From positions 1,474,209-1,538,208 of the forward strand of contig NZ_BMJH01000001.1 of assembly GCF_014643175.1 (NCBI RefSeq): a stretch of 64,000 bases of DNA, written 5' to 3'. The position numbers and the translations under genes were made by a program. Under the pieces are notes generated by a model. That model was not told the origin of the DNA. It did no database searches and saw only the letters and a program-made list of their open reading frames with translations. Source of the stretch: Hoyosella rhizosphaerae. GTDB lineage: Bacteria; Actinomycetota; Actinomycetes; Mycobacteriales; Mycobacteriaceae. Below, in pieces: positions 1 through 64,000 of the stretch (position 1 is the first letter of the stretch; each line of letters opens with the position of its first letter).

Positions 1-189
1 ATTCGCATGCTTCTCGTGCCGTCAGTTATGACGATGCTGGGTGACGACTGCTGGTGGGCGCCACGTTGGATGAAACGAATCCAGGAAAAGATCGGCTTGC
101 AAGAACACGAGCTAGTCGATGAATTGACGGCGGACACTGGCAACGCAACACCCACGATTGAGCCCGGCGAACTAGCCACCAAGGCCTAG
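1..189 (+). CDS. MMPL family transporter, C-terminal fragment (5' end outside window)
   Basis: C-terminal tail '...LGDDCWWAPRWMKRI...' resembles the conserved MmpL/RND C-terminus (NWW.PrWl.R). The frame is open from base 1 with the stop at 187-189. Confidence 0.55.
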   Translation: MRMLLVPSVMTMLGDDCWWAPRWMKRIQEKIGLQEHELVDELTADTGNATPTIEPGELATKA

Positions 190-202
190 CAGGGTTCGGC
201 TT

Positions 203-613
203 ATGTTTCGAGGTCAGGGCCCCACAATTGCGGCCGTAGCCGCAGGTGGGGCACTCGGCGCTCTAGCCCGGTATTCCATCACCATTATCGGCGGCGGCGC
301 AGGCAACGGTTTTCCGTGGCACCTTGTTGTGGTCAACACCGTGGGATGCTTTCTCATCGGGGTGCTCCTGGTGGTCGTCAACGAAGTTTTGACTGTTCAC
401 CCAATCGTGCGGCCTTTTATAGGTACTGGTGTGCTCGGCGGGTTCACCACGTTTTCGATGTTCGCGGAAGACACAGTCGAACTTGTTTCGGCCGGTAACG
501 TCCTCGCGGCGGGCGCCTACGTTGGGTTCACCCTTGTTGGGGCTTTCGGCGGGGTGTGGGCTGCTATGCAGATAACACGACTGCTCGCACCGAGGCGGGG
601 GTCAGCGTCATGA
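203..613 (+). CDS. crcB: Fluoride ion channel CrcB/Fluc, paralog 1
   Basis: 136-aa four-TM protein with CrcB motifs (GGALGALARY..., VNxxGCFLIG, GxLGGFTTFSxF). The 4-nt overlap (ATGA) with the next crcB paralog is typical of heterodimeric Fluc pairs in actinobacteria. Confidence 0.85.
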   Translation: MFRGQGPTIAAVAAGGALGALARYSITIIGGGAGNGFPWHLVVVNTVGCFLIGVLLVVVNEVLTVHPIVRPFIGTGVLGGFTTFSMFAEDTVELVSAGNVLAAGAYVGFTLVGAFGGVWAAMQITRLLAPRRGSAS

Positions 614-981
614 TGTGGGTGCTCGTTGCTGTCGGCGCCGCAGTCGGAGCGCCTCTCCGATACCTCACAGACCGCTGGGTAGGAATTCGCTTTCCATCGG
701 TATTTCCGTGGGGAACATTCGTCGTCAACATCACGGGCGCCGCCTTACTGGGGTTTGTCGTCGCCGCGGCAGCCGCAAACCAACACCTAGCGTCTGGGTT
801 TCTCTTACTCTTCGCCACAGGTGTATGTGGTGCATATACGACGTTTTCTACCTTCGCCTACGAGACGATGTTCCTAGCGGAATCGGGGTCACGTACGCTC
901 GCCGTGGCAAACGTGGTCGGTACTGTCTGCGCGGGTATTGCGGCGTTCGTTTTTGGGGCGAGCGCCTACTCGCTTTTTTAG
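610..981 (+). CDS. crcB: Fluoride ion channel CrcB/Fluc, paralog 2
   Basis: 'MMWVLVAVGAAVGAPLRYL...GTFVVNITGAALLGF...YTTFSTFAYE' shows the CrcB signature. The start was chosen at the in-frame ATG at 610 that overlaps the previous stop; the ORF track begins at 556. Confidence 0.8.
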   Translation: MMWVLVAVGAAVGAPLRYLTDRWVGIRFPSVFPWGTFVVNITGAALLGFVVAAAAANQHLASGFLLLFATGVCGAYTTFSTFAYETMFLAESGSRTLAVANVVGTVCAGIAAFVFGASAYSLF

Positions 982-995
982 GAGCCTGCGCTTCT

Positions 996-1607
996 TTAAG
1001 AGCCGAGCATCTTTTTCCAGGTATTGCGTAGTGAGTACTTCGCTTTGAGCGTGCCAAACCGTAGTTTTCCGCGCACAACAATGTGCAAGTGCCCTGGCGG
1101 AGGCCCGGTCTGCACCTTGGACGAGACACTGCTTGCGAAGGTTTCCACCCCGTTGAGGTCGACCGTTGTGTTTTCGTTGACTATGAGGGTGATGGAACTC
1201 ATCGTGTCGTCCACAGTTACGTACACCACAGGCCCGTCCACAATTGCATGCGTGAAGTCCAGTTTTGCAGAACTGCACAGGGTCTTCACGGTTACTTCTG
1301 TCGGCACATGCCACTGGCCCTTGCGGGTCAGGTCGCCGAACCGATCCTTCAGCACAAGCGGCGCTCCAGAAGTCCGCGCGGGCATACGCGCCTCGGAATA
1401 TCCCGGCGCCAACTCCGGATTCACCTGCATACCAGGAAGATCCGCGACGACTGCGTTGAGATCCCCCCGCGTGCGTGCGGCCATGGCCTGATCCATCCGG
1501 TCGCCGAACTCCGCAATCGAGATCAATCCAAGTCCCACTGCCCGCTGCAACAACTGGGCGATATGCTCGCGCTCCGCGTCAGAAACCCGCAAGTCTTTCT
1601 CGTCCAT
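996..1607 (-). CDS. DUF1707 domain protein (putative cell-envelope stress-response protein)
   Basis: The N-terminus 'RVSDAEREHIAQLLQRAVGLGLISIAEFGDRMDQAMAARTRGDL' matches the DUF1707 signature; 203 aa. Confidence 0.55.
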   Translation of the reverse strand: MDEKDLRVSDAEREHIAQLLQRAVGLGLISIAEFGDRMDQAMAARTRGDLNAVVADLPGMQVNPELAPGYSEARMPARTSGAPLVLKDRFGDLTRKGQWHVPTEVTVKTLCSSAKLDFTHAIVDGPVVYVTVDDTMSSITLIVNENTTVDLNGVETFASSVSSKVQTGPPPGHLHIVVRGKLRFGTLKAKYSLRNTWKKMLGS

Positions 1608-1710
1608 CGCTACCTCCGCGCAGGGGGAATCTGTTTCTCAGGAACCTCTCACTACCGTATCCGCCCACTACTGGTGTTGCAGCGGGGGATGTGGCAGTAC
1701 CGTAATAGCG

Positions 1711-3288
1711 GTGAAGCTCATTCCGGGATCATTGTCACGGACACTCAGCGTGCGCTGGGTGATGTATGCGCTTTCCATGATGGTCGCCAATGGCGCTGGC
1801 GCAGCGTTTGTGTTCAGCTTCATACGCTACGTGCTGCCCACAACTCCGGGCCCGGGGTTGATTGTGGAAAGCAAAGTCAGCGAACTTGCCTTGGCCGTGT
1901 ACCTCGGCTTTTCCGGTGTCGTCATCCTCGGAACTTCCATCGTCATTTTGCGGTACCTGCTGCGCTGGTACGTGCGTGGCGGCCCACCAACCAAGCGCGA
2001 ACAATTTGTTGCGATGCGTGGCCCCCTACTCCAGGCGTTTGTGCACCTGCTTTTGTGGGCAGTGGGCGGCGTTCTGTTTGTTGTGCTCGTGGGGCGAGAA
2101 ATGCCCGAACTTGTCGCGGCTACGTTCGTCACGGTCTTCCTCGCCGCAGTAGTCGTGTTCGGCCTGTCCTACCTCGTGGGCGAACAGGCCATGCGCCCAA
2201 TTGCTGCCAAAGCCCTTGCACTCGGTGTTTTCGACCGGCGCTTTGCACCGAGTGTACGACTACGTATGTCGCTCGGATGGGTTACTGGCACCCTTGTTCC
2301 CGCAGTGGGCATCACGTTTTTGAGTGCCACACAGCTGTCGACCCCTCACATGTATGCGCCCAGGTCGTTTGCTTGGGCCGTACTGATCGTTTCGGTAGTG
2401 ATGATGATGGCGGCTCTGCTCACCACCATGCTGCTCGCGGGCCAGGTCTCCACACCACTGCGAGAACTAACCAAGTCAGTCACCGACGCTCACCAAGGTG
2501 ATGACGTGCAAGTCGATGTATATGACGGCAGTGAGGTTGGCCTTCTGCAGGTCGGTTTCAACCGAATGATGGCCGACTCCGCGGAACGCCGGGTCCTCCG
2601 CCAACTTTTCGGCCAGCACGTCGGTGAGGACGTTGCTCGCCAGGCGCTGCAATTCGGTACCGAACTCGGCGGTGAAACACGATTTGTGGCTGTGCTGTTT
2701 GTTGACCTCGTTGGTTCAACTAAGGCAGCGTCAACGATGCAGCCAGCCGAAGTGGTGGCCATGCTCAACCAGTTCTTCAACATTGTGATTGGCGTTGTGA
2801 AACGGCACGGCGGGTTCGTCAATAAGTTCGTGGGCGACGAAGCCCTCGCTGTTTTTGGTGCGCCCCTATATCGCGCAGATGCGCCCACAGCGGCTTTGTC
2901 AGCGGCACGTGAATTGCGTGCGGAGCTCGATTCCATGCCTGGCGTCCGGGTGGGAATTGGGGTGTCATCAGGGACCGTGGTGGCTGGAAACATTGGGTCA
3001 GCGGAGCGATTCGAATACACGGTAATTGGGGATCCAGTTAACGAAGCGGCCCGCCTCACTGAACTGGCAAAAAAGCGTCCAGGCAATGTTCTGGCTTCGA
3101 GTTTCACTGTGTACTACGCCAGCGAAGAAGAACAAGAGCAGTGGGAACTTGGTGAGTTGGTCGGTTTGCGCGGACGCACTCGCCTAACCCAATTGGCCTG
3201 GCCTAGAAATTCACAGTTTGGTCCTGGTCATGATGAATTTGATGGGCCGATGGACAGTTCTTCTTTCAGTGACGCACAGATGCGATAA
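1711..3288 (+). CDS. Membrane-anchored adenylate/guanylate cyclase with HAMP domain (class III)
   Basis: TM segments are followed by a HAMP-like linker and a CYC domain (FVDLVGSTK..., FVGDEALAVFGAP, EYTVIGDPVNEAARL). GTG start at 1711; alternative ATG at 1762. Paralogous to the ORFs at 4573 and 6099. Confidence 0.85.
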   Translation: MKLIPGSLSRTLSVRWVMYALSMMVANGAGAAFVFSFIRYVLPTTPGPGLIVESKVSELALAVYLGFSGVVILGTSIVILRYLLRWYVRGGPPTKREQFVAMRGPLLQAFVHLLLWAVGGVLFVVLVGREMPELVAATFVTVFLAAVVVFGLSYLVGEQAMRPIAAKALALGVFDRRFAPSVRLRMSLGWVTGTLVPAVGITFLSATQLSTPHMYAPRSFAWAVLIVSVVMMMAALLTTMLLAGQVSTPLRELTKSVTDAHQGDDVQVDVYDGSEVGLLQVGFNRMMADSAERRVLRQLFGQHVGEDVARQALQFGTELGGETRFVAVLFVDLVGSTKAASTMQPAEVVAMLNQFFNIVIGVVKRHGGFVNKFVGDEALAVFGAPLYRADAPTAALSAARELRAELDSMPGVRVGIGVSSGTVVAGNIGSAERFEYTVIGDPVNEAARLTELAKKRPGNVLASSFTVYYASEEEQEQWELGELVGLRGRTRLTQLAWPRNSQFGPGHDEFDGPMDSSSFSDAQMR

Positions 3289-3396
3289 CAAACTGTCACC
3301 GTTACCCCAAACCGTACGTTTACTCGATACTCTGGCGACGTGACACCGTCCGCACCTGACTCCTCCGGGTCTCCACTACCCGGTTCAGGTGAAACT

Positions 3397-4548
3397 ATGC
3401 ACACCGAATCGGACAAAAGTGCGAAAAAGGAAAAGCGGGCCGGGCGGATAAAATGGCTGAGGATTGCCGGAGTTACCGTACTTGTCACTGCTCTCATCGT
3501 CCAAGGCGTAGTCCTGTGGCCAACATTTAGCGATTCTTTCCGTGCGTTGAGGGAACTCCATATCGGTTGGTTCGCCGCGTGTGTAGCCGCAATGGCAGTG
3601 TCAATGTCCGGCTTTGGCGGCGTGCAGCGCACACTTCTTCGTGCCGGAAATGTGGCGGTGTCGCAAAGACGCTCTGAAGCCGTGATTTATTCAGCGACAT
3701 CCATGACGTTGACCCTTCCCGCCGGTCAGGTTTTCTCGGCGGCTTTCACGTACCGCCAGACGCGCCGATGGGGCGCAACTCATGTCGTGGCGTCCTGGCA
3801 GCTAGCTATGGCCGGTGTGATCGCCACAGCAACATTGGCAGTCGTGGGTGCTGTAGGTGCGCTAGCGGTGGGAACAACAATCAGCCCCGTCACTCTTGCG
3901 GTGTCGTTCGGTGGGATCTTCGCGATCGTATTGACCGCACGCTTCATCCAAAAACACCCGTCACGGTTGGAAGCGATCAGCCGACGAGGCCTGATAGTTG
4001 TGAATCGGTTGCGTCGCCGTCCCCGCAGCCAAGGCGTTCACCGCATTCGATCAGTCCTTGACCAGATCGAAGCTGTGCGCATGAACAAATGGGATGCGCT
4101 GAGGACTTTCTGGTGGTCCATCGTGCACCGCAGCGCCGACGTTGCATGCATGGGATTCGCGTGCCTGGCGGTCGGTGCCGAACCTCGAATATCCGGTGTC
4201 ATCATCGCTTTCGCGGCAAGTAAGGCTGTCGGTTCGGTGCCGCTCGCTCCGGGCGGGCTCGGCACAGTGGATGCCACCCTCTTTGCAACGCTCACCATTT
4301 CAGCCGGATTACCTGCCTCGCAGGCGCTTGCAACAGTGTTTGTGTACCGACTTGTCAGTCTCGTCCTCGTCAATATCGTAGGGTGGATTGTGTTCTTCTT
4401 TCTTTTCCGTGCTGATCAGGCTGAAGATGCACAACTGGATCACGACTTTGCTGAACAAGCCGTGCAGAAGGCGGACGAAACCATTGCCGATACACCATTG
4501 TCGTGTGACGGCACTGATCCGAAGCGAAACGATGAAGATCGGTCCTAG
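3397..4548 (+). CDS. Lysylphosphatidylglycerol-synthase-TM-region-like (UPF0104/YbhN family) membrane protein
   Basis: Polytopic membrane protein of the flippase-like UPF0104 type. The ORF track starts at 3340 (GTG); I prefer the ATG at 3397, preceded by AGGTGA 5 nt upstream. Confidence 0.55.
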   Translation: MHTESDKSAKKEKRAGRIKWLRIAGVTVLVTALIVQGVVLWPTFSDSFRALRELHIGWFAACVAAMAVSMSGFGGVQRTLLRAGNVAVSQRRSEAVIYSATSMTLTLPAGQVFSAAFTYRQTRRWGATHVVASWQLAMAGVIATATLAVVGAVGALAVGTTISPVTLAVSFGGIFAIVLTARFIQKHPSRLEAISRRGLIVVNRLRRRPRSQGVHRIRSVLDQIEAVRMNKWDALRTFWWSIVHRSADVACMGFACLAVGAEPRISGVIIAFAASKAVGSVPLAPGGLGTVDATLFATLTISAGLPASQALATVFVYRLVSLVLVNIVGWIVFFFLFRADQAEDAQLDHDFAEQAVQKADETIADTPLSCDGTDPKRNDEDRS

Positions 4549-4572
4549 CCCGGTGAGGAGTGCACCGCTGAG

Positions 4573-6102
4573 ATGAACCGCTGGGATGTGCTACGCCAGC
4601 TCGCGCACCCTATTGTGCTGACCTATATCTTCAGCGTCCTCCTCGTAACCATGATTTCGGCCATGACGGCGCTAGTTCTCATCGGCATGGTCCTTCCGAT
4701 TCCAGTGCTTGACGACGCCCAACGGATTTGGGAGACAAACGTCGGCTGGGTTTTCATAGGGCTGCCGCTCATCACATTCATCGCTCCCCTGGTTCATTTG
4801 AAGATGAGTTGGCCCAACCTTCAGTGGTTGGCCCGCGGAGGACTACCACGCCCCTACGAAGCGAAGGTGGCGCTGGGGCAAACCACTAGGCAGGTTTACA
4901 TCGAGGTGTCCGCGTGGTTTGTCGCACTCGTGGGATTCGTCATCATCAACCTTCATGTGGGATCTGTAGAGCTCATCATTCTCATCATCATCGTGACAAG
5001 CCTTACTGGCGCGGTGTCGGTTGCGTTGAACTACCTCATCGGTGAGCGGATGCTGCGGCCGCTCACCGCAGTCGCCATGTCAGTGGAAATTCCTGAGGGA
5101 AGATTCGCGCCAGGCATCGGACCTCGCGTAGTGCTCATTTGGGGGTTGACCACAGCGATCCCAACAGCGGGCATAGTCATCGTTTCTGTCTCGCAGATGA
5201 TCACCGGTGACGGGCAAGTTAACCCAGAATTGAACTCCGCCGTTCTTGTTCAATGCTTCATTGCGGTAAGCATTGGGATGATTGGCATTGTGGCCGTGTC
5301 CCGGTCCATTTCGGATCCGCTGCAGCAAGTCAGCAGCGCCATGTCTCGTGTCGAGGCAGGCGACCTCGCGACGCGCGTTTCGGTATATGACGGATCCGAG
5401 ATCGGTGAATTGCAGGCCGGATTTAACCGAATGGTGCAAGGCCTATCGGAGCGGGAACGCCTCGCCGACCTGTTCTCCAAGCACGTAGGTGAGGCCGTGG
5501 CTCGGGCGGCAATTGAAGACGGAAACAGTCGAGGTGGCGCGCTCCGCGAAGTGACGGTGTTGGTTATCGACCTAGTTGGATCCACGGCACTGGCAACAAC
5601 GGAGGAGCCTGAAGTGGTCGTGGCGTCACTGAATGAGTTCTTTGAGCAAGTAGTGGACAGGGTTGCTACTCACGGAGGTTTCGTCAGCAAATTTGAAGGC
5701 GACGCCGCGATTGCGGTTTTCGGGGCGCCCCTCGAAATCGACCTCCCCCAGGCCCACGCGCTGGCGTGTGCACGGGACCTTAAAACCGCTCTAACAAGCA
5801 GTATTCCGTTGGATTTTGGGATCGGGGTGGCAACCGGAACTGCATTGGCTGGAAATATTGGCGCGACAAGGCGATTCGAGTACACAGTCCTCGGCGCGCC
5901 CGTTCTCATGGCGTCAGAATTGTCCGATGTGGCGAAAAAGCATGGTAGTCGAGTGTTGGCGAACGCAGATACTGTCCACGCTTCGGGCGATGAAGCTGCG
6001 CAATGGCGCATATTCGCAGTCGGCGAGAAACAACTCGCCGAGCCACTGAACACGACAAGCTCCGCTACCACGTCCACCAGCGACCTCGAGGACGCACAAT
6101 GA
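4573..6102 (+). CDS. Membrane-anchored HAMP adenylate cyclase (paralog 2)
   Basis: Same architecture as 1711..3288 (VIDLVGSTAL, FEGDAAIAVFGAP, EYTVLGAPV). ATG start at 4573. Confidence 0.85.
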   Translation: MNRWDVLRQLAHPIVLTYIFSVLLVTMISAMTALVLIGMVLPIPVLDDAQRIWETNVGWVFIGLPLITFIAPLVHLKMSWPNLQWLARGGLPRPYEAKVALGQTTRQVYIEVSAWFVALVGFVIINLHVGSVELIILIIIVTSLTGAVSVALNYLIGERMLRPLTAVAMSVEIPEGRFAPGIGPRVVLIWGLTTAIPTAGIVIVSVSQMITGDGQVNPELNSAVLVQCFIAVSIGMIGIVAVSRSISDPLQQVSSAMSRVEAGDLATRVSVYDGSEIGELQAGFNRMVQGLSERERLADLFSKHVGEAVARAAIEDGNSRGGALREVTVLVIDLVGSTALATTEEPEVVVASLNEFFEQVVDRVATHGGFVSKFEGDAAIAVFGAPLEIDLPQAHALACARDLKTALTSSIPLDFGIGVATGTALAGNIGATRRFEYTVLGAPVLMASELSDVAKKHGSRVLANADTVHASGDEAAQWRIFAVGEKQLAEPLNTTSSATTSTSDLEDAQ

Positions 6103-7646
6103 CGATGGACACCCAACCGCCACAACACAGACTTGTAATTCAGCAGTGGATTCTCATCCTCAACCAGATATTCAAACCGCTGACCCTTGCTTACGGTGCG
6201 GCACTCGTCTTCGTGAACGTAATAGGAATCGTGGGAAGTTTCATACTTCTGCGCTACGTGATTCCGCAGCCAGCCAACGCTGTCATATCGCCTGAGATTC
6301 GCGCCTCGAATACCATGCTTATCTCCACGATGGTTCCTCTTGCAGTCCTCGTAGGGATCACCGTCTCATTATGGTACGCACGTCCCATCCTTTTGTGGAT
6401 GGTAGAAGGCGGAGTTCCGAATCCCCGGCAGTACGCCATCATCGTGAGCGCACCCGCTAGACAAACCGCAGTTATTGGCCTTCTTTGGGTAGCAATAGCA
6501 TTGGTGTTTGGTGTCAGCGTCTTACGCACAGGAAGTCCCCAGTTCACCGCGATGGTGGTGGCCACTTTCCTTTCCAACGCCATCATCTTTTGCGCACTGA
6601 GCTATTTCATCGCCGAACGCATCCTGAGGCGAACCATCGCCGAGGCTATGAGCGGCCGCAGCGTGGATACCCGCACTGCCACCACCGTCACGCTGCGCCT
6701 CATGATGATGTGGCTTGTCACCGCCGCGATCCCCTTGGTCTGGATCGCGCTTGTTGTGTCGTTCCGATTCTTGTCATCGTTCTTTCCTGACACCGAACAA
6801 ACGGCAAGCGCCGTAGCGATTCTTGGCATCTTCACGATAGTCGTCGGCTTTGTCGGTATGACCGTGGTCGCGAGATCGATTGCAGACCCGGTAAAGCAGG
6901 TGAGTTCCGCGATGGCCGAGGTTGAATCTGGTGATTACAGCCGAGCCGTTCCGGTCTACGACGGTTCTGAAATTGGGCGTCTGCAGTACGGCTTCAATCA
7001 AATGGTCACGGGTCTCGCTGAGCGCGAAAGGTTGAGCTCACTGTTCGGTGCGAGAGTCGGCAAGGACGTGGTGCAAGAGGTTCTCGAACGTGGTGGTTCA
7101 CTAGGCGGGGAATCTAAAGAAGTTGCCGTCATGTTCGTCGACCTCGTAGGTTCGACGAAACTAATCGAGACGTGGCCTCCATACCGAGTCGTGGCGATGC
7201 TTAACGAGTTCTTCGAGGTAGTCGTTGACACAGTGCATGCTCACGATGGGATGGTGAACAAGTTCACCGGCGACGCAGCGCTAGCAGTGTTTGGTGCCCC
7301 CGTTCCTCTCAAGAACTCGGCCACCGCGGCGCTGAGCGCTGCCAGGGAACTTCGATCCCGAATACCAGCCACCACGAAACTCAACTTCGGCATTGGGGTT
7401 TCGATTGGCCAGGCTGTGGCCGGCAATGTTGGTGCACGGGAACGGCTTGAGTACACGGTCATCGGAGATCCAGTCAACGAGGCCGCCCGACTCACTGATC
7501 TAGCAAAGTCGTGGACCGGCCGGGTACTGGCAAACTATGACCTCGTCCAACAAGCAGACCCAGCAGAAGCAGGGAGGTGGCAACCAGCGTCATCTGTCAC
7601 TTTGCGCGGACGGCCAACTCCCACAATCCTAGCGGTACCGCGATAA
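6099..7646 (+). CDS. Membrane-anchored HAMP adenylate cyclase (paralog 3)
   Basis: CYC motifs FVDLVGSTKL, FTGDAALAVFGAP, EYTVIGDPVNEAARL. Start chosen at ATG 6099 (ATGA overlap with the upstream stop); the ORF track starts at 6003 inside the previous gene. Confidence 0.8.
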   Translation: MTMDTQPPQHRLVIQQWILILNQIFKPLTLAYGAALVFVNVIGIVGSFILLRYVIPQPANAVISPEIRASNTMLISTMVPLAVLVGITVSLWYARPILLWMVEGGVPNPRQYAIIVSAPARQTAVIGLLWVAIALVFGVSVLRTGSPQFTAMVVATFLSNAIIFCALSYFIAERILRRTIAEAMSGRSVDTRTATTVTLRLMMMWLVTAAIPLVWIALVVSFRFLSSFFPDTEQTASAVAILGIFTIVVGFVGMTVVARSIADPVKQVSSAMAEVESGDYSRAVPVYDGSEIGRLQYGFNQMVTGLAERERLSSLFGARVGKDVVQEVLERGGSLGGESKEVAVMFVDLVGSTKLIETWPPYRVVAMLNEFFEVVVDTVHAHDGMVNKFTGDAALAVFGAPVPLKNSATAALSAARELRSRIPATTKLNFGIGVSIGQAVAGNVGARERLEYTVIGDPVNEAARLTDLAKSWTGRVLANYDLVQQADPAEAGRWQPASSVTLRGRPTPTILAVPR

Positions 7647-7663
7647 GGCGCTACTGTGGAGAG

Positions 7664-8053
7664 GTGAATTCTCCACGGGCCGTTACTCTTGCTGTCGTTA
7701 TTGATGTCATCGCTGTAGTCGCATTCGCCATCGCGGGACGAATGCACCACAACGAAGCAGCGACCGTGTTTGGCGTCGCTGAAACCGCTTGGCCGTTCCT
7801 TATCGGGCTTGCGGCCGGTTGGATTACCGTGCTGAAGGCTCTGCAAGTGAGCAATGTTTTTGCCATCGTCCCTGCTGGCATCGCCGTGTGGGCGTGGACC
7901 ATGATCGGCGGAGTCGTGATCCGATTCCTCACTGAGGCCGGAACCGCGTGGGCCTTCATTCTTACGGCAACCCTCATCACCGGCGTACTTCTCCTTGGGT
8001 GGCGACTCGTTGCGCTGCTTATTTTGCGCCTACGCACGCCGCGCAGCGTCTAG
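7664..8053 (+). CDS. DUF3054-like small membrane protein
   Basis: About 130 aa with 4 TM helices ('VTLAVVIDVIAVVAFAIAGRMHHNE...'). GTG at 7664 is preceded by GGAGAG; the ORF track's longer frame (7577) overlaps the cyclase gene end. Confidence 0.45.
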   Translation: MNSPRAVTLAVVIDVIAVVAFAIAGRMHHNEAATVFGVAETAWPFLIGLAAGWITVLKALQVSNVFAIVPAGIAVWAWTMIGGVVIRFLTEAGTAWAFILTATLITGVLLLGWRLVALLILRLRTPRSV

Positions 8054-8069
8054 TACCTGCGTCAAGGCC

Positions 8070-10010
8070 CTACTCGGCTTCAGCGTCCACATCGTCGGCG
8101 TCAATTAGGGGTTCTAGGAACCGGTCGGCCGCAGCCACGGCAGGTTCCGACGATCCCGCGCTACCCACGAACACGGCGAAGGCAAGATCGCCGTCGATCC
8201 CAATGAACCAGCCATGTGGGGCTTGATCGGAATCCACTTCGGCGGTCCCTGTCTTCCCGATAAGACCTCGATAGCGCGCAAGCTCAGAGGCTGTGCCGCG
8301 TTCCACCACGCCACGCATCAGGTGCTGAATTGACCGAGTTAATTCAGCGGGCAGCGGTGGAACAATCTGGTCTGATTCACCAGGTTCGCCTTGGAGCAAC
8401 ATCGGTGCCGGGGTACTACCCCGGGCAATCGTGGCCGCCAGAAATGCCATTCCAAACGGAGACGCAACATTGCGTCCCTGCCCAAGTGCCGCTTCGACTC
8501 GGTCAATGCTTGATGTGTTTACCGGAACATCACCGGTGACCATGGTGAGGCCCGGAACTCGAAAGTTCATCCCGAGGCCTGTTTGCATCCCAACGTCATG
8601 CAACGCTTCGTCACTGAGTGACAACGCCAGATCAGCGAAGGTGGTGTTGCACGACTGCGCGAATGCCTCGTCAAAGGCGATGTCCCCCAGATCGAGGCCG
8701 TCAATGTTTGGGATGTATCGACCAGCGTAAATCCCGCTCGGTGGGCACGGAACGACACTGTTTGGAGCTACCTCGTCGATCATCATCGCTGCCATCGACG
8801 TGATGGGCTTAAAAGCCGAACCCGGCGGATATAGGCCACTGAGCGCAATTGGCCCCTCCGCATCCGCGGCTGCGTTCTGAGCGACGCCGAGCACAGCGCC
8901 TGTGCTGGATTTGACTGCGACAATCGCCGCTGGTGTGTCCAGGTCCTCGATCGCTTTTTGTGCTGCGGTCTGCACCTCGAGGTCTATCTCCGTGCGCACG
9001 TCGGGCAGCGGAATGCCTGGGGACTCCGCGAGAATATGCGAAGCCTCCGGACCGACGATCTCAACGGCCCATCCGGCTGACTGCTGCTGGCGCTCGTCCC
9101 ACTCGTCTTGTAGCTGCCCAAACAACGGGGATGCGAGTTCACGGCTGGTGCTGAGCATCCGGGATTGTTGTTGCACGCTGACACCGGGTATTTCCTCAAG
9201 CGCGGAGGCTACGCCGAAATAATCCGAATCTCGCAGCACGACAACAGTCACTGTTGTGCCCTGCCCGGCGTTGATTGAGGACAGCAGCGATGCCGCTGTG
9301 ATCTGGGGGTCGATGGGCTGCAATAGCTCTGCAAGGGATTTGGCAACTTCCCCGTTGCTGCGCGCTCGCGCGGGGGTGACGGAGACCAGGTGGACGGGTT
9401 GCTCCGTCATTATTACTTCCCCGTTGCGGTCAACAATATCGGTGGGAGCGGGCGGTTGCGGACGGAAACGTACCGTCGTTTCGTCCGTCAAATGGGGTAC
9501 AACAACGTCCGGGCGCCACACCACGCGCCAGCCATCTGAGCTCCGTGTTGCAGTTCCGCTAGTGGAAAATGCCCATTCGCGCGGTCCATACGCACTATCG
9601 CCAAGGTCCCACACTGCGCCAAGCGTGAAAGTGGCCCCCTCGTCGCCCACGCTGAGCCCTTGAACAGCGAATTGCGCCCCATCATGCGTGAGCGATTCGT
9701 AAATGCCCTCAAGGTCGTCACCAGCACGCGCAGGGTCATCGGTGAGCGCGGCGGCCCCGGGCAGATCGCCATCGGTGAGCGCCGCAGTGAAATCTCTGAT
9801 GGTGCCAAGGGGTGACGATTCTTCGACATGCGATTGACACGCAGTTAGCATGGCCGCGCCCAGCACGCCAACGATCAGCAACACCGCTGTAGCGGATCGC
9901 CTCTGAAGCGTGTTTACGGACCGACTTTGATGCACAGCACCGATTGTGCCTGGCAAACCAGTAGGCGTGCAGGGCGGAGCGTGATTCTTAATCGAATCCC
10001 AGGTAAGCAA
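8070..10010 (-). CDS. Penicillin-binding lipoprotein (NTF2-like N-domain + transpeptidase; Rv2864c-like)
   Basis: Lipobox 'AAMLTAC', an NTF2-like N-terminal half, and a transpeptidase domain with SxxK (GSAFKP), SxN (AQSCNTT) and KTG (KTGTAE). The start is uncertain (TTG at 10010 or a downstream alternative). Confidence 0.75.
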   Translation of the reverse strand: MLTWDSIKNHAPPCTPTGLPGTIGAVHQSRSVNTLQRRSATAVLLIVGVLGAAMLTACQSHVEESSPLGTIRDFTAALTDGDLPGAAALTDDPARAGDDLEGIYESLTHDGAQFAVQGLSVGDEGATFTLGAVWDLGDSAYGPREWAFSTSGTATRSSDGWRVVWRPDVVVPHLTDETTVRFRPQPPAPTDIVDRNGEVIMTEQPVHLVSVTPARARSNGEVAKSLAELLQPIDPQITAASLLSSINAGQGTTVTVVVLRDSDYFGVASALEEIPGVSVQQQSRMLSTSRELASPLFGQLQDEWDERQQQSAGWAVEIVGPEASHILAESPGIPLPDVRTEIDLEVQTAAQKAIEDLDTPAAIVAVKSSTGAVLGVAQNAAADAEGPIALSGLYPPGSAFKPITSMAAMMIDEVAPNSVVPCPPSGIYAGRYIPNIDGLDLGDIAFDEAFAQSCNTTFADLALSLSDEALHDVGMQTGLGMNFRVPGLTMVTGDVPVNTSSIDRVEAALGQGRNVASPFGMAFLAATIARGSTPAPMLLQGEPGESDQIVPPLPAELTRSIQHLMRGVVERGTASELARYRGLIGKTGTAEVDSDQAPHGWFIGIDGDLAFAVFVGSAGSSEPAVAAADRFLEPLIDADDVDAEAE

Positions 10011-10085
10011 AAAGCCACAAACACCCCTATCCTTGCAGACGTGGCTACTCCAGATGATGATCGCACCCCAACCAGTGCAGACAAG

Positions 10086-11075
10086 ATGCTCGCGGCATTC
10101 ACCAGCTACATCACCGAGAAGCTCACCGGCGACAACTTTGTCGAGCTAATTCACAGCGAAGTGGATTATGCGCTCGCCTCTGCTGCTCAACTCACCCTCG
10201 GCGAGGTCATTACGTGTGAGCAAGTCACCGATGTTGCCCTCAAATACGCCTCTGAGTGGCGGATCAAGGGAGCAATTCCCGAACTAGCGGGCGAAATCGC
10301 CACCCGCGTATACAAACGCACAGTCAATGAGGCTGACGAACAGATCGCTGACGTTGTCGACGACCACCATTTCGCTGACTTCGCCGAAAAACTCACGAGC
10401 CTGCCCGCATTTCGCCACCTCGTAGAAGGTATATACGAGAGCCCACTCACTGCGAACTGGGTCGCCTGGTTCATGTACCGCTTTGCGATCGACACCTTGC
10501 GTCACCAGCGTGACGTCGCTCGCCGAATTCCAGGTCTGAGCTCGTTGGTGGACATCAGCGGTCGTATCGGGTCAAGGGTTGCACCGGGCGTTTCCGACGC
10601 CGCCGAGTTGCGTTTTCGCGAGTTCACAGAACGAGCAGCGCACTACTTGATTTCACAACGCAAGAGCGCCGATGGGACCGTCGATCACGAGCCTATTGTC
10701 GACGCTGCTCTGGAAATGTGGGACGAGCACTCTCATGACCCAGTCAAGTCGCTGATCGCCACAATCAGCACAGACGATATTGAGGACTTCCTCATTCTCG
10801 GGTTTGAGTTTTGGCGCGACTTCCGACGCACCAGCTACTTCAGGCAAATCGTGAGCGAAGGTGTGGGCTACTTTTTCGAGAAGTACTCCGACGCCACACT
10901 GGCTGAGATTCTCGACGAAGTAGGTGTCACACGGGACGACATGATTGAGGAAGCACTGCGCTTTGCACCACGAGTTCTCGAGGTCACTATCGACAACGGG
11001 ATGCTGCGGAATCTAATAGAACGCCACTTCGCCCCATTCCTTGAACAGGACGAAGTGGCTCGTTTGCTCCGCTAG
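10086..11075 (+). CDS. Conserved hypothetical protein (acidic, soluble)
   Basis: Long ORF with no recognised motifs. ATG at 10086 was chosen to avoid overlapping the divergent PBP gene; the ORF track starts at 9927. Confidence 0.45.
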   Translation: MLAAFTSYITEKLTGDNFVELIHSEVDYALASAAQLTLGEVITCEQVTDVALKYASEWRIKGAIPELAGEIATRVYKRTVNEADEQIADVVDDHHFADFAEKLTSLPAFRHLVEGIYESPLTANWVAWFMYRFAIDTLRHQRDVARRIPGLSSLVDISGRIGSRVAPGVSDAAELRFREFTERAAHYLISQRKSADGTVDHEPIVDAALEMWDEHSHDPVKSLIATISTDDIEDFLILGFEFWRDFRRTSYFRQIVSEGVGYFFEKYSDATLAEILDEVGVTRDDMIEEALRFAPRVLEVTIDNGMLRNLIERHFAPFLEQDEVARLLR

Positions 11076-11926
11076 GGCGTCGCTACCGAATTAGCGAGCC
11101 TCGGTGCCAACCACTCCGTGAAGTCACCGAGCACTTGCTTCTTCTCCGGCTCGTTAAACAATTCGTGGTAGAGGCCTTCGTAGACGTGCAACGTGCATTC
11201 CGTTTCTGTCACTAGGTCAGGAATCATTCGGCTGCCGTCTACGTCGGTCAACTGATCAGCGTTTCCGTGCAAAACCAGCGTCGGGACCTTCAGTGACGGC
11301 AGACGCGAGGGAAACGATTCCATCGTCAGTACGAGATGGCGTGCAATCCCGGCAGGAATCATGCCGTGATGCACCATGGGGTCGGCCTCATACTTGCGCA
11401 CAACTTCAGGGTCACGGGAAACTGCCGATGCATTAACTTTCTCCACCGGAATCCACGGCAAAAACCGGCCTAGGATCTTCCCCACCGTGACGACAATTTT
11501 GGGAGTGCCCGTCGCCAACTTCACGGCTGGCGCCGAAAGCACTAGGGCCTTGAGATGACTTCCCTTGTCGAGGGCATACGACAGCGCGATAGCCCCACCC
11601 ATGCTGTGGCCCAGCAGAAACACAGGAACGTCAGGAACCTGCGCCCGCGCGATGTCCACAACGGAATCCAAGTCGGTGGTGAGATCGTCCCACGCTTTTA
11701 ACGCCATTCTTGGGCCACCGGACTTGCCATGCCCTCGGTGGTCCGGGGCGTAGACCGCGATGCCGTGCTGCGTCAGTTCCTCCGCGACATGGGCGTACCG
11801 CCCCGCATGTTCCCCAATGCCATGAGCGATCACCATCACCCCAGTTGGGTTAGTGCTTGGCTTCCACACCTGATAGACGATTTGCGTTCCATGAACACCA
11901 TTAAATGACGACTCTGAATGCTCCAC
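11072..11926 (-). CDS. Monoacylglycerol lipase / lysophospholipase (alpha/beta hydrolase, Rv0183-like)
   Basis: 'HGIGEHAGRY', nucleophile elbow 'GHSMGG' and an acid/His C-terminal region match the monoglyceride lipase family. Confidence 0.8.
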   Translation of the reverse strand: MEHSESSFNGVHGTQIVYQVWKPSTNPTGVMVIAHGIGEHAGRYAHVAEELTQHGIAVYAPDHRGHGKSGGPRMALKAWDDLTTDLDSVVDIARAQVPDVPVFLLGHSMGGAIALSYALDKGSHLKALVLSAPAVKLATGTPKIVVTVGKILGRFLPWIPVEKVNASAVSRDPEVVRKYEADPMVHHGMIPAGIARHLVLTMESFPSRLPSLKVPTLVLHGNADQLTDVDGSRMIPDLVTETECTLHVYEGLYHELFNEPEKKQVLGDFTEWLAPRLANSVATP

Positions 11927-12031
11927 GTGCCCGATTCTAGGCGCGAAAAGCGCTGGACTCGATTTGCCGCACGGTGAGCGTGTGCGCAGCGACCGGTATC
12001 ATCGCAACCACGCGTCCTGTAGGAGGCAATA

Positions 12032-12799
12032 GTGGCACGTGCGATAGCAGTATTCGGCAGCGGCGACCGTTTCCACACATCAACGTCCTGGCTGGATTCT
12101 TGGCACTCGTTTTCCTTCGGCCCGCATTACGACCCGACCAATACGCACCATGGTGCGTTGCTCGTCAACAACGAAGAGCGCATAACTCCCCTTGCCGGTT
12201 ACGACTCCCACCCCCATCAGCACAGCGAGATCCTGACGTGGGTGCTCGAAGGAACATTGGTTCATCAGGACTCCAACGGAAACAACGGGGTGGTGTATCC
12301 GGGGCGTGTTCAGCGGCTCAGCGCTGGGAGCGGTGTCCTGCATTCAGAGCGCAACGACCCGTGGCCGTCCGACGGCGAAGCACCAGAGCAACCAGTACGA
12401 CTCATACAGATGACGGTCACACCGGATGAGACTGGCACTGCGCCGGACTACGCGCACGCCGATGTCGACGACCAACTCGACGCGGGTGGATGGGTTGCCC
12501 TCGCATCGGGCCAGCCCAAACACGTCGACGACGCTGGCGTTCGGATCCGTAATACAGGTGCCACGCTTTTCGCGGCAAGACTCACCGCCAATACAGGATC
12601 AACTAGTGCACAATTGCTGTGCCCCGAAGGCCCCTTCGTTCACCTTCAGGTTGTTCGCGGATCCGTCGATATGGAAGACGTCGGCGCACTTTCAGTTGGC
12701 GACACAGTGCGACTGACCAACACAGGTGGCCACGCGATTACTGCAACGAGCGACGCCGAAGTGCTCGTGTGGGAAATGCACCGAGGACTGTGGAGTTAA
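12032..12799 (+). CDS. Pirin family cupin protein
   Basis: Pirin N-domain signature 'HPHQHSEILTWVLEGTLVHQDSNGN'. GTG start with AGGAGG at 12021-12026. Confidence 0.85.
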   Translation: MARAIAVFGSGDRFHTSTSWLDSWHSFSFGPHYDPTNTHHGALLVNNEERITPLAGYDSHPHQHSEILTWVLEGTLVHQDSNGNNGVVYPGRVQRLSAGSGVLHSERNDPWPSDGEAPEQPVRLIQMTVTPDETGTAPDYAHADVDDQLDAGGWVALASGQPKHVDDAGVRIRNTGATLFAARLTANTGSTSAQLLCPEGPFVHLQVVRGSVDMEDVGALSVGDTVRLTNTGGHAITATSDAEVLVWEMHRGLWS

Positions 12800-12802
12800 C
12801 TC

Positions 12803-13561
12803 ATGAGAGTCCTCATCGAACCCGACGAAGCTGCTGTGGCTCGCACCGCAGCGAACGCCGTCGCACCGCTGGTGCGGCACGCCACCTGCAACCTCGGTGT
12901 CGCAACAGGTTCGTCGCCTGTACCCACGTACCGCGAACTTGCCCGACGCTGCGCCAGCGGCGAGCTGAACTTCTCCGGCGTTCATGTTTTTCTCCTCGAT
13001 GAATACGCCGGACTTCCGCAACAACACCCGCAGTCCTATTTCTCGACAATCCGACGAGATTTCACCACCGCCGTTGGGATCCCCGACGACCACATCCACG
13101 GCCCAGACGGATACGCTGAAAATGTGTTTGAAGAGGCCGCCCAGTACGACCGGCACCTCACTGAAGTCGGTGGAATTGATGTCCAAATTCTCGGCATCGG
13201 CAGGAATGGACACATCGGGTTCAATGAACCCATGTCATCGCTGGCGAGCCGAACTCACGTCGCGGTGCTCACAAACCAAACTAGGCAAGACAACAGTCGC
13301 TTTTTCGCCGCAATCGACGATGTTCCTCGCCGAGCAATAACCCAAGGCTTGGCCACCATTAGCGAGGCTCGCTCGATCGTGCTCATCGCGACAGGACCTG
13401 CTAAATCATCGGCCCTAGCCGCAGCAATAGAAGGACCCCTGAGTGCGCGCTGCCCGGCATCGGTGCTGCAATTGCACCCCAACGTCACTATCATTGCCGA
13501 CGAAGAAGCCGCACAGGACCTCGAATTCGCCGACTACTACCGGCAGCGATCGGCCCACTAG
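12803..13561 (+). CDS. nagB: Glucosamine-6-phosphate deaminase
   Basis: 'LGVATGSSPVPTY...FLLDEY...GIGRNGHIGFNEP' matches the NagB family; 252 aa. Confidence 0.85.
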   Translation: MRVLIEPDEAAVARTAANAVAPLVRHATCNLGVATGSSPVPTYRELARRCASGELNFSGVHVFLLDEYAGLPQQHPQSYFSTIRRDFTTAVGIPDDHIHGPDGYAENVFEEAAQYDRHLTEVGGIDVQILGIGRNGHIGFNEPMSSLASRTHVAVLTNQTRQDNSRFFAAIDDVPRRAITQGLATISEARSIVLIATGPAKSSALAAAIEGPLSARCPASVLQLHPNVTIIADEEAAQDLEFADYYRQRSAH

Positions 13562-13639
13562 GGGAACCGTTATGTCTCGGCTGAGCCGCGCACGCGACCG
13601 TATGCGCACAGCGCTTCAGCAACACCACGGCACCCGAGC

Positions 13640-14275
13640 TCAATCGCGTGGGACAGTCCCCACTCGAACTTGAATATGCCCGCCCCGCAGGCTGACTGAA
13701 TCCACGTTCGTGCAGCGTTGCTCAAGCCTGGTCCACGGGTGCGCGTGAATATCTGCGCCTCCAGCCCGGCACGCAGCCCGTGCGAGCGGAGCCCACACCG
13801 CTGACCGCCCCGTCGGCACCTGCATGTCAACCACTGCAACGCGGGCACCTGGTTTACACGCAGCAACCATCGTGTCGAACGCTGCGCGCCAATCCGCCAT
13901 CAGGGACAGCGAATAAGTGGCAATTGCGGCGTCGAACTTTTCACCACCGAGGGCTTCACACAGTGCCTCTGCAGTTGTCCTTGTTGCGTCGGCTGTTGCA
14001 AGACTGACGTTGCTCCACTCATTGACGTGCGCTTTCCTGCTTGCCTGCGTGATCATGTCAGAACTGAGATCAACGCCCACGAGCCAACCATCTGGGCCAA
14101 TACGGTGCTGAATGTGCCCGAAGTTAAGCCCAGTGCCGCACCCCATGTCCAACACCTTCGCCCCGGCACGTAAGCGCATCAACTTCAGCGCCGCTTCCCG
14201 GCCCGCGCCGTACACCGGCCATTCAAACGAAATCGCGTCATAGAACTGCGCCGACGCGGTGTACTTTGCTGGCAT
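13640..14275 (-). CDS. Class I SAM-dependent methyltransferase
   Basis: Motif I 'VLDMGCGTG' and the downstream acidic 'VGVDLS' are typical of a Rossmann methyltransferase. Confidence 0.75.
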   Translation of the reverse strand: MPAKYTASAQFYDAISFEWPVYGAGREAALKLMRLRAGAKVLDMGCGTGLNFGHIQHRIGPDGWLVGVDLSSDMITQASRKAHVNEWSNVSLATADATRTTAEALCEALGGEKFDAAIATYSLSLMADWRAAFDTMVAACKPGARVAVVDMQVPTGRSAVWAPLARAACRAGGADIHAHPWTRLEQRCTNVDSVSLRGGHIQVRVGTVPRD

Positions 14276-14497
14276 AAAGTTCCTTAGTTTTCTGAGGAAG
14301 CAATCCGACGACTCACCGGGTTACTAGTCTGTGGACCGCACAGTGCCATAAGTCAACGGTGTCATAGCTCAACGACGGGAGGGAAACTCAAGCCGATGCT
14401 CAGTGACATCACTGTGGGCACGCCGCACCCTGCCACCAGAGTCGTCGATTCAGCGAATGCACAAAGTCGTCAACCAACTCGCACAAGGGGACATACA

Positions 14498-15925
14498 GTG
14501 ACGCAGCCACAACCGTGGGATTTGCTCGTAGTCGGTGGGGGTTCAGCAGGAATTGTTTCAGCCAAAACTGCCGTTAAGCTAGGGGCAAGTGTGCTGCTAG
14601 TGGAATCGCATCGCACAGGAGGAGACTGCCTGTGGACAGGATGCGTGCCGTCCAAATCGCTCCTCGCTGCCGCCCATCACGTCGCTCACGCTCGCCGTGG
14701 GGCCGAAGTCGGTGTTCACGTCGGTGACATCACCGTGGATTTTGCAGCAGTGATGGCGCACGTGCGCTCAGCAATCAGCACGATCGAACCGATCGACACT
14801 CCTGAGGCTCTCGAAGCTGATGGCATTACGGTTGTGTCAGGCCGAGCCGTCTTCACCAGCCCTCACACCGCTGACGTCAATGGTAAATCGGTGAGGTTCC
14901 GCCAGGCACTGATTGCCACCGGAGCCGCGCCCATACTTCCGCCCATTCCTGGCCTAAACAATGCGCTTACAAGCGAAACCGTGTGGGATCTTGATGAGCT
15001 TCCTGCTCGACTCCTTGTGATCGGAGGCGGCAGCATAGGGTGCGAACTGAGCCAAGCTTTCGCCCGTCTCGGCAGCGATGTCACACTCGTCGAAGCTGGA
15101 CCACGGGTGCTTCCGGCCGAATCACCGGCCGCCTCCCGCATCATCAACGATGTACTTGAACACGACGGCGTCACCATCCACACAGGCCAATCGGTATCCC
15201 ACATCGAGGGAACTCGAGCGGTTCTAAGCAACGACGACACAGTCGAGTTCGACCAAGTGCTCGTCGCTGTTGGCCGTGCCGCGCGAACAGATAAACTTGG
15301 CCTCGATGCCGCCGGTGTGCGCGTCAACGACCACAAACAGGTGATGATCGACCGTCATCTTCGCACCACAAACCCGCGTATCTGGGCCGCCGGGGACGTA
15401 ACCCCATTACCGCAATTCACTCACACCGCCGGAACCTTTGGCAGCCTCGCAGCGAGCAACGCAGTTTTGGGAATTCGCCGAAAAGTGAACACAGCGCTGA
15501 TTCCTCGCGTCACATTCACAGACCCTGAGGTTGCGTCAGTCGGCGAATCCACGCCCACAGTGAATTCGCGACTGCGCGAACACACGGTCACCCACGACCA
15601 CCTCGATCGAGCAGTCACCGAGAATTCCACGAGAGGATTCTCCAGCCTCGTATTCGACCGTAAGAGTCGCCTTGTCGGCGCAACAGTTGTCAGCCCACGC
15701 GCTGGGGAGACCATCGGTGAACTCACCCTCGCAATGAAACTTGGCCTTCGATCACGCGACCTTGCCGGCACGATTCACCCCTACCCCACCTACAACGACG
15801 GAGCATGGAATGCTGCCATCGCCGATACACGCGACCAGCTAGCGTCGCCTGCGGCGAAACGCACGTTCTCTGTGCTCACTGGCATACGGCGGAAATGGCT
15901 TAAAACAAAAAATAAGTCCGTATAA
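14498..15925 (+). CDS. FAD-dependent pyridine nucleotide-disulfide oxidoreductase (Lpd/mercuric-reductase-like, class I)
   Basis: 'DLLVVGGGSAGI' FAD motif, redox-active 'GGDCLWTGCVPSK', a second Rossmann 'VIGGGSIGCE', and a dimerisation domain. GTG at 14498 is preceded by AAGGGG; the ORF track starts at 14396. Confidence 0.8.
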   Translation: MTQPQPWDLLVVGGGSAGIVSAKTAVKLGASVLLVESHRTGGDCLWTGCVPSKSLLAAAHHVAHARRGAEVGVHVGDITVDFAAVMAHVRSAISTIEPIDTPEALEADGITVVSGRAVFTSPHTADVNGKSVRFRQALIATGAAPILPPIPGLNNALTSETVWDLDELPARLLVIGGGSIGCELSQAFARLGSDVTLVEAGPRVLPAESPAASRIINDVLEHDGVTIHTGQSVSHIEGTRAVLSNDDTVEFDQVLVAVGRAARTDKLGLDAAGVRVNDHKQVMIDRHLRTTNPRIWAAGDVTPLPQFTHTAGTFGSLAASNAVLGIRRKVNTALIPRVTFTDPEVASVGESTPTVNSRLREHTVTHDHLDRAVTENSTRGFSSLVFDRKSRLVGATVVSPRAGETIGELTLAMKLGLRSRDLAGTIHPYPTYNDGAWNAAIADTRDQLASPAAKRTFSVLTGIRRKWLKTKNKSV

Positions 15926-16023
15926 GCGGAATGTCCGAATCACGCAAGCGGGTTCCCAGAGCGTACGGAGACTTTCTGGCGACTGCCAATTCCGTGTGAC
16001 GACATTTCTGCAAAGGAGAAATC

Positions 16024-16602
16024 ATGACCACCCACACGCCACATAGTTCAGGCCATGCTGTCGCAACTGCGGGTTGGGGTAAATGGGCTGTCACTGGTGC
16101 CATCGCGGGCATCATCGCGTCATTAGCGATGGCAGCCTTTGCCATGATCGCCGCCGCCACCTACCAGGGCGTTGGGTTCTTCACCCCGCTCTATCACATT
16201 GCCTCGTCCGTGATTGACGGCGAAGCCATGATGCAGTCGATGGAAGCAGGGATGGCAGGAGACAACTTTGTCTTCATCGTCGGACCTGCCATTGTCGGCG
16301 CGCTAGTACACATGATGGTCGGCGCTGGTTACGGCATCGTTTTTGCTGTTATCGCGAAGCTCGCACAATTGCGTGGAGCTATCCTCGTCGCTGCAGGCGC
16401 GGTGTACGGATTCCTGGTCTTCGTCGCAAGCGCATGGGTGCTGCTCCCGCTGACCGCAACCATCCTCGGCGGCGGCGACCCGATCCGCGACATGGCAACG
16501 ATGGTCGGATATCCCACGTTCATCGCCGAGCACATCCTCTTCGGCGTCGTTCTTGCGCTCGTGCTGATTCCTGTTGCTGCACGGCGCGCAGCTCACCGCT
16601 GA
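16024..16602 (+). CDS. Hypothetical integral membrane protein
   Basis: 192 aa with 4-5 hydrophobic helices. Strong RBS AAAGGAGAAATC before the ATG, and a terminator hairpin immediately follows. Confidence 0.5.
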   Translation: MTTHTPHSSGHAVATAGWGKWAVTGAIAGIIASLAMAAFAMIAAATYQGVGFFTPLYHIASSVIDGEAMMQSMEAGMAGDNFVFIVGPAIVGALVHMMVGAGYGIVFAVIAKLAQLRGAILVAAGAVYGFLVFVASAWVLLPLTATILGGGDPIRDMATMVGYPTFIAEHILFGVVLALVLIPVAARRAAHR

Positions 16603-16613
16603 GGTCCCCAAAG

Positions 16614-16668
16614 AAACAGGCTAGGCGGCGGCCCGACACGCCGCCTAGCCTGTTTTGTGCTTTTTGCA
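16614..16668 (+). terminator. Rho-independent terminator (perfect ~17-bp stem + T tract)
   Basis: aaacaggctaggcggcg-gcccgacac-gccgcctagcctgttt followed by tgtgctttttg, directly after the stop of the 16024..16602 gene. The structure is read from the sequence. Confidence 0.7.
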
Positions 16669-16721
16669 CCTTAAACTCGCAGAAAGTGAGTAATTCAGAA
16701 ATTAATTGAAGGGTGCACTAA

Positions 16722-18053
16722 ATGGGCTTTGGGTATCGCCATCGGGGAAAAATAGCAGTAGCGGGAACATGCGCTATCGCCCTCGCAGTGACAGGTTGCC
16801 AATCCGAATCAAACGACGCTGGTACTTCCTACGAAGTGTGGGGGCTCGACCAGGCAGATACCCGCGAGGACGGCGGCGGGCACCTTTACATCTGGGCAGG
16901 CGCCGACATCAGCGAAGGCTCCCCCGGTAACGCGACACCCACAATTATCGACCTCGGTGACGCAGCTGAAGCCGCCGGATGCGATGTCGCCAAGCGCCCT
17001 CACATGGCCCTGACAAACAACACTGATACCCCAACGCACGCGATCATCTCCAACGTCGCGTCGGGCGACACCCACTTCATGGACATCGACACCCGCGAGA
17101 TCGTCGGGTGCATCAGCACTGTCGACGGCTTCAACGGTGCTGGCGGATCACACGCCGCGCATGCATCAGTCGCAACACCTGACGACAGTATGGTCATTGT
17201 GGCCGACATGAACCACGGCCCTGACTCCGGTTACCTTCACAAAATTCGCACCGACTACAGCGCCAACGATTTCGAGCTCGTCGAAACGCTTCCCCTAGCC
17301 GAATTCGCGGATGCGCTCGGCACCGACACCGTCCGGCCCATTTGTCACGAGTTCACCAACGACGGCAAATTCGCCTACGTCACTCTCGCGCACGGCGGAC
17401 TCCTCATCGTCGACGTCGGCTCCGCGGACGCCGAAAGTCCGATGCAGGTCACTCATGTTCACGAAGCATCAACCATGCCTGGCGCAGGTTGTGGGGCATT
17501 CCCCATCTCCGATGACCTCATGATCACCAACGGTGAAAGCGGCGCCTCTGGCGGCGATGACTTCATGTTCTTCCACGACACATCCCGCATCAGCGACGGC
17601 GAATTCCCCACACCAGAAGTACTGGAGCTCCCCGGCGACGACACTCACGGCACAGCCTTCTGCACCTCCACAGACGGCCGCGAATACGCCCTGTCTTTGA
17701 TGCGCGTGAGCAACGACATCAACATCATCGACCTCGAATCACGCGAAGTGGTCCATACCACCACGATGGCAACCGAATTCAGTCCCAACCCAGCGCCGGA
17801 CCTGGGGTTCATCCGCGGAAACCAGATGTTCGTCAGCTTGCGAGGAGCACAACCACTCACCGCAATCAATGACCTCACGGATGCCGCCCGCACGCCTGGC
17901 ATCGCTGTCCTCACAGTCAGCAACGATTGTCACTCCTTCACATGGGAGGAAAGCGACCTACTCGCGATGGACGCCAACCCCAACACCGTCGACGTTGATG
18001 GCGTCGAAGTGTCAGCGTCAGACCCACACGGCATGAGCATCATCGAACGGTGA
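16722..18053 (+). CDS. Secreted lipoprotein, possibly beta-propeller (YVTN-like repeats)
   Basis: Signal peptide + lipobox 'LAVTGC'. Repeated motifs such as 'YVTLAHGGLLIVDVG' and 'NDINIIDLESREVV' suggest propeller blades, but no catalytic motif was recognised. Confidence 0.55.
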   Translation: MGFGYRHRGKIAVAGTCAIALAVTGCQSESNDAGTSYEVWGLDQADTREDGGGHLYIWAGADISEGSPGNATPTIIDLGDAAEAAGCDVAKRPHMALTNNTDTPTHAIISNVASGDTHFMDIDTREIVGCISTVDGFNGAGGSHAAHASVATPDDSMVIVADMNHGPDSGYLHKIRTDYSANDFELVETLPLAEFADALGTDTVRPICHEFTNDGKFAYVTLAHGGLLIVDVGSADAESPMQVTHVHEASTMPGAGCGAFPISDDLMITNGESGASGGDDFMFFHDTSRISDGEFPTPEVLELPGDDTHGTAFCTSTDGREYALSLMRVSNDINIIDLESREVVHTTTMATEFSPNPAPDLGFIRGNQMFVSLRGAQPLTAINDLTDAARTPGIAVLTVSNDCHSFTWEESDLLAMDANPNTVDVDGVEVSASDPHGMSIIER

Positions 18054-18105
18054 TCTCGGGGCGGCACGGACGTTTAAGGCACCAGCGTTTTGCCTGCTGA
18101 ATGCG

Positions 18106-18438
18106 TCAGAACTCCGTGCCGCCTTGTCGCGCGCCACGAATCGCTGCGAAAAACTCGTGAACCTGCGCGCGCTCGCTGAGCGGCACAATCAACTCGGTAT
18201 ATTCGCCACGGTCACTGATCCCCCCGTTAGGCAACCGAACCCCCACCTTCAGCAACAAATCTGGCTCCTGGACATTCGCCTCCACGCCCACCTGAGACAC
18301 ATGCCACCTCTTCGCCGGACCGCGGGCATCGAAAATCTCCAGCACAAAGTGATCGAGTACCAGAATGTACCGATCAGCCAGCGCACATTCCCGATACGTT
18401 CGATTCATCATCGCTTCCCCCTTTTGCCTCACTGGCAC
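18106..18438 (-). CDS. Hypothetical protein (frame choice uncertain versus overlapping + strand ORF 18124..18459)
   Basis: Two fully overlapping ~110-aa ORFs occupy the intergenic space. The minus frame reads more protein-like, but third-position GC was inconclusive. Confidence 0.3.
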   Translation of the reverse strand: MPVRQKGEAMMNRTYRECALADRYILVLDHFVLEIFDARGPAKRWHVSQVGVEANVQEPDLLLKVGVRLPNGGISDRGEYTELIVPLSERAQVHEFFAAIRGARQGGTEF

Positions 18439-18614
18439 TGTCCCAGTGTTTCACCATAACCAGATCCGCGACGGCAGGAACCCACGATGGGACGCAGCAC
18501 CCGCAATATGGGTACAGCCGGTGGAGGTAGCGCAGGCACTCGTTCCTCATGGCAACTTATGGCGTGTTTGATACATCTGGTGTATCGAAATCACCATAAG
18601 TTTGCCCTAGGTCG

Positions 18615-19238
18615 TCATCGCAGCGCGTGGTAGCCCGCGATGATGCGGTGCGCTGCACTCGTCCCGACAACAATCGCCCACACCACGGCGATGTACCACC
18701 CCAGCATGGGAAATAGCAGCCAGAGGCTGTGCACAACAATGGTTTCTGCGCCTTCAGCGAGTCCACCGAGGAATGACAATGATCGCCCGTCGTCGAGGGT
18801 GCGGTCGTAGCGTTCGGCGATCGAGGAGAACGCCAGAAACGCCGCCCCGTTGATGTAGTAGGCCAGCAAGACAAGCAGAAACGGCCACATCGGTGCGTCG
18901 TAGGCGATCCCCACACCGATTGCTACACCTACAACGGTGCTGCCGTAGACGACAAAATCCGCTGTGATGTCGTAAAACCCACCGGCACCGCTACTGTGCC
19001 CTGTTCGGGCGGCACGGCGGCGAGCAAGCGGACCGTCGAGTCCGTCCGCGATGCGCGACGCTAGCCACAGCAGCAGGGCGATCGTCCACCATTGCAGAGC
19101 TGCAGTGACAGCACTGCCTAGCCCCAGGGTCAGACCAACGGTGGTGATGCGGTCCGGGGTGATCCAACTGCGGTCCAAGTAGGCGGCAACCACAGCGAGC
19201 GGTTGTTCCAGCTTTTCCCGAATCTGTGCGTCAAACAC
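18615..19238 (-). CDS. CDP-alcohol phosphatidyltransferase family protein
   Basis: Signature 'DGLDGPLARRRAARTGHSSGAGGFYDITAD' (D-G-x2-A-R...G-x3-D-x3-D) within a polytopic membrane protein. GTG start at 19238 overlaps the DedA stop by 8 nt; the ORF track starts at 19346. Confidence 0.7.
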   Translation of the reverse strand: MFDAQIREKLEQPLAVVAAYLDRSWITPDRITTVGLTLGLGSAVTAALQWWTIALLLWLASRIADGLDGPLARRRAARTGHSSGAGGFYDITADFVVYGSTVVGVAIGVGIAYDAPMWPFLLVLLAYYINGAAFLAFSSIAERYDRTLDDGRSLSFLGGLAEGAETIVVHSLWLLFPMLGWYIAVVWAIVVGTSAAHRIIAGYHALR

Positions 19239-19965
19239 GGTCCGGTTCCTGTCGTGAGCTAAGTTCTGGGCGCTTGTTCTGCATTCTCCTCGCCGCATAC
19301 CCGCCACCCACAGTGAGCACAATGAACGCGGCAATCGCTGCCGCAAATGGCCACGACAATGGTTGGGTGCCGAAAGCGCCCAACGCGACGTAGCTCATCA
19401 CTCCTGGGATTATGCCGAGCGCTGTGCCGAGGAAATAATGCCGGAACCGGATTCCACTGATCCCGCCCGCGTAATTGACCAGCCAAAACGGGAAAAGCGG
19501 CACGAGGCGGACGATAAGAACGGAGGCAAACCCTCGACGGCGCAGAAAGAGCACTGCAGTGGCGGTTTTGGGGCCCCCGTAGCGGCTCAGCGCATCAGCG
19601 CCGAGGTGCCTGCCGAGAATGTAGGCCAGTGACGCCGAGAGCATTGCCGCAGCAAACACCGCAGCGATTCCCCCCGCGAACCCGAACAGCACTCCCGCCG
19701 CAATGCTGAGCACACTTGCCGGGGTTGGTGTGAGACTTAGCCCCGCGTAGGCGAGAACAAACACCAGGACCCCCACAAGTCCGGCGGCGGCCACCCGGGC
19801 ACGAATTTCGTCAGCACTTGGAATATCGACAAACCAAGCGATGACGGCACCGATAATGAGCAATGCCCCCAGGATGGCGAGCTTCACCAGAGGTGACAGC
19901 TTGCGCTCGTTGACATCTTCTTCAGGCACTAAGTTCTCCTCGTAGGGTGAAGCGCTACGGAGCAA
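19231..19965 (-). CDS. DedA/TVP38 family membrane protein
   Basis: A polytopic membrane protein with the DedA core (..RLVPLFPFWLVNYAGG..). TTG at 19965 or GTG at 19929 as start. Confidence 0.75.
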   Translation of the reverse strand: MLRSASPYEENLVPEEDVNERKLSPLVKLAILGALLIIGAVIAWFVDIPSADEIRARVAAAGLVGVLVFVLAYAGLSLTPTPASVLSIAAGVLFGFAGGIAAVFAAAMLSASLAYILGRHLGADALSRYGGPKTATAVLFLRRRGFASVLIVRLVPLFPFWLVNYAGGISGIRFRHYFLGTALGIIPGVMSYVALGAFGTQPLSWPFAAAIAAFIVLTVGGGYAARRMQNKRPELSSRQEPDRV

Positions 19966-20079
19966 GTCGATAAACCAGTCTCGTATCGGGAAGGCTCCGA
20001 ACTACCCATAGTGTTCCCGCTTTACCGTGTCTCTGGCCACAATAGGGACATTGCGCTCGAATTTACCGAGGGAGTGAGC

Positions 20080-21312
20080 ATGACATCGGCGAGACGAACA
20101 CAGCGGGCTTTTGCGGCGGTGGCAGCGGGTGCGGTGTTGCTCACCGCCTGTTCCGCACCTGGGTCCGATGCCCCAGTGCCTGTCGAAGCAGACTGGGCCG
20201 AAGTGGAAGCAGCAGCGCAAGGCCAGACGGTGTCCCTATGGATGTGGGGCGGCGACGACCAGGGCAATACCTACGTAGACGACGTTCTCGCACCTGCCGT
20301 AGCCGAGGCTGGTGTGACGCTGCGCCGAGTACCCATTGCCGATACTGGCGAAGCGATTAACCGCATTCTTGCTGAACGACAAGCCAACATCACCGACGGT
20401 GACGTTGATCTGGTGTGGGTCAACGGCGATAACTTCGGCACCGGGAAGCAGGCTGGCGCATGGCTATGCGACTGGACTTCCCAATTGCCCAACATGGAAT
20501 TCACTGACCCCGAAGATCCGCTCCTGCTGTCAGATTTTGGTACACCGGTGGACGGGTGCGAAGCGCCCTGGCACAAAGCCCAGTTCACGCTTGTGTATGA
20601 CGCCGACAAGATCCCTGACCCGCCCTCAACGCTCAATGAAGTTCTGGAATGGGCCGAACAAAACCCAGGCCGATTCACCTACCCCGCGCCACCAGACTTC
20701 ACCGGATCAGTGTTTATCCGTGAAGTTCTGACCCGAGTGGCCGACGATGTGCCCTTGGAATACAGCCAAGACGCGTACGCACAACTAAGCCCGGCACTTT
20801 TTCAACGCCTCAATGAATTAGCGCCGTCATTGTGGCGGGAGGGTCGCACCTACCCGCAAACTAGCGAGGAACTGAACCAACTCTTCGCAGACGGCCAGGT
20901 CGACATGACCATGACGTATGGCCCAGCGACTCTCACTGATTTGGTTGATCGAGGGACTTTCCCTGCATCAACGCGCGTACTCACGCTCGAGGAAGGGACG
21001 GTCGGGAACGCGAGTTTCCTCGCCATCCCGTCAACATCCGGCAACACAGCCGGTGCGCGTGTTGTGGCGAACATTGCGTTGTCGCCTGAGCAGCAACTCG
21101 CGAAAGCACAACCGAATGTGTGGGGGCAATTCACCGTCCTCGACATATCGCGTCTAAACGCGGAGGACCGGGAAGCGTTCGAGAACCTCCCCGCTTCACC
21201 AATCGTGCCAAGTTACGAAGAACTGTCCCGCAACGCCCGCCCCGAATTGGGCACCGCATGGGTACCAGCGCTTGACGAAGGTTGGCGGCGCAACGTGCTC
21301 GCGGGACGATAA
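20080..21312 (+). CDS. ABC transporter substrate-binding lipoprotein (PotD/Fe3+-type SBP fold)
   Basis: ATG at 20080 with GGGAGTGAG RBS. Lipoprotein signal '...AVLLTACSAP', then a ~400-aa periplasmic-binding-protein-like body. First gene of a four-gene ABC importer operon. Confidence 0.8.
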   Translation: MTSARRTQRAFAAVAAGAVLLTACSAPGSDAPVPVEADWAEVEAAAQGQTVSLWMWGGDDQGNTYVDDVLAPAVAEAGVTLRRVPIADTGEAINRILAERQANITDGDVDLVWVNGDNFGTGKQAGAWLCDWTSQLPNMEFTDPEDPLLLSDFGTPVDGCEAPWHKAQFTLVYDADKIPDPPSTLNEVLEWAEQNPGRFTYPAPPDFTGSVFIREVLTRVADDVPLEYSQDAYAQLSPALFQRLNELAPSLWREGRTYPQTSEELNQLFADGQVDMTMTYGPATLTDLVDRGTFPASTRVLTLEEGTVGNASFLAIPSTSGNTAGARVVANIALSPEQQLAKAQPNVWGQFTVLDISRLNAEDREAFENLPASPIVPSYEELSRNARPELGTAWVPALDEGWRRNVLAGR

Positions 21313-21317
21313 CCCAC

Positions 21318-22148
21318 GTGAACACAACGACGCGCGGGACGTTGTTGCTTCTCCCTGCGGTGATACCAACATTTGTGGTGATCACCGCAGGGCTCGGCAC
21401 AGTGACGTTGCAAGCGTTTGGTCTCATGCCGCTCGTCGGTGATCCCGAACTGAGTTGGGCTTCATTCGACAAGCACGGCGCGGACATCGTCCGTGGCACG
21501 GCACTATCGCTAGGAATAGCGTCCGCATCAACCGTAATTTCGGCGATCGTTGGTATGGCCGCAGCACTGGCAATCCTCGCGAATAGTCGTGTCGTCGCCG
21601 CGCTCGCCGCCCTGACCATCCCCGTGCCGCACCTGATTGGGGCGGCAGCAATGGGGTTACTCCTCGCCGATGCTGGGCTCCTCACACGTCTATTTGGGAT
21701 CGATTCCGCAGCGTGGCCGCAACTCGTCGGGGGCACCTGGTGGGTGGCTGTCATTGCTGAGTTTGCGTGGAAAGAATCAGCTTTCGTTGCCCTTGTCGTG
21801 GCGGGCACACTCGCCACACGCGTGCACCACTACGGCGAAGCAGCCGCAGTTCTTGGGGCTGGGCGCGTACATCGATTTCTGTACGTGACCCTGCCCCTCG
21901 CAGTTCCTGCACTTGCCGCGGCTTGTTTGATCACTTTCGTCTATTCGTTCGGTTCTTTCGAGGTAGCACGGCTCCTAGGCCGGCCTTATCCAGAACCGCT
22001 CCCAGTCATGGCGGTACGACTGTTCGCGTCGATAGACCTTGCAGCGCGCGCCGACGCCGCCGCCGTCGCATTCGTTTCAGCAACCTTGTGCGTAGCCACA
22101 CTCGTTGTTGCCTTGCGCTTTCTCCGCAGGTCCACGCTATGGCGATGA
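21318..22148 (+). CDS. ABC transporter permease (BPD_transp_1)
   Basis: Six TM helices with an EAA-like loop. GTG at 21318 lies 6 nt after the SBP stop. Confidence 0.8.
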   Translation: MNTTTRGTLLLLPAVIPTFVVITAGLGTVTLQAFGLMPLVGDPELSWASFDKHGADIVRGTALSLGIASASTVISAIVGMAAALAILANSRVVAALAALTIPVPHLIGAAAMGLLLADAGLLTRLFGIDSAAWPQLVGGTWWVAVIAEFAWKESAFVALVVAGTLATRVHHYGEAAAVLGAGRVHRFLYVTLPLAVPALAAACLITFVYSFGSFEVARLLGRPYPEPLPVMAVRLFASIDLAARADAAAVAFVSATLCVATLVVALRFLRRSTLWR

Positions 22149-22918
22149 AACCATCCAAGCGGTTCGGCCGCGCATTCCTCGTTGTATGGTTCGCACTACC
22201 TTTCGTTCCGCTGATCTTGTGGGCAATGGCAAACCAATGGTCGTTCCCGGCCATACTTCCGCAGCAATGGGGACTTAACGGTGCACGCACCGCGATTAAC
22301 GCCGGCGCCGCTGATGCCTTCGTCGCCTCCACGGTGTTGGGGTTAACTGTGGCAGCGTTGGCGACGCCACTGGGCGTGCTCGCAGGCAGAGCGTTAGCTC
22401 TCTATTCGGTTCCGTTCCGCGGTGCGTTCGCCATCGTGCTTCTCACACCGCTCGCATTTCCACCATTCGCCGTCGCAATGGGGCTCGATGTACTGCTGTT
22501 GCGCGTCGGAGTACCCGGATTCGCCGGTGTGGTGCTCATCCTCACCGTCATCGCAATCCCGTACACCACCTACATCATGCGGGTCGGGTTCGGTGCCTAC
22601 GATGTTCGGTACGAAGAAGAAGCGCAGACACTGGGAGCGTCAAAGTTGTTCCTCATGCGCCACGTCCAGTTGCCGCTGCTGGCACCACCGATAGCCACAG
22701 CAGCGTTCTCGGCATTTCTCGTCGGCTGGACCGATTACATCGTCACATTGCTGATCGGTGGAGGAAGGCTCGTCACCGTTCCCATTCTCGTTGGCTCGTT
22801 CGCGGCTGGAACTGGCAATCAAGCCGTCACCTCGGCGTTGTCCGTGGCGGCAATCGTCCCACCGTTGCTATTGCTCGTTGCGGTACTGAAGTTTCGAGGA
22901 AAGGCCGTAACCCGTTGA
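22139..22918 (+). CDS. ABC transporter permease (second subunit)
   Basis: 'MAMKPSKRF...' with 6 TM helices. Its start overlaps the stop of the previous permease. Confidence 0.8.
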   Translation: MAMKPSKRFGRAFLVVWFALPFVPLILWAMANQWSFPAILPQQWGLNGARTAINAGAADAFVASTVLGLTVAALATPLGVLAGRALALYSVPFRGAFAIVLLTPLAFPPFAVAMGLDVLLLRVGVPGFAGVVLILTVIAIPYTTYIMRVGFGAYDVRYEEEAQTLGASKLFLMRHVQLPLLAPPIATAAFSAFLVGWTDYIVTLLIGGGRLVTVPILVGSFAAGTGNQAVTSALSVAAIVPPLLLLVAVLKFRGKAVTR

Positions 22919-23946
22919 GCACCACACTCGAACTACGTGACGTAACAAAAACGTATGCCGACACCGTCGTCATCGACGCCATCAACCTCACTGTGAACGC
23001 CGGGGAATGCGTCGCAATCCTGGGACCGTCTGGCGTCGGAAAATCCACCATTCTTCGGCTCATTGCTGGGCTGGACGAGCCAACCGCAGGATCAGTACGC
23101 CTCGGTGAGACAACGATCGACACTCAACCCGCCGAGGAGCGAGGCGTCGGTCTCATGTTTCAACAACCACTCCTTTTCCCGCACCTCGATGCGATCGATA
23201 ATGTCGCTTTCTCGGCCCGCGCCGCAGGGAAAAGTAGGCGCCAGGCGCGTGAACACGCCCAAAAATATCTTGACCTCGTCCAACTCGGCGGCTACGCCCA
23301 CCGCCGATCCACAGAACTATCAGGTGGCCAAGCACAACGTGTAGCACTTGCCCGTGCACTCGCCGCACAACCGCGAGTGCTTCTGCTCGACGAACCATTC
23401 AGTGCTCTCGACCCGCAACTTCGAGCTGAGATGCACTCCTTGCTACGCACAATTCGCCGTGAGCTCAACCCCACCGTGCTGCTGGTGACCCACGACCAAC
23501 ACGAAGCATCCGTACTCGCTGACCGCATCGCAATTCTTCTCGACTCCCGCCTCGCGCAGGTAGCAGCACCCCACGAGATCTACAGCCGACCCGCATCCTT
23601 GGAAGTCCACCGCATGATGGGCGGACTTAACGTCATACCAGGCGACCACGACGGCACCTACCACCACAGCAGCATGGGACGGCTCGAAGTGCCCACCTGC
23701 GAGGAAAACACACCGTCAACTCTTGTTTTTCGCCACGAATCCGTCACCGTCACACCGCCCCCAGGTGATGTCACCGCCCAGATCACCGAAATAACACACA
23801 TTGGTGCCCGCCAACGCCTCACCCTCCGCGCCAACAACACAACGCTGCACGCCGACACACCACCAACAACCTCCGTGGCAGTCGGCGACACCGTAGGCCT
23901 GCACATCCCACTCGACGCACGGCACACCATCCGAACCACGCCTTGA
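22915..23946 (+). CDS. ABC transporter ATP-binding protein (PotA/FbpC-like with C-terminal TOBE-like domain)
   Basis: Walker A 'GPSGVGKST', signature 'LSGGQAQRVALARAL', Walker B 'LLLDEPFSALD'. TTG start overlaps the permease stop. Confidence 0.85.
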   Translation: MSTTLELRDVTKTYADTVVIDAINLTVNAGECVAILGPSGVGKSTILRLIAGLDEPTAGSVRLGETTIDTQPAEERGVGLMFQQPLLFPHLDAIDNVAFSARAAGKSRRQAREHAQKYLDLVQLGGYAHRRSTELSGGQAQRVALARALAAQPRVLLLDEPFSALDPQLRAEMHSLLRTIRRELNPTVLLVTHDQHEASVLADRIAILLDSRLAQVAAPHEIYSRPASLEVHRMMGGLNVIPGDHDGTYHHSSMGRLEVPTCEENTPSTLVFRHESVTVTPPPGDVTAQITEITHIGARQRLTLRANNTTLHADTPPTTSVAVGDTVGLHIPLDARHTIRTTP

Positions 23947-24090
23947 TGCGGGAATAACCGCCCCGATAACCGGTACCGAGGGCTCAGGGTCGGGCAGTGC
24001 AATAAACTTAACGGCGCCAATGGTGCGCGCCCGACACGACCACACACTAAGACGCCCCTTCTAGCGCAGCATTCGATACACGGGAGATCG

Positions 24091-24978
24091 ATGAAGAGAT
24101 ATCAACACCGCCGAATCATCATCTGGTCGTCAGCATTGGCGCTCTACGTAGCGTGCGTTGTCGGTGTTTTTCTCGACAATCAGATTCTTGTGTGGCTGCT
24201 GGTGATCGGCGTATTCATTCCGGTGGTCATTCTGTATGTGCTTCTGGTTCGCCGGGAACATAAGTATGAGAAGCGATGGCTGATGATGCCTATCGGCGCC
24301 TCACCATCTGAACGCGGCGGTCTCATTGCCGACTCAGCATCTGTGCTCTCCGGCGTCGAACCGCGTAAGCCACCGCCAAAAAGGATCATCAAGGACACAG
24401 TCGAGGCGCTCGCCGCTGTGTTCTTAGCGGTTATTCTCGCGATAGCGACACTTGTCTGGGTTCATTGGCACCCGGAGGACGCGAATGAATTTAGGGCGCT
24501 CTGGACGAGATGCGACCGCGATGCCTCCCAGGTCACCACACTGCCAGTGGACCAGAGCGTGACTGCTAGCGGCGCGACAGTAGTCGTGCATAGAGTGACC
24601 TATAACGTGCCGCAAACCTCCAGAAGGCCGACGAGTGACAGTCGCGGGTACCGCTGCGAGAAGGCAACACTCATTGAGCTATCAGTTCATGACCCATCGC
24701 CGGATCGATTCAACCTCAGCCGGTTCGTTTTCCAGACCGACGATGATCCAGCAACCCTGTCCCCACGGTACAAAACTGACGAGTACGACCACTACATCGA
24801 AACCGAAGACTTACCGCTCCTCCAGTACACCCTCAGCGGCGGAACGAACCAGGAGCGCAGATGGCTCGTTTTCGCAGTAGCCGAGGACAACTCAAACGTG
24901 GGAAGCGTGCTCGTCTTCAACGAATACGAGGAAGATTTGGAGAAAGCATCCATCGCGCTTCCAGATCCACCTGAATAG
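24091..24978 (+). CDS. Hypothetical membrane-anchored protein (lower-GC gene)
   Basis: Two N-terminal TM helices, a third hydrophobic segment, and a ~170-aa C-terminal soluble domain. Local GC is ~50% against ~63% for neighbouring genes. Confidence 0.5.
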   Translation: MKRYQHRRIIIWSSALALYVACVVGVFLDNQILVWLLVIGVFIPVVILYVLLVRREHKYEKRWLMMPIGASPSERGGLIADSASVLSGVEPRKPPPKRIIKDTVEALAAVFLAVILAIATLVWVHWHPEDANEFRALWTRCDRDASQVTTLPVDQSVTASGATVVVHRVTYNVPQTSRRPTSDSRGYRCEKATLIELSVHDPSPDRFNLSRFVFQTDDDPATLSPRYKTDEYDHYIETEDLPLLQYTLSGGTNQERRWLVFAVAEDNSNVGSVLVFNEYEEDLEKASIALPDPPE

Positions 24979-25316
24979 CATCACGACCGCACAGAAAGTG
25001 GGTTGGGGCGGTGCGCCGCTGACGCTGCCATCCCCGCAAAAAGTTCCGGAATACGTTAGGCGCCCCACCGGGTTCCCCAACCGACCGCTCCCACATCCAC
25101 TGGTGGGTGATGCTCAGCCCCGAAACCTGGTGGCGCTACCTAAAATCCGCGTTCAAGGCTAGGCAAGGAAAAATCACCGGGCACCCACTCCAAGCTCCAG
25201 GGCTTGCGATCCTCGGACGGGACGGCACCATCAACTACCTCCACCGCGGCCACACCCTCGGGCACTATCCACCCATCAAGGATGTTCTCGCCACCGTCAC
25301 CAGTTAGCCCGATAAA

Positions 25317-25970
25317 TCAATGGTGGCGGGTTACATACCGAACTCCACCCGCCACCAACACCGCCAACACAGCAACACCCGTCACCACAAAAATCGCCAC
25401 ACCAGGGTTGTTGCGCGCCACCCCACCCGCAACCGCACCAACCGTCACGTAACTACCCACCCAACCCGTACTGCCCGCGCCCCACCACACAAATAACTTA
25501 CGAAACCGCACACCCATCGCACCCGCAGTAAACGGCGTAATGGCAAACAACACCGGCACAAACACCGCCAACATCATCGTCGGGCCACCAGCACTGCCTC
25601 GCAGATACCGCTCAGCCCTGGCCCACCGTGCTTCCCCGACCCAACGGCCCACCGCCGTCCCCTTGATGCGCCACCCCACCGTGTGCCCCAACCAGAACGA
25701 CAACGAGGCGCCAACTAAACACCCCACAACCCCAGCAACCACCACGATCGCCCACTCGCCGAGGCCGGAAACTGTCGTCCCAGCAAGGAGGACTGACACA
25801 TCTCCGGGCAAAAGCAACCCAATCAAAAATGTGGTTTGGACTATCAGCAAAGCGAATAACACAGCCCCAACAACCATTGGGTTTTGGCCAGCGAGCACAT
25901 CAAACATGTCCGCTATACGCTGGCCACCGAAACCCGTCATATCCCCAATGCTTACACGGATCTTCGCCAC
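25317..25970 (-). CDS. DedA family membrane protein
   Basis: 'LLPGDVSVLLAGTTVSG' matches the DedA signature, in a polytopic membrane protein. It lies immediately downstream of the giant ATPase gene on the same strand. Confidence 0.7.
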   Translation of the reverse strand: MAKIRVSIGDMTGFGGQRIADMFDVLAGQNPMVVGAVLFALLIVQTTFLIGLLLPGDVSVLLAGTTVSGLGEWAIVVVAGVVGCLVGASLSFWLGHTVGWRIKGTAVGRWVGEARWARAERYLRGSAGGPTMMLAVFVPVLFAITPFTAGAMGVRFRKLFVWWGAGSTGWVGSYVTVGAVAGGVARNNPGVAIFVVTGVAVLAVLVAGGVRYVTRHH

Positions 25971-26012
25971 ATGCGCGCGGGAATCTAGACCTCGGGCGGA
26001 GTAGAAAACTTC

Positions 26013-29000
26013 CTATTCCGCAGAGTTTGCTCGCAATGCCGCTTCGATTCCGCCTACGCGATCGGCAAGCAAACCAACGGCCCCGACCGCGCGCGCCATC
26101 GGGTCGTCTTCGGCACCACCCAACGCTTGAGCACGCAGATAGCCCGCCTTCACGTCCGCCCACCGCTGCTGTTGTTGGTCCGTCAGCCGACCTCGCAGTT
26201 CGCCCAGCTTGAGCAGGTTTGCTTCGGCTCCGGCGGTGAGTGTTTGGGCTTCGCCCAAATAGTGGTCGTCGATGATCGCTTCGAGCTCTTCTTGATTCAG
26301 CACTGGCGAAATGCGTTCGGCTAGCTTCGCCATGTTGCGGTAGGAACCTTGCAGCTGGAATGGCGGTTCGGTGCGGTTGGCTTCCGCTGTCGCAGCCGAG
26401 GCAATGTATGTCTGGTTGACGGCCAGCAACGTCTTTTGGACGTGGATCATTTTTTGGAGCACGGCCAGGATTTCGTCGAGTTCAGTTGCGGAGTACGGGT
26501 GAGCCAGCTGGTCTGGCTGCACGGTGGTGTCGCCCTGCGCAAGCCTGATGAGCAACCCTAGGTCGCCACGTTCACGGGTAGAAAGTGGAGTGAGTACGGG
26601 GTTTGATGTGAGGGCGTTTTCTAGGTAGCTAAGGGCGAAGAGTTCTTCTTTGCCAGAGAGGACGTCGCCGAGGTTCCAGACGTCGGCGCGGTTCGCGAGC
26701 ATGTCGGGGATGCGGAAGCGTTTACCCTGCTCGGTGTAGGGGTTACCTGCCATGCATACCGCGAATCGCTTGCCCCGCATGTCATAGGTGCGGGTTCGAC
26801 CGTTCCATACACCTTCCATTCGCCGCTGAGCGTCACAGAGGGAGATGAACTTTTGCAGCAGTTCTGGGTTGGTGTGTTGAATGTCGTCGAGGTAGAGCAA
26901 TACGTTGTTGCCCATTTCGAGGGCAAAGTTGATTTTTTCGACCTCTTGGCGGGCAGTCGCGTTGGGTGCGTCGGCGGGGTCCACTGAGGTGACATAGTGC
27001 CCCAAGGCAGGGCCGTTGACCTTCACGAACACGACCCCGAGCCGATTCGCGACGTACTCCATCAGGGTTGTCTTGCCATATCCGGGCGGTGAAATGAGGA
27101 GAAGAAGCCCCGATTGATCGGTGCGGCGGCTGTCGCCTGTGGTGCCGAGCTGTTTGGCGAGGTTGTCACCGATAAGCGGCAAGTACGCTTCGTCGAGGAG
27201 CCTGTTTCGAACGAAGCCACTCATGACGGTGGGTTTGTATTCGTCGAGACGCAGTCTGCGACGTTCAGCGGCAACGAGCTCATTGCGTCGCTGCTGGAAG
27301 TGCCGGAACCCTGGGACGCGATGTGCACGGAAGCTTCGAGTGCGGGCGAGAAGTTCATCGAGCCTGAAGGTGAGTTTCCGGCTAGCTATACGCGGGTGTG
27401 CGCCGAGCATCGGTTCGGCGGTGCCGTCGAGTGAGGCCGCGGATTCGTATCTCTCAGTGCTGGTGCCGCATACTTCGATCGCGATGGCTTCAGCGAGGTC
27501 ATGTGCGTGTTCCGTGTCGCCTTCGGAGGCAAGGTAGGCGGACAGCCATGCACGGACGAGTTGGAATCGCGCTGTGGTGTCGTCACCGAGTGCGCGCAGG
27601 TCTGCGTCGTAGTCGTGGCGTGACTTCGCTGCGGATCCGCCTAATGCCCGGTGGAACCTGTCGACGAGTGTGCGAGCGCCGACGCTGGTGACGAATCGTG
27701 CGGTGCCGCTGGCTAATTCTTCGAGGAGGTACTCGCCGATGAGTTCGGTGTCCAACGCGCTGTAGGGCAATTCTGAGTCGGCGATGAACTGTTGAGCTGC
27801 GGTCGCAAGTTCTGCTGCGAGGGCGTCGATTTCTTCGGTTCGTCCAAACATGGCGCGAGCACGTGAGAGTGACGCCGCCCGCCTGGTCCACCGCGTTTGT
27901 GCATCGCTTTGGGCGCCGTATGTCCAGAATATTTGGGCGGCTGCTCGCGCTTCCGGCGGGTAACGCAGTAGCCCAGCCCCCGCGTAGAGACGCATGATTT
28001 CGGCGAGGATGCGGGTGGTGTCGTGATCGTGGACGCCTCGCTCGTATCCTTCGTCATATCGAGTTTCTGCGGCTCGCCGAACGACGTTGGATAGTTCATT
28101 GTCATCCACTGCAGTTTCGATGAGGGTGTCGACTGTGCCCGCCGACACTGCCTCGGCAAGCAGCAGTGATGCCAAGTATTCGCCGCGGTATACCTGCGGC
28201 GTTTCGGAGACCAGCAGCTGGTCCCAGTACGGCTTGGTGGCGGCGAACTCTGGGTCACCGACATCGGAGCGGTAGTCGGTTCCGGTGACGGCAAAGGACA
28301 TCGCGGTAGAACCATCGACGGTGTGTGGCACGAGCGTGAGGTCGATGGCTTGGGTGTTGACAGCGAACTGGTGTCGCCCAAGCTTGATGGTGTCCCCACC
28401 TGCGCCGTAAAGGTCCTGCCGATCGCGAAGTGCGCGGCCCGCTTCCTGCCGCGCAGCCTTAATGCGGCCGTCGATTTCCTCTGCTCGGACAGTGTCGCCG
28501 ATTCCTCGGAGCTCTCCCGCGAGGCTTCGAAGTTTGGCGACCATAGGGTCTGATGCGAAGTAGGTATTGACCTCGTCGACGGTGTCCATTCCCGACACTC
28601 GACGGGTGACGGACCCGAGGATTCGTTGGGCCGAGTCGACGAGGCGATCTGCGCGGCGTGATCGATCGTCAAGCAGGGCCTGTTTGCGGGAGGAGAAAGC
28701 CTCGTAGACGTCTTCGCGTTTGGTGCTGAGTTCGTCGAGAAAGTCGTCGAACTCACTGAAGCGCGATTCGAGGTTCTCCAGCTGGAGAAGGAGTCGTCCC
28801 AGCTGCTCGTCACAGGCGTCCGGGGTGTCCGCGACGGCAAGCGCCCCGGTGATTGCTTGTCCGAGTAGGCCAAACTCCGCGGCGAATTCCGCGCGCCCTT
28901 CCCTGGTGAGGAGTTCTTTCCTGCGAGACTCAACGGTGGCGCGGGCACGGTTTACACCGGCAATGACTTCGCTGATGCGCTCAAGAATGTTTGTTCGTAC

Positions 29001-31004
29001 AACGGCATCGCCGATATCGAGTGACGACACAATCTGCGTGACGACACTGAGCCCGTCGGACTGCGCGGCAAGGCGTTCGGTGACTGGTTTCGCTTCCGCG
29101 ACCGACGAGATTGTGTCCGCTTCGTCTATTAGTTCGTCGATGTCTCGGTGAAAGCTGTCGAACGCGTCCTCGCTGCTAAAGAACTCAACCGCGCGGCGTC
29201 CGGAATCGTCCAACGCTTCTTGTAGCTGCTCATCGAGGGTGTCCAATTTGGTGGTATTGACGAATCGGAGATCTCGCAGCGTTACGACGTGGCCTTGCTG
29301 CTTCCGAAGGTCAGCGAGGAGCGTCACCCACCCGTCGGCGGTGCGGGGCGCGCTCCCCCGGCTCATCCTGATGAGTGAGGCAATTTCCTGTTCCGACTTC
29401 TCCACTTGCTGCGCCGCTTGCGCAGTGAGAGCGGATACTTTTTCGAATTCGTCGATGACTCGCTCAGCTGTTGCCCGCAACGCCGAGAGTGGTTCGCCAA
29501 GGTTCCCAAGTTCGGGTTCAGACACCCAATGGTGATTGTCCGCAGTGCGGGCACACGCGGAAATCATGGCCTCAAAAACTGCCGTAGCAGGAGCCATTTC
29601 GTCCACCATGCGGGTGAGTGAAAGACAGTCCGAAATTCCGCGAACAAGTTCAGCGTTGCCGATGCGTTCAAGCGGTCCGGTGCCAACTGGTTGAGCTGCT
29701 GCGTACTCGTCGGACTGGAACGGGGTGTTCCACACCTGCATGGGGTGCACCCTGGTGGGTTCATCCGACACTGCTCGGAAAATCACCAATGTGCCGTCGT
29801 TAAAGAGTGAGTAGCCGTGGCATGGCAGCGGCGTCGCTACCTCTTTGCGAATGACGTTGTACGGCAATAGAAGGGTTCGACCTTCCTTGCGTGCGTGGAA
29901 GACATAAACAACATCTTCCCCGTTGCTCGACCTGATGACGCGTTCGTATTCGAGATCGGCTGTTTCGGTGTCAAAAGTACGAGCAACACCGGTATCGAGG
30001 TAGTACCCGCCCGGGAAGATGATTCCGTGATCTTCGGGGAGCCGACGACATGCCTGCCCAATGCCATCGAGGCGTGCAATGTCATCTGTTCGCGTATTGA
30101 AAACCAGGTAGCGCCATGTTTTTTCGTTGTATGGCTTAATCTTCAGCAGTATCAGCGGGCCGACGGTGGCATAGTGCACATCGGCATCAGCGAGACTCTG
30201 CAAGGGCTCATCGACTGGCTCGCGATATATCCCCTCACCAGATTCGGTGTTGTCTTCAATTTTGATGGTGAGATACCCACCAAGAGTTTCGACGAAGACT
30301 TTGTCCTTGATCGAGATGTGTGGGTGTCGACCGAGTACGTGGTTATCACGTGTGGTTTCGATCCATTCAAAATCATGCTGGGCTGGGAACTGGTGATCCC
30401 GTTCACCGCGATTGTCGTGGTACTTCAAAGTGCCATCGCTGGCAATGTTCCAGCGCAGAACCCTGATGTCTTCGGTACGCGCCCCGGTCTGGAAAACAGC
30501 GAGAAGCTTTCCCTCCACTCGCCGCAATTGCATCAGCCGCGTTTCCCGGTAGTACCGGTAAAGCTCAGAGAAGTGTCGAATAAACGAAGGATCGTCTAGC
30601 AGCCCCGGCGCTTCGTTAGTCGCATCGCTGAAGCTAAAGGTGTCGCCGTCGCGTTCAAAACGGTGAAGCGAGAAAACGTCGCTGATGGTGGTTTCAGGTT
30701 TGAGGCCAATAAAAACGTTGTAGCCAAAAAGCATCACCCCACCGTCGGCAGCACCTTTTGCTGGTAAAGCGACGATGTCACGGGGGATGCAGTTGTTTTC
30801 GGTGCGGATACGTTCGGCACCGACAAGTGAGAAGTCACTGCCACCGAAGACCTCGATCCGGCGCGTGTTGAGCGCCTGAGCGCGGCGTGACAACTCTGCT
30901 GCGTGCTCTGCCAGCCGCCCCCGGAGGACCTCGTACGTGCCACCATCGAGATTCGCGCTGCTCTCGTTGCTGCTGTCCTCGGAGTTGCTGTGTGCCGAAG
31001 TCAT
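26013..31004 (-). CDS. Giant (1663-aa) protein with C-terminal MoxR/AAA_5-like AAA+ ATPase domain, long helical middle region and beta-rich N-terminal region; function unknown
   Basis: ATG at 31004 overlaps the flotillin stop (ATGA). Walker A 'LLLISPPGYGKTTLMEY', Walker B 'NVLLYLDDIQH', and a sensor/arginine region 'FAVCMAGNPYTEQGKRFRIPDMLANRADVWNL' sit near residues ~1330-1480. Residues ~480-1250 are predicted helical and E/R/A/L-rich. The N-terminal ~450 aa are beta-rich. Confidence 0.85.
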   Translation of the reverse strand: MTSAHSNSEDSSNESSANLDGGTYEVLRGRLAEHAAELSRRAQALNTRRIEVFGGSDFSLVGAERIRTENNCIPRDIVALPAKGAADGGVMLFGYNVFIGLKPETTISDVFSLHRFERDGDTFSFSDATNEAPGLLDDPSFIRHFSELYRYYRETRLMQLRRVEGKLLAVFQTGARTEDIRVLRWNIASDGTLKYHDNRGERDHQFPAQHDFEWIETTRDNHVLGRHPHISIKDKVFVETLGGYLTIKIEDNTESGEGIYREPVDEPLQSLADADVHYATVGPLILLKIKPYNEKTWRYLVFNTRTDDIARLDGIGQACRRLPEDHGIIFPGGYYLDTGVARTFDTETADLEYERVIRSSNGEDVVYVFHARKEGRTLLLPYNVIRKEVATPLPCHGYSLFNDGTLVIFRAVSDEPTRVHPMQVWNTPFQSDEYAAAQPVGTGPLERIGNAELVRGISDCLSLTRMVDEMAPATAVFEAMISACARTADNHHWVSEPELGNLGEPLSALRATAERVIDEFEKVSALTAQAAQQVEKSEQEIASLIRMSRGSAPRTADGWVTLLADLRKQQGHVVTLRDLRFVNTTKLDTLDEQLQEALDDSGRRAVEFFSSEDAFDSFHRDIDELIDEADTISSVAEAKPVTERLAAQSDGLSVVTQIVSSLDIGDAVVRTNILERISEVIAGVNRARATVESRRKELLTREGRAEFAAEFGLLGQAITGALAVADTPDACDEQLGRLLLQLENLESRFSEFDDFLDELSTKREDVYEAFSSRKQALLDDRSRRADRLVDSAQRILGSVTRRVSGMDTVDEVNTYFASDPMVAKLRSLAGELRGIGDTVRAEEIDGRIKAARQEAGRALRDRQDLYGAGGDTIKLGRHQFAVNTQAIDLTLVPHTVDGSTAMSFAVTGTDYRSDVGDPEFAATKPYWDQLLVSETPQVYRGEYLASLLLAEAVSAGTVDTLIETAVDDNELSNVVRRAAETRYDEGYERGVHDHDTTRILAEIMRLYAGAGLLRYPPEARAAAQIFWTYGAQSDAQTRWTRRAASLSRARAMFGRTEEIDALAAELATAAQQFIADSELPYSALDTELIGEYLLEELASGTARFVTSVGARTLVDRFHRALGGSAAKSRHDYDADLRALGDDTTARFQLVRAWLSAYLASEGDTEHAHDLAEAIAIEVCGTSTERYESAASLDGTAEPMLGAHPRIASRKLTFRLDELLARTRSFRAHRVPGFRHFQQRRNELVAAERRRLRLDEYKPTVMSGFVRNRLLDEAYLPLIGDNLAKQLGTTGDSRRTDQSGLLLLISPPGYGKTTLMEYVANRLGVVFVKVNGPALGHYVTSVDPADAPNATARQEVEKINFALEMGNNVLLYLDDIQHTNPELLQKFISLCDAQRRMEGVWNGRTRTYDMRGKRFAVCMAGNPYTEQGKRFRIPDMLANRADVWNLGDVLSGKEELFALSYLENALTSNPVLTPLSTRERGDLGLLIRLAQGDTTVQPDQLAHPYSATELDEILAVLQKMIHVQKTLLAVNQTYIASAATAEANRTEPPFQLQGSYRNMAKLAERISPVLNQEELEAIIDDHYLGEAQTLTAGAEANLLKLGELRGRLTDQQQQRWADVKAGYLRAQALGGAEDDPMARAVGAVGLLADRVGGIEAALRANSAE

Positions 31005-33031
31005 GGCTTCTTAGTCGATAGCGGTGTGTCTGCCACCCCAAGCTTCCGGGCGCCCGCGAGTAGTTCTTCGAACTTTGCTTTTTCCGGCCCGCCCGACTTA
31101 ATAAGCTTGGCGAGTAGCGCCGATACAGTGAGGTTCTTGATGTCCTCGGTACCGGCTGCCGAGATTGCTTGCGCCATGTCTTCCGAGAAGCTTTGTGACC
31201 CGTCGAGCCAGTCGTGGCCCAGTCGTTGCGCCACTTCAGAGTTGTTGACGAAACCGTCGACGCTCTTGCCCATAGCGATCGAGCCCATCAGACGGTCGAA
31301 GAAGACGCTTTCACCACCAACAATGCTGATGTTCGCTTCTTTCAGCCCTGCGACCAGCACTGCAGCCTGGTGCTCTGCAACTTGGCGCTGAACATCGATG
31401 CTCGCGAGTTGGATGTCCTTCTCCATCTCCAGCCGAAGACGGTATTCCTCGTGCTCACGGGTGGCAGCATCAAGCTTGGCCATAGCATCGGCCTTCTCCG
31501 TAAGACCTTCAGCTTCGGCTTTGAGCTTTTCGCGGACTGCATCCGCTGAGGCGAGGGCTTTCTCCCGGTCGACCTGCGCTTCCGCACGGCCCACTTTCTC
31601 AATGGCCTCGGCGTTTCGTTCGCGAACCTGGACATCAGCAAGGCCAGAAGCCGCGGTTTCAGCTTGCGTGCCTTCAGCGAGGCGGATCTTTGCGCGGGCT
31701 TCAAGTTCAGCGGATTGCTGCGCTGCCTCTGCGAGGGTGAGACGTTCCTTCGCTTTGTGCTTCGCCGCAACTTCTGCGGCTTCAGCCGACTTGATGTCCT
31801 TGACTAGATTTTGCTGCGCTTCAGCTTCAGCCCGAATGATGATGGCCTGGCGGTCACGTTCAGCCGCTTCCACCGCACGCAGTCGATTGATACTTTCTTC
31901 CTGCTCAGCAACAGTTTTGTCCACTGCAATGCGTTCGCGCATTGCTTCGGAAACCCCACGACGTTCTGTCTCGACCTCTCGGTCTTTCGCGATCCGTTGC
32001 AGTTCCGTCTCACGTTCACGGTTAATTACCTCAAGCAGACGATCCTTCTCAATCCGCTCGGACTCAACGGCAATAACACGTTCGCGGTTCTTCTCCGCAA
32101 CCGCGATTTCGCGGAACTGGTTCTCGGCTTGAACGCCAACCTGCTCGTCGGTGCGGATACGTGCCGTTTCGGACTTGAGGCGCTCTTCGGCTTGAACTCG
32201 CTTCGTCTCAGCTTCTTCGCGCGAAATAACGGTGTTGATTTCACGTTGCTGCTTCGCTTCAGCATCAGCTTGCTGACGCTCTAGTTCGAGGATCGCCTCG
32301 CGGGCTTCTACGTCCTGGCGCTTGATTTCTTTTTCTTCGTTGCGCCGAAAATCGTTCGTGCGAACATTTTCGATGGCCGTAAGCTCAGTGATCTTTCGGA
32401 TGCCCTGCGCGTCAAGAATATTCTTGGCATCGAGCTGCGACATCGGGGTCTGCTCGAGGTAATCGATGGCAGCGTCTTCGAGGCTGTAACCGTTGAGGTC
32501 AGTGCCGATAACCCGGATGATTTGGTCACGGAACTCGTCACGTTTGGTGTAGAGATCTTCAAAATCGAGATGCTTACCAACAGTTTTCAGAGCTTCGGAG
32601 AACTTTGCGTTGAACAGGGTCTGCATCGTATTTTGATCACTCGCACGTTCGGTGCCGATCGCTTGCGCAACCTTAATGACGTCCTCAGCGGTCTTGTTCA
32701 CCCGCACGAAGAAGGTAATACGAATATCCGCACGGATATTGTCGCGACAGATCAGCCCGTCATGCCCAACACGATCAATCTCCATCGTTTTGACGGAGAT
32801 GTCCATCGTTTCGGCCTTGTGGAGGATAGGCAGCACAACAGCACCGGTGAAGGTGACATCGACTGTGCGCAGCTTCGAAATGATGAGCGCGCTGCCCTGG
32901 GGCACCTTTCGGTACATCCGCGTCACCATGAACACCACGGCAAGAACGATGAGTAGGATCGCGGCAAAAACCACGCCCACACTGGTGGCTATCACGTCCA
33001 CAACGGCCCCTTCGTTAAATTTGTCCCGCAA
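31001..33031 (-). CDS. Flotillin / SPFH (band 7) domain protein with extended charged coiled coil (YqiK/FloT-like)
   Basis: N-terminal TM helix, an SPFH core ('...YRKVPQGSALIIS...DISVKTMEIDRVGHDGLICRDNIRADIRITFFVRVN...'), then a ~350-aa E/R/A/K/Q-rich coiled coil and a C-terminal flotillin tail. The start is either TTG 33031 or GTG 33001 (the latter has an AAGGGG RBS). Confidence 0.85.
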   Translation of the reverse strand: MRDKFNEGAVVDVIATSVGVVFAAILLIVLAVVFMVTRMYRKVPQGSALIISKLRTVDVTFTGAVVLPILHKAETMDISVKTMEIDRVGHDGLICRDNIRADIRITFFVRVNKTAEDVIKVAQAIGTERASDQNTMQTLFNAKFSEALKTVGKHLDFEDLYTKRDEFRDQIIRVIGTDLNGYSLEDAAIDYLEQTPMSQLDAKNILDAQGIRKITELTAIENVRTNDFRRNEEKEIKRQDVEAREAILELERQQADAEAKQQREINTVISREEAETKRVQAEERLKSETARIRTDEQVGVQAENQFREIAVAEKNRERVIAVESERIEKDRLLEVINRERETELQRIAKDREVETERRGVSEAMRERIAVDKTVAEQEESINRLRAVEAAERDRQAIIIRAEAEAQQNLVKDIKSAEAAEVAAKHKAKERLTLAEAAQQSAELEARAKIRLAEGTQAETAASGLADVQVRERNAEAIEKVGRAEAQVDREKALASADAVREKLKAEAEGLTEKADAMAKLDAATREHEEYRLRLEMEKDIQLASIDVQRQVAEHQAAVLVAGLKEANISIVGGESVFFDRLMGSIAMGKSVDGFVNNSEVAQRLGHDWLDGSQSFSEDMAQAISAAGTEDIKNLTVSALLAKLIKSGGPEKAKFEELLAGARKLGVADTPLSTKKP

Positions 33032-33046
33032 AAAGTTGGCACTTGT

Positions 33047-33706
33047 TTAAGTAAAGCGCCCCAACGCTGGGTCTCCCATAGCCGGATCCACTGGGCAGAC
33101 CCAAAAGAACTCCCTGTCAAGATCGTAGTCGTACACCAGCGCTGACGCACCGGACCGCAAAAGTCCATGTACTGCATGCTCACGCGACTGCCGGACCTGA
33201 ATGAGCGCGGATGAACCGTCAGGTGAGGTGATCTCCGCTTGCCCAAAATCTGGTGTGACCGTACTGGTGCGAATTATGCAGATTCGACCAACAAAGTCAG
33301 CTCTCGACGGTGGTGGGGTGTGGTGGAAAACGTGCCGCAGCGGTGCGGCGAGCATCCTGGTGATCAACACTCCGGCACCAATGGCAGCGATCAGCACGAC
33401 GAACAATAACGCCGCTAGGCCCCCGCCCGATATGCCGACCGAATCCAGAAAAACGTTTCCAACGATGCTGGTCAGCCACGCAAACACGACGAACAACGAC
33501 AGCGCGACCGTCACCGGAACACCTTCGAGGCCTATGGCCTTCAACGCTCCCCCGCCGTCACCCCCGTCATCCACGGGGTCGCCGTCAAGGAGGTCGAGTG
33601 CGGCCCCGCCGACGAGGACGAGGACCCAATAAACGACGACGACAATCAGGGCAAAAGTAAAAATCACTGCCGGGAAACGCAACGTAGCGTCAAGAAAGTC
33701 ACCCAT
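33047..33706 (-). CDS. NfeD/YqiJ-like membrane protein (OB-fold C-terminus), flotillin partner
   Basis: N-terminal multi-TM region with Gly-rich loops and a C-terminal soluble beta-rich domain ('ICIIRTSTVTPDFGQAEITSPDGSSALIQVRQ') typical of the NfeD short form. Positioned directly upstream of the flotillin as in yqiJ-yqiK / nfeD-floT operons. ATG at 33706; the ORF track has TTG at 33739. Confidence 0.65.
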   Translation of the reverse strand: MGDFLDATLRFPAVIFTFALIVVVVYWVLVLVGGAALDLLDGDPVDDGGDGGGALKAIGLEGVPVTVALSLFVVFAWLTSIVGNVFLDSVGISGGGLAALLFVVLIAAIGAGVLITRMLAAPLRHVFHHTPPPSRADFVGRICIIRTSTVTPDFGQAEITSPDGSSALIQVRQSREHAVHGLLRSGASALVYDYDLDREFFWVCPVDPAMGDPALGRFT

Positions 33707-33835
33707 GCCGCGTGCCCACCCCCTGATTCCCAACACCAAATTGAGCCGTCGCCGTATAGCTGCTCAGCAAAACTGTTCCACAACTACTGTGGTCCCACAA
33801 CACGTACGCGGAAGTCCGTACTGCCTCGAACTGGA

Positions 33836-34357
33836 CTAGTCGTCCCCGTAGTCGCGGACCGGCTTCATAATGTTTGTCGTATTGGTGACAACGCGAATCC
33901 ACAAGTAGGCGAGCGCAAGCGTGGCGCCAAATGCTATGTACAGCGCAACAGAAGGCGTGCGCGCTTGAGGATGGGCGGTGAGTTCAGCCCACAACGCGAA
34001 CATTCCAAACAGCACCCCAAGGCCTTGGGAAAACATCGTCGCCCAGGCTGCGGCCCACCGGTGCGTCACCAACGCAATCAGCGACCCACCGATCCCACCG
34101 ACCACTGCGAGGACAATAAAGATTCGGAGGAAGAAGCTACCCGGAGCGTCAGTGGTCACCTCGGCGGTGAGGATGGTCCACGCTCGCGCCGATTCAGCGA
34201 GCGGAAAGAGCATTGCTACGGCAAGTATCACGACGAGAATCGCGATGGTGACGGCTCTTCCTCCTGTGTTGAACTCACGCTGTACGCGGTGTTCGATCTC
34301 GTCGAAATCGTGTCGGTACGCATCGAACTCATCCGGCATCCCTTGATCGTCCTCCAT
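33836..34357 (-). CDS. Hypothetical small membrane protein (possible first gene of the NfeD-flotillin operon)
   Basis: 4 TM helices after an acidic N-terminus ('MEDDQGMPDEFDAYRHDFDEIEHRV'). Start trimmed to the internal ATG because the ORF track start (34387) abuts the divergent peptidase start. Confidence 0.4.
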   Translation of the reverse strand: MEDDQGMPDEFDAYRHDFDEIEHRVQREFNTGGRAVTIAILVVILAVAMLFPLAESARAWTILTAEVTTDAPGSFFLRIFIVLAVVGGIGGSLIALVTHRWAAAWATMFSQGLGVLFGMFALWAELTAHPQARTPSVALYIAFGATLALAYLWIRVVTNTTNIMKPVRDYGDD

Positions 34358-34389
34358 CAGAACGACACCGGCAACGGGACCCCACACAA

Positions 34390-36381
34390 ATGTCGGCGAG
34401 TGCGGGTATAGATGTAGAAGTGACTAGTGCTGTGAAATCTGGCATCGACTTAGCCCATCGTGATGACTCTGTCCGGCCCCAGGATGATTTGTTCGAATAC
34501 CTGAACGGCCGGTGGCTTGCGGAGCACACTATCCCGGCGGACCGATCGCTCGACGGCGCATTTCGAACACTGTTTGATGCTGCCGAAGAGAATGTCCGCG
34601 CCATCGTGGAAGAGGCCGCTGCCAGCAACGCAGCCCCTGGTACTGATGCCCAACGCATCGGTGACCTATACGCAAGCTTCATGGATACCGAGCTGATCGA
34701 ATCAACCGGACTCGCACCGTTGCATGAAGAATTGTCTCTCATATCCGCAGCTCAGAGCGTCGACGAATTAGCTGGCATCATGGGCCGACTCCAGCGAGAC
34801 GGCACCGGGGGTGCGATCGCTTACTACGTGTATACCGATGCAAAACAAAGCGACCGATACCTCGTGTACCTGTCACAGTCCGGAATTGGGCTTCCAGACG
34901 AGTCGTACTACCGCGATGAAAAGTTCGCCGATCTGCGCGCGAAATACCGGGAACACATTGCCCGCATGTGTGAACTCACAGAAGCCGATGCGGACTCCGA
35001 TGCTGTGTTCGCGCTCGAAGAAAAACTTGCATCGGGGCACTGGGATGTGGTGAAACGCCGTGACGCCGAACTGAGCTACAACCTCTTGACCTGGGACGAC
35101 CTGATTGATCTTGCTCCATCGTTTCCGTGGGCCGACTGGATTACCGGTGTGGGTGGAACAGCGGAGCAGTTTGCTGAGGTTGTTGTCCGACAACCCGACT
35201 TTCTACGCACAATCAGCGCCCTATGGACGTCAGAATCGTTGGACACCTGGAAGTCATGGCTGATGTGGCGCGTGATCAACACGCGTGCCCCTTATCTTCC
35301 CGAAGCGGTTGTTCAGGCGAATTTTGATTTTCACGGCACAACGATGAGTGGGGCGGAAGAAATCCGCTTGCGCTGGAAGCGTGCCGTGTCGCTTGTCGAA
35401 CATTTGCTCGGCGAAGCCGTCGGTAAGCACTACGTTGAACGGCACTTTCCGCCCGGGTCAAAAGAAAAAATGGATGTGCTAGTCAGCAACATCATCGAGG
35501 CTTATCGCCAGTCCATTTCCACGCTCGAGTGGATGAGTCCGCAGACCCGTGAGGCTGCGCTGGAAAAACTTGGCAAGTTCACCCCAAAGGTGGGGTACCC
35601 GGAGGAATGGAAAGACTACTCGGACGTCCACGTTGATCGCGCCGACCTGTATGGGAATGTCCGTCGGGGTTCAGCTGCCGACAACGACCGTGAGTTCGCC
35701 AAATTGGGTGGCCCAGTTGATCGGGGCGAGTGGTTCATGACGCCCCAAACGGTTAATGCCTACTACAACCCCGGTATGAACGAAATAGTCTTCCCGGCTG
35801 CGATTCTGCAACCGCCGTTTTTCGACGCCGATGCTGATGACGCAGCAAACTACGGCGGCATTGGTGCAGTTATCGGCCACGAAATTGGACACGGTTTTGA
35901 CGATCAAGGTTCCAGATACGACGGAGAAGGAAACCTCGTGAACTGGTGGACCGATCAAGATCGTGAAGAGTTTGGTGCGCGCACGGCGGTGTTGATTGCC
36001 CAGTTCAGTGAGTTCGAACCGAAAGAACTGCCCGGCAAAAAGGTGAATGGTGAGTTCACTATCGGTGAAAACATCGGAGATCTTGGCGGGCTGGGGATCG
36101 CGCTGCGCGCATACGAGCTGTCACTCAATGGTGAGGAACCGCCGGTGATTGACGGCCTCACCGGGTTGCAACGAGTGTTTCTAGGATGGGCTCAGGTATG
36201 GCGAACCAAGGTTCGCACCGAGGAAGCGGAGCGGCGCTTAGCAACAGACCCTCACTCGCCACCGGAGTTTCGGTGCAACGGAATTGTCCGGAACCTTGAC
36301 GAGTTTTATGAGGCATTCGACGTAAGCGAAGGTGATGGCTTATACCTACCACCGGAGCAACGCGTGAAAATCTGGTCTTAG
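34390..36381 (+). CDS. pepO: M13 family zinc metallopeptidase (PepO/neprilysin-like endopeptidase)
   Basis: HExxH 'VIGHEIGHGFDDQGS', a downstream 'GENIGDLGG' (ExxxD) and the C-terminal 'W..' motif are characteristic of M13 peptidases. Confidence 0.85.
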   Translation: MSASAGIDVEVTSAVKSGIDLAHRDDSVRPQDDLFEYLNGRWLAEHTIPADRSLDGAFRTLFDAAEENVRAIVEEAAASNAAPGTDAQRIGDLYASFMDTELIESTGLAPLHEELSLISAAQSVDELAGIMGRLQRDGTGGAIAYYVYTDAKQSDRYLVYLSQSGIGLPDESYYRDEKFADLRAKYREHIARMCELTEADADSDAVFALEEKLASGHWDVVKRRDAELSYNLLTWDDLIDLAPSFPWADWITGVGGTAEQFAEVVVRQPDFLRTISALWTSESLDTWKSWLMWRVINTRAPYLPEAVVQANFDFHGTTMSGAEEIRLRWKRAVSLVEHLLGEAVGKHYVERHFPPGSKEKMDVLVSNIIEAYRQSISTLEWMSPQTREAALEKLGKFTPKVGYPEEWKDYSDVHVDRADLYGNVRRGSAADNDREFAKLGGPVDRGEWFMTPQTVNAYYNPGMNEIVFPAAILQPPFFDADADDAANYGGIGAVIGHEIGHGFDDQGSRYDGEGNLVNWWTDQDREEFGARTAVLIAQFSEFEPKELPGKKVNGEFTIGENIGDLGGLGIALRAYELSLNGEEPPVIDGLTGLQRVFLGWAQVWRTKVRTEEAERRLATDPHSPPEFRCNGIVRNLDEFYEAFDVSEGDGLYLPPEQRVKIWS

Positions 36382-36412
36382 TGCAGTGTGCGCCCAGTTT
36401 CTGGGCGCACTA

Positions 36413-37576
36413 CTAGGACTTAGTCGCCGTGGACTTTGCCGCCGTGGACGTAGTCGCCGTGGACGTAGACGCCGTGCCACGGAGTTTGGGCGGAAGCTCA
36501 AACAACCACGTCAACCGGGCAGCCATCAGCGCCTTATGCACATACAACGCCAACATCACCGTAGCGACGGTGAGGACTACCGGCGCGATGAACTGAACAA
36601 CAACAAGACCGCCGACAATCGGGGTTTTCATCAACCCAAACACCAAAACGGCGATCAGAATGTCGAGCATCAAGTACACAGGTAGCGTGTTGCGCCCGAC
36701 CTTGTTCAACATCTCGCCCAACCAGGTGCGGACCAGCGCGGAAGCCACAAGCACACCAGCAAGAAGGCCGAACGTGGTGAGGACAATTTTCATCCCAGGA
36801 ACGTCGATGCTCGTACCGCGCAGAACAGCAAAAACTGCTGCGTATGCGGCAATTGCGGCCAAGACCCACGGCACTGAGTTCCGGTTGCTTACCTTGATGA
36901 TCACGCTTCGGGCATGCAACCCAAGCAGGAAGTACACAAAGTACTCAGCGAGGTTGTTCCACGACCAATGCACGATTGTGTAGTACTGGGAAAACACGCT
37001 GAGTGCGATGGCTGCGGAAAACTGAACCCACAACGGCAATTTGCTCATCAACTTTGCGGCCACGGCAAAAACAGCGAGCCCGTATATAAACCACAGAGCA
37101 CTGTTGGGCATATAAATTCCGCCGACAATGTTCTGCCAGGACGCATATCCCCCGTGGCTGACTTCTTGCGGCAAAACATTATGAACCGCAAAAAACACCA
37201 CGAGCCACAGCATGTATAGGTAAAACAGGTGAGCTACGCGGCTTCGCAACATCGTCGGCCATGCCATCGCGATCATGCCCTGCGCAAACAGTCCCGACGC
37301 CACAAAAAACAGTGGCATCCGCACTGGCTGCAGGTATCCATTGATGGTGCGCCACACTTCGGGTGTCATATCGCGGCGCACGAGCATGTCGACAACATGC
37401 AGAAGCACCACTAGGACAATGGTTAGCCCTTTTGCGATATCCACCCATTCAACGCGTGTCTTTCGCGGCGTTGATGTGATTTGAGCGGACGGCGTGACAT
37501 CGGTGCGATCATCGCCTGGCGTGCGGGCGGCTGACGAACTCGTGAGTGCCGACCCTTCCCATGACGATGCTTGCAT
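36413..37576 (-). CDS. Acyltransferase family 3 (OpgC/OatA-like) membrane protein with C-terminal Thr/Ser/Ala repeat tail
   Basis: 'VEWVDIAKGLTIVLVVLLH...MPLFFVASG' matches the PF01757-type signature with ~10 TM helices. Start at ATG 37576 (AGGGAG RBS); the ORF track extends to TTG 37714. The C-terminal 'GTASTSTATTSTAAKSTATKS' is encoded by a 15-bp tandem repeat. Confidence 0.7.
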   Translation of the reverse strand: MQASSWEGSALTSSSAARTPGDDRTDVTPSAQITSTPRKTRVEWVDIAKGLTIVLVVLLHVVDMLVRRDMTPEVWRTINGYLQPVRMPLFFVASGLFAQGMIAMAWPTMLRSRVAHLFYLYMLWLVVFFAVHNVLPQEVSHGGYASWQNIVGGIYMPNSALWFIYGLAVFAVAAKLMSKLPLWVQFSAAIALSVFSQYYTIVHWSWNNLAEYFVYFLLGLHARSVIIKVSNRNSVPWVLAAIAAYAAVFAVLRGTSIDVPGMKIVLTTFGLLAGVLVASALVRTWLGEMLNKVGRNTLPVYLMLDILIAVLVFGLMKTPIVGGLVVVQFIAPVVLTVATVMLALYVHKALMAARLTWLFELPPKLRGTASTSTATTSTAAKSTATKS

Positions 37577-37729
37577 CTGGACAACTCCCTGGTGTTTGAA
37601 CGAAAGCGACTGAACAAACGCCACGAATTTGCTGTGAATTCCGTTAACGCAGCGTTGCGCTCCTCCTCCGTAGGGTAAGGGGTTCGCGGCGAAAACGGAA
37701 TAGGCGTGCAGCAAACGTCACATGATTAC

Positions 37730-39112
37730 CTATGCACTTTCGAGTCCTAATTGTTTCTCAAGTGACACGAGAGCATCGTCGAGGAATGTCAGGAGTTTTT
37801 GTAGGTGCGGCACAGCTTTACGGCACCCCACAATTCCGAAATCCAAAGTTTCGGCGTTACTCGTCAAGGTGATGTTCAACGCAAGCCCATCCATAGCAAT
37901 GGACAGTGGATAAATACCGTCGAGCCGAGCACCGTCCCAGTACAGCGGCTTACGTGGACCCGGCACATTGGAGATCACAATGTTGAAGGCAGGAGGGGTG
38001 TGCGACACAAAACCCGGAACTGGGGCGAGGGCGAGCGGTGAGACCATAAACGCACCTACCGCCATCGCCTGGTTTGGACTCAATCCGGTAAGCATCCGTT
38101 TCGCCTGCTGCATCGAATTCGTGACACATTCGAGACGTTCAAGGGCGTCCGCTCGGTGTGTCCCGAGGCTTGTAAGGACCGCGGTAACGGCATTTCCGCC
38201 GTTTCCATCCTCCACCATGCTGTGCAGCGACACTGGCACCATGGCGATGAGGGGATCCTCCGGCAGTGCATTCTGGCTTATCAGGTAGTCGCGTAACGCA
38301 CCGCCGCACATCGACAGCACAACGTCATTCATCGTGCACCCCGATGCCTTGCCTACCGCCTTTATCCGCGCGATTGACCACGACTGTGCGGCAAACCGGC
38401 GGGCCCCACCAATGGGCACGTTGAAGATGGTTTTCGGCGCGCGGAGCGGAAGCACCATGTCGCGTTCACGGATGGCCTGCCACCCAATGCGCGCTGCGGC
38501 CGGCACACCACCTGCAACATCACCAGCGATCCCGTAGCCGTACTTAGCCAGGCCAACAGGGTTGAATCGCGATCGCTTTCCTTCGAGTGCGCGGCGTTGA
38601 CGTGGCGCAAACGGGGCCGGGCAATCTCGCGCTTCTGGGTCGTCCGACAGAACCGCTTGGAGCGTTTTTAGGGCTGTGACGCCGTCTATTAGTGCGTGGT
38701 GCACCTTTGTATAGACGGCAAACCGGCCATCTTCGAGGCCTTCGACGATTCGCATCTCCCACAAAGGTCGGTGCCGGTCCAGGAGAGAACTGTGCCAACG
38801 TGACGTCGCCGAGAAAAGCTCTCGGATGCGGCCTGGTTGCGGGAGTGCGGTGAGTTGGACGTGGTAGTCGAGATCAATCTCGTCGTCGGTAGCCCACAGT
38901 AAATTTCGTGGAGTGTTAAATGGAGTTCCCGGGCGGCGGCGAAACTTCTCCCCCACTTCAGGGGATTCGATAAGTTGCTCGTAGCGCTCTCGGATAAACC
39001 CCGGTCCCGCACCCTCTGGAGGCGTGAACAACTCGAGCCCCCCGACGTGCATGGGATGTTCCCGGCTTTCGATCGCTAGGAACATGAGGTCCTGCGGCGC
39101 CATCAAACCCAT
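37730..39112 (-). CDS. Wax ester synthase / acyl-CoA:diacylglycerol acyltransferase (WS/DGAT)
   Basis: Catalytic 'HHALIDG' motif, N-terminal 'LMFLAIESREHPMHVGG' and overall ~460-aa length match WS/DGAT (Atf/Tgs) enzymes. Confidence 0.8.
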   Translation of the reverse strand: MGLMAPQDLMFLAIESREHPMHVGGLELFTPPEGAGPGFIRERYEQLIESPEVGEKFRRRPGTPFNTPRNLLWATDDEIDLDYHVQLTALPQPGRIRELFSATSRWHSSLLDRHRPLWEMRIVEGLEDGRFAVYTKVHHALIDGVTALKTLQAVLSDDPEARDCPAPFAPRQRRALEGKRSRFNPVGLAKYGYGIAGDVAGGVPAAARIGWQAIRERDMVLPLRAPKTIFNVPIGGARRFAAQSWSIARIKAVGKASGCTMNDVVLSMCGGALRDYLISQNALPEDPLIAMVPVSLHSMVEDGNGGNAVTAVLTSLGTHRADALERLECVTNSMQQAKRMLTGLSPNQAMAVGAFMVSPLALAPVPGFVSHTPPAFNIVISNVPGPRKPLYWDGARLDGIYPLSIAMDGLALNITLTSNAETLDFGIVGCRKAVPHLQKLLTFLDDALVSLEKQLGLESA

Positions 39113-39264
39113 CTGCGTTCCTCCCCTAGTGTGATGGTCACTTTGCACGCTTTTCTGTTGAAATCTTAATGAAACAACTGTGTAACAAAGTGCCGTACGT
39201 CACGATATATAGATATAGATTACTGTGTACTATCGCGAACTGAGCCGAGGGGAAGTGCGACACG

Positions 39265-40338
39265 ATGGACCGCAACTTGCATCACACCCGCTCATTGCGC
39301 CTCGTCGGAAGTTCGAGCAGCGCAGCAATGGCGCTCGCCCACCCACAACCGCAATCCATCGTTCGCGAAAACTACCTCGGCGCCAGCTTCCAGTCTCAAA
39401 TCCTCGCCACGTCACTGCGATACAGCGTCAAGCCACTGCTGTCAGTATGGGCGAAATGGCCACATCTCCCTTGGCCTACCGGCGCTGTGGATCTGGCTGG
39501 ATCCATGCTTCCTGCGGTCCCCGGAACCCGCTACCGGACGGTGCAGTTGCCCCACTGTCGCGCGGAATGGATCAAAGCCGAAGAAGTCAACGCTCAACGC
39601 GTCGTTCTCTACCTACATGGCGGCGCATTCTTGACCTGCGGGTTGCGCACGCACCGACGCATGGTTTCGCTAATCTCCGCAGCGTCACGTACCCCCGTAC
39701 TCAGCGTCGACTACCGGATGCTGCCCCGCTACACCATTAACGATTCCGTAGAAGATGGAATCGACGCCTACCGGTGGCTCCTTCGTCGCGGATACCGGCC
39801 CGACCAAATCGTCATCGGCGGCGACTCAGCAGGCGGCTACCTGGCCTTCATGGTGACTCTCGCACTTCGTTCACAAGGCATCCCGGTGCCCGCCGGAATC
39901 ATTGCGCTCGCACCGCTGACAAACCTCAATCCAGCATCCAAAATGGCGCACAGCAACGCCAAGACTTGCTCACTGTTTTCGGCCGACGTTATGAACGTCT
40001 TCACCGAATACGCCGACCGCGTCGAACAGCGACTGATGATCAACGGAGCCCCGGGGCCCCGCGTATGCCCCGTAGACAGCGACCTAAGCGGCCTTCCACC
40101 GACGCTCCTCCAAGTAGGGTCCACCGAACTGCTGTTGCCGGACTCCGAAATGATCGCGGACCGACTGGCCCACTACGGTGTTCCCTGCCAGCTGCAGGTG
40201 TGGGACCGACAAGTTCACGTCTTCCAGGCGGCTGCTGGGATCGTCCCCGAAGCAACACGTGCCATCAGGGAAATCGGGCGTTTCGTTCAAGACGCAGTAC
40301 CAGCATCGGCCCGCCACAACGCACGATCACTCGCGTAG
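39265..40338 (+). CDS. Alpha/beta hydrolase fold-3 esterase/lipase (hormone-sensitive-lipase family)
   Basis: Oxyanion 'LYLHGGAF', nucleophile 'GGDSAGG', and a C-terminal His region. ATG at 39265 with GAGGGGAAG upstream. Confidence 0.8.
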   Translation: MDRNLHHTRSLRLVGSSSSAAMALAHPQPQSIVRENYLGASFQSQILATSLRYSVKPLLSVWAKWPHLPWPTGAVDLAGSMLPAVPGTRYRTVQLPHCRAEWIKAEEVNAQRVVLYLHGGAFLTCGLRTHRRMVSLISAASRTPVLSVDYRMLPRYTINDSVEDGIDAYRWLLRRGYRPDQIVIGGDSAGGYLAFMVTLALRSQGIPVPAGIIALAPLTNLNPASKMAHSNAKTCSLFSADVMNVFTEYADRVEQRLMINGAPGPRVCPVDSDLSGLPPTLLQVGSTELLLPDSEMIADRLAHYGVPCQLQVWDRQVHVFQAAAGIVPEATRAIREIGRFVQDAVPASARHNARSLA

Positions 40339-40373
40339 TTCACGATCCCGGCCTGTTCACGACCCCGGCCTGA

Positions 40374-41111
40374 TCACGATCCAGACAGCGCATCCAGTGC
40401 AGACTGCGCCTCCGCGAGCTCCTTCCGTAGATCGGCAACACGCCTTTCCGCCGCCTGGCGCGCAGCATTAAGTGCAGCTTGAGCTGCACGCAACGCCCCC
40501 GGGTGGTCAAGCTGCTCAATTGCACGCAAGACCGCATCTGGTGAAACACTGGCAGGCTTCAACGACAGGCCACCAGGGCGATCCACTTCAATTGACCACG
40601 CGCCATCCGCGTCGGCACGAAGTGAAATCGCGCACTCCGCCGACTTTTTTGCCGTCTTGCTGGGGGCCGTTTTGCTCGGGGCCGTTTCGACGCTCCTTTT
40701 GGGCGGTACCGGCGCTTTTCGAGCAGCCTCAGCAGGCGCGGGCTGAGGTGTTGGAGCGGGCTGGGTGGCTGGGACGGGCTTGGGCGCTGGTGTCTGCTTC
40801 TTAGGTGCTGGTGCGCGCGAGGTCGAAACACTCTTAGCGCGGGGCTTCCGCTTCGGCGGCTCGGGAGCCTTGCGTGTGCGCCTCAACTCATGAGCCTCAA
40901 ACGGGATCTCATCATCAACACCAGCCGGTTTAACCAGCACGCTTGAACCATCGACGGAAATCACGCGAGCAGAAGCCCCTGCCGCAAGCCCAAGTCCGAC
41001 AATCGGTTCCCGCAAGAAGACCGTGACGCGTTTCCCTTCGGCCAACCCCGCAGCGATTTGTGCCAATTCCTCGCCGGTCAGGTGCTCATATGTTGTAGCC
41101 ATACCCCACAT
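40374..41111 (-). CDS. Hypothetical protein with Pro/Ala/Lys-rich low-complexity linker
   Basis: A small N-terminal domain, a ~90-aa 'PAPKKQTPAPKPVPATQPAPTPQPAPA' linker, and a C-terminal helical domain. Start is ATG 41111 or 41102. Confidence 0.4.
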   Translation of the reverse strand: MWGMATTYEHLTGEELAQIAAGLAEGKRVTVFLREPIVGLGLAAGASARVISVDGSSVLVKPAGVDDEIPFEAHELRRTRKAPEPPKRKPRAKSVSTSRAPAPKKQTPAPKPVPATQPAPTPQPAPAEAARKAPVPPKRSVETAPSKTAPSKTAKKSAECAISLRADADGAWSIEVDRPGGLSLKPASVSPDAVLRAIEQLDHPGALRAAQAALNAARQAAERRVADLRKELAEAQSALDALSGS

Positions 41112-41215
41112 TGTCCGGGATTTTGTCGTGTCATATCGCTCACGACTCAGGTTTGTCACATTCAGGGACTATGTTCGTGCTAACAGTACGCGCACGGGAG
41201 AAGGGGAGGCACCAC

Positions 41216-42556
41216 ATGCACGCGCGCCCCGCACAGCTACGCACTCGCAACTTTTGTCCGCCCACGTGGGCACATGGCGCCCTACTCGTGGGCGCGGTTG
41301 GCGCTGTGCTTTTCCACATTTTTGTCGTGCCCTTTGGTGCGCAACATTGGGGCCTTTTCAACAACATGCTGGACGTCAATGTTTACGCAGCAGGTGGGCT
41401 AGCAGTACTTGAAAATCGAACACTCTACGCCGGACCGGTTTATGGCCCGATGCCATTCACCTACCCGCCGTTCTCGGCGCTTTTATTCACTGGCCTGGCC
41501 TTAATGGATCAAACAGTGCTGCAGATCCTCTGGACCGTCGCCACTGTCGCGGCGCTCTACGCCACGGTCGTGCTGTGCTGGAAATCCCTGGGTTACCGCA
41601 TCGGTCAGTCTTTGCTGCTGGCGGCCGTGCCAATGACCATCATTGCCACCGTCCTCGAACCAGTGCGCACGACGCTGTGGTACGGGCAGATCAACATCTT
41701 TCTGATGCTGCTCATTGTCTGGGATCTCACCCGCCCGCAGGGAGGACTCCTGCGGGGCATTGGCGTGGGTATTGCCGCCGGGATCAAGCTCACGCCCGGA
41801 TTCTTCTTCGTATATTTGGCGCTCACCCGCCAATGGCGCACCCTTTACGTTTCGATTGTCGCGCTGCTAGGAACGATCGTCGTCGCGGCTGCGGTAATTC
41901 CCCGCGACTCCTGGACTTTCTGGCGTGGAACCCTTTTCGAATCCGAGCGCATCGGTCAAATTAATGCCCCAGCAAACCAATCAATAACTGGAGTGTTGGC
42001 ACAGATTTTTAACACCACAGAACCACCGAAAGCGATCGTCGGAATCGTCACCCTCGCGGTGCTCGTCCTTGCACTTGTCGCCATCTGGCTAGCTCATCGC
42101 GCTGATCAACACCTGCTTGCGATCACTCTCGCAGGTCTCACCGCTTCCATGGTGTCGCCGTTCTCCTGGGGGCACCACTGGGTGTGGTTCGTCCCCCTCA
42201 TCATCGCGCTCTGCCATTATGCAGTGCTGTCGCAACGACTGTGGGTGTGGTCCGCACCGGTTCTTGTCGCACTTCCGGTGCTGTGTTGGGTACAGGTCTT
42301 CACTGATCCAACACAACCGTCTGGCAGGTTCTACGCAATAGGCACTTTCATGCTGCTACCGCCTGATGCTGAACTCGTGCTGCTCGTGCGATCAGCATTT
42401 CCGGGAACAATGTTGATCGTCACCCTCACGACCATCGCCGTACTCGGTTGGCGTGAACTCGGGCGCACTCAACGGGCGCATAGACTTGAGACAAACACCG
42501 CCCTCTTAGTCGCCGCACATCAGCCAGAAACTGCTTCAGGTGCCATGATCAAATGA
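41216..42556 (+). CDS. GT87 family glycosyltransferase (DUF2029; polyprenol-P-mannose-dependent alpha-1,2-mannosyltransferase-like)
   Basis: Polytopic protein with the DUF2029 region ('...GIKLTPGFFFVYL...'). ATG at 41216 with GAGAAGGGGAGG RBS 6 nt upstream. Confidence 0.7.
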   Translation: MHARPAQLRTRNFCPPTWAHGALLVGAVGAVLFHIFVVPFGAQHWGLFNNMLDVNVYAAGGLAVLENRTLYAGPVYGPMPFTYPPFSALLFTGLALMDQTVLQILWTVATVAALYATVVLCWKSLGYRIGQSLLLAAVPMTIIATVLEPVRTTLWYGQINIFLMLLIVWDLTRPQGGLLRGIGVGIAAGIKLTPGFFFVYLALTRQWRTLYVSIVALLGTIVVAAAVIPRDSWTFWRGTLFESERIGQINAPANQSITGVLAQIFNTTEPPKAIVGIVTLAVLVLALVAIWLAHRADQHLLAITLAGLTASMVSPFSWGHHWVWFVPLIIALCHYAVLSQRLWVWSAPVLVALPVLCWVQVFTDPTQPSGRFYAIGTFMLLPPDAELVLLVRSAFPGTMLIVTLTTIAVLGWRELGRTQRAHRLETNTALLVAAHQPETASGAMIK

Positions 42557-43770
42557 TGTCGGAACTGCTAAGCCGCCTCACAACGATCCTCGCCCCTGTA
42601 GACGAACTGCTGCAGGAGCGCTTTCCATCGGTGAGTCGACTTCACCAACCGCCGCACACCGTGTACGTCAGTGCGGCTGACGCCAATGAGCAGACCATCG
42701 ATCACTGGCGAACTGCAGCGCTTTCCCTTCTCGACGCGCACCGCACCGAACTCGTCGCACTTGCCTCCCCTCAGGCCGTGGCCAGGTCCGAACAACGACT
42801 GCGCGAAAACCCCATCGCCGATATTCGTTACGACTTCGAAGACGGCTACGGGTGGCGCAGCGACGCCGAAGAAGATTCGCATGCGCGCGAGGTCGGAAAC
42901 TTACTAGCTGCGACAGGGAAACAACCCCAGTCGTGTGGTATTCGCCCCAAAGGGCTAGCTCCACACGAGCGCGGACGCGCAATGCGCACCCTCGAACTCG
43001 TATTTGACGCAGCCGGTGGTCCGCCTCCGGGCTTCGTGATGACAATTCCGAAACTGCGGCACCCCACCCAGGTCCAGGCCGTAAACACCGTGTGTGAGCA
43101 CTTCGAACGCGCCCACGGACTCGTCGAGGGGGCTTTGAAGTTCGAACTTCAAATCGAATCACCCCAGGCGGTCGTCGGCGTCGACGGCACAACCCCCATC
43201 CCAGAAGCCATCGAACTGGGGGGTACCCGCCTTACCGGACTTCACTACGGCACATTCGACTACAGCGCCGCGTGTGGAATAGCACCGCAACACCAGTCGC
43301 TTGACCACCCCGTCGCCGATCACGCAAAAGCCGTCATGCTCGCCGCAGCCGCTCAAACAGGAGTGTGGGTGTGCGACGGATCCACCAACATTGTTCCCAC
43401 CGGCAGCCCACAACAACGATCCGCGGCCCTCAAAACCCACTATGACCTAGTCATGCGGTCACTCTCCCGGGGCTACTACCAAGGATGGGACATGCACCCC
43501 GGCCACCTCGTCACGCGATGGCTCGCCACATTCGTATTCTTTGACACGTCACTACACGTTGCTCTCCCCCGGATCGCAACCTACCTCAAGAATCGATCCG
43601 GCGACGTTATGGACGAACCGGCAACGGCCCAAGCGCTTGCAACCGTGGTTCTTCGCGGACTCCACTGCGGCGCATACGGCGACCACGACATCACTGCGCA
43701 ACACCCCGAATGCACGCCCGCCGTACTAACCGAACTCGCAGCAAGAGTAATCCCGAACACCAGCCGCTGA
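42553..43770 (+). CDS. Conserved protein of the ureide-catabolism cluster, possibly HpcH/CitE-like TIM-barrel lyase (uncertain)
   Basis: 405 aa. 'IADIRYDFEDGYGW' is reminiscent of the Mg-binding D-x-E-D segment of CitE/HpcH aldolases. Translationally coupled (ATGA) to the upstream mannosyltransferase and followed by allantoicase. Confidence 0.35.
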   Translation: MMSELLSRLTTILAPVDELLQERFPSVSRLHQPPHTVYVSAADANEQTIDHWRTAALSLLDAHRTELVALASPQAVARSEQRLRENPIADIRYDFEDGYGWRSDAEEDSHAREVGNLLAATGKQPQSCGIRPKGLAPHERGRAMRTLELVFDAAGGPPPGFVMTIPKLRHPTQVQAVNTVCEHFERAHGLVEGALKFELQIESPQAVVGVDGTTPIPEAIELGGTRLTGLHYGTFDYSAACGIAPQHQSLDHPVADHAKAVMLAAAAQTGVWVCDGSTNIVPTGSPQQRSAALKTHYDLVMRSLSRGYYQGWDMHPGHLVTRWLATFVFFDTSLHVALPRIATYLKNRSGDVMDEPATAQALATVVLRGLHCGAYGDHDITAQHPECTPAVLTELAARVIPNTSR

Positions 43771-43811
43771 GATTTCACACAACGGCAACGTGTGACCAGT
43801 ACTTTGACAAT

Positions 43812-44825
43812 GTGACCCAACCTCGCGACTTCACACAACTGCCCGACCTCGCAGCACGAGCCCTCGGAGGTTCGGTCATCTGGGCCAACGACGAATCGTT
43901 TGCCGAAAAAGAAAACCTCATCCGCAGCGGCGTACCAGGCCATTCGCCAGCAACATTCGGCCACAAAGGCCAGGTATACGACGGCTGGGAAACACGACGA
44001 CGGAGAGCGCCCGGCTCTGATCACGCCATCATCCGACTAGGCACACCCGGGATCATTCACGGCGTCATCGTCGACACCTCCTGGTTCGTGGGCAACTATC
44101 CCCCAGAAGTTTCGGTAGAAGGCACAAACGTAGCCGGATACCCCGACCCAAACACCATTAACGACGCCGCGGAGTGGGAAACGCTCGTTCCGCAAACACG
44201 GGTGGACGGGAACCTACCGAACAAGTTCGACGTCAGTAACCGCGCCCGATTCACCCATGTGCGGCTCTCCATGCACCCCGACGGCGGTGTAGCTCGCCTG
44301 CGAGTGCACGGTTACGCAAAACCCGATCCAGCATTGCTCGCTGCTGGCCCACTCGACCTTGCAGCAGTGGAGAACGGCGCATATGTGACGGACTGTTCAA
44401 ACTTCTTCTACAGCTCCCCTAACAACCTGCTCATGCCAGGGTTCGCTCGTAGTATGGGTGACGGGTGGGAAACCGCGCGACGCCGATTCGGGAGCGAATC
44501 CTGGGAAGCACACAATGACTGGGTTGAGGTCAAACTCGCCGCACCCGGCACGATCAGCATGGTCGAACTTGACACGACGTGCTTCCTCTACAACTCACCC
44601 GGAAGTGGCAGAGTCCAAGGCAGGAACGGTTCGGGTGCGTGGCACGAAATCCTTCCCCAGACTCCGCTAAGGCCGGACACTCGCCACCGATTCCCCGTCG
44701 TCGCGTCTGAACAAGTCACCGATGTCAGGCTCGACATCTACCCAGATGGCGGCATGAGCCGACTCCGCGTGTGGGGCCAACTCACCGCCGAAGGGCATCG
44801 AGTTTTGCAAGGCGGCGACGAATGA
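43812..44825 (+). CDS. alc: Allantoicase
   Basis: Two allantoicase repeats ('NLIRSGVPG...GWETRRRR...DGGVARLRVHG' and 'GWETARRR...DGGMSRLRVWG'). GTG at 43812. Confidence 0.85.
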   Translation: MTQPRDFTQLPDLAARALGGSVIWANDESFAEKENLIRSGVPGHSPATFGHKGQVYDGWETRRRRAPGSDHAIIRLGTPGIIHGVIVDTSWFVGNYPPEVSVEGTNVAGYPDPNTINDAAEWETLVPQTRVDGNLPNKFDVSNRARFTHVRLSMHPDGGVARLRVHGYAKPDPALLAAGPLDLAAVENGAYVTDCSNFFYSSPNNLLMPGFARSMGDGWETARRRFGSESWEAHNDWVEVKLAAPGTISMVELDTTCFLYNSPGSGRVQGRNGSGAWHEILPQTPLRPDTRHRFPVVASEQVTDVRLDIYPDGGMSRLRVWGQLTAEGHRVLQGGDE

Positions 44826-45727
44826 CATCTCCGCGTGATTTCGTCGGCTATGGCTCCCGTCCTCCACACCCGCAGTGGCCAGACGACGCGCGAATCGCCG
44901 TCCAGTTCGTTCTTAATTACGAAGAAGGCGCTGAGAACAATGTTCTCGACGGTGATGCCGCATCAGAGACTTTCCTCTCCGATATTGTTCCAGCGGAAGC
45001 ATTCCCCGCTCGTCACATGAGCATGGAATCACTCTATGAATACGGCTCACGAGCAGGCGTATGGCGTCTGCTGCGAATCTTCGAGCAACGATCACTGCCA
45101 CTCACCATCTTCGCCGTAGCACGGGCACTGCAACGCAACCCCGAAGCCGCTGCGGCATTCACTGAGCTTGGTCACGAAATCGCCTGTCACGGGCTCCGCT
45201 GGATCAGCTACCAGAATGTTTCCCGTGAAACCGAGCGGGAACACATGCATGAAGCCGTAGAAATACTGCGGGGCATCACCGGATCAGCGCCGCAAGGGTG
45301 GTACACCGGGCGCGACTCACCCAACACCCGAGCACTTGTAATGGAGCATGGTGGCTTCATCTACGACTCCGACTCGTACGCTGACGACCTCCCCTACTGG
45401 GTACCCACCCCCACAGGATCGTCACACCTAGTCGTTCCTTACACCTTAGAAACCAACGACATGCGGTTCTCGTCCCCCGCAGGGTTCGCCAACGGGGAAC
45501 AGTTCTACGCGCATCTCCGCGACAGTTTCGACGTGCTCTACCGTGAAGGACTCGCAGGGCGCCCCGCCATGATGTCCGTTGGATTGCATTGCAGAATCGC
45601 CGGACGCCCATCGCGAGCCGCAGCCATCGAACGCTTCCTCGACCACATCCAAAGCTACGACAAAGTCTGGATCACCCGACGCATCGACATTGCGAACCAC
45701 TGGCACACCGTTCATCCTGCACCGTGA
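44822..45727 (+). CDS. puuE: Allantoinase PuuE (polysaccharide-deacetylase-type, metal-independent)
   Basis: 'RDFVGYGSRPPHPQWPDDARIAVQFVLNYEEGAE' is the canonical PuuE N-terminus. ATGA overlap with the alc stop. Confidence 0.85.
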   Translation: MTSPRDFVGYGSRPPHPQWPDDARIAVQFVLNYEEGAENNVLDGDAASETFLSDIVPAEAFPARHMSMESLYEYGSRAGVWRLLRIFEQRSLPLTIFAVARALQRNPEAAAAFTELGHEIACHGLRWISYQNVSRETEREHMHEAVEILRGITGSAPQGWYTGRDSPNTRALVMEHGGFIYDSDSYADDLPYWVPTPTGSSHLVVPYTLETNDMRFSSPAGFANGEQFYAHLRDSFDVLYREGLAGRPAMMSVGLHCRIAGRPSRAAAIERFLDHIQSYDKVWITRRIDIANHWHTVHPAP

Positions 45728-45813
45728 CATCGGTGTCGCCTTTTCTTCCACCGGGTGGGCGCGCGCATGCGTACGCTAAGTGGCAACATCATCGTTGCGG
45801 GGAAGGGATCACG

Positions 45814-46557
45814 ATGAACCGCTTGAGAAGTCACGTCGCACGCAGTACCGCTGCCCTGTCGCTTGTGCTCGTTGGGGCACTAGCAACGGCAGGGTGCACC
45901 GCTGGGAGCAGCGCGGACCAGTCCGGGGAGTCTGCAGGAATCACCATGAGCGGCACTGGGACTGTGTCGGGCACCCCTGACACCTTGCGGGCAACTGTCG
46001 CGGCGATGGTGCTGCGGGACTCTGTCGAGGAAGGTCTCGATGCGGCCAATGAGGTGGCGCAACGGCTTATCGATACCGCCCGCGACGGTGGCGTCGCCGA
46101 CGAAGACATTCAGACAGAGCAGTTCTCCATCAATCCACGGTTCGAGTTCGACGAAGGTACGCGGTCGCGCTCGATTTCCGGGTACGAAGTCACCAACCGA
46201 CTCACTATCAAGATCCGAGATCTTGATAGTGCAAGTTCCATCTTGGACGCACTCGGCCGCACCGGAGGCAATGACGCTGTGGTCAACAGCGTTGGGTTTT
46301 CACTCGAAGACAATGCGGACCTCATCCGGCAAGCACGGGAACGTGCATTCGAGGACGCACGACAGAGCGCCGATCAGTATGCCGGTCTCGCAGGGCGCGA
46401 CCTCGGCGACGTTGTCAGCATTGTGGAAGAACTAGCGCCTACCCCTCAGCCTTTCCAAGCTGACGATATGCTGCAACGCGCCGAAGGCTCTGTGCCGCTC
46501 GAACCTGGCACAGAAAATGTGGAAGTCCGCGTAACGGTTCGCTGGTTGTTCAACTAG
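45814..46557 (+). CDS. SIMPL domain (DUF541) lipoprotein
   Basis: Signal + lipobox 'LATAGC', then a SIMPL-like body ('...VTNRLTIKIRDLDSASSILDAL...'). GGGGAAGGGA RBS. Confidence 0.65.
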   Translation: MNRLRSHVARSTAALSLVLVGALATAGCTAGSSADQSGESAGITMSGTGTVSGTPDTLRATVAAMVLRDSVEEGLDAANEVAQRLIDTARDGGVADEDIQTEQFSINPRFEFDEGTRSRSISGYEVTNRLTIKIRDLDSASSILDALGRTGGNDAVVNSVGFSLEDNADLIRQARERAFEDARQSADQYAGLAGRDLGDVVSIVEELAPTPQPFQADDMLQRAEGSVPLEPGTENVEVRVTVRWLFN

Positions 46558-46588
46558 GCGTCGCAGGGGTATTGCTAGGTACTGCACC

Positions 46589-47230
46589 TCAATTTTCTGT
46601 GCCTCGATTTTCTGTGCCTAAACGTGATGCGCACGAGGCAATACCCAACCAGGTGTGCCGGTTACCTGCCCAGCAAAACCCCAACTTCGGCGCACGTTTA
46701 CTAATCCATAGCCCCGGGACCCTGCGATCGCCACACCGTGACGCAGGGGTCTGAAGGCAATGGTTTTTCTCCAGCGAGGCCGGGAACTGAAGCAGGAACG
46801 CAAGCCCCTCATTAATTGTGAGGGGACTGCGGTGATCCTTCTCGAACGACGCCATTGCTTCGTCGGGCGTCCAGTTCCGTGTGTCATCGCCACGGTCAAC
46901 ATCACAAATGGCGTAGATGTCCCCGTCAGGCACGACCACGTCGTCGATGGGGGTGAATTCATCAATGTCCGCGGTGTCAGGTGAGACGAATCCCGCGTTT
47001 TTTCCCAAACGGACGTGGGCGATCAACGTCGAGGGTGTGGCGATGCTCTTGCTGGGAACAAGTACAAACGGCACTCGCGCCCTAGTAGGTTGAACCAGTT
47101 CCGACGAGTAATTGGCAAGGAGGCGCTCGGCAATGTCCGCGGGCACAACCAGGTCTGCCACCCCTGTCGCGGCACGAAGAACGTCAACCTGCCTGTCGAT
47201 TTCCCGGCGTGGGTCGAACGCTTCACTCAT
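46589..47230 (-). CDS. Hypothetical soluble protein, translationally coupled to the ABC-2 exporter
   Basis: ATG at 47230 overlaps the permease stop (ATGA). No recognised motif. The ORF track extends to 47416, inside the permease gene. Confidence 0.4.
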   Translation of the reverse strand: MSEAFDPRREIDRQVDVLRAATGVADLVVPADIAERLLANYSSELVQPTRARVPFVLVPSKSIATPSTLIAHVRLGKNAGFVSPDTADIDEFTPIDDVVVPDGDIYAICDVDRGDDTRNWTPDEAMASFEKDHRSPLTINEGLAFLLQFPASLEKNHCLQTPASRCGDRRVPGLWISKRAPKLGFCWAGNRHTWLGIASCASRLGTENRGTEN

Positions 47231-48030
47231 CGGCTCACCGCTTTCTTGTAGCGATGGATTGCTAGTGGCACAAAAATCACCAAGATGACAACCGTCCATC
47301 CGAGGCTTGCCAACACTGGGTTTTGCAGCGGCCACGCTTCGGGAGCAGGCATCGCCGGGTGGGTGTTGCCAAATAATTCTCGCGTCGCTTGCGTCACGGC
47401 AGAAACGGGGTTCCATTCCGCCACATGCCGCAACGCTGTGGGGAAGTTATCGCTCGGTACAAATGTGTTGGCGATGAAGGTAATGGGAAAGATCACGATG
47501 AATGAGGCGTTGTTGAACACCTCCGGAGTGCGAATCCACAGACCCACTACAGCCATCACCCACGACAGTGCATAAGCGAAGAACAACAGGATGAGGAAAC
47601 CGGCGAGTGCCTCAAAGAACGACGTATTGATTCGCCAACCCACTAGCAAGCCGGTAAGCGACATCACGAACAGGCTAATCACGTTAATGAACACATCACT
47701 GGTGGTGCGCCCGACAAGCACCGCCGATGGGGACATCGGAAGTGACCGGAACCTATCAATGATGCCTTTCTGCATGTCCTCAGCCATGCCCAAACCAGTC
47801 CATGTTGATCCGAAAATTACGGTCTGGGTGAAAATTCCTGCAATCAGAAACTCGCGGTAGGAAATACCAGGCAGATCAATTACTGAGCCGAAGATGTACG
47901 CAAAAACAAGCACGAACATGATCGGAGACAAGGCGGTGAAAACGATCAAGTCTGGAACGCGCCTGATCTTGATCAGATTTCGCTTGGTAATAGTGACGCC
48001 ATCACTAATGGCATAAGTCAACGCACTCAC
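47227..48030 (-). CDS. ABC-2 type transporter permease (DrrB-like)
   Basis: 6 TM helices; an ABC-2 family profile ('...IDRFRSLPMSPSAVLVGRTTSD...') is recognisable. Confidence 0.8.
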   Translation of the reverse strand: MSALTYAISDGVTITKRNLIKIRRVPDLIVFTALSPIMFVLVFAYIFGSVIDLPGISYREFLIAGIFTQTVIFGSTWTGLGMAEDMQKGIIDRFRSLPMSPSAVLVGRTTSDVFINVISLFVMSLTGLLVGWRINTSFFEALAGFLILLFFAYALSWVMAVVGLWIRTPEVFNNASFIVIFPITFIANTFVPSDNFPTALRHVAEWNPVSAVTQATRELFGNTHPAMPAPEAWPLQNPVLASLGWTVVILVIFVPLAIHRYKKAVSR

Positions 48031-49037
48031 TGCTGTGCCCCTTCACCCTCATCCGCACCCGACTCGCTTCCGGCCTCATGGCCCGTCAAAGTCAGAAAAA
48101 CATCATCCAACGTGGGTCGACGCAAACCAACATCCCGCAACGTCACCCCGTTGTCCTTCAGGACACCAATAACTTCCACCAGCGCCGATGCCCCACCGGT
48201 AACTCCCACACTGAGCTTTCCAGTGGCTCGGTCAGCACGGACTTGGCCCGGTGCATACGAGTTCAACGCCGTATTCGCCACGGACCACTCACTGTCATCC
48301 GGGATGGCGAGTTCGACGCGTTCCCCGCCGATTTGATCCTTCAGTTCGTCAGCAGTCCCCTCTGCGATCACCTTTCCGTGGTCGATCACGGCAATCTTGT
48401 CGGCCAGCCGGTCGGCCTCCTCTAGATACTGCGTAGTCAGCAACAGGGTTGTTCCACCGGCGACAAGTTCGCTGATCACCTCCCACAGTCCCAAACGCGC
48501 TCGGGGATCAAGACCGGTCGTCGGCTCATCCAGAAACAACACCGGAGGGTCAGCAACCAACGCACCAGCAAGGTCAAGGCGGCGCCGCATCCCACCCGAG
48601 TACCCCTTGACCGGTCGATATCCGGCATCGGTCAGGTCAAAACGCTCCAACAACTCGCGCGCACGCGCTTTCGCCCGTTTCCGGCCGAGGTGGTACAAGC
48701 GCCCCACCATCTCGAGATTTTCAAAGCCCGTCAAGTGCTCATCGACAGCCGCGTACTGCCCCGAAGCGCCAATGCCCGAACGCAATGCCGCCGCATCATT
48801 GACAACATCGAGCCCTGACACCGTAGCCCGACCCTCATCTGGCACCAACAACGTCGTCAACACCCGAACCGCAGTCGTTTTACCTGCGCCGTTCGGTCCA
48901 AGCAACCCCATCACAGTTCCTTCCGGAACCGATAAGTTCAACCCGTCAAGGGCACGCAAAGACCCATACGTCTTTACCAATCCCTCGGCCACAATCGCAT
49001 CGCTCACAGCATCGCCTTCCGCACTCATTGCCCGCAC
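48027..49037 (-). CDS. ABC transporter ATP-binding protein (DrrA-like)
   Basis: Walker A 'GPNGAGKTT', signature 'YSGGMRRRLDLAGAL', Walker B 'LFLDEPTTGLD'. Overlaps the permease start. Confidence 0.85.
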   Translation of the reverse strand: MRAMSAEGDAVSDAIVAEGLVKTYGSLRALDGLNLSVPEGTVMGLLGPNGAGKTTAVRVLTTLLVPDEGRATVSGLDVVNDAAALRSGIGASGQYAAVDEHLTGFENLEMVGRLYHLGRKRAKARARELLERFDLTDAGYRPVKGYSGGMRRRLDLAGALVADPPVLFLDEPTTGLDPRARLGLWEVISELVAGGTTLLLTTQYLEEADRLADKIAVIDHGKVIAEGTADELKDQIGGERVELAIPDDSEWSVANTALNSYAPGQVRADRATGKLSVGVTGGASALVEVIGVLKDNGVTLRDVGLRRPTLDDVFLTLTGHEAGSESGADEGEGAQQ

Positions 49038-49165
49038 CTCACGGCCGCACCGCGCACTAGAAACACTGTGCCACCGAAGTCTGACACTTTCGAGTCGGTT
49101 TGTGTCGGGCTGTTACGAAGCCTGTATGTCTGCCAGGGGTACGCGGATCGAGCCCCGATGCGCAC

Positions 49166-49285
49166 GCTCCCACTTTGTTCAAACGCTCCCGCTTTTACCG
49201 TGAAAAAGTGGGAGCAAACGCACAAAGTGGGAGCGTCAAACCCTAACCACCAAGCCCTAACCGTCAAACCCTAACCACCAACCCA
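49166..49285. promoter_or_regulatory. Nested inverted repeat (gctcccactttgt...acaaagtgggagc with an inner gctcccgctttt/aaaagtgggagc hairpin) followed by three phased CCCTAACC direct repeats (14-bp spacing)
   Basis: Read directly from sequence. The element lies 3' of the XDH operon (minus strand) and 5' of the DrrAB-like operon (minus strand). It is a candidate terminator plus operator. Confidence 0.5.
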
Positions 49286-49288
49286 GTC

Positions 49289-51859
49289 CTAGCGCAGCGC
49301 ACGCCACACACGCACTGGCGTCATGGGTTGCTCGTACAGGCGCACTCCGGTTGCGTCTCGGATAGCGTTCGCGAGGGCGGGCGCGACGGGGTTGTAGGGG
49401 GATTCGCTCATGGATTTCGCCCCAAGCGGTCCGAGCTGGTCGTAGGTGTCGGCGAAGTAGATCTCGGTTTCGGGGATGTCTGCTAGCTGCGGAATGTGGT
49501 AGTTGCGCAGCGTATTGACCGTATTGGCTCCCCCTACAGTGGGAACTTCTTCCCACAGCGCGGAACCGATTCCCTGGGCGATACCGCCCTCAATTTGTCC
49601 CCGGCATTGCTCGGGGTTCAGCACTGTTCCGGCATCGGCGGCATGCACTGATTGGAGTATTCGGACGATGCCGGTGCGGGGGTCAACGGCTACCCGGAAG
49701 GCGTGGACGTTGAAGGCGACGGAGCGCGGTGAGCCGTCTTGGCGCGCATGCTCGGTGAGGGGGCCGTGTGCTGCTGCAACTTCGCCAAAATCACCGCCTA
49801 GCTGCGCGATGCGGCGGGCCAGCACTGTGGCGGCCGCATGCACAGCTTTGCCCGCCACGACGGTCCCGGCGGAACCGAACGCACCGGTGTCATGCTCGAC
49901 AGCGTCGGTGTCTGATTGGATGATGCGGACCTCAGAGGGGTCGATGCCGAGGGCTTGGGCGGCGAGTTGGGCGTGGACGGTGGTGGTGCCGTTGCCGAAC
50001 TCGGCTGTTCCAACGCGCACGGTGATGGTGGCGTCACGCTCGAGGGTGACTACAGCGTCGGCGATGTGTCCTCGGGGTGGGATGGTGGCAATCATGGCCA
50101 CAGCCATGCCCTCCCCCACTTTTTCGTAAGTCGCAGCCTGCACGCCCGCCGTGCGCCCGCGCAGGAGAGCTTCTTCGGCTAGGTCTATGCATTGGTCGAG
50201 GCCGTAGCTACCGAAGGTGAGGTCGTCGTCGTGGGGCGCGGCGTCGACGAAGTTATCGCCGGGAACCACGACGTTGCGGCGACGGAGGTCGAATGGTGAG
50301 ATGCCGAGCTTGTGGGCTAGTTCGTCGAGTGCTTGTTCGATAGCGAACATGAGTTGGCCGAGTCCGTAGCCACGGAAGGCACCGGAGGGTGGGTTGTTTG
50401 TGTAGACGGCACGGGCGTCGACTCGTTTGTTTGCGCACCGGTATTGGGCGACGGATTCGCTGCATCCGTGGAACATCACACCTGGTGTGTGGTTGCCGTA
50501 GGCGCCAGCGTCGGAGAGAACGTCAACGGCGAGTGCGGTGAGTTGACCTTCTGGATTTGCCGCTACAGTGACGTCGATTCTCATGGGGTGCCGGTGGGCG
50601 GCACGGTCAAACTCGTCGGAGCGGGCGAATTCGTACTGGACGGGTCGTCCTGTGCGGAGCACTGCGAGGGCGACGATGTCTTCGGTGAACATTTCTTGCT
50701 TGCCACCGAATCCGCCGCCGACGCGGGCGGTGTGGACGCGGATCTGTTCGCGGGGCATTGCGAGGATGCGGGCGAGTTCGTCGCGCACGAGGAAGGGAAC
50801 CTGACTGCTGGTGCGCAGCACAAGCCTGCCGTCGTCGTCGGTCCAGCCGATGGTGGCGTGGGTTTCCATGTGGACGTTTTGGACGCGGGCGGTGCGCCAC
50901 GTTCCACGAACTACGGCTCCGTTGGCGTCCTGTGCTGCTTGGAGTCCGTGTGTGATGCTGCCGGTTTCGCCGTGCAGTTCGGCGACGATGTTGTTCGGGC
51001 TAACGTCTGGGTGCAGCGCGTCTGCCTCGGTGGCGCGTTCTGGGTCATGCACTGCGTCTAGAAGCGTGTACTCAACAGTGATTGCGGCGGCTGCGCGGTG
51101 GGCTTCTCGTGGGGTCTCGGCGATGACTGCGGCGACTCGTTGCCCGACGAATCTCACGGTGGTGTCGAGGATTCGGGTGTCATCCGGGTCGTCGGTGTAG
51201 TGGTGGTGGCGTGCGGTGGAGTATCGCGTATTCGGGCTGTCTGCGTGAGTGAGGATGGCGATGACGCCCGGCATTGTCTGCGCTGTAGTGGTGTCGATGC
51301 GGTCGATGCGCGCGTGCGCGTGTGGGCTAGCAACTATGGCGAGATGCAGGAGACCTGGGATGGTGGTGTCGAGGGTGTAGGGCTCATTGCCGGTGACAAC
51401 GCGGTCGGCGGCTGGTGGTAGCACCGTATCGGCCGCGACGGATTGACCGGTGAGGGCGTCCCGGATGGAACGGTAGCCGGTGCAGCGGCAGAGGTTGCCT
51501 TTCATCGCGCGGGGTAGGTCTGATTGTTGTTCGGCGGTGAGTGCGGCGGCGGTCATGACCATGCCGGGGGTGCAGTACCCGCATTGGAAGCCCATGGCAT
51601 CGCGGAAAGCTTGTTGGCTGGGGTGCAGGTTTCCGGGCTGGCCCAGTCCTGCGGGGGTGGTGATCGTCGCGTCAACTACGTGGTGTGCCGGGACGATGCA
51701 CGAGTGGTGTGGCTTTCCATCTATGTGGACGGTGCAGGCGCCGCAGTCCCCGCTGTCGCATCCCTTCTTGACGTCGTAGTGCTCGTGCTCACGTAGGTAG
51801 GTGCGTAGGCATTGGCCAGGTCGGGGCACTGTGGTGATGTCGTGGCCGTTGACGTGCAT
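49289..51859 (-). CDS. Xanthine dehydrogenase family [2Fe-2S]-binding + molybdopterin-binding fused subunit
   Basis: N-terminal ferredoxin-like clusters ('CDSGDCGACTV', 'CGYCTPGM') followed by an ~750-aa aldehyde oxidase/XDH Mo-cofactor domain. ATG at 51859 sits 2 nt after the FAD-subunit stop; the ORF track extends to 51925. Confidence 0.8.
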   Translation of the reverse strand: MHVNGHDITTVPRPGQCLRTYLREHEHYDVKKGCDSGDCGACTVHIDGKPHHSCIVPAHHVVDATITTPAGLGQPGNLHPSQQAFRDAMGFQCGYCTPGMVMTAAALTAEQQSDLPRAMKGNLCRCTGYRSIRDALTGQSVAADTVLPPAADRVVTGNEPYTLDTTIPGLLHLAIVASPHAHARIDRIDTTTAQTMPGVIAILTHADSPNTRYSTARHHHYTDDPDDTRILDTTVRFVGQRVAAVIAETPREAHRAAAAITVEYTLLDAVHDPERATEADALHPDVSPNNIVAELHGETGSITHGLQAAQDANGAVVRGTWRTARVQNVHMETHATIGWTDDDGRLVLRTSSQVPFLVRDELARILAMPREQIRVHTARVGGGFGGKQEMFTEDIVALAVLRTGRPVQYEFARSDEFDRAAHRHPMRIDVTVAANPEGQLTALAVDVLSDAGAYGNHTPGVMFHGCSESVAQYRCANKRVDARAVYTNNPPSGAFRGYGLGQLMFAIEQALDELAHKLGISPFDLRRRNVVVPGDNFVDAAPHDDDLTFGSYGLDQCIDLAEEALLRGRTAGVQAATYEKVGEGMAVAMIATIPPRGHIADAVVTLERDATITVRVGTAEFGNGTTTVHAQLAAQALGIDPSEVRIIQSDTDAVEHDTGAFGSAGTVVAGKAVHAAATVLARRIAQLGGDFGEVAAAHGPLTEHARQDGSPRSVAFNVHAFRVAVDPRTGIVRILQSVHAADAGTVLNPEQCRGQIEGGIAQGIGSALWEEVPTVGGANTVNTLRNYHIPQLADIPETEIYFADTYDQLGPLGAKSMSESPYNPVAPALANAIRDATGVRLYEQPMTPVRVWRALR

Positions 51860-51861
51860 GG

Positions 51862-52659
51862 TTAGTCCTTTGCAAGTTCGGCGATGATGTCCTGAGCGAG
51901 CAGGGTGGTGACGTGTTGGCGCCAATCAGCTTCACCGTGTGGGTCGGTGTACCAGCGTTGCTGGGGAATCCCGTTGACGGCGGGTTGTGTGGCTCCAGGA
52001 CTGCCAAGGCCGATGAGGATGGGTCGATCGGTGGCGGCGGTGATGGCGAGGACGTATCCGGTTTCGGTGGCGCGCCCGATGAGAAGCGCCCCCGATCTTC
52101 CTTGCGGGGCCTGGGAGATGCGGCGAAAGACGACATGTTGGCGCAAGGCAGCGGCAGGCAAGTGCACTGAGCGCAGAATTTCCCCCGGCTGCAGGGTTGT
52201 TTGCTGTGGTCCGGTGACAAATTCCGTGATGGTGGTGGTGCGGTCACTGCCGTCTGGCCGCCAGATTGTAAGCGTGCCCTCGAGTGCTGCTGCGAGGGCG
52301 ATCATGGAACCGGCAGGGAGGGCGAGACAGATGTTGCCGCCGACGGTGGCGGTGTTCCAGACCTTGATTGAAGCTGCGAGGGCGTCGGCACACTGACGAA
52401 ACATCTTGGTTGCACCCCATTCTGCAGGGTAATCCGCCGATATGAGTTGTTCGATGGTGCAGGTGGCGGCGATATCCAGGCCGTGCTCGGTGATGGTGAG
52501 GGGGTCCCACTTGAGTGCGGTGATGTCGATCAGTCGATTGATCGCGGGTTGGGGTTCGGAGTAAATCCAGGTTCCGCCGGCGAGGATGGCGGCGGCATCA
52601 ACTGGGATGTCGGTGCGAGTGCGCGGCGACAGGATGTGATCGATTGTGTGTAGATCCAC
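51862..52659 (-). CDS. Xanthine dehydrogenase FAD-binding subunit (CoxM/XdhB-like)
   Basis: FAD-binding PCMH-type fold ('AAAILAGGTWIYSE...'); 265 aa. Confidence 0.75.
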   Translation of the reverse strand: MDLHTIDHILSPRTRTDIPVDAAAILAGGTWIYSEPQPAINRLIDITALKWDPLTITEHGLDIAATCTIEQLISADYPAEWGATKMFRQCADALAASIKVWNTATVGGNICLALPAGSMIALAAALEGTLTIWRPDGSDRTTTITEFVTGPQQTTLQPGEILRSVHLPAAALRQHVVFRRISQAPQGRSGALLIGRATETGYVLAITAATDRPILIGLGSPGATQPAVNGIPQQRWYTDPHGEADWRQHVTTLLAQDIIAELAKD

Positions 52660-52670
52660 GGGTGGTGTTC

Positions 52671-54044
52671 CTATCCGCCGTGCCCTCGTGCCATCACGAG
52701 TTGAGCCGTGAGCACTACCTTTGCGGCCTTCTCGACGTCGACAGTGACGACGTGGTCGTTTTCCACAATCGCGCGCCCGTCAACGAACAGACGCTCGAGT
52801 GGCGGTGCTGATCCCATGACGAGTGCGACTACGGGGTCGGCGATTCCGGTGTGTGGGAGGGTGTCGAGCCGCCACAGAGCAAGGTCGGCCAGTTTGCCTA
52901 CCTCGATGGATCCGATGTCGTTAGCTCGTCCGAGGACTTTGGCGCCGCCGATGGTGGCAAGTTCGAGAGCCTGCCGTGCGGTGAGAGCTTCAGCGCCGTC
53001 TCGGGCGCGAGCAAAAAGCAGTGCATGGCGGACTTCCTCGATAAGAGAGGTTCCTTCGTTGCTTGCAGCACCATCAACCCCGAGGCCAACGGTGACTCCG
53101 GCCCGCACCATGTCGCGGAGCCGGGCGATTCCCGCTCCAAGTCGGGCGTTTGAGGTTGGGCAGTGCGCCACGGCCGTCCGGGTTGCGGCGAGAAGTTCGA
53201 TTTCCCGGTCTTCGAGGTGGACGGCGTGGGCGAACCACACATCGGGACCTGTCCAGCCAAGTTCAGCCACGTAGTCGAGGGGGCTGCCGCCGAGATTCTG
53301 GTGGCAGAACTCCACTTCTTGCTGCGTTTCGGCTAGGTGAGTGTGTAACCGGGCGCCGTAGTCACGGGCAAGGGATGCGGTCTCGCGCATGAGGTCAGCA
53401 CTGGCAGAGAACGGAGAGCATGGCGCCAAGCCGATACGGAGCATCGATCCAGGGGAAGCATCGTGCCACTCCGTGAGTGCTTTTTCGCTGTCTGTGAGGA
53501 TGTCTCGCAGCGGCTCAACCAGCTGGTCTGGCGGCAGGCCTCCGTTCGAGCGGCCAAGGTCCATTGAGCCTCTGGTGGGGTGAAACCGCAAACCCACTGC
53601 GGCGGCTGCGGTGATCTCACTGCCGAGCATGTCGGCGCGTTTGCCACGGTCCCCGGTTGGTGGAAAAACGTAGTGATGGTCTGCGGTGGTGGTACAGCCG
53701 GTGGCGGCGAGCCGCGACAGCGAAGCGATAGCGGCTGTGTAGACCGTGTCTTTGGTGAGGTCTTTCCACTTGGGATATAGGGTGACGAGCCAATGGAATA
53801 GCTCGAAGTCTGCAGCTAAGCCCCTGGTAATCCACTGGTACAGGTGGTGATGGGTGTTAACGAGCCCTGGTGTGAGTACGCAACCACGCCCATCGATGAT
53901 GGTGGCTTTCTCCGGGAGGTCGTCGGGTTCTTCGCCTACCGCAATAATGCGGTTTCCTTCAAAGACAACGCTGCCGTCAAATTCTCGTTTCAGCGCATCC
54001 ATGGTGACAATATGCGCATTTCGGATTACTTTCACGGCCGCCAT
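52671..54044 (-). CDS. Amidohydrolase, 8-oxoguanine deaminase / atrazine-chlorohydrolase-like subfamily
   Basis: Metal-binding 'LVNTHHHLYQ', later 'HTHLAE' and 'GLGVDGAASN'. ATG at 54044 (ORF track 54113). Lies 12 nt upstream of the XDH FAD subunit. Confidence 0.7.
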   Translation of the reverse strand: MAAVKVIRNAHIVTMDALKREFDGSVVFEGNRIIAVGEEPDDLPEKATIIDGRGCVLTPGLVNTHHHLYQWITRGLAADFELFHWLVTLYPKWKDLTKDTVYTAAIASLSRLAATGCTTTADHHYVFPPTGDRGKRADMLGSEITAAAAVGLRFHPTRGSMDLGRSNGGLPPDQLVEPLRDILTDSEKALTEWHDASPGSMLRIGLAPCSPFSASADLMRETASLARDYGARLHTHLAETQQEVEFCHQNLGGSPLDYVAELGWTGPDVWFAHAVHLEDREIELLAATRTAVAHCPTSNARLGAGIARLRDMVRAGVTVGLGVDGAASNEGTSLIEEVRHALLFARARDGAEALTARQALELATIGGAKVLGRANDIGSIEVGKLADLALWRLDTLPHTGIADPVVALVMGSAPPLERLFVDGRAIVENDHVVTVDVEKAAKVVLTAQLVMARGHGG

Positions 54045-54147
54045 ACCTTCAAATGTAGTGAAGAGATATTGCACAGGGGTGACGTTCAGGCTGCAACTCA
54101 ACGCCGCTGTCATATGGAGGTCACATGCATATGGAAAAGTATCGAGG

Positions 54148-55527
54148 GTGCATGTTTACCGTGGCCACTTGCTACATATTTCGGGCAGTCCGACTGCTTC
54201 GACCGCACACCTTTCGTTGGTGAGTGAACCCAACGGCGCTCTTGTTGTCGATACGCATGGGAAAATTGTCTTTTCAGGTGAATTTACCGAAGTTCCGGCG
54301 GAGTGCGCCTCTGCCACCGTCACAGATTTCAGGCCCGGTTTTCTCCTGCCGGGGTTTGTGGATGCACATGTACATTTTCCTCAAGTTTTCACTACTGATG
54401 CTTATGGGGGCGGCGAGTTACTGAACTGGCTGGATCGGTGCGTTTTTCCGGCCGAGGCTCGATTTTCAGATCCCGATTTCGCAAGGGAGGCAGCGCGCGC
54501 GTTTTGCGCTGCACGTGTTGCTGCCGGGACGACAGCGGCACTGGTGTTCGGGTCAGCTTTTCCGGTGGCACAAGACGCATTGTTTGAGGAAACGCAGCGG
54601 ATTGGTTTGCGCATGGTGAGTGGTCGCGGTGTGCAAACACGGGGACCTAAGTCAGCCTCGGCGTTGATCACGGATGATGCGACCGCGGAGAAGTTGTGTC
54701 GCAAAGAAATCGAAAAATGGCACTGTGCCGATGCGCCGGGGCGCTTCGATGAGGCGATGCTACAGGTTGCTCTGGTGCCGCGGTTCGCATTGTCTGTGAC
54801 CCCAACGACCTTCCATTGGATGGGCGTTTTGTATCAGGAATGGCGTGATCGCGGCTTGTACTTTCATACCCACTTGAGTGAAAACGACGCCCCGGGTGTG
54901 GGTGAAATTGATTCGGTTATTCGAGATTTCGACATACCCGATTACTTGAGTGCGTACGACGGACGATTCTTACCAGGAGGCGCGAGTGGTGCCGAGTCGC
55001 TTTTGGGGCGGCGCACAATTTTTGCCCACGCGGTTCATTGCAGTGCTGAGGAATTGAACCGGATTGCCGCGACGCGTTCGTCGATCGCCCACTGCCCTAC
55101 TTCGCAATTATTTCTAGGGTCGGGCACGATGCCGTGGATGCAGATTGCCGCGCGGGGAATCACAATTGCTCTTGGGTCCGACGTTGGCGCTGGCGATGAG
55201 TGGTTAATAAGCCGCGTCGCAAACGACTGCTTTAAGGTGCATATGAGCACGAAGGCCCCTGATGCCACTGCTCTCGACCCCGCAGCGCTGCTGTTTAGTG
55301 CCACATTGGCTGGCGCAAGAGCCCTCGACATGGAAAGCCTCTTCGGCAATTTAGATAGTGGCAAGGATGCGGATTTTATTGTCGTGGACCCTGCACTGTG
55401 GCCGCCGTTGGAGCGGTCGCTGTCGGGTGTGACAGATGTGTCTGGGCTGGTGTTTAGCCTCTTGATGTCTATGCGTGAACCGGCGATTGCAAGGGTGTTT
55501 GTCCGTGGCGCGGTTGTCAGCACTTGA
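54148..55527 (+). CDS. guaD: Guanine deaminase
   Basis: 'FRPGFLLPGFVDAHVHFPQ', 'HTHLSEN' and 'ALGSDVGAG' are guanine deaminase signatures. GTG at 54148 is tentative; the ORF track's longer frame (53854) runs antisense through the divergent gene. Confidence 0.75.
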   Translation: MHVYRGHLLHISGSPTASTAHLSLVSEPNGALVVDTHGKIVFSGEFTEVPAECASATVTDFRPGFLLPGFVDAHVHFPQVFTTDAYGGGELLNWLDRCVFPAEARFSDPDFAREAARAFCAARVAAGTTAALVFGSAFPVAQDALFEETQRIGLRMVSGRGVQTRGPKSASALITDDATAEKLCRKEIEKWHCADAPGRFDEAMLQVALVPRFALSVTPTTFHWMGVLYQEWRDRGLYFHTHLSENDAPGVGEIDSVIRDFDIPDYLSAYDGRFLPGGASGAESLLGRRTIFAHAVHCSAEELNRIAATRSSIAHCPTSQLFLGSGTMPWMQIAARGITIALGSDVGAGDEWLISRVANDCFKVHMSTKAPDATALDPAALLFSATLAGARALDMESLFGNLDSGKDADFIVVDPALWPPLERSLSGVTDVSGLVFSLLMSMREPAIARVFVRGAVVST

Positions 55528-55868
55528 GGCTCTGCAGCTTGCGGTTCGGCTAGCTTTCGGGCCCGTATGCGAGCGTCAGCGACGAAATATATGTGTAGTG
55601 CTAGGGCGGTTCCGGCGAGGGCGATGAAGGCGAAGAGACCGCAGGCAACGACGGCGAAGATGAGCGCTTCCTGGCTGGAGCCGACGCTGGCGGTTTGTTG
55701 CGTCTTTAGCACCGGTTCACCTCCGCGGTCTATTGTCAGGCTTTATTGCCCTATCAATAGTTGTACGGGAAAGTGACACTGTGGCGGTAAACGCCACACC
55801 GCCTATGACGTGTAGTTAACCTCCCAGTCACACGCCATTAACTACAACGGCGCTGACTTTCAGACGAA

Positions 55869-56777
55869 CTACACCAACCACCCCCGCTGAGGCACCCACG
55901 CACTCCCTGCGTCCGGCGCGTCATCACGCCCCACCGTTGCCTGAATTAACCCGTACGGGCGATCGTCAGCGTGGAAGACCTCGTTGGCGTTGCTAATCCC
56001 GAATCGTCCCAGGTCATATTCAAAGTGATGTTTGTTCGGCGCCGACATTCGAACCTCAACAACCTCGTCATGCTTCGCAAGAATGCGCTTTCCAATCTCG
56101 TACAGCGTCTGCTGTAAAGCCAACGAATGATGCGTCGCAAAGGTCTCCACCACAATCTGACGAATCGATGGATACACGGCATCCCACTCCACCGTCGTAC
56201 CTGCAAACCGCCACTGCGCAACTAGCGACGTCGCCATCACCCTGTCTGCCGTCGGCTCAAGAACTGTGAACTTGTCCGTGAGAAAGCCGCGAAACTCCGA
56301 CCCCGACGACTTCAGCACCACAAGGTCTTTCACCCCGCCAATCACCCATTCACGCCGGTCGTTCCCGACGCCCTCCACGGTTACGGCAACAGTCCGCACC
56401 TCGGGGCCCCTGCGCACCCATGCATGGTTGTGCTCAACCCCATCAACGACAACTCGGTCCCAGTCGTACTGCTCGATCTCGATGCGAGCACCGCCCACGG
56501 GCTCGGCGTTGTCGACAAAATGCCGCGCTAGCGCCAACCCGTATTCCTCAACAGATCCCTCTCCGTGAGTCTTGGCGAACGCATACACAGTCTGCTTTTG
56601 CGTATCCGTCGGCAAGACAACACTCTGATCACCCTCTGTGTGCGCGACCCCAAAATCACCCCGTAGTGCAGTAGACACATTCAGGTCTCGAATTTCATGC
56701 CGAGGCTCATCCCGGTAAATGCGCACCACCCGGTTTTCCGCCTTGCCGTACTGATTTGACCCCAGAACGATTCCCAC
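55869..56777 (-). CDS. Urate oxidase (uricase)
   Basis: N-terminal 'LGSNQYGKAENRVVRI' plus the conserved tunnelling-fold repeats; 302 aa. Confidence 0.9.
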   Translation of the reverse strand: MGIVLGSNQYGKAENRVVRIYRDEPRHEIRDLNVSTALRGDFGVAHTEGDQSVVLPTDTQKQTVYAFAKTHGEGSVEEYGLALARHFVDNAEPVGGARIEIEQYDWDRVVVDGVEHNHAWVRRGPEVRTVAVTVEGVGNDRREWVIGGVKDLVVLKSSGSEFRGFLTDKFTVLEPTADRVMATSLVAQWRFAGTTVEWDAVYPSIRQIVVETFATHHSLALQQTLYEIGKRILAKHDEVVEVRMSAPNKHHFEYDLGRFGISNANEVFHADDRPYGLIQATVGRDDAPDAGSAWVPQRGWLV

Positions 56778-56780
56778 TGC

Positions 56781-57275
56781 TTAAACCCTCTCGTCGCCGA
56801 ACAAATTGCGCAGGCGAAACTCGGTGATCTTCGCCAGTTCTAGCCTGGTGTTGCGCCACTCCACATCCGTGTCATTCGACATTCGCCGTTTCAGCACGGC
56901 CACCAACTCCTCAGCGCTCCGCCCATGCGCGAACACTAGGTACACATGGCCAAACGTCGCCTCATACAGTTCATTGAGCGCGATCAACTCAGACAGCACC
57001 TGGTCGTCCGCCGCCGAAACGCGTGCCTGCTCGTCAGCAGAACGCCCGCTCACACTGCGATCGCCAATGCGCGGATGCCCGGCAAGCGCATCCCGAATAT
57101 CCCCGTCACCGAGTGCCCTAATCTGTTCTCGGGCACAGTGCGTAAGGTCTGCAACCGCCTGAAACGGGCGATGCGCGACAACACGTCGAGCCCACTTTGC
57201 TGATGAGCACGCTGACTCCAACAGTTCACGTGCGCAATCAGAATCCATTGTGTTGAAGTCGTCGAGTTTCATCAC
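56781..57275 (-). CDS. uraD: OHCU decarboxylase (2-oxo-4-hydroxy-4-carboxy-5-ureidoimidazoline decarboxylase)
   Basis: 'LAGHPRIGDRS' and 'FGHVYLVFAHGRSAEELVAVLKRRMSN...EFRLRNLF' match UraD motifs. Lies 4 nt from the uricase start. Confidence 0.75.
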   Translation of the reverse strand: MMKLDDFNTMDSDCARELLESACSSAKWARRVVAHRPFQAVADLTHCAREQIRALGDGDIRDALAGHPRIGDRSVSGRSADEQARVSAADDQVLSELIALNELYEATFGHVYLVFAHGRSAEELVAVLKRRMSNDTDVEWRNTRLELAKITEFRLRNLFGDERV

Positions 57276-59224
57276 CGCAGCCCTTCGAGGCGGGCGAGGT
57301 AAGAGTCCGACGCCGGGTTTGCATCCGCCACTAGATCATCAAACCGGTAATTCAGAATTTTGGCTACCTCAATGAGTGCGAAGGATTTTTCACTTGAATC
57401 AGCATTGTCTAGCCGTGACGTACCGGCACGCAATACCGAATCAAATCGATCGACCTCACGCGCACAAATTATGAGGGGAAAACCAAAATGCATGCGATAG
57501 GCAGTCGCCAACTTGATTACCGTAAGGTTCTCTTCCTCGCTGAGCGTTGACAATGCGACATGGTCTGCGGCGACAAGCTGTCCACTTTCATCTTCCGAAC
57601 CCAAGTCGGGGAACGCCCTCAGTAACTCAAGTTTTTCCTCATCCGTCGCGGTAAGCATCGATTCTTGGAAGGCGACTCGGAGATCGTGCGCATCAGCAAA
57701 AGGGCGCTGCGCATACGCCCGGCGAGTTACCCATTCCACGCCGTGAACCAACTGCCCAAACGTGGCGTGGAACTGTTCCGCCGTCATGCTGTTGATGTCG
57801 CCGAGGCGAATAGTTCCCCCTCCCGCTACCGCGTGGCCGCCACGACTGGTGTGAAAGAAAACGATATTGAGGAAGATCGCGGAGATTGCACCCATCGTAA
57901 TTCCCGTTGTGAACAGAATTTCAAGAAAACCGGGCACTGCAGTCTCGATTCCAGGAATGACGGTGCCGTCGCTTTCCCGCCTGGTCTGCGCATGTTCTAC
58001 GTAGAGCGCCAGTCCGAGTGATGTGCCCGCGATGATGAGATTGCGTTGATCAGTGAAATCGACCTTGGACAGTGTCTGAATCCCCACTATCGCGACGGAC
58101 GCAAACAAAGTGATGGAAGCGCCACCGAGGACAGGCGCAGGGATCGCTTCAACAATTTGGGCTGCTTTCGGAAATAGTCCCAGCGCAATCATGATTACTC
58201 CGGCCGCAGCAACCACCCACCGCGACTTGACCCCGGTTAGGCGCACCAAGCCCACATTCTGGTTGAACGCGGTGTAGGGGAACGAGTTGAACGACCCCCC
58301 AACGACGGTAGCTACCCCATCGGCGCGCAACGCCGCTGCGATGTCCTTTTTTCCCACGCGCTTCCCGACGATTTCACCGGCAGCAAGTACTGAACCAGTC
58401 GACTCCACAGAGGTGATCAGTAAAACAATAATCATCGACACTATGGCAACGGCACTAAATTGTGGCCAGCCAAAAGCGAAAGGCGGAACAAACCCCACCC
58501 AGTTCGCCTCTCCCACCTCATTAAACGACGCGTCGCCCAAAACCCAGGCCACTGCGGTGCCTGCTACGAGCCCCATCAGTACAGCGATCGTGCCAAGAAA
58601 TCCGTGGAAGAAACGTCGCACCACCACGATCAGCGCGATAGTGCCGAGTGCGTACACCATCCACCGAACATTGCCGGGGTCTTGCTGGCCTGTGTTCGGG
58701 TTAGTTACCGCGTTATTGATGCCGACTGGCAGTAGGGAAACGCCGATGATGGTGATGACGCTGCCAGTCACAACCGGAGGGAAGAATCGAATTAGTCGGG
58801 CGAAATAGGGTGCAATTAAGAAGGTAAATACACCAGCGACGATGACGGCGCCATAAACGTAAAGCAGTCCTTCGCGGCCGCCACCGTTGTCGTTTGCAAT
58901 CTTGATGACTGGGGCGAGACTTGCAAAAGTTACGCCCTGCACGAGGGGCAGCCGAACGCCGATCTTAAAAACCCCAACCGCCTGCAAAATGGACGCGATA
59001 CCGCAGGTGAAAAGGTCCGCCATGATGAGCATGGTGAGCGCTTCACCGTCGAGCCCTATTGCCATCGCAATGAGCAATGGAACCAGGACCGCACCGGCGT
59101 AAAACGCCACCACGTGCTGTGCTCCCAACACCGCGAGCGTTTGCACAGGCAACACTTCATCCACCGGGTGCTTACTACCCCGTCGAGAATGGTGGTGGCG
59201 ACGCAGAGACGCAACAATGGACAT
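57272..59224 (-). CDS. NCS2 family purine/urate permease fused to a C-terminal OHCU-decarboxylase-like domain
   Basis: About 460 aa of nucleobase:cation symporter-2 core ('...LAVLGAQHVVAFYAGAVLVPLLIA...'), then a ~170-aa domain with 'LLRAFPDLGSE' and 'YRMHFGFPLIICAREVDRFDSVLRAGTSRLDN' (a UraD signature). Overlaps the downstream uraD start by 4 nt. Confidence 0.75.
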   Translation of the reverse strand: MSIVASLRRHHHSRRGSKHPVDEVLPVQTLAVLGAQHVVAFYAGAVLVPLLIAMAIGLDGEALTMLIMADLFTCGIASILQAVGVFKIGVRLPLVQGVTFASLAPVIKIANDNGGGREGLLYVYGAVIVAGVFTFLIAPYFARLIRFFPPVVTGSVITIIGVSLLPVGINNAVTNPNTGQQDPGNVRWMVYALGTIALIVVVRRFFHGFLGTIAVLMGLVAGTAVAWVLGDASFNEVGEANWVGFVPPFAFGWPQFSAVAIVSMIIVLLITSVESTGSVLAAGEIVGKRVGKKDIAAALRADGVATVVGGSFNSFPYTAFNQNVGLVRLTGVKSRWVVAAAGVIMIALGLFPKAAQIVEAIPAPVLGGASITLFASVAIVGIQTLSKVDFTDQRNLIIAGTSLGLALYVEHAQTRRESDGTVIPGIETAVPGFLEILFTTGITMGAISAIFLNIVFFHTSRGGHAVAGGGTIRLGDINSMTAEQFHATFGQLVHGVEWVTRRAYAQRPFADAHDLRVAFQESMLTATDEEKLELLRAFPDLGSEDESGQLVAADHVALSTLSEEENLTVIKLATAYRMHFGFPLIICAREVDRFDSVLRAGTSRLDNADSSEKSFALIEVAKILNYRFDDLVADANPASDSYLARLEGLR

Positions 59225-59290
59225 GGGCTAAGAATGCGCAGCTACTGTTGCGGACACATTTCCTTAAGTCCCGTAAGCGAAGGAGCGACG

Positions 59291-59854
59291 TTGGCCCTCA
59301 ATATCGTGGGTGTGCTGCTCGCAGCCGGTGCTGGGCGACGTTTTGGTGGGCCGAAAATCCTCGCCCATGATGGTGCCTGGCTTACCCACGCAGCCGCATC
59401 GCTGCACCTCGGAGGATGTTCACGGGTGTTTGTGACAACTGGAGCGGCTCGCCCGCCAATGCCTATCGGTTGTGACGAATTGTGGGTGCCTCAATGGCGC
59501 GAGGGGGTCAGTGCTTCAGTTCGCGCCGCCATCCACTCTGTGAGCGCCGCCACCAGCGAAAACGGCGAACCAGACATACTTGTTTTACACACAATTGACA
59601 CCCCAGATATCGGCGCCGAGGTCATCCGCCGAGTCGTCAACGCCGTGTCCGGGAAATCATCATTGGCGCGTGCAGTTTTTGATGGAATCCCCGGCCATCC
59701 CGTCGCCATCGGACGAGCGCACTTCGCAGGCTTACTCGCCACCGTGCATGGTGACGCCGGGGCACGCCACTACCTCCACCAGCACCACACAATGCACGTG
59801 GAATGCGGCGACCTCGCCACGGGCGCCGACGTAGACACTAAAGGGCCCGCTTAA
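59291..59854 (+). CDS. MobA-like NTP transferase (molybdenum cofactor cytidylyltransferase MocA-like)
   Basis: 'GVLLAAGAGRRFGGPK' matches the nucleotidyltransferase P-loop-like motif of MobA/MocA. TTG at 59291 has an AAGGAG RBS 6-7 nt upstream; the ORF track's longer frame would start within 10 bp of the divergent permease start. Confidence 0.65.
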   Translation: MALNIVGVLLAAGAGRRFGGPKILAHDGAWLTHAAASLHLGGCSRVFVTTGAARPPMPIGCDELWVPQWREGVSASVRAAIHSVSAATSENGEPDILVLHTIDTPDIGAEVIRRVVNAVSGKSSLARAVFDGIPGHPVAIGRAHFAGLLATVHGDAGARHYLHQHHTMHVECGDLATGADVDTKGPA

Positions 59855-60725
59855 CTACTTGATCAACAATTCTATCCAGCGGCTTCGGTGCCTTCGCCAA
59901 ACCAGCCCCGAGGCGCATCACGTAATCCGACATCACTGTGGGCGAGACGGCATCGAGCAACACCGAACCGATCGCGTCAGCGCCAACGAGGTAACGCGAC
60001 CGCGGATGACGCGCCGTCAGTGCCCGACGGATTGTCTTAGCGACGGGAGTGGGCGCAGGAAAGTCGGCAGATTTACTTTCGATCTGATCCGCAAGAGCGT
60101 AGGCATCCTTGTACGCCGAACTCTCCCGGTCCGGCAATGTCGAAAAGGCGCTTTCCCATACCCCGGTGCCGAAACTGCCTGGCTCAATGAGCACCACTTT
60201 GATACCGAAACCTGCGACTTCACGGCGGGCCGCATCCGATACTGCTTCCAGCGCATACTTACTCGCTGCGTACCAACCGAGAAACGGTAGCGCTACCCGC
60301 CCAGACATGGACGAAATGTTGATGATCCGCCCATCACCACGTTCCCGCATAGCCGGTAGGACAAGCCGCATCAACTGAGCGGGGGCGAGAACATTCACCT
60401 CCATTTGCCGCCGAGCAAGGTCACCAGTGACGTCTTCGATCGCGCCAGGCTGCGCAAGGCCGGCGTTGTTCACCAGTGCCCAGGGCCCACCGCCAGTCAT
60501 CCCCGCGATTTCATCAAAAGCCTTAGCGGTCTGCTCAGGGTTGGTGACATCGCACAGCACAGTACGAATGGAGACACCTGCTTCCGCCGCAGCATCAGCA
60601 ACGGCACGTGCACTAGTTTCCGTGCGTACCGTGCCAATGACGTCAAAATCGTGCTGTGCAAGTTCGATCGCGGTAGCCAGGCCGATTCCGCCGTTCGCTC
60701 CGGTGATGACAACGCTTTTGCTCAC
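59838..60725 (-). CDS. Short-chain dehydrogenase/reductase (SDR)
   Basis: 'VVITGANGGIG' Rossmann motif, 'NNAG' and the catalytic 'YAASK' (YxxxK). Confidence 0.85.
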   Translation of the reverse strand: MSKSVVITGANGGIGLATAIELAQHDFDVIGTVRTETSARAVADAAAEAGVSIRTVLCDVTNPEQTAKAFDEIAGMTGGGPWALVNNAGLAQPGAIEDVTGDLARRQMEVNVLAPAQLMRLVLPAMRERGDGRIINISSMSGRVALPFLGWYAASKYALEAVSDAARREVAGFGIKVVLIEPGSFGTGVWESAFSTLPDRESSAYKDAYALADQIESKSADFPAPTPVAKTIRRALTARHPRSRYLVGADAIGSVLLDAVSPTVMSDYVMRLGAGLAKAPKPLDRIVDQVVKRAL

Positions 60726-60744
60726 GCTGCTCCAATCCTTCTTC

Positions 60745-61584
60745 CTAAGTAGTCCTTGTTGCTAAGTAGTCGCGGAAGTCAGTGGCGGGATGCCCTGTCA
60801 ACGCGGGCACAGAGTCAGTGACAACATCCAGCTCGCCGGTCGCTGCAGCCTCGTATGACGTCACCCACCCATCCAGTTCCCATTGCGCTGCGCCGTAGGA
60901 CTCGCGGGATTGGTAGGCCTCATCCAAGGTCTCGGCGTGGTAGGTGATTGGCCTCCCCAGCACCTCGGTCATCATCGCGGCCGCTTCCGTGAATGTGAAT
61001 GCCCGCGGGCCAGTGAGGTCATACGTCTGTCCATCATGCCCGTGTGTGGTGAGCACCGCTGCCGCAGCGTCGGCCACATCGTCGCGCGTTACGGCCCCTA
61101 CTTTTCCGTCGGCAGCAGGACCCCGGATGACGCCATCGTCCCCTGCGAACAGCGGGATTACATCCTGGTAGAGGTTGTCACGAAGAAAGGTGAAATCAAG
61201 CCCAGACGCTCGGATGGCTTGTTCGGTGTGCCAATGGTCGCGCCCGAACGTGAATGTGCAATCAGGTGCCGCAGAAACGAAAGATACGTAGACGATTCGC
61301 CGCACTCCTGCCTGCGCTGCCGCATCCACAACCCGCCGCTGCACGTCCGCGCGGTCCTTCGATTCAGGTGCAGAAACGAAGAAGAATGTGTCAACACCTA
61401 CGAGCGCTTGTTCCAAGGTGTCCGGGTGATTGAAGTCGCCAAGAGCGACCTCCACGCCAGGGTCCCGCAGCTTTCCAGGATTGCGTACGATGAGCCGACT
61501 CGGCAACTCATGGTGTGCAAGCCGTTGCGCTACTCGGCCGCCAATTTGTCCCGTTGCCCCACTAATTGCGATCACTCCGGTCAT
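60745..61584 (-). CDS. NmrA-like / NAD(P)H-binding atypical SDR
   Basis: 'IAISGATGQIGGRVAQRL' Rossmann motif; NmrA-family length and no YxxxK. ATG at 61584; the ORF track extends to 61674. Confidence 0.7.
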   Translation of the reverse strand: MTGVIAISGATGQIGGRVAQRLAHHELPSRLIVRNPGKLRDPGVEVALGDFNHPDTLEQALVGVDTFFFVSAPESKDRADVQRRVVDAAAQAGVRRIVYVSFVSAAPDCTFTFGRDHWHTEQAIRASGLDFTFLRDNLYQDVIPLFAGDDGVIRGPAADGKVGAVTRDDVADAAAAVLTTHGHDGQTYDLTGPRAFTFTEAAAMMTEVLGRPITYHAETLDEAYQSRESYGAAQWELDGWVTSYEAAATGELDVVTDSVPALTGHPATDFRDYLATRTT

Positions 61585-61674
61585 GTCGCATGAGGCTACT
61601 CTTGCCTTTTCATTTGCGTGCACTAAGTGGCACCCAGAAGTCCCTCCACGTATCGTCACACGTAAGCATTTCAA

Positions 61675-63165
61675 TTGCAGAAAAGGACAAGTGTGGAGCG
61701 ACGTTCTCAGCCTTCAGTGGCCATCATCGGGGCCGGTTTTGGTGGTATCGGGATGGCTATCCAGTTGAAAGAAGCTGGGTTTTCTGACATCACCGTTTTT
61801 GAGAAGGCAAACGACGTAGGTGGGTGCTGGCGCGAGAATACCTACCCTGGTGCAGCATGTGATGTCCCGTCACATTTGTACTCCTACTCTTTTGAACTCA
61901 AGAGCGATTGGTCCCGGCGATTTGCTGAGCAAGAAGAGATCTTGACATACATCCGTCACTGCGCTGAGAAGTACCAAGTGTGGTCACATATTCGGTTCAA
62001 CACCGAGGTGAATGCTGCAGAGTTTGATGACGATTCAGGGCAGTGGACGTTAACGCTTTCCGATGGAAACACCGCTGTCGCTGATGTTGTTATTCCGGCG
62101 TGCGGGCAATTAAGTCGGCCCGCCTACCCTCGCATCGAGGGATTGGATGACTTCCAAGGCGAGATTTTCCATTCGGCGACCTGGAACCACGACTACAACC
62201 TCGACGGCAAGAAAGTTGCCGTCATCGGCACCGGTGCGTCGGCGATTCAGTTTGTTCCTCGAATCGCTCCGGTCGTGAACAAGCTCACCCTCTTCCAGCG
62301 CAGCGCCCCGCATGTCATACCCAAGTCGGACTACGCGTACCCCAAGCGAGTGCAGGCCTTGTTCTCACGATTCCCGTCGACACTGCGGGCAAGTAGGTGG
62401 GCAACATACTGTGAGCTCGAACCGCGCGCGCTGATGTTTACTAAGTTTCCGCAGATTTCCACCCTCTACGAAAAAGTCTTCCTCCGGAATCTTCGTAAGT
62501 GTGTTGCGGATCCAGTATTGCGAGAAAAACTCACTCCGAAGGACCCGATTGGGTGCAAACGAGTTCTCCTGTCGAACGACTACTACCCTGCTCTCACGCG
62601 GGACAATGTGCATGTCGAGACCGAAGACATCTCGCGTGTCACCGCTTCGGGTATTGACACCGTCGATGGAACGACGCACCAGGTTGACGCAATCATTCTG
62701 GGAACTGGCTTTACTGCCACGGATTTCCTAGCACCTATGCGCATCTCGGGCCGAGGAGGTAAGAGCCTCAACGACGAGTGGCGCGCTGGTGCCGAAGCGT
62801 ATCTCGGCATAACGGTATCGGGCTTTCCAAACATGTTCATGCTCTATGGTCCCAACACAAACCTGGGCCACAATTCGATCATCTTGATGCTCGAATCGCA
62901 GATGCGGTACGTGCTCGAGGCAGTGAAGAAACTCCACGACAACAGTCTTCGCTGGATAGATGTACGTGATGCCGCCCAAGGCAATTTCAATGACGAGATC
63001 CACAAGAGAGTTAGCGCAACTATCTGGGATCGTGAGTGTTCCTCCTGGTACAAGACCGCGGCAGGTAAGAACACAAACAACTGGCCAGGTTTCACTTTTA
63101 CCTATAACGCGTTAACACGCAGTGTGAATCTCGATGATTACGACACCACGCAGTTAGTGTCATAG
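61675..63165 (+). CDS. Flavin-containing monooxygenase (class B; BVMO/FMO-like)
   Basis: FAD motif 'VAIIGAGFGGIG', 'FxGxxxHxxxW'-like 'FQGEIFHSATWNHDY', NADPH motif 'VAVIGTGASAIQ'. Start is TTG 61675 or GTG 61693. Confidence 0.85.
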   Translation: MQKRTSVERRSQPSVAIIGAGFGGIGMAIQLKEAGFSDITVFEKANDVGGCWRENTYPGAACDVPSHLYSYSFELKSDWSRRFAEQEEILTYIRHCAEKYQVWSHIRFNTEVNAAEFDDDSGQWTLTLSDGNTAVADVVIPACGQLSRPAYPRIEGLDDFQGEIFHSATWNHDYNLDGKKVAVIGTGASAIQFVPRIAPVVNKLTLFQRSAPHVIPKSDYAYPKRVQALFSRFPSTLRASRWATYCELEPRALMFTKFPQISTLYEKVFLRNLRKCVADPVLREKLTPKDPIGCKRVLLSNDYYPALTRDNVHVETEDISRVTASGIDTVDGTTHQVDAIILGTGFTATDFLAPMRISGRGGKSLNDEWRAGAEAYLGITVSGFPNMFMLYGPNTNLGHNSIILMLESQMRYVLEAVKKLHDNSLRWIDVRDAAQGNFNDEIHKRVSATIWDRECSSWYKTAAGKNTNNWPGFTFTYNALTRSVNLDDYDTTQLVS

Positions 63166-63199
63166 AGTGCTTCATCGACCTCATCTAAGTCCCGGCCTG

Positions 63200-64000
63200 A
63201 TGCGTATCGGCGTAAAAACTGTGCTGCGCCCCATGTTGAATCCGCGCTGGCCCGTTGGCGTTCAACGCAGACTCATTGATGCGGCAGGCTTGGTATCAGT
63301 CACAGCTGCCGATACAACGCGTACTGCCGTAACTCTGGGTGGGCGCCCCGCCGAGCGCTACGTCAGCGATTCCGGTGAGGCGGACGGTGCTGTGTTGTAC
63401 CTGCATGGCGGTGGCTATGTGGTCGGTTCGCCATCCACACATCGCCCGATTTGCTCCCACCTCGCCGCATCTTCCCAGTCAGAAGTGTTTTCCCTCGACT
63501 ACCGACTCGCCCCCGAATTTCCGTATCCCGCGGCGCTCGACGACGTGGTATCCGCCTATCAGGAACTCCTCGACAACGGCATTCCCGCGTCGAAAATCGT
63601 GCTGAGCGGCGATTCCGCTGGTGGTGGTCTCGTGTTGTCTGCGATGTTGCGGATTCGCGAAGCTGGTATCGAACTACCGGCGGGCGCAGCCGTCATTTCA
63701 CCGTGGGTGGATCTGAGCCTTGCACAAACGCACGAATGCGATAACGACCCGATGTTGCAAGTATCGTGGCTCCGCCAAAATGCGGAGCGATACCTCAGCA
63801 CAAGTGCGATCACCCCCGACCTCGATCCACTTGCCGCTGACTTAAAGGGGTTTCCTCCGCTACTTATACATGTAGGCAGCGACGAGATCCTGCTCCGCGA
63901 CGCTGAACGACTTGCCGAGCACGCACGCCAGTGCGGGGTTGCGGTGGAATTCACTGTGCTCACAGGTTTATGGCACGTCGTACACCTGCATGCCGGGCTG
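63200..64000 (+). CDS. Alpha/beta hydrolase fold-3 esterase (HSL family), 3'-truncated by window end
   Basis: Hand-translated frame not in the ORF track (no stop before the window end): '...GAVLYLHGGGYVVGSP...IVLSGDSAGGGLV...'. Start ATG ~63200 is tentative. Confidence 0.65.
   Translation, partial: MRIGVKTVLRPMLNPRWPVGVQRRLIDAAGLVSVTAADTTRTAVTLGGRPAERYVSDSGEADGAVLYLHGGGYVVGSPSTHRPICSHLAASSQSEVFSLDYRLAPEFPYPAALDDVVSAYQELLDNGIPASKIVLSGDSAGGGLVLSAMLRIREAGIELPAGAAVISPWVDLSLAQTHECDNDPMLQVSWLRQNAERYLSTSAITPDLDPLAADLKGFPPLLIHVGSDEILLRDAERLAEHARQCGVAVEFTVLTGLWHVVHLHAGL

Follow-up and report, generated by a model that had tools for sequence, protein, structure and literature searches.

Does the giant AAA+ gene that overlaps a flotillin gene in Hoyosella rhizosphaerae encode a true partner of the flotillin, and what could such a pair do at the membrane? 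The role of bacterial flotillins is still debated, and we know of no energy-consuming partner that has been assigned to them. The genes were analysed in a stretch of 64,000 nt (NZ_BMJH01000001.1, 1474209–1538208), called hereafter the window, and positions are counted from its first letter. The five minus-strand reading frames that a first-pass annotation had pointed out were all present. They are given below, together with the domains and motifs of the giant protein.

33836–34387, minus strand: Rv2732c-family four-TM protein, 183 aa (NCBIfam NF050115, E 1.4e-36; four hydrophobic segments)
33047–33739, minus strand: YqiJ/YuaF-like small membrane protein, 230 aa as the longest ORF (family alignment, hhalign)
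31001–33031, minus strand: YqiK-type flotillin, 676 aa as the longest ORF (Pfam Band_7; BLASTP to YqiK)
31001–31004, minus strand: ATGA overlap of the flotillin stop and the giant-gene start (sequence reading)
26013–31004, minus strand: DUF3686-family giant protein, 1663 aa (Pfam)
29529–30896, minus strand: DUF3686 domain of the giant protein, residues 37–492 (Pfam E 1e-218)
28914–29168, minus strand: DUF7902, residues 613–697, within the helical region (Pfam E 1.6e-28)
26625–27137, minus strand: AAA+ ATPase core, residues ~1290–1460 (Pfam AAA, AAA_5, AAA_22 and RuvB_N matches)
27069–27083, minus strand: Walker A, GYGKT, residues 1308–1312
26883–26888, minus strand: D1373 and D1374 of Walker B, LYLDD
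within the AAA+ core: candidate sensor-1 N1421 and candidate arginine finger R1439, from motif position
25317–25970, minus strand: DedA/VTT-domain membrane protein (Pfam VTT_dom E 4.7e-13; NCBIfam DedA)

As first noticed, the ATG of the giant gene overlaps the flotillin TGA by 4 nt (GCC ATG A at 31004–31001). An overlap of 4 nt was found at 20 of the 78 loci scored, and one locus has an overlap of 1 nt; at the others the genes are separated by gaps, mostly of 150 nt or less. Synteny was scored at 144 sampled loci, namely those with at least 2.5 kb of DNA upstream of the giant gene. At 141 of them a flotillin homologue was found immediately upstream on the same strand, and at 127 of these 141 a YqiJ-like homologue was found upstream of the flotillin. 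Flotillin homologues in this position scored phmmer E 1e-180 to 1e-300. Among the named genomes are members of Actinomycetota, Myxococcota, Bacteroidota, Gammaproteobacteria and Deinococcota, plus one MAG labelled Clostridia. The first-pass annotation had named, as a finding that would refute the linkage, homologues usually unlinked to flotillin; they are mostly linked to it, and the adjacency is not due to chance. Three loci (L087, L171 and L174) carry the giant gene and no flotillin gene, so that the ATPase is able to exist without flotillin.

The proposed operon of five genes did not hold: the conserved unit consists of three, encoding the YqiJ-like protein, the flotillin and the giant ATPase. 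Clustering of all neighbourhood ORFs revealed no further conserved partner. In a search for neighbourhood homologues, the Rv2732c-family, DedA and M13 peptidase genes adjoined the giant gene in the Hoyosella locus alone, so that the first two of these stand outside the conserved unit as local neighbours. Gene order in assembly GCA_017152025.1 is identical to that of the window.

The flotillin has an N-terminal TM helix, an SPFH/Band-7 domain (Pfam Band_7 on residues 42–185, E 1.2e-7), and a long coiled coil, rich in Glu, Ala and Arg, that leads into a C-terminal tail. It probably starts at 33001, which gives a protein of 666 aa. It aligns with Escherichia coli YqiK over 455 residues, coiled coil included (26% identity, BLASTP E 4e-34), and was not matched by the Pfam Flot model at E<=0.01. 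For the small membrane protein, the annotated call of 219 aa, with a start at 33706, is probably the true one. Three TM segments are followed by an acidic linker and a beta (OB-like) domain at the C terminus. An alignment of 33 homologues showed conserved TM1 (FPTVLF..YWLLV), TM2 (VP.TV.SL...AW) and TM3, followed by a C-terminal block (FVGR.C.IRTG.V...FGQAEV...VQVR...GS.ALI.DYD). It had been described as NfeD/YqiJ-like, and the YqiJ half of that description stands: the family profile matched E. coli YqiJ with an hhalign probability of 85.5% (E 5.7e-6), and the architecture agrees. In contrast, the NfeD model PF01957 matched neither the window protein at E<=10 nor the 33 homologues at E<=0.1, and the resemblance to NfeD is limited to architecture and the YqiJ profile. 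The window protein itself had no Pfam match; YqiJ_N (PF21001) matched two of the 33 family members, and the Hymenobacter homologue is named DUF1449 by NCBI.

The giant protein comprises, in order, an N-terminal helix, a beta-propeller-like domain, about 800 mostly helical residues, the AAA+ domain and a C-terminal helical domain. The long helical spacer, put earlier at about 750 residues, was confirmed. In the model of the DUF3686 region, about seven times four strands over residues 59–426 form a beta-propeller-like fold packed on a helical bundle. Its structural matches, which include the clathrin terminal domain, Vps18, IFT-A and nucleoporins, had low TM-scores. The model of residues 840–1663 had a pLDDT of 88.7. 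Protease, nuclease, TIR and other effector domains were not found in the giant protein, nor was a TM segment, and a search of the PDB by sequence yielded no relative beyond the P-loop.

Pfam AAA (30 bits) and AAA_5 (28.7 bits) span residues 1301–1427. The ATPase motif residues do not vary across three alignments (22, 31 and 14 sequences), down to 25–30% identity, so that ATP binding or turnover is under selection. Walker B reads D-D rather than D-E. A D-D Walker B is also found in DnaA-type AAA+ proteins, and it may mean that the protein hydrolyses ATP slowly, as a switch, and is not a processive motor. The ATPase had been called MoxR-type, a label that the comparisons do not support: Foldseek placed RuvB, NorQ/CbbQ, Cdc48, ClpX and Lon at a similar, weak E of about 1e-5, with Vps4 also matched, and no VWA partner gene is conserved in the neighbourhoods, the one VWA gene seen (locus L001) being about 8 kb away and non-recurring.

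That RuvB is among the top matches of this mixed list speaks for the name under which the protein circulates. According to the NCBI product name and the Pfam description of PF12458, it is a DNA-repair ATPase, and the name is in database use. The RuvB_N match, however, covers 44 residues round the P-loop and reaches 20.9 bits where 27 are required; the NCBIfam RuvB equivalogs score 20–22 bits against about 290, one of them 21.6 bits against 282; and the structural score of RuvB equals those of NorQ, Cdc48, ClpX and Lon. No SMC, SbcC, DNA-binding or nuclease domain was found in the protein and no conserved repair gene nearby, the invariant partner is a membrane scaffold, and our literature search found no paper supporting the name. 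A role in DNA repair is thus extremely unlikely. The name was presumably derived from coiled-coil similarity to SbcC/Rad50-type entries and, propagated by annotation pipelines, is probably misleading.

A word-indexed search gave 6268 homologues of the giant protein. At E<=1e-3 the family forms 1371 clusters at 50% identity, and the full-length architecture is retained down to 27% identity. Members are present in Streptomyces, Myxococcus, Vibrio, Proteus, marine Flavobacteriia and plasmid pQBR103 of Pseudomonas fluorescens SBW25. Across actinomycete orders full-length identity is about 68–70%, a level in keeping with a cellular machine under constraint.

Defence systems often include giant NTPases, and the trio could be an anti-phage or conflict system, in which flotillin and the YqiJ-like protein would sense that an infection disturbs the membrane, with the giant NTPase as effector or switch. 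The distribution of the family is indeed taxonomically patchy, with megaplasmid copies such as that on pQBR103, and the Vibrio alginolyticus trio is part of a variable island that also carries an IS605-family gene, HipA/HTH, an RNA ligase and TelA. Nevertheless, we regard such a role as very improbable. The five proteins searched against PADLOC-DB v2 matched only IetA, over 29 P-loop residues (E 0.0017); relatives of the giant protein were not found in 2.9 million viral contigs, and only 13 of 72,556 plasmid records, several of them chromosome-sized, carried the gene. The Hoyosella window, checked as a possible defence island, is not one: its genes are ordinary metabolic and envelope ones, and neither mobile nor defence genes were found in it. 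The lack of nuclease, protease, TIR and effector domains also argues against this role, and conflict genes are seldom so well conserved.

Other neighbours of the trio point to the envelope. The TelA family, associated with envelope stress, adjoins it at three loci (L086, L092 and L094). The order CesT-PspA-YqiJ-flotillin-giant was found at 20 of 46 Bacteroidota-centred metagenome loci, and also in a Chitinophagaceae genome (L090), in Dokdonia (L175) and on a Hymenobacter plasmid (L178). In Dokdonia the locus also adjoins a PadR-PspC/Toastrack unit. On pQBR103, a yjf-type PspA operon (PspA, DUF2491, DUF350, DUF1190 and glutathionylspermidine synthase) stands immediately upstream of the trio. 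Fusions of the trio to PspA/IM30 operons are independent and repeated. A jackhmmer search seeded from the Chitinophagaceae locus found no PspA or CesT homologue in the window, and among 84 genome and look-up loci with at least 4.5 kb upstream, PspA was found only in the non-actinomycete L090 and L091. Because PspA was found neither in the window nor at nearly all of these 84 loci, its link to the Hoyosella genes is indirect.

The system had been put forward as undescribed, which proved not to be the case. Ravi et al. (2024, mSystems 9:e00847-23, PMC11237479; preprint 2020) reported that CesT/Tir-PspA operons carry these three proteins, and that “abbreviated operons” contain the three-protein set without PspA. 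Their study, which was computational only, gave the ATPase one sentence, as a beta-propeller-coiled-coil-AAA+ protein, and did not connect it to DUF3686/PF12458. It reached the same membrane-stress reading from comparative genomics and drew the analogy with Vps4-ESCRT-III. The connection is made by Dokdonia L175, a congeneric genome rather than the paper's strain D. donghaensis DSW-1, which reproduces a row of their Table S3 gene by gene. Several Dokdonia species encode DUF3686 proteins, and the ATPase of L175 is one of them, sharing 74% identity with the Leeuwenhoekiella query sequence. Of the full operon, neither the CesT/Tir-PspA dyad nor the divergent HTH regulator is present at the Hoyosella locus, whereas the flotillin, its 3TM YqiJ/YuaF-type neighbour and the propeller-helical-AAA+ protein are all present. 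Judged by its gene content, it is the abbreviated form. The system is thus computationally known, with the Hoyosella locus as a further member, and is linked to PspA membrane stress by comparative genomics. Our literature search found no paper mentioning DUF3686 or PF12458 and no experimental work on the system.

A remodelling, defence or stress-response machine had been suggested at first. Stress response and remodelling fit the recurrent PspA/IM30 operon fusions; defence is unsupported. We favour membrane stress and remodelling over phage defence because of these fusions, the ordinary chromosomal context and the want of PADLOC or viral matches.

The trio may be a membrane-maintenance or stress module in which the giant ATPase remodels the flotillin scaffold, and PspA/IM30 where it is present; we give this proposal about an even chance of being right. 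By analogy with known SPFH proteins, the flotillin, held by its N-terminal helix, would join the YqiJ-like protein in building an SPFH scaffold or cage at the cytoplasmic side of the membrane. The anatomy of the giant protein suggests that it is soluble and oligomerises via its C-terminal AAA+ domain, and that its long helical arms would hold out the N-terminal beta-propellers as binding modules. It would then spend ATP on building up, taking apart or reshaping the flotillin scaffold, and could act likewise on the ESCRT-III-like PspA/IM30 polymer, following the logic of Vps4 on ESCRT-III. If the Hoyosella trio has a PspA partner, its gene would be located elsewhere on the genome. What the analysis shows is the identity of the genes, their strict synteny, the repeated joining to PspA operons, the conservation of the ATPase motifs and the fold assignments; the physical interaction, the oligomeric state, the substrate and the triggering stress are inferred.

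Two other readings were weighed. Possibly, albeit with well below even prospects, the trio is a self-contained machine for membrane remodelling or repair, and the giant protein is the flotillin's dedicated ATP-driven partner. The propeller and alpha-helical arms, reminiscent of eukaryotic coat and tether proteins, would here be fused to an AAA+ engine, and energy would go into sculpting or sealing damaged patches of membrane or turning them over, whether or not PspA takes part. Flotillin cages would thereby acquire a definite biochemical function. Rather unlikely, in our estimate, is an arrangement resembling HflK/C-FtsH, in which flotillin and the YqiJ-like protein only recruit the ATPase and confine it at microdomains. 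Its clients would lie elsewhere, for example damaged membrane or envelope proteins that are extracted, unfolded or chaperoned, and neither the scaffold nor PspA would be acted on. SPFH cages do organise the AAA+ protease FtsH, synteny reveals a partnership and not which partner is the substrate, a beta-propeller is a generic protein-binding module, and the unfoldases Cdc48, ClpX and Lon are among the structural neighbours of the AAA+ domain; the three loci without flotillin also agree with it. On the other hand, the giant protein has neither a protease or effector domain nor a TM segment, no conserved candidate client gene was found nearby, and the partners that recur in the operons, a CesT-like chaperone and PspA, which forms polymers, are not substrates.

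With this family, flotillin gains an ATPase partner that is dedicated to it and near-obligate; the family counts thousands of proteins from several phyla, and its members occur in tractable hosts. If the ATPase does remodel scaffolds, as in the proposal that we favour, bacteria would have a counterpart to Vps4-type machinery, and the ATPase would offer a concrete handle on membrane repair.

Among known systems, E. coli yqiJK and Bacillus subtilis yuaF(nfeD2)-floT(yuaG) share with the trio the order of a small TM/OB protein followed by a flotillin. They end after the flotillin (as annotated in E. coli), whereas Hoyosella adds an overlapping AAA+ gene of 4992 nt. The MoxR family (RavA, CbbQ, NorQ) resembles the giant protein in the AAA_5 score of its ATPase domain, which exceeds the 22-bit cut-off, and NorQ/CbbQ are among the best structural matches, but RuvB is matched as well or better, and Walker B and the domain architecture differ. 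HflK/C-FtsH offers a functional analogy, as it also joins an SPFH scaffold and an AAA+ ATPase at the cytoplasmic membrane. The giant protein, in contrast, lacks TM segments, the M41 protease and FtsH_ext, so that its relation to FtsH is that of the AAA+ fold only; moreover, E. coli hflKC and ftsH are in separate operons. Vps4-ESCRT-III likewise offers a genetic tie between an AAA+ ATPase and a protein that forms polymers on the membrane; PspA/IM30 belongs to the ESCRT-III superfamily, and Vps4 is a structural neighbour of the AAA+ domain. The giant protein differs from Vps4 in its D-D Walker B and in being about four times longer, and instead of an MIT domain it carries a propeller on a helical arm as its putative substrate-binding module.

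The five minus-strand open reading frames described in the first-pass annotation were confirmed by ORF calls, translations and a reading of the sequence. In the direction of transcription they are:

33836-34387, minus strand: Rv2732c-family membrane protein, 183 aa (NCBIfam E 1.4e-36)
33047-33739, minus strand: YqiJ-like protein, 230-aa ORF (219 aa in the gene call), without Pfam match
31001-33031, minus strand: flotillin, 676 aa, Band_7 on residues 42-185
26013-31004, minus strand: giant protein, 1663 aa, with DUF3686 on residues 37-492 (E 1e-218), DUF7902 on 613-697 and AAA/AAA_5 on 1301-1427
25317-25970, minus strand: DedA/VTT-domain protein, 217 aa (Pfam/NCBIfam)

The overlap between the central genes was likewise found as described, the flotillin TGA sharing 4 nt with the ATG of the giant gene. 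The giant protein is 100% identical to a Hoyosella rhizosphaerae entry, and the gene order of the window is also present in assembly GCA_017152025.1. Between 24900 and 34800, promoter-like sites were fewer than in shuffled sequences and terminator-like sites equalled the background, a scan that is uninformative for this high-GC actinomycete.

A word-indexed search returned 6268 homologues of the giant protein, and an exhaustive search with its residues 1-1200 as query gave 1371 clusters at 50% identity; the 1600-1900-aa architecture is retained down to 27% identity. Neighbourhoods were collected in four sets: 80 genome loci, 80 metagenome loci seeded with distant Bacteroidota-type members, single loci of distant representatives, and three plasmid loci. 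Among the 144 loci of the first three sets with at least 2.5 kb of upstream DNA, which come from the best-scoring 80 of each scan and represent the most divergent branches thinly, 141 had a flotillin homologue immediately upstream of the giant gene on the same strand, so that this linkage is strongly conserved. The YqiJ-like gene was also present in 127 of these 141. A Dokdonia locus (L175; L-numbers designate sampled loci) and all three plasmid loci, kept outside the count, likewise have the upstream flotillin. Linkage was seen in actinomycetes, Myxococcus, Corallococcus, Vibrio, Flammeovirga, Chitinophagaceae, Flavobacteriaceae, Hymenobacter and Deinococcus; further carriers are metagenome-assembled genomes labelled Clostridia, Deltaproteobacteria and Thermoanaerobaculia, the last without upstream DNA.

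Giant genes without flotillin are rare, namely those of Aureibacter (L087/L088) and of two metagenome contigs (L171, L174). In Aureibacter tunicatorum a 190-aa PRiA4_ORF3-domain protein (L087/L088, 7253-7825) precedes the giant gene in the flotillin's place. About 11 Streptomyces loci keep the flotillin-giant pair with no recognisable YqiJ-like ORF (L048, L052, L059, L060, L064, L065, L072, L075, L078, L080, L081). Of 78 scored loci, 21 have overlapping stop and start codons and the others short gaps.

The conserved unit is three genes, hereafter the trio (YqiJ-like, flotillin, giant), because Rv2732c-family, DedA and M13 peptidase homologues adjoin the giant gene in Hoyosella alone and all-versus-all clustering of neighbourhood ORFs revealed no further conserved partner, yielding just shadow ORFs within the giant gene and lineage-specific neighbours. 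Neither the Rv2732c-family gene nor the DedA gene was therefore accepted as an operon member, and the five-gene operon first proposed is not retained.

The rest of the window encodes a PBP, ABC transporters, xanthine dehydrogenase, allantoicase, GT87, WS/DGAT and a second DedA. The two DedA/VTT-domain paralogues lie less than 7 kb apart, one at 25317-25970 (minus strand), the other adjoining a CDP-alcohol phosphatidyltransferase gene, with which it occupies 19231-19965 and 18615-19346 (both minus strand). On the trio's other side is a lipid-related cluster (Acyl_transf_3, 36413-37714; WS/DGAT, 37730-39148; alpha/beta hydrolase, 39265-40338). None of these paralogues, phosphatidyltransferase or lipid-related neighbours recurs in other loci. 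Four sizeable ORFs of the window had no significant Pfam match, the first of them having the DedA gene on one side and an ABC sugar-transporter operon on the other:

24091-24978, plus strand: 295 aa
40374-41159, minus strand: 261 aa
16722-18053, plus strand: 443 aa
9927-11075, plus strand: 382 aa

The 676-aa protein is a true flotillin of the YqiK type: E. coli YqiK matched it by BLASTP at E 4e-34 and 26% identity, and the alignment ran from the N-terminal TM helix through the SPFH domain and coiled coil. For the 230-aa protein, pairwise BLASTP with E. coli YqiJ fell short of significance, and a Pfam search gave no match even at E<=10. In an alignment of 33 homologues from the equivalent position in other loci, three TM segments are followed by an acidic linker and, at the C-terminus, by a conserved beta domain. 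The profile of this family matched E. coli YqiJ (hhalign probability 85.5%, E 5.7e-6), two members matched PF21001 YqiJ_N, and the Hymenobacter homologue is named DUF1449 by NCBI. The protein had been labelled NfeD/YqiJ-like; profile and PF21001 matches support the second half of this label, whereas the first applies only loosely, since the Pfam NfeD model matched no family member, permissive thresholds included.

AlphaFold2 models of the giant protein, built from a 31-sequence alignment, reached pLDDT 88 for residues 1-520 and 88.7 for residues 840-1663. The N-terminus is modelled as a long helix (18-53), after which come some 28 beta strands (59-426) and then a bundle of helices. Residues ~430-1260 are mainly helical with small beta inserts, and the C-terminal part adopts an AAA+ fold. 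The closest solved structures to this fold are RuvB, NorQ/CbbQ, Cdc48, ClpX, Lon and Vps4, all at E ~1e-5; the mixture of families at similar scores means that the "MoxR-type" assignment made at first is not established. A sequence search of the PDB gave P-loop matches only. Walker A (GYGKT, 1308-1312) is invariant down to 25-30% identity. Over the same range, Walker B is an invariant Asp-Asp (D1373, D1374; window 26883-26888), not Asp-Glu, in every aligned sequence. N1421 and R1439 are likewise invariant, and are candidates for sensor-1 and arginine finger, respectively. By analogy with what is generally known of DnaA-type AAA+ proteins, the Asp-Asp Walker B may confer slow, switch-like hydrolysis.

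Thousands of entries carry the NCBI name "DNA repair ATPase" or the PF12458 description "ATPase involved in DNA repair". Taken literally, they would make the giant protein a repair enzyme, but no search supports this; the one signal in that direction was a 44-residue match to RuvB around the P-loop, which stayed below threshold. We regard a repair function as extremely improbable, and the name used in the databases probably goes back to a resemblance between coiled coils.

The arrangement had been thought undescribed, a claim that fails because Ravi et al. (2024, mSystems 9:e00847-23, PMC11237479; preprint 2020) reported it from comparative genomics. Their computational study describes CesT/Tir-PspA operons with three further proteins, namely a Band-7/flotillin protein, a 3TM YqiJ/YuaF protein and a beta-propeller-coiled-coil-AAA+ ATPase, and the Dokdonia donghaensis neighbourhood is a row of its Table S3. 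The locus of Dokdonia sp. Hel_I_63 (L175) matches this row gene by gene: PadR, PspC/Toastrack, NTF2-like DUF4440, DUF2807 and a divergent HTH_3 in the first part, then CesT_Tir_1, PspA_IM30, a 238-aa protein, a Band_7 protein and a 1625-aa DUF3686 protein. Because L175 reproduces the row, the ATPase of Ravi et al. is the DUF3686 family of the giant protein, and the Hoyosella locus exemplifies their abbreviated operon, which lacks the CesT/Tir-PspA dyad. In the literature searched, we found no mention of DUF3686, PF12458 or "DNA repair ATPase" together with flotillin, no experimental study of the trio or the DUF3686 family, and nothing relevant on flotillin/NfeD/AAA+ operons or on flotillin in Streptomyces; an ESCRT paper (PMC10936438) mentions SPFH but not the DUF3686 family.

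PspA/IM30 was present in 20 of the 46 Bacteroidota-centred loci with at least 4.5 kb of upstream DNA, 19 of them also having a CesT/Tir-like chaperone gene, in the order CesT, PspA, YqiJ-like, flotillin, giant. The same order occurs in a Chitinophagaceae locus (L090), in Dokdonia L175 and, with a divergent LexA-like regulator, on a Hymenobacter plasmid. On pQBR103, a megaplasmid of Pseudomonas fluorescens SBW25, a yjf-type PspA operon (PspA/IM30, rhomboid protease, DUF2491, DUF350, DUF1190, glutathionylspermidine synthase) is fused directly upstream of the trio on the same strand (L176, NC_009444.1 85112-97641). This locus joins two PspA operon classes kept apart by Ravi et al. (PMC11237479). 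No PspA was detected in the window or near any actinomycete copy of the giant gene. In three distant loci the trio has TelA (PF05816), a toxic-anion/envelope-stress family, as its immediate neighbour, and in two others a TelA gene follows the giant gene at a distance of less than 6 kb:

L086 (Vibrio alginolyticus), 15177-16304: TelA beside the trio
L092, 13001-14221: TelA beside the trio
L094, 747-1955: TelA beside the trio
L115, 18442-19611: TelA downstream of the giant gene
L118, 18276-19442: TelA downstream of the giant gene

Also within the apparent variable island of Vibrio (L086 1-7900 and 13192-14812) are an HTH_3-HipA toxin-antitoxin pair and genes for an IS605-family OrfB, an RNA ligase, an R2K-domain protein and an HD/KTI12/AAA_33 kinase-like protein.

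The Hoyosella giant protein is ~70% identical to proteins of Micromonosporales and Pseudonocardiales (Phytohabitans, Pseudonocardia, Actinophytocola) and only 60% to one Nocardia copy, in a comparison that took in L041 and the protein entries P0011-P0014. The top 120 matches included no Mycobacterium or Rhodococcus entry. The distribution looks patchy and not strictly vertical, which suggests some horizontal movement. A defence system, one of the roles first considered, could be imagined from the Vibrio locus, where the trio lies within an apparent variable island. However, the PADLOC match was limited to a P-loop fragment, relatives of the giant protein were absent from 2.9 million viral contigs scanned, the giant gene was found on just 13 of 72,556 plasmid records, and the Hoyosella window holds ordinary genes, without mobile or defence genes. 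Defence thus appears improbable.

The best-supported reading, held with about as much confidence as reserve, casts the trio as a module for membrane maintenance or stress. Its main rival, possible though distinctly less likely, is that the scaffold merely positions the ATPase for other clients, in the manner of HflK/C and FtsH. The trio is well suited to experiments on the function of bacterial flotillins. For a maintenance or stress module, we infer interaction, oligomeric state, substrate and trigger as follows. The flotillin and the YqiJ-like protein would form a membrane-bound scaffold, and the soluble giant protein would oligomerise via its AAA+ domain and contact this scaffold through its beta-propellers. 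Using ATP, it would then build up, take apart or remodel the scaffold and any PspA polymers present, in a way analogous to the action of Vps4 on ESCRT-III.

What the first reader, a model, noticed from the sequence alone, without database searches (positions are those of the whole stretch)
26013..31004. Domain architecture of the giant protein: beta-rich N-terminal module, ~750-aa helical/coiled region, C-terminal MoxR/AAA_5-type ATPase
The only confidently recognisable catalytic element is a single AAA+ module near the C-terminus. Its Walker A is 'SPPGYGKTT', its Walker B is 'LLYLDD', and 'MAGNPYTEQGKRFRIPDMLANRADV' resembles the sensor/arginine-finger segment of MoxR/McrB/dynein-type AAA_5 domains. 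About 1300 upstream residues have no obvious enzymatic motif and are dominated by E/R/A/L-rich helices. Single-AAA giant proteins with long helical stalks are rare in bacteria.
Basis: inference. Interest (0 to 1): 0.65.

Follow-up and report, generated by a model that had tools for sequence, protein, structure and literature searches.

The report
Flotillin-linked giant MoxR-like AAA+ ATPase
The 1663-residue protein is a real, highly conserved member of an uncharacterised bacterial family mislabelled "DNA repair ATPase": a beta-propeller, long helices and one MoxR-like ATPase motor, almost always encoded directly after a membrane flotillin gene, so it most likely acts on flotillin membrane scaffolds and not on DNA.

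Summary
ORF 26013-31004 (-) encodes 1663 aa with the stated Walker A, Walker B and sensor motifs.

- **Family:** Pfam places it in DUF3686 (E 1e-218) plus DUF7902. An identical protein is annotated "DNA repair ATPase" in Hoyosella rhizosphaerae, and more than 6000 homologue clusters exist.
- **Architecture (AlphaFold2):** N-terminal helix, beta-propeller (59-426), long helices (432-865), small beta domain (872-914), second helical domain (940-1182), one AAA+ module (1291-1565), C-terminal helices.
the gene overlaps by 4 nt the stop of a YqiK-type flotillin gene, which follows a YqiJ-like membrane protein gene. This triad is present in 76 of 76 informative loci and in 5 of 6 other distant loci examined. 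In Teredinibacter and a Chitinophagaceae MAG it is preceded by CesT-like and PspA genes.
- **Prior work:** Ravi et al. 2024 described this operon computationally. I found no experimental work.

Best reading: an ATP-driven remodeller of flotillin assemblies. This is inferred, not shown. Nothing supports DNA repair.

The parts
26013..31004 (-). Whole gene: 1663-aa DUF3686-family ATPase, annotated 'DNA repair ATPase', with no predicted transmembrane segment
   Evidence: ORF. Pfam DUF3686, DUF7902, AAA and AAA_5. 100% identical to a Hoyosella rhizosphaerae protein. Kyte-Doolittle maximum 1.51, so no TM-like segment.
30846..30938 (-). N-terminal helix, aa 23-53. It follows a poorly conserved, low-confidence tail, aa 1-22.
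   Evidence: AF2 secondary structure and pLDDT. Tail occupancy 0.71 and identity 0.18.
29727..30830 (-). Beta-propeller-like domain, aa 59-426. This is the core of Pfam DUF3686, which matches aa 37-492.
   Evidence: About 30 strands at pLDDT about 90. The best local Foldseek matches in the PDB are 6/7-bladed propellers (Ski8, EED, WDR91, thiocyanate dehydrogenase, PON1) at E 1e-4 to 1e-5. Pfam E 1.2e-218.
28410..29711 (-). Long-helix region, aa 432-865, including Pfam DUF7902 (aa 613-697, nt 28914-29168)
   Evidence: AF2 helices 503-549, 667-724 and 753-803. DUF7902 scores 99.2 bits. Heptad periodicity is seen in only some helices.
28263..28391 (-). Small beta domain, aa 872-914, interrupting the helical region
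   Evidence: AF2 strands 872-875, 878-881, 889-896, 899-906 and 912-914. pLDDT dips to 52-60 around aa 861-890.
27459..28187 (-). Second helical domain, aa 940-1182. It has shorter helices and is the least conserved part.
   Evidence: AF2, pLDDT about 90. Mean column identity for the 917-1182 block is 0.22.
27135..27458 (-). Pre-AAA linker, aa 1183-1290 (strands plus three helices)
   Evidence: AF2 models.
26655..27134 (-). AAA+ alpha/beta core, aa 1291-1450. Walker A SPPGYGKTT 1305-1313 (nt 27066-27092). Walker B LLYLDDIQH 1369-1377 (nt 26874-26900). Pre-sensor-1 beta-hairpin 1395-1408 (nt 26781-26822). Sensor-1 N1421. Putative arginine finger R1439.
26310..26654 (-). Helical lid, aa 1451-1565, with the invariant QGSYRNM motif (1552-1558, nt 26331-26351). 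R1556 is the putative sensor-2 arginine.
26016..26309 (-). C-terminal helical extension, aa 1566-1663
   Evidence: AF2 helices, model residues 372-463.
31001..33031 (-). Upstream partner gene: 676-aa YqiK-type flotillin (N-terminal membrane anchor, SPFH domain, E/A/R-rich helices). Its TGA stop overlaps the ATPase ATG (ATGA).
   Evidence: Pfam Band_7. 26% identity to E. coli YqiK, E 4e-34. The overlap is read directly from the sequence. Present directly upstream in 76 of 76 informative loci.
33047..33706 (-). First gene of the unit: YqiJ-like membrane protein. It has three hydrophobic segments and a C-terminal soluble domain. The likely start is MGDFLD, giving 219 aa.
   Evidence: Hydropathy. 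Family alignment A6. An HMM built from A6 finds E. coli YqiJ at 20.2 bits, E 2.6e-6. hhalign gives E 0.0022 over 125 collinear columns. The Flammeovirga orthologue carries a weak Pfam YqiJ_N hit. The public gene call is 219 aa.

Best explanation
The gene encodes a soluble, roughly 180 kDa member of the DUF3686 family.

**What is shown.** The protein has a beta-propeller, an array of long helices, a small beta domain and a second helical domain. These are fused to one complete MoxR-like AAA+ motor. The putative catalytic residues are Walker A K1311, Walker B D1373/D1374, sensor-1 N1421, arginine finger R1439 and sensor-2 R1556. The gene is the last of a conserved three-gene operon, yqiJ-like, then yqiK-type flotillin, then the ATPase, and its start is translationally coupled to the flotillin stop.

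**What is inferred.**
1. Like other MoxR ATPases, the motor forms a hexameric ring.
2. The cis-fused propeller and helical arms take the place of the separate VWA adaptor that MoxR proteins normally use. They dock the ring onto the cytoplasmic face of the flotillin/YqiJ membrane assembly.
3. ATP hydrolysis then remodels that scaffold, by assembly, disassembly or turnover of the flotillin oligomer. This would be analogous to Vps4 acting on ESCRT-III, within an envelope-stress module that other phyla extend with PspA and a CesT-like chaperone.

The invariant 'DD' Walker B, in place of the usual 'DE', suggests slow or partner-gated hydrolysis. This too is an inference.
For: **Family and architecture**
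- Pfam DUF3686 and DUF7902.
- AF2 models at pLDDT 84.7 and 81.7.
- Propeller matches in the PDB.

**MoxR-like motor**
- Foldseek ranks NorQ first, with target-normalised TM-score 0.55-0.62.
- The AAA_5 profile is matched almost end to end, positions 2-128 of 139.
- A pre-sensor-1 hairpin is present in the model.
- The putative catalytic residues are invariant down to 30% identity, and the AAA core is the most conserved block at 0.68.

**Coupling to flotillin**
- The flotillin stop and ATPase start overlap by 4 nt, ATGA.
- Flotillin lies directly upstream on the same strand in 76 of 76 loci with enough upstream DNA. These include Deltaproteobacteria, Myxococcus and a Clostridia MAG.
- The gap is 150 nt or less in 65 of 72 loci, and the 4-nt overlap recurs in 17.
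- The same triad occurs in Teredinibacter, Vibrio, Flammeovirga, a Chitinophagaceae MAG and a metagenome contig.
- No other neighbour is conserved.
- Identity to the window proteins correlates between flotillin and ATPase, r = 0.65 over 74 loci.

**Membrane topology**
- The partners are membrane proteins and the ATPase has no TM segment.

**Link to PspA**
- PspA plus a CesT-like protein precede the triad in Teredinibacter and a Chitinophagaceae MAG.
- This matches the operon described by Ravi et al. 2024, PMC11237479.
Against: - No experiment or interaction prediction links the ATPase physically to flotillin. The mechanism rests on synteny and analogy.
- One divergent member, from Aureibacter tunicatorum (Bacteroidota), has no flotillin within 7 kb.
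- E. coli and many other bacteria run YqiJ/YqiK without this ATPase, so flotillin does not in general need it.
- S. aureus FloA-NfeD is reported to work without ATP (PMC11222466).
- Sequence HMMs do not separate MoxR/AAA_5 from classic AAA, and Foldseek margins are small.
- No beta-hairpin helix-2 insert is seen in the model.
- No VWA partner is present.
- Hexamer formation is assumed.
Confidence: 0.5

Rival explanations
1. The motor acts on clients and not on the scaffold. Flotillin and YqiJ hold unfolded or damaged membrane proteins as an ATP-independent holdase, and the AAA+ ring extracts, unfolds or releases them. The propeller would serve as the substrate or adaptor site.
For: The synteny evidence is the same as for the best explanation. 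S. aureus FloA-NfeD is reported to clamp and stabilise unfolded proteins without ATP (PMC11222466), which leaves room for an ATP-dependent release partner. From established knowledge, MoxR relatives CbbQ and NorQ remodel a client enzyme and not a scaffold; they are the top structural hits. In Teredinibacter a rhomboid protease and an M90 peptidase follow the ATPase gene.
Against: No protease or chaperone is conserved with the triad. No substrate-binding feature has been identified. This rival cannot be separated from scaffold remodelling with the present data.
Confidence: 0.25
2. It is a DNA repair ATPase, as the database name says.
For: Only the inherited label supports this: the Pfam DUF3686 description 'ATPase involved in DNA repair' and the NCBI name. 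There is a weak sub-threshold match to the RuvB P-loop region, 20.9 bits against a cut-off of 27. RuvB appears among the Foldseek hits.
Against: No DNA-binding, nuclease or helicase domain is found by Pfam, NCBIfam or PADLOC. The only conserved neighbours are two membrane proteins. No repair gene is conserved nearby. The RuvB match covers only the generic P-loop. The literature searches for the family identifiers and for the label together with 'flotillin' returned nothing.
Confidence: 0.03
3. The triad is a conflict or anti-phage defence module that senses or repairs membrane damage caused by phage or toxins.
For: In Vibrio alginolyticus the triad sits beside RNA ligase, AAA_33/HD and R2K ATP-grasp genes, and near HipA and TelA. 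That looks like a variable island. An integrase and a transposase lie a few kb from the Teredinibacter locus. From general knowledge, large multidomain ATPases are common in defence systems.
Against: PADLOC gives no hit above noise, the best being IetA at E 0.0017 on the P-loop only. The protein is 67-80% identical across distant actinomycete genera and is found in ordinary chromosomal surroundings. That pattern fits vertical inheritance of a housekeeping-type function. Gene order is fixed, and no effector such as a nuclease, a toxin or a second TM effector is present.
Confidence: 0.07
4. Classification rival: the motor belongs to the classic AAA clade (Cdc48, Vps4, FtsH-like) and not to the MoxR/AAA_5 group.
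For: PF00004 scores slightly higher than AAA_5 for the whole protein, 30.0 against 28.7 bits. Its best E-value among family members is also better, 1.9e-9 against 2.4e-8. All significant PDB sequence hits are classic AAA proteins (Rix7, NVL, p97, VAT) plus midasin. The Walker A region 'PPGxGKT' followed by 'V.GP.L' after beta2 looks like classic AAA.
Confidence: 0.1

Closest known systems
[quoted passage not shown] 2024, mSystems, PMC11237479); Pfam DUF3686 (PF12458) + DUF7902 (PF25472); NCBI name 'DNA repair ATPase'
   Same: The domain order is the same: beta-propeller, helical region, AAA. The gene order is the same: YqiJ/YuaF-like TM protein, then band-7/flotillin, then the ATPase. The Teredinibacter and Chitinophagaceae orthologues sit in the full CesT-like plus PspA version of the operon. 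The window carries the 'abbreviated' three-gene form that the paper also describes.
   Different: Nothing material differs; this is that family. New here are the MoxR-like fold assignment, the pre-sensor-1 hairpin, the extra small beta domain and second helical domain, the invariant DD Walker B, the frequency of 4-nt translational coupling, and one exception without flotillin (Aureibacter).
MoxR-class AAA+ ATPases CbbQ (Rubisco activase CbbQO) and NorQ (NorQD, nitric oxide reductase maturation)
   Different: Sequence identity is only 11-14%. There is no separate VWA/MIDAS adaptor gene. Instead about 1290 residues are fused in cis. Walker B is DD and not DE. No beta-hairpin helix-2 insert is seen in the model. 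The partners are membrane scaffold proteins and not a metalloenzyme.
FtsH with the HflK/HflC SPFH cage; Vps4 with ESCRT-III/PspA-type polymers
   Same: In both cases an AAA+ motor is functionally tied to an oligomeric membrane scaffold, which is the working analogy for the mechanism. PspA is encoded in the extended operon in some lineages.
   Different: The resemblance is analogy only. There is no protease domain, no MIT domain and no TM anchor. The AAA+ clade differs by fold. No interaction has been shown.
E. coli YqiJ-YqiK and Bacillus/Staphylococcus NfeD-flotillin pairs
   Same: The two upstream genes are homologues. Flotillin against YqiK gives E 4e-34. The YqiJ-like profile finds E. coli YqiJ at E 2.6e-6.
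   Different: Those model-organism pairs lack the third gene. In E. coli, yqiK is followed by the sibD/ibsD locus. The flotillin here is longer, 676 aa against 553 aa.

Membership tests
DUF3686 / 'DNA repair ATPase' family (PF12458 + PF25472 + C-terminal AAA) | PF12458 match above the gathering score | tested here: met
   726.5 bits against a cut-off of 25, covering aa 37-492 and profile positions 1-448 of 448.
DUF3686 / 'DNA repair ATPase' family (PF12458 + PF25472 + C-terminal AAA) | PF25472 (DUF7902) within the helical region | tested here: met
   99.2 bits against a cut-off of 26, aa 613-697.
DUF3686 / 'DNA repair ATPase' family (PF12458 + PF25472 + C-terminal AAA) | Full-length collinear alignment with family members and the family-invariant AAA motifs (SPPGYGKT, DDIQH, GNP, NR, QGSYR.M) | tested here: met
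   Members of 1600-1930 aa align across query residues 1-1200 down to 27% identity. The motifs are invariant in a 26-sequence alignment.
Flotillin-YqiJ-AAA+ operon of Ravi et al. 2024 | Gene order: YqiJ/YuaF-like TM protein, then band-7/flotillin, then beta-propeller + helical + AAA ATPase, all on one strand | tested here: met
   Window coordinates 33739..26013 on the minus strand. Present in 76 of 76 informative loci. The paper's text and its Table S3 entry.
Flotillin-YqiJ-AAA+ operon of Ravi et al. 2024 | CesT/Tir-like plus PspA dyad upstream (the full form of the operon) | tested here: not met
   No PspA or DUF2170 homologue is found in the window or in L001-L080. The dyad is present in Teredinibacter and a Chitinophagaceae MAG. 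The paper describes this dyad-less 'abbreviated' form as widespread, so membership of the abbreviated form stands.
MoxR / AAA_5 group of AAA+ ATPases | Pfam AAA_5 (PF07728) above the gathering score and better than other AAA models | tested here: inconclusive
   AAA_5 scores 28.7 bits (cut-off 22) and PF00004 scores 30.0 bits (cut-off 21.2). On the isolated domain the scores are 33.1 and 31.9. Both hit 26 of 26 members.
MoxR / AAA_5 group of AAA+ ATPases | Closest solved structures are MoxR-class proteins | tested here: met
MoxR / AAA_5 group of AAA+ ATPases | Pre-sensor-1 beta-hairpin between alpha3 and beta4 | tested here: met
   Model strands 196-201 and 204-209, equal to aa 1395-1400 and 1403-1408, followed by beta4 at 1414-1420.
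MoxR / AAA_5 group of AAA+ ATPases | Helix-2 insert (a beta-hairpin within alpha2) | tested here: inconclusive
   Between beta2 (1325-1330) and alpha2 (1349-1364) the model shows a 4-residue helix and an ordered loop with pLDDT above 90, and no strands. Model coordinates could not be inspected.
MoxR / AAA_5 group of AAA+ ATPases | Pre-sensor-2 insert that repositions the lid | not testable with these tools
   This needs a 3-D superposition, and only the DSSP strings and hit tables were available.
MoxR / AAA_5 group of AAA+ ATPases | Partner protein with a VWA/MIDAS domain encoded nearby (typical of the group, not universal) | tested here: not met
   No conserved neighbour exists other than flotillin and YqiJ-like. 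No VWA family appears in the gene tables of seven loci.
Classic AAA clade (PF00004: Cdc48, Vps4, FtsH) | Full-length PF00004 match and no pre-sensor-1 hairpin | tested here: not met
DNA repair proteins (the database label) | Any DNA-binding, nuclease or helicase domain, or conserved linkage to repair genes | tested here: not met
   Pfam, NCBIfam and PADLOC find none. The conserved neighbours are membrane proteins.
Known anti-phage defence systems (PADLOC-DB) | Match to a defence-system protein model | tested here: not met
   The best hit is IetA at E 0.0017, covering 29 residues of the P-loop only. Flotillin has no hit.

The most novel reading that the evidence does not exclude
The DUF3686 ATPase is a dedicated, energy-driven assembly and disassembly machine for bacterial flotillin scaffolds. 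It would be a MoxR-type hexamer whose fused propeller and helical arms grip the flotillin/YqiJ complex. After FtsH-HflKC, this would be a second and mechanistically different AAA+/SPFH machine, and a bacterial counterpart of Vps4 acting on ESCRT-III. It would also mean that thousands of database entries named 'DNA repair ATPase' are misnamed.
Probability: 0.35. Interest if true: 0.75.

Novelty: already known. Interest (0 to 1): 0.38.

Why it matters
What bacterial flotillins do, and how their assemblies are controlled, is still debated. A very conserved, catalytically intact AAA+ motor is translationally coupled to a flotillin gene in at least hundreds of species genomes. That gives a concrete experimental handle: Walker-motif mutants, localisation studies and pull-downs. 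It is available in tractable genera such as Streptomyces, Myxococcus and Vibrio.

There is also a practical annotation point. The propagated name 'DNA repair ATPase' has no support and points users to the wrong biology.

The finding itself, meaning the domain architecture, is already captured by Pfam and by one comparative-genomics paper. Its value lies in clarification, not discovery.

Tried and rejected
1. **DNA-repair role.** No supporting domain or neighbour was found.
2. **Defence system.** PADLOC returned nothing meaningful.
3. **Sequence-only assignment of the AAA clade.** phmmer and a 26-sequence profile against the PDB saw only the Walker-A/beta2 stretch. Pfam could not separate AAA from AAA_5.
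4. **Dynein-like reading.** The top two of the three best Foldseek hits for the N-terminal model were dynein heavy chains (E 2.5e-6 and 8e-6). However, RMSD was 48-68 Å and TM-score about 0.1 over more than 1200 columns. I rejected these as non-specific helical matches.
5. **Canonical coiled-coil stalk.** A heptad test was positive for only some helices and flat for the two longest.
6. **BLASTP of the 230-aa membrane protein against E. coli YqiJ.** It found nothing. Only profile methods recovered the relationship. Pfam and the PDB gave nothing for it.
7. **DedA, M13 peptidase and the 183-aa TM protein as system members.** They are not conserved in any of 80 loci.
8. **AFDB fold search.** The library was unavailable.
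9. **Literature.** Searches for 'DUF3686', 'PF12458', and 'DNA repair ATPase' with 'flotillin' returned no papers. 'flotillin' with 'MoxR' returned two papers whose titles and abstracts are unrelated to this family; they were not opened.
10. **tRNA and Rfam scans of the window.** Both were empty.
11. **Promoter and terminator scan.** The counts did not exceed those from shuffled sequence.
Full report

Yes. A single ORF runs from 31004 down to 26013 on the minus strand, 1663 codons with an ATG start. The three quoted motifs are at aa 1305-1313 (SPPGYGKTT), 1369-1374 (LLYLDD) and 1418-1442 (MAGNPYTEQGKRFRIPDMLANRADV).

The gene is not a chance ORF.
- Pfam DUF3686 matches aa 37-492 end to end at 726.5 bits (E 1.2e-218).
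- DUF7902 matches aa 613-697 at 99.2 bits.
- A 100% identical protein is on record as 'DNA repair ATPase [Hoyosella rhizosphaerae]'.
- More than 6000 homologue clusters were found. Members from other actinomycete genera are 67-80% identical over the full length.

**2. Anatomy**

Two AlphaFold2 models were built from 69-sequence alignments: aa 1-1200 (pLDDT 84.7, pTM 0.51) and aa 1200-1663 (pLDDT 81.7). They give the following layout.

| Region (aa) | Feature |
|---|---|
| 1-22 | Disordered, poorly conserved tail |
| 23-53 | Helix |
| 59-426 | Beta domain of about 30 strands |
| 432-865 | All-alpha region, with helices of 47, 58 and 51 residues |
| 872-914 | Five-stranded small beta domain |
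| 940-1182 | Second helical domain built from shorter helices |
| 1183-1290 | Linker |
| 1291-1450 | AAA+ alpha/beta core |
| 1451-1565 | Helical lid |
| 1566-1663 | Helical extension |

- The best local matches of the beta domain in the PDB are 6/7-bladed propellers (Ski8, EED, WDR91, thiocyanate dehydrogenase, PON1) at E 1e-4 to 1e-5.
- A heptad test supports coiled-coil periodicity in only some helices. It does not support it in the two longest. I therefore describe the middle as long-helix bundles and not as a proven coiled-coil stalk.
- No enzymatic family matches the first ~1290 residues.
- There is no TM-like segment.
- Full-length relatives of 1600-1930 aa align collinearly over residues 1-1200 down to 27% identity. 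The whole architecture is therefore conserved, not only the motor.
- Conservation is highest in the AAA core (mean column identity 0.68) and the lid (0.45). It is about 0.3 in the propeller and long helices, and 0.22 in the second helical domain.

**3. What kind of AAA+ is it?**

- For the whole protein, PF00004 scores 30.0 bits and AAA_5 scores 28.7 bits.
- For the isolated domain the scores are 31.9 and 33.1.
- Both families hit 26 of 26 diverse members.
- The difference lies in coverage. AAA_5 is matched over profile positions 2-128 of 139. PF00004 is matched only up to Walker B, positions 1-70 of 131.
- Sequence searches of the PDB, with the single sequence or with a 26-sequence profile, recover only the Walker-A/beta2 stretch. 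The hits there are classic AAA proteins (Rix7, NVL, p97) and midasin.

Fold comparison is clearer.
- Foldseek also puts NorQ first, with the highest target-normalised TM-scores (0.55-0.62), although its E-value margins over MCM and RuvB are small.
- The model has a beta-hairpin at 1395-1400 and 1403-1408, between alpha3 and beta4. This is the pre-sensor-1 hairpin, which the classic clade lacks.
- A hairpin-type helix-2 insert is not seen. That position holds an ordered, conserved loop.

The putative catalytic residues are invariant across the family: K1311, D1373/D1374, N1421, R1439 and R1556. The motor is therefore under selection as an active NTPase. Walker B is 'DD' and not 'DE'. From general knowledge, a DD Walker B also occurs in DnaA-type initiators, where ATP turnover is slow and regulated. 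I take this only as a hint of gated hydrolysis.

Verdict on class: a divergent MoxR-like member of the pre-sensor-1-hairpin AAA+ superclade, with a P-loop segment that looks like classic AAA.

**4.

The ATPase ATG overlaps the TGA of the upstream gene (ATGA).
- The upstream gene, 31001-33031 on the minus strand, encodes a 676-aa protein. It has one N-terminal hydrophobic anchor, a Band_7/SPFH domain and long E/A/R-rich helices. It is 26% identical to E. coli flotillin YqiK (E 4e-34).
- Upstream of that lies a gene (33047-33706) for a protein of about 219 aa with three hydrophobic segments and a soluble C-terminal domain.
- BLASTP against E. coli YqiJ finds nothing. An HMM built from 11 orthologues finds YqiJ at 20.2 bits (E 2.6e-6). 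hhalign gives a collinear 125-column match (E 0.0022). The Flammeovirga orthologue carries a weak Pfam YqiJ_N hit.

Results for the 80 loci kept:
- All 76 with enough upstream DNA have the flotillin gene directly upstream on the same strand.
- These 76 include Deltaproteobacteria, Myxococcus, a Clostridia MAG and an unclassified proteobacterium.
- The YqiJ-like gene was detected in 59.
- The distance from the flotillin stop to the nearest ATPase start is 150 nt or less in 65 of 72 loci, and the 4-nt overlap recurs in 17.
- No other neighbour is conserved. The DedA/VTT gene, the M13 peptidase and the 183-aa TM protein that flank the unit here are absent from all 80 loci.

More distant members behave as follows.

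| Organism or source | Context of the ATPase gene |
|---|---|
| Teredinibacter | DUF2170 (CesT-like), PspA, 229 aa, 654 aa, ATPase, rhomboid, M90 peptidase |
| Chitinophagaceae MAG | CesT_Tir, PspA, 232 aa, 676 aa, ATPase |
| Flammeovirga | Plain triad |
| Vibrio alginolyticus | Plain triad |
| Metagenome contig | Plain triad |
| Aureibacter tunicatorum (Bacteroidota) | No flotillin within 7 kb |

**5. What is already known**

Ravi et al. 2024 (mSystems, PMC11237479) describe this operon. [quoted passage not shown] In their account the unit is joined to CesT/Tir-PspA in some lineages, and 'abbreviated operons' without PspA are widespread. Their Table S3 lists 'Betapropeller+Coiled-coil+AAA-ATPase' after the flotillin gene in Dokdonia.

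The contexts in Teredinibacter and the Chitinophagaceae MAG confirm that the DUF3686 family is that ATPase. I found no experimental study. The label 'DNA repair ATPase' has no visible basis.

**6. Mechanism**

*Shown:* the architecture; an intact MoxR-like motor; a soluble protein; near-obligate operonic and translational coupling to a YqiK-type flotillin and a YqiJ-like protein; and occasional extension with PspA and a CesT-like protein.

*Inferred:* a hexameric ring whose cis-fused propeller and helical arms replace the VWA adaptor of canonical MoxR systems. The arms dock the ring onto the cytoplasmic face of the flotillin/YqiJ assembly. ATP turnover then remodels that scaffold. This is analogous to Vps4 with ESCRT-III and to the pairing of FtsH with the HflK/C cage.

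The main rival is that the motor works on client proteins held by flotillin. S. aureus FloA-NfeD has been reported to act as an ATP-independent holdase for unfolded proteins (PMC11222466), and an ATP-dependent release or unfolding partner would fit with that.

The present data cannot separate these two readings. Both place the protein in membrane-protein and membrane-scaffold homeostasis and not in DNA repair. A defence role is a minor rival. It is suggested only by the island-like Vibrio context, and it is opposed by the PADLOC result and by the strong conservation in ordinary chromosomal contexts.

**7. Verdict**

It is MoxR-like by fold, ambiguous by HMM, not rare, and tied to flotillin.
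- The feature is an already catalogued but experimentally untouched family.
- Interest is moderate. It gives a concrete handle on how flotillin assemblies are regulated and it corrects a misleading annotation, but it is not a new kind of system.

Noticed in passing
window 25317-25970 (-): A DedA/VTT-domain membrane protein gene starts 42 nt after the ATPase stop, on the same strand. It looks operonic here but is absent from all 80 related loci, so it is probably a local neighbour only.
   Followed up: partly
L085 (Aureibacter tunicatorum) 7001-11830: This is the most divergent full-length family member, about 27-30% identical. It has no flotillin or YqiJ-like gene within 7 kb; a PRiA4_ORF3-domain gene lies upstream. 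It is the only exception to the triad among the loci inspected.
   Followed up: partly
L086 (Vibrio alginolyticus) 1575-4232 and 12192-15304: The triad sits next to RNA ligase, AAA_33/HD and R2K ATP-grasp genes, and near HTH-HipA and TelA. This looks like a variable or conflict-type island, unlike the actinomycete contexts.
   Followed up: no
L081 (Teredinibacter) 13302-15256: A rhomboid protease gene starts 10 nt after the ATPase stop. A Peptidase_M90/SEC-C gene and a zinc-ribbon gene follow, which may be lineage-specific additions to the operon.
   Followed up: no
window 26874-26900 (-), aa 1369-1377: Walker B is 'LLYLDDIQH', with an invariant Asp-Asp in place of the usual Asp-Glu. From memory, the 'DDIQ' string resembles the Walker B of DnaA.
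   Followed up: no
window 57272-59224 (-): A single ORF fuses a xanthine/uracil permease domain to an OHCU decarboxylase domain. It lies in a purine-catabolism cluster with a xanthine-dehydrogenase-type protein (49289-51925) and an amidohydrolase (52671-54113).
   Followed up: no
window 4573-6102 and 6003-7646 (+): Two adjacent ORFs, overlapping as called, each encode a HAMP plus adenylate/guanylate cyclase protein. They appear to be tandem paralogues.
   Followed up: no
window 33836-34387 (-): A 183-aa predicted membrane protein with no Pfam match lies just upstream of the YqiJ-like gene on the same strand. It is not conserved in related loci.
   Followed up: partly
window about 18615-19929 (gene calls in L083, the same DNA): A second VTT/DedA-domain gene lies next to a CDP-alcohol phosphatidyltransferase gene about 6 kb from the first DedA gene. 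Their products are a membrane protein and a lipid-synthesis-type enzyme, and they sit near the flotillin unit.
   Followed up: no
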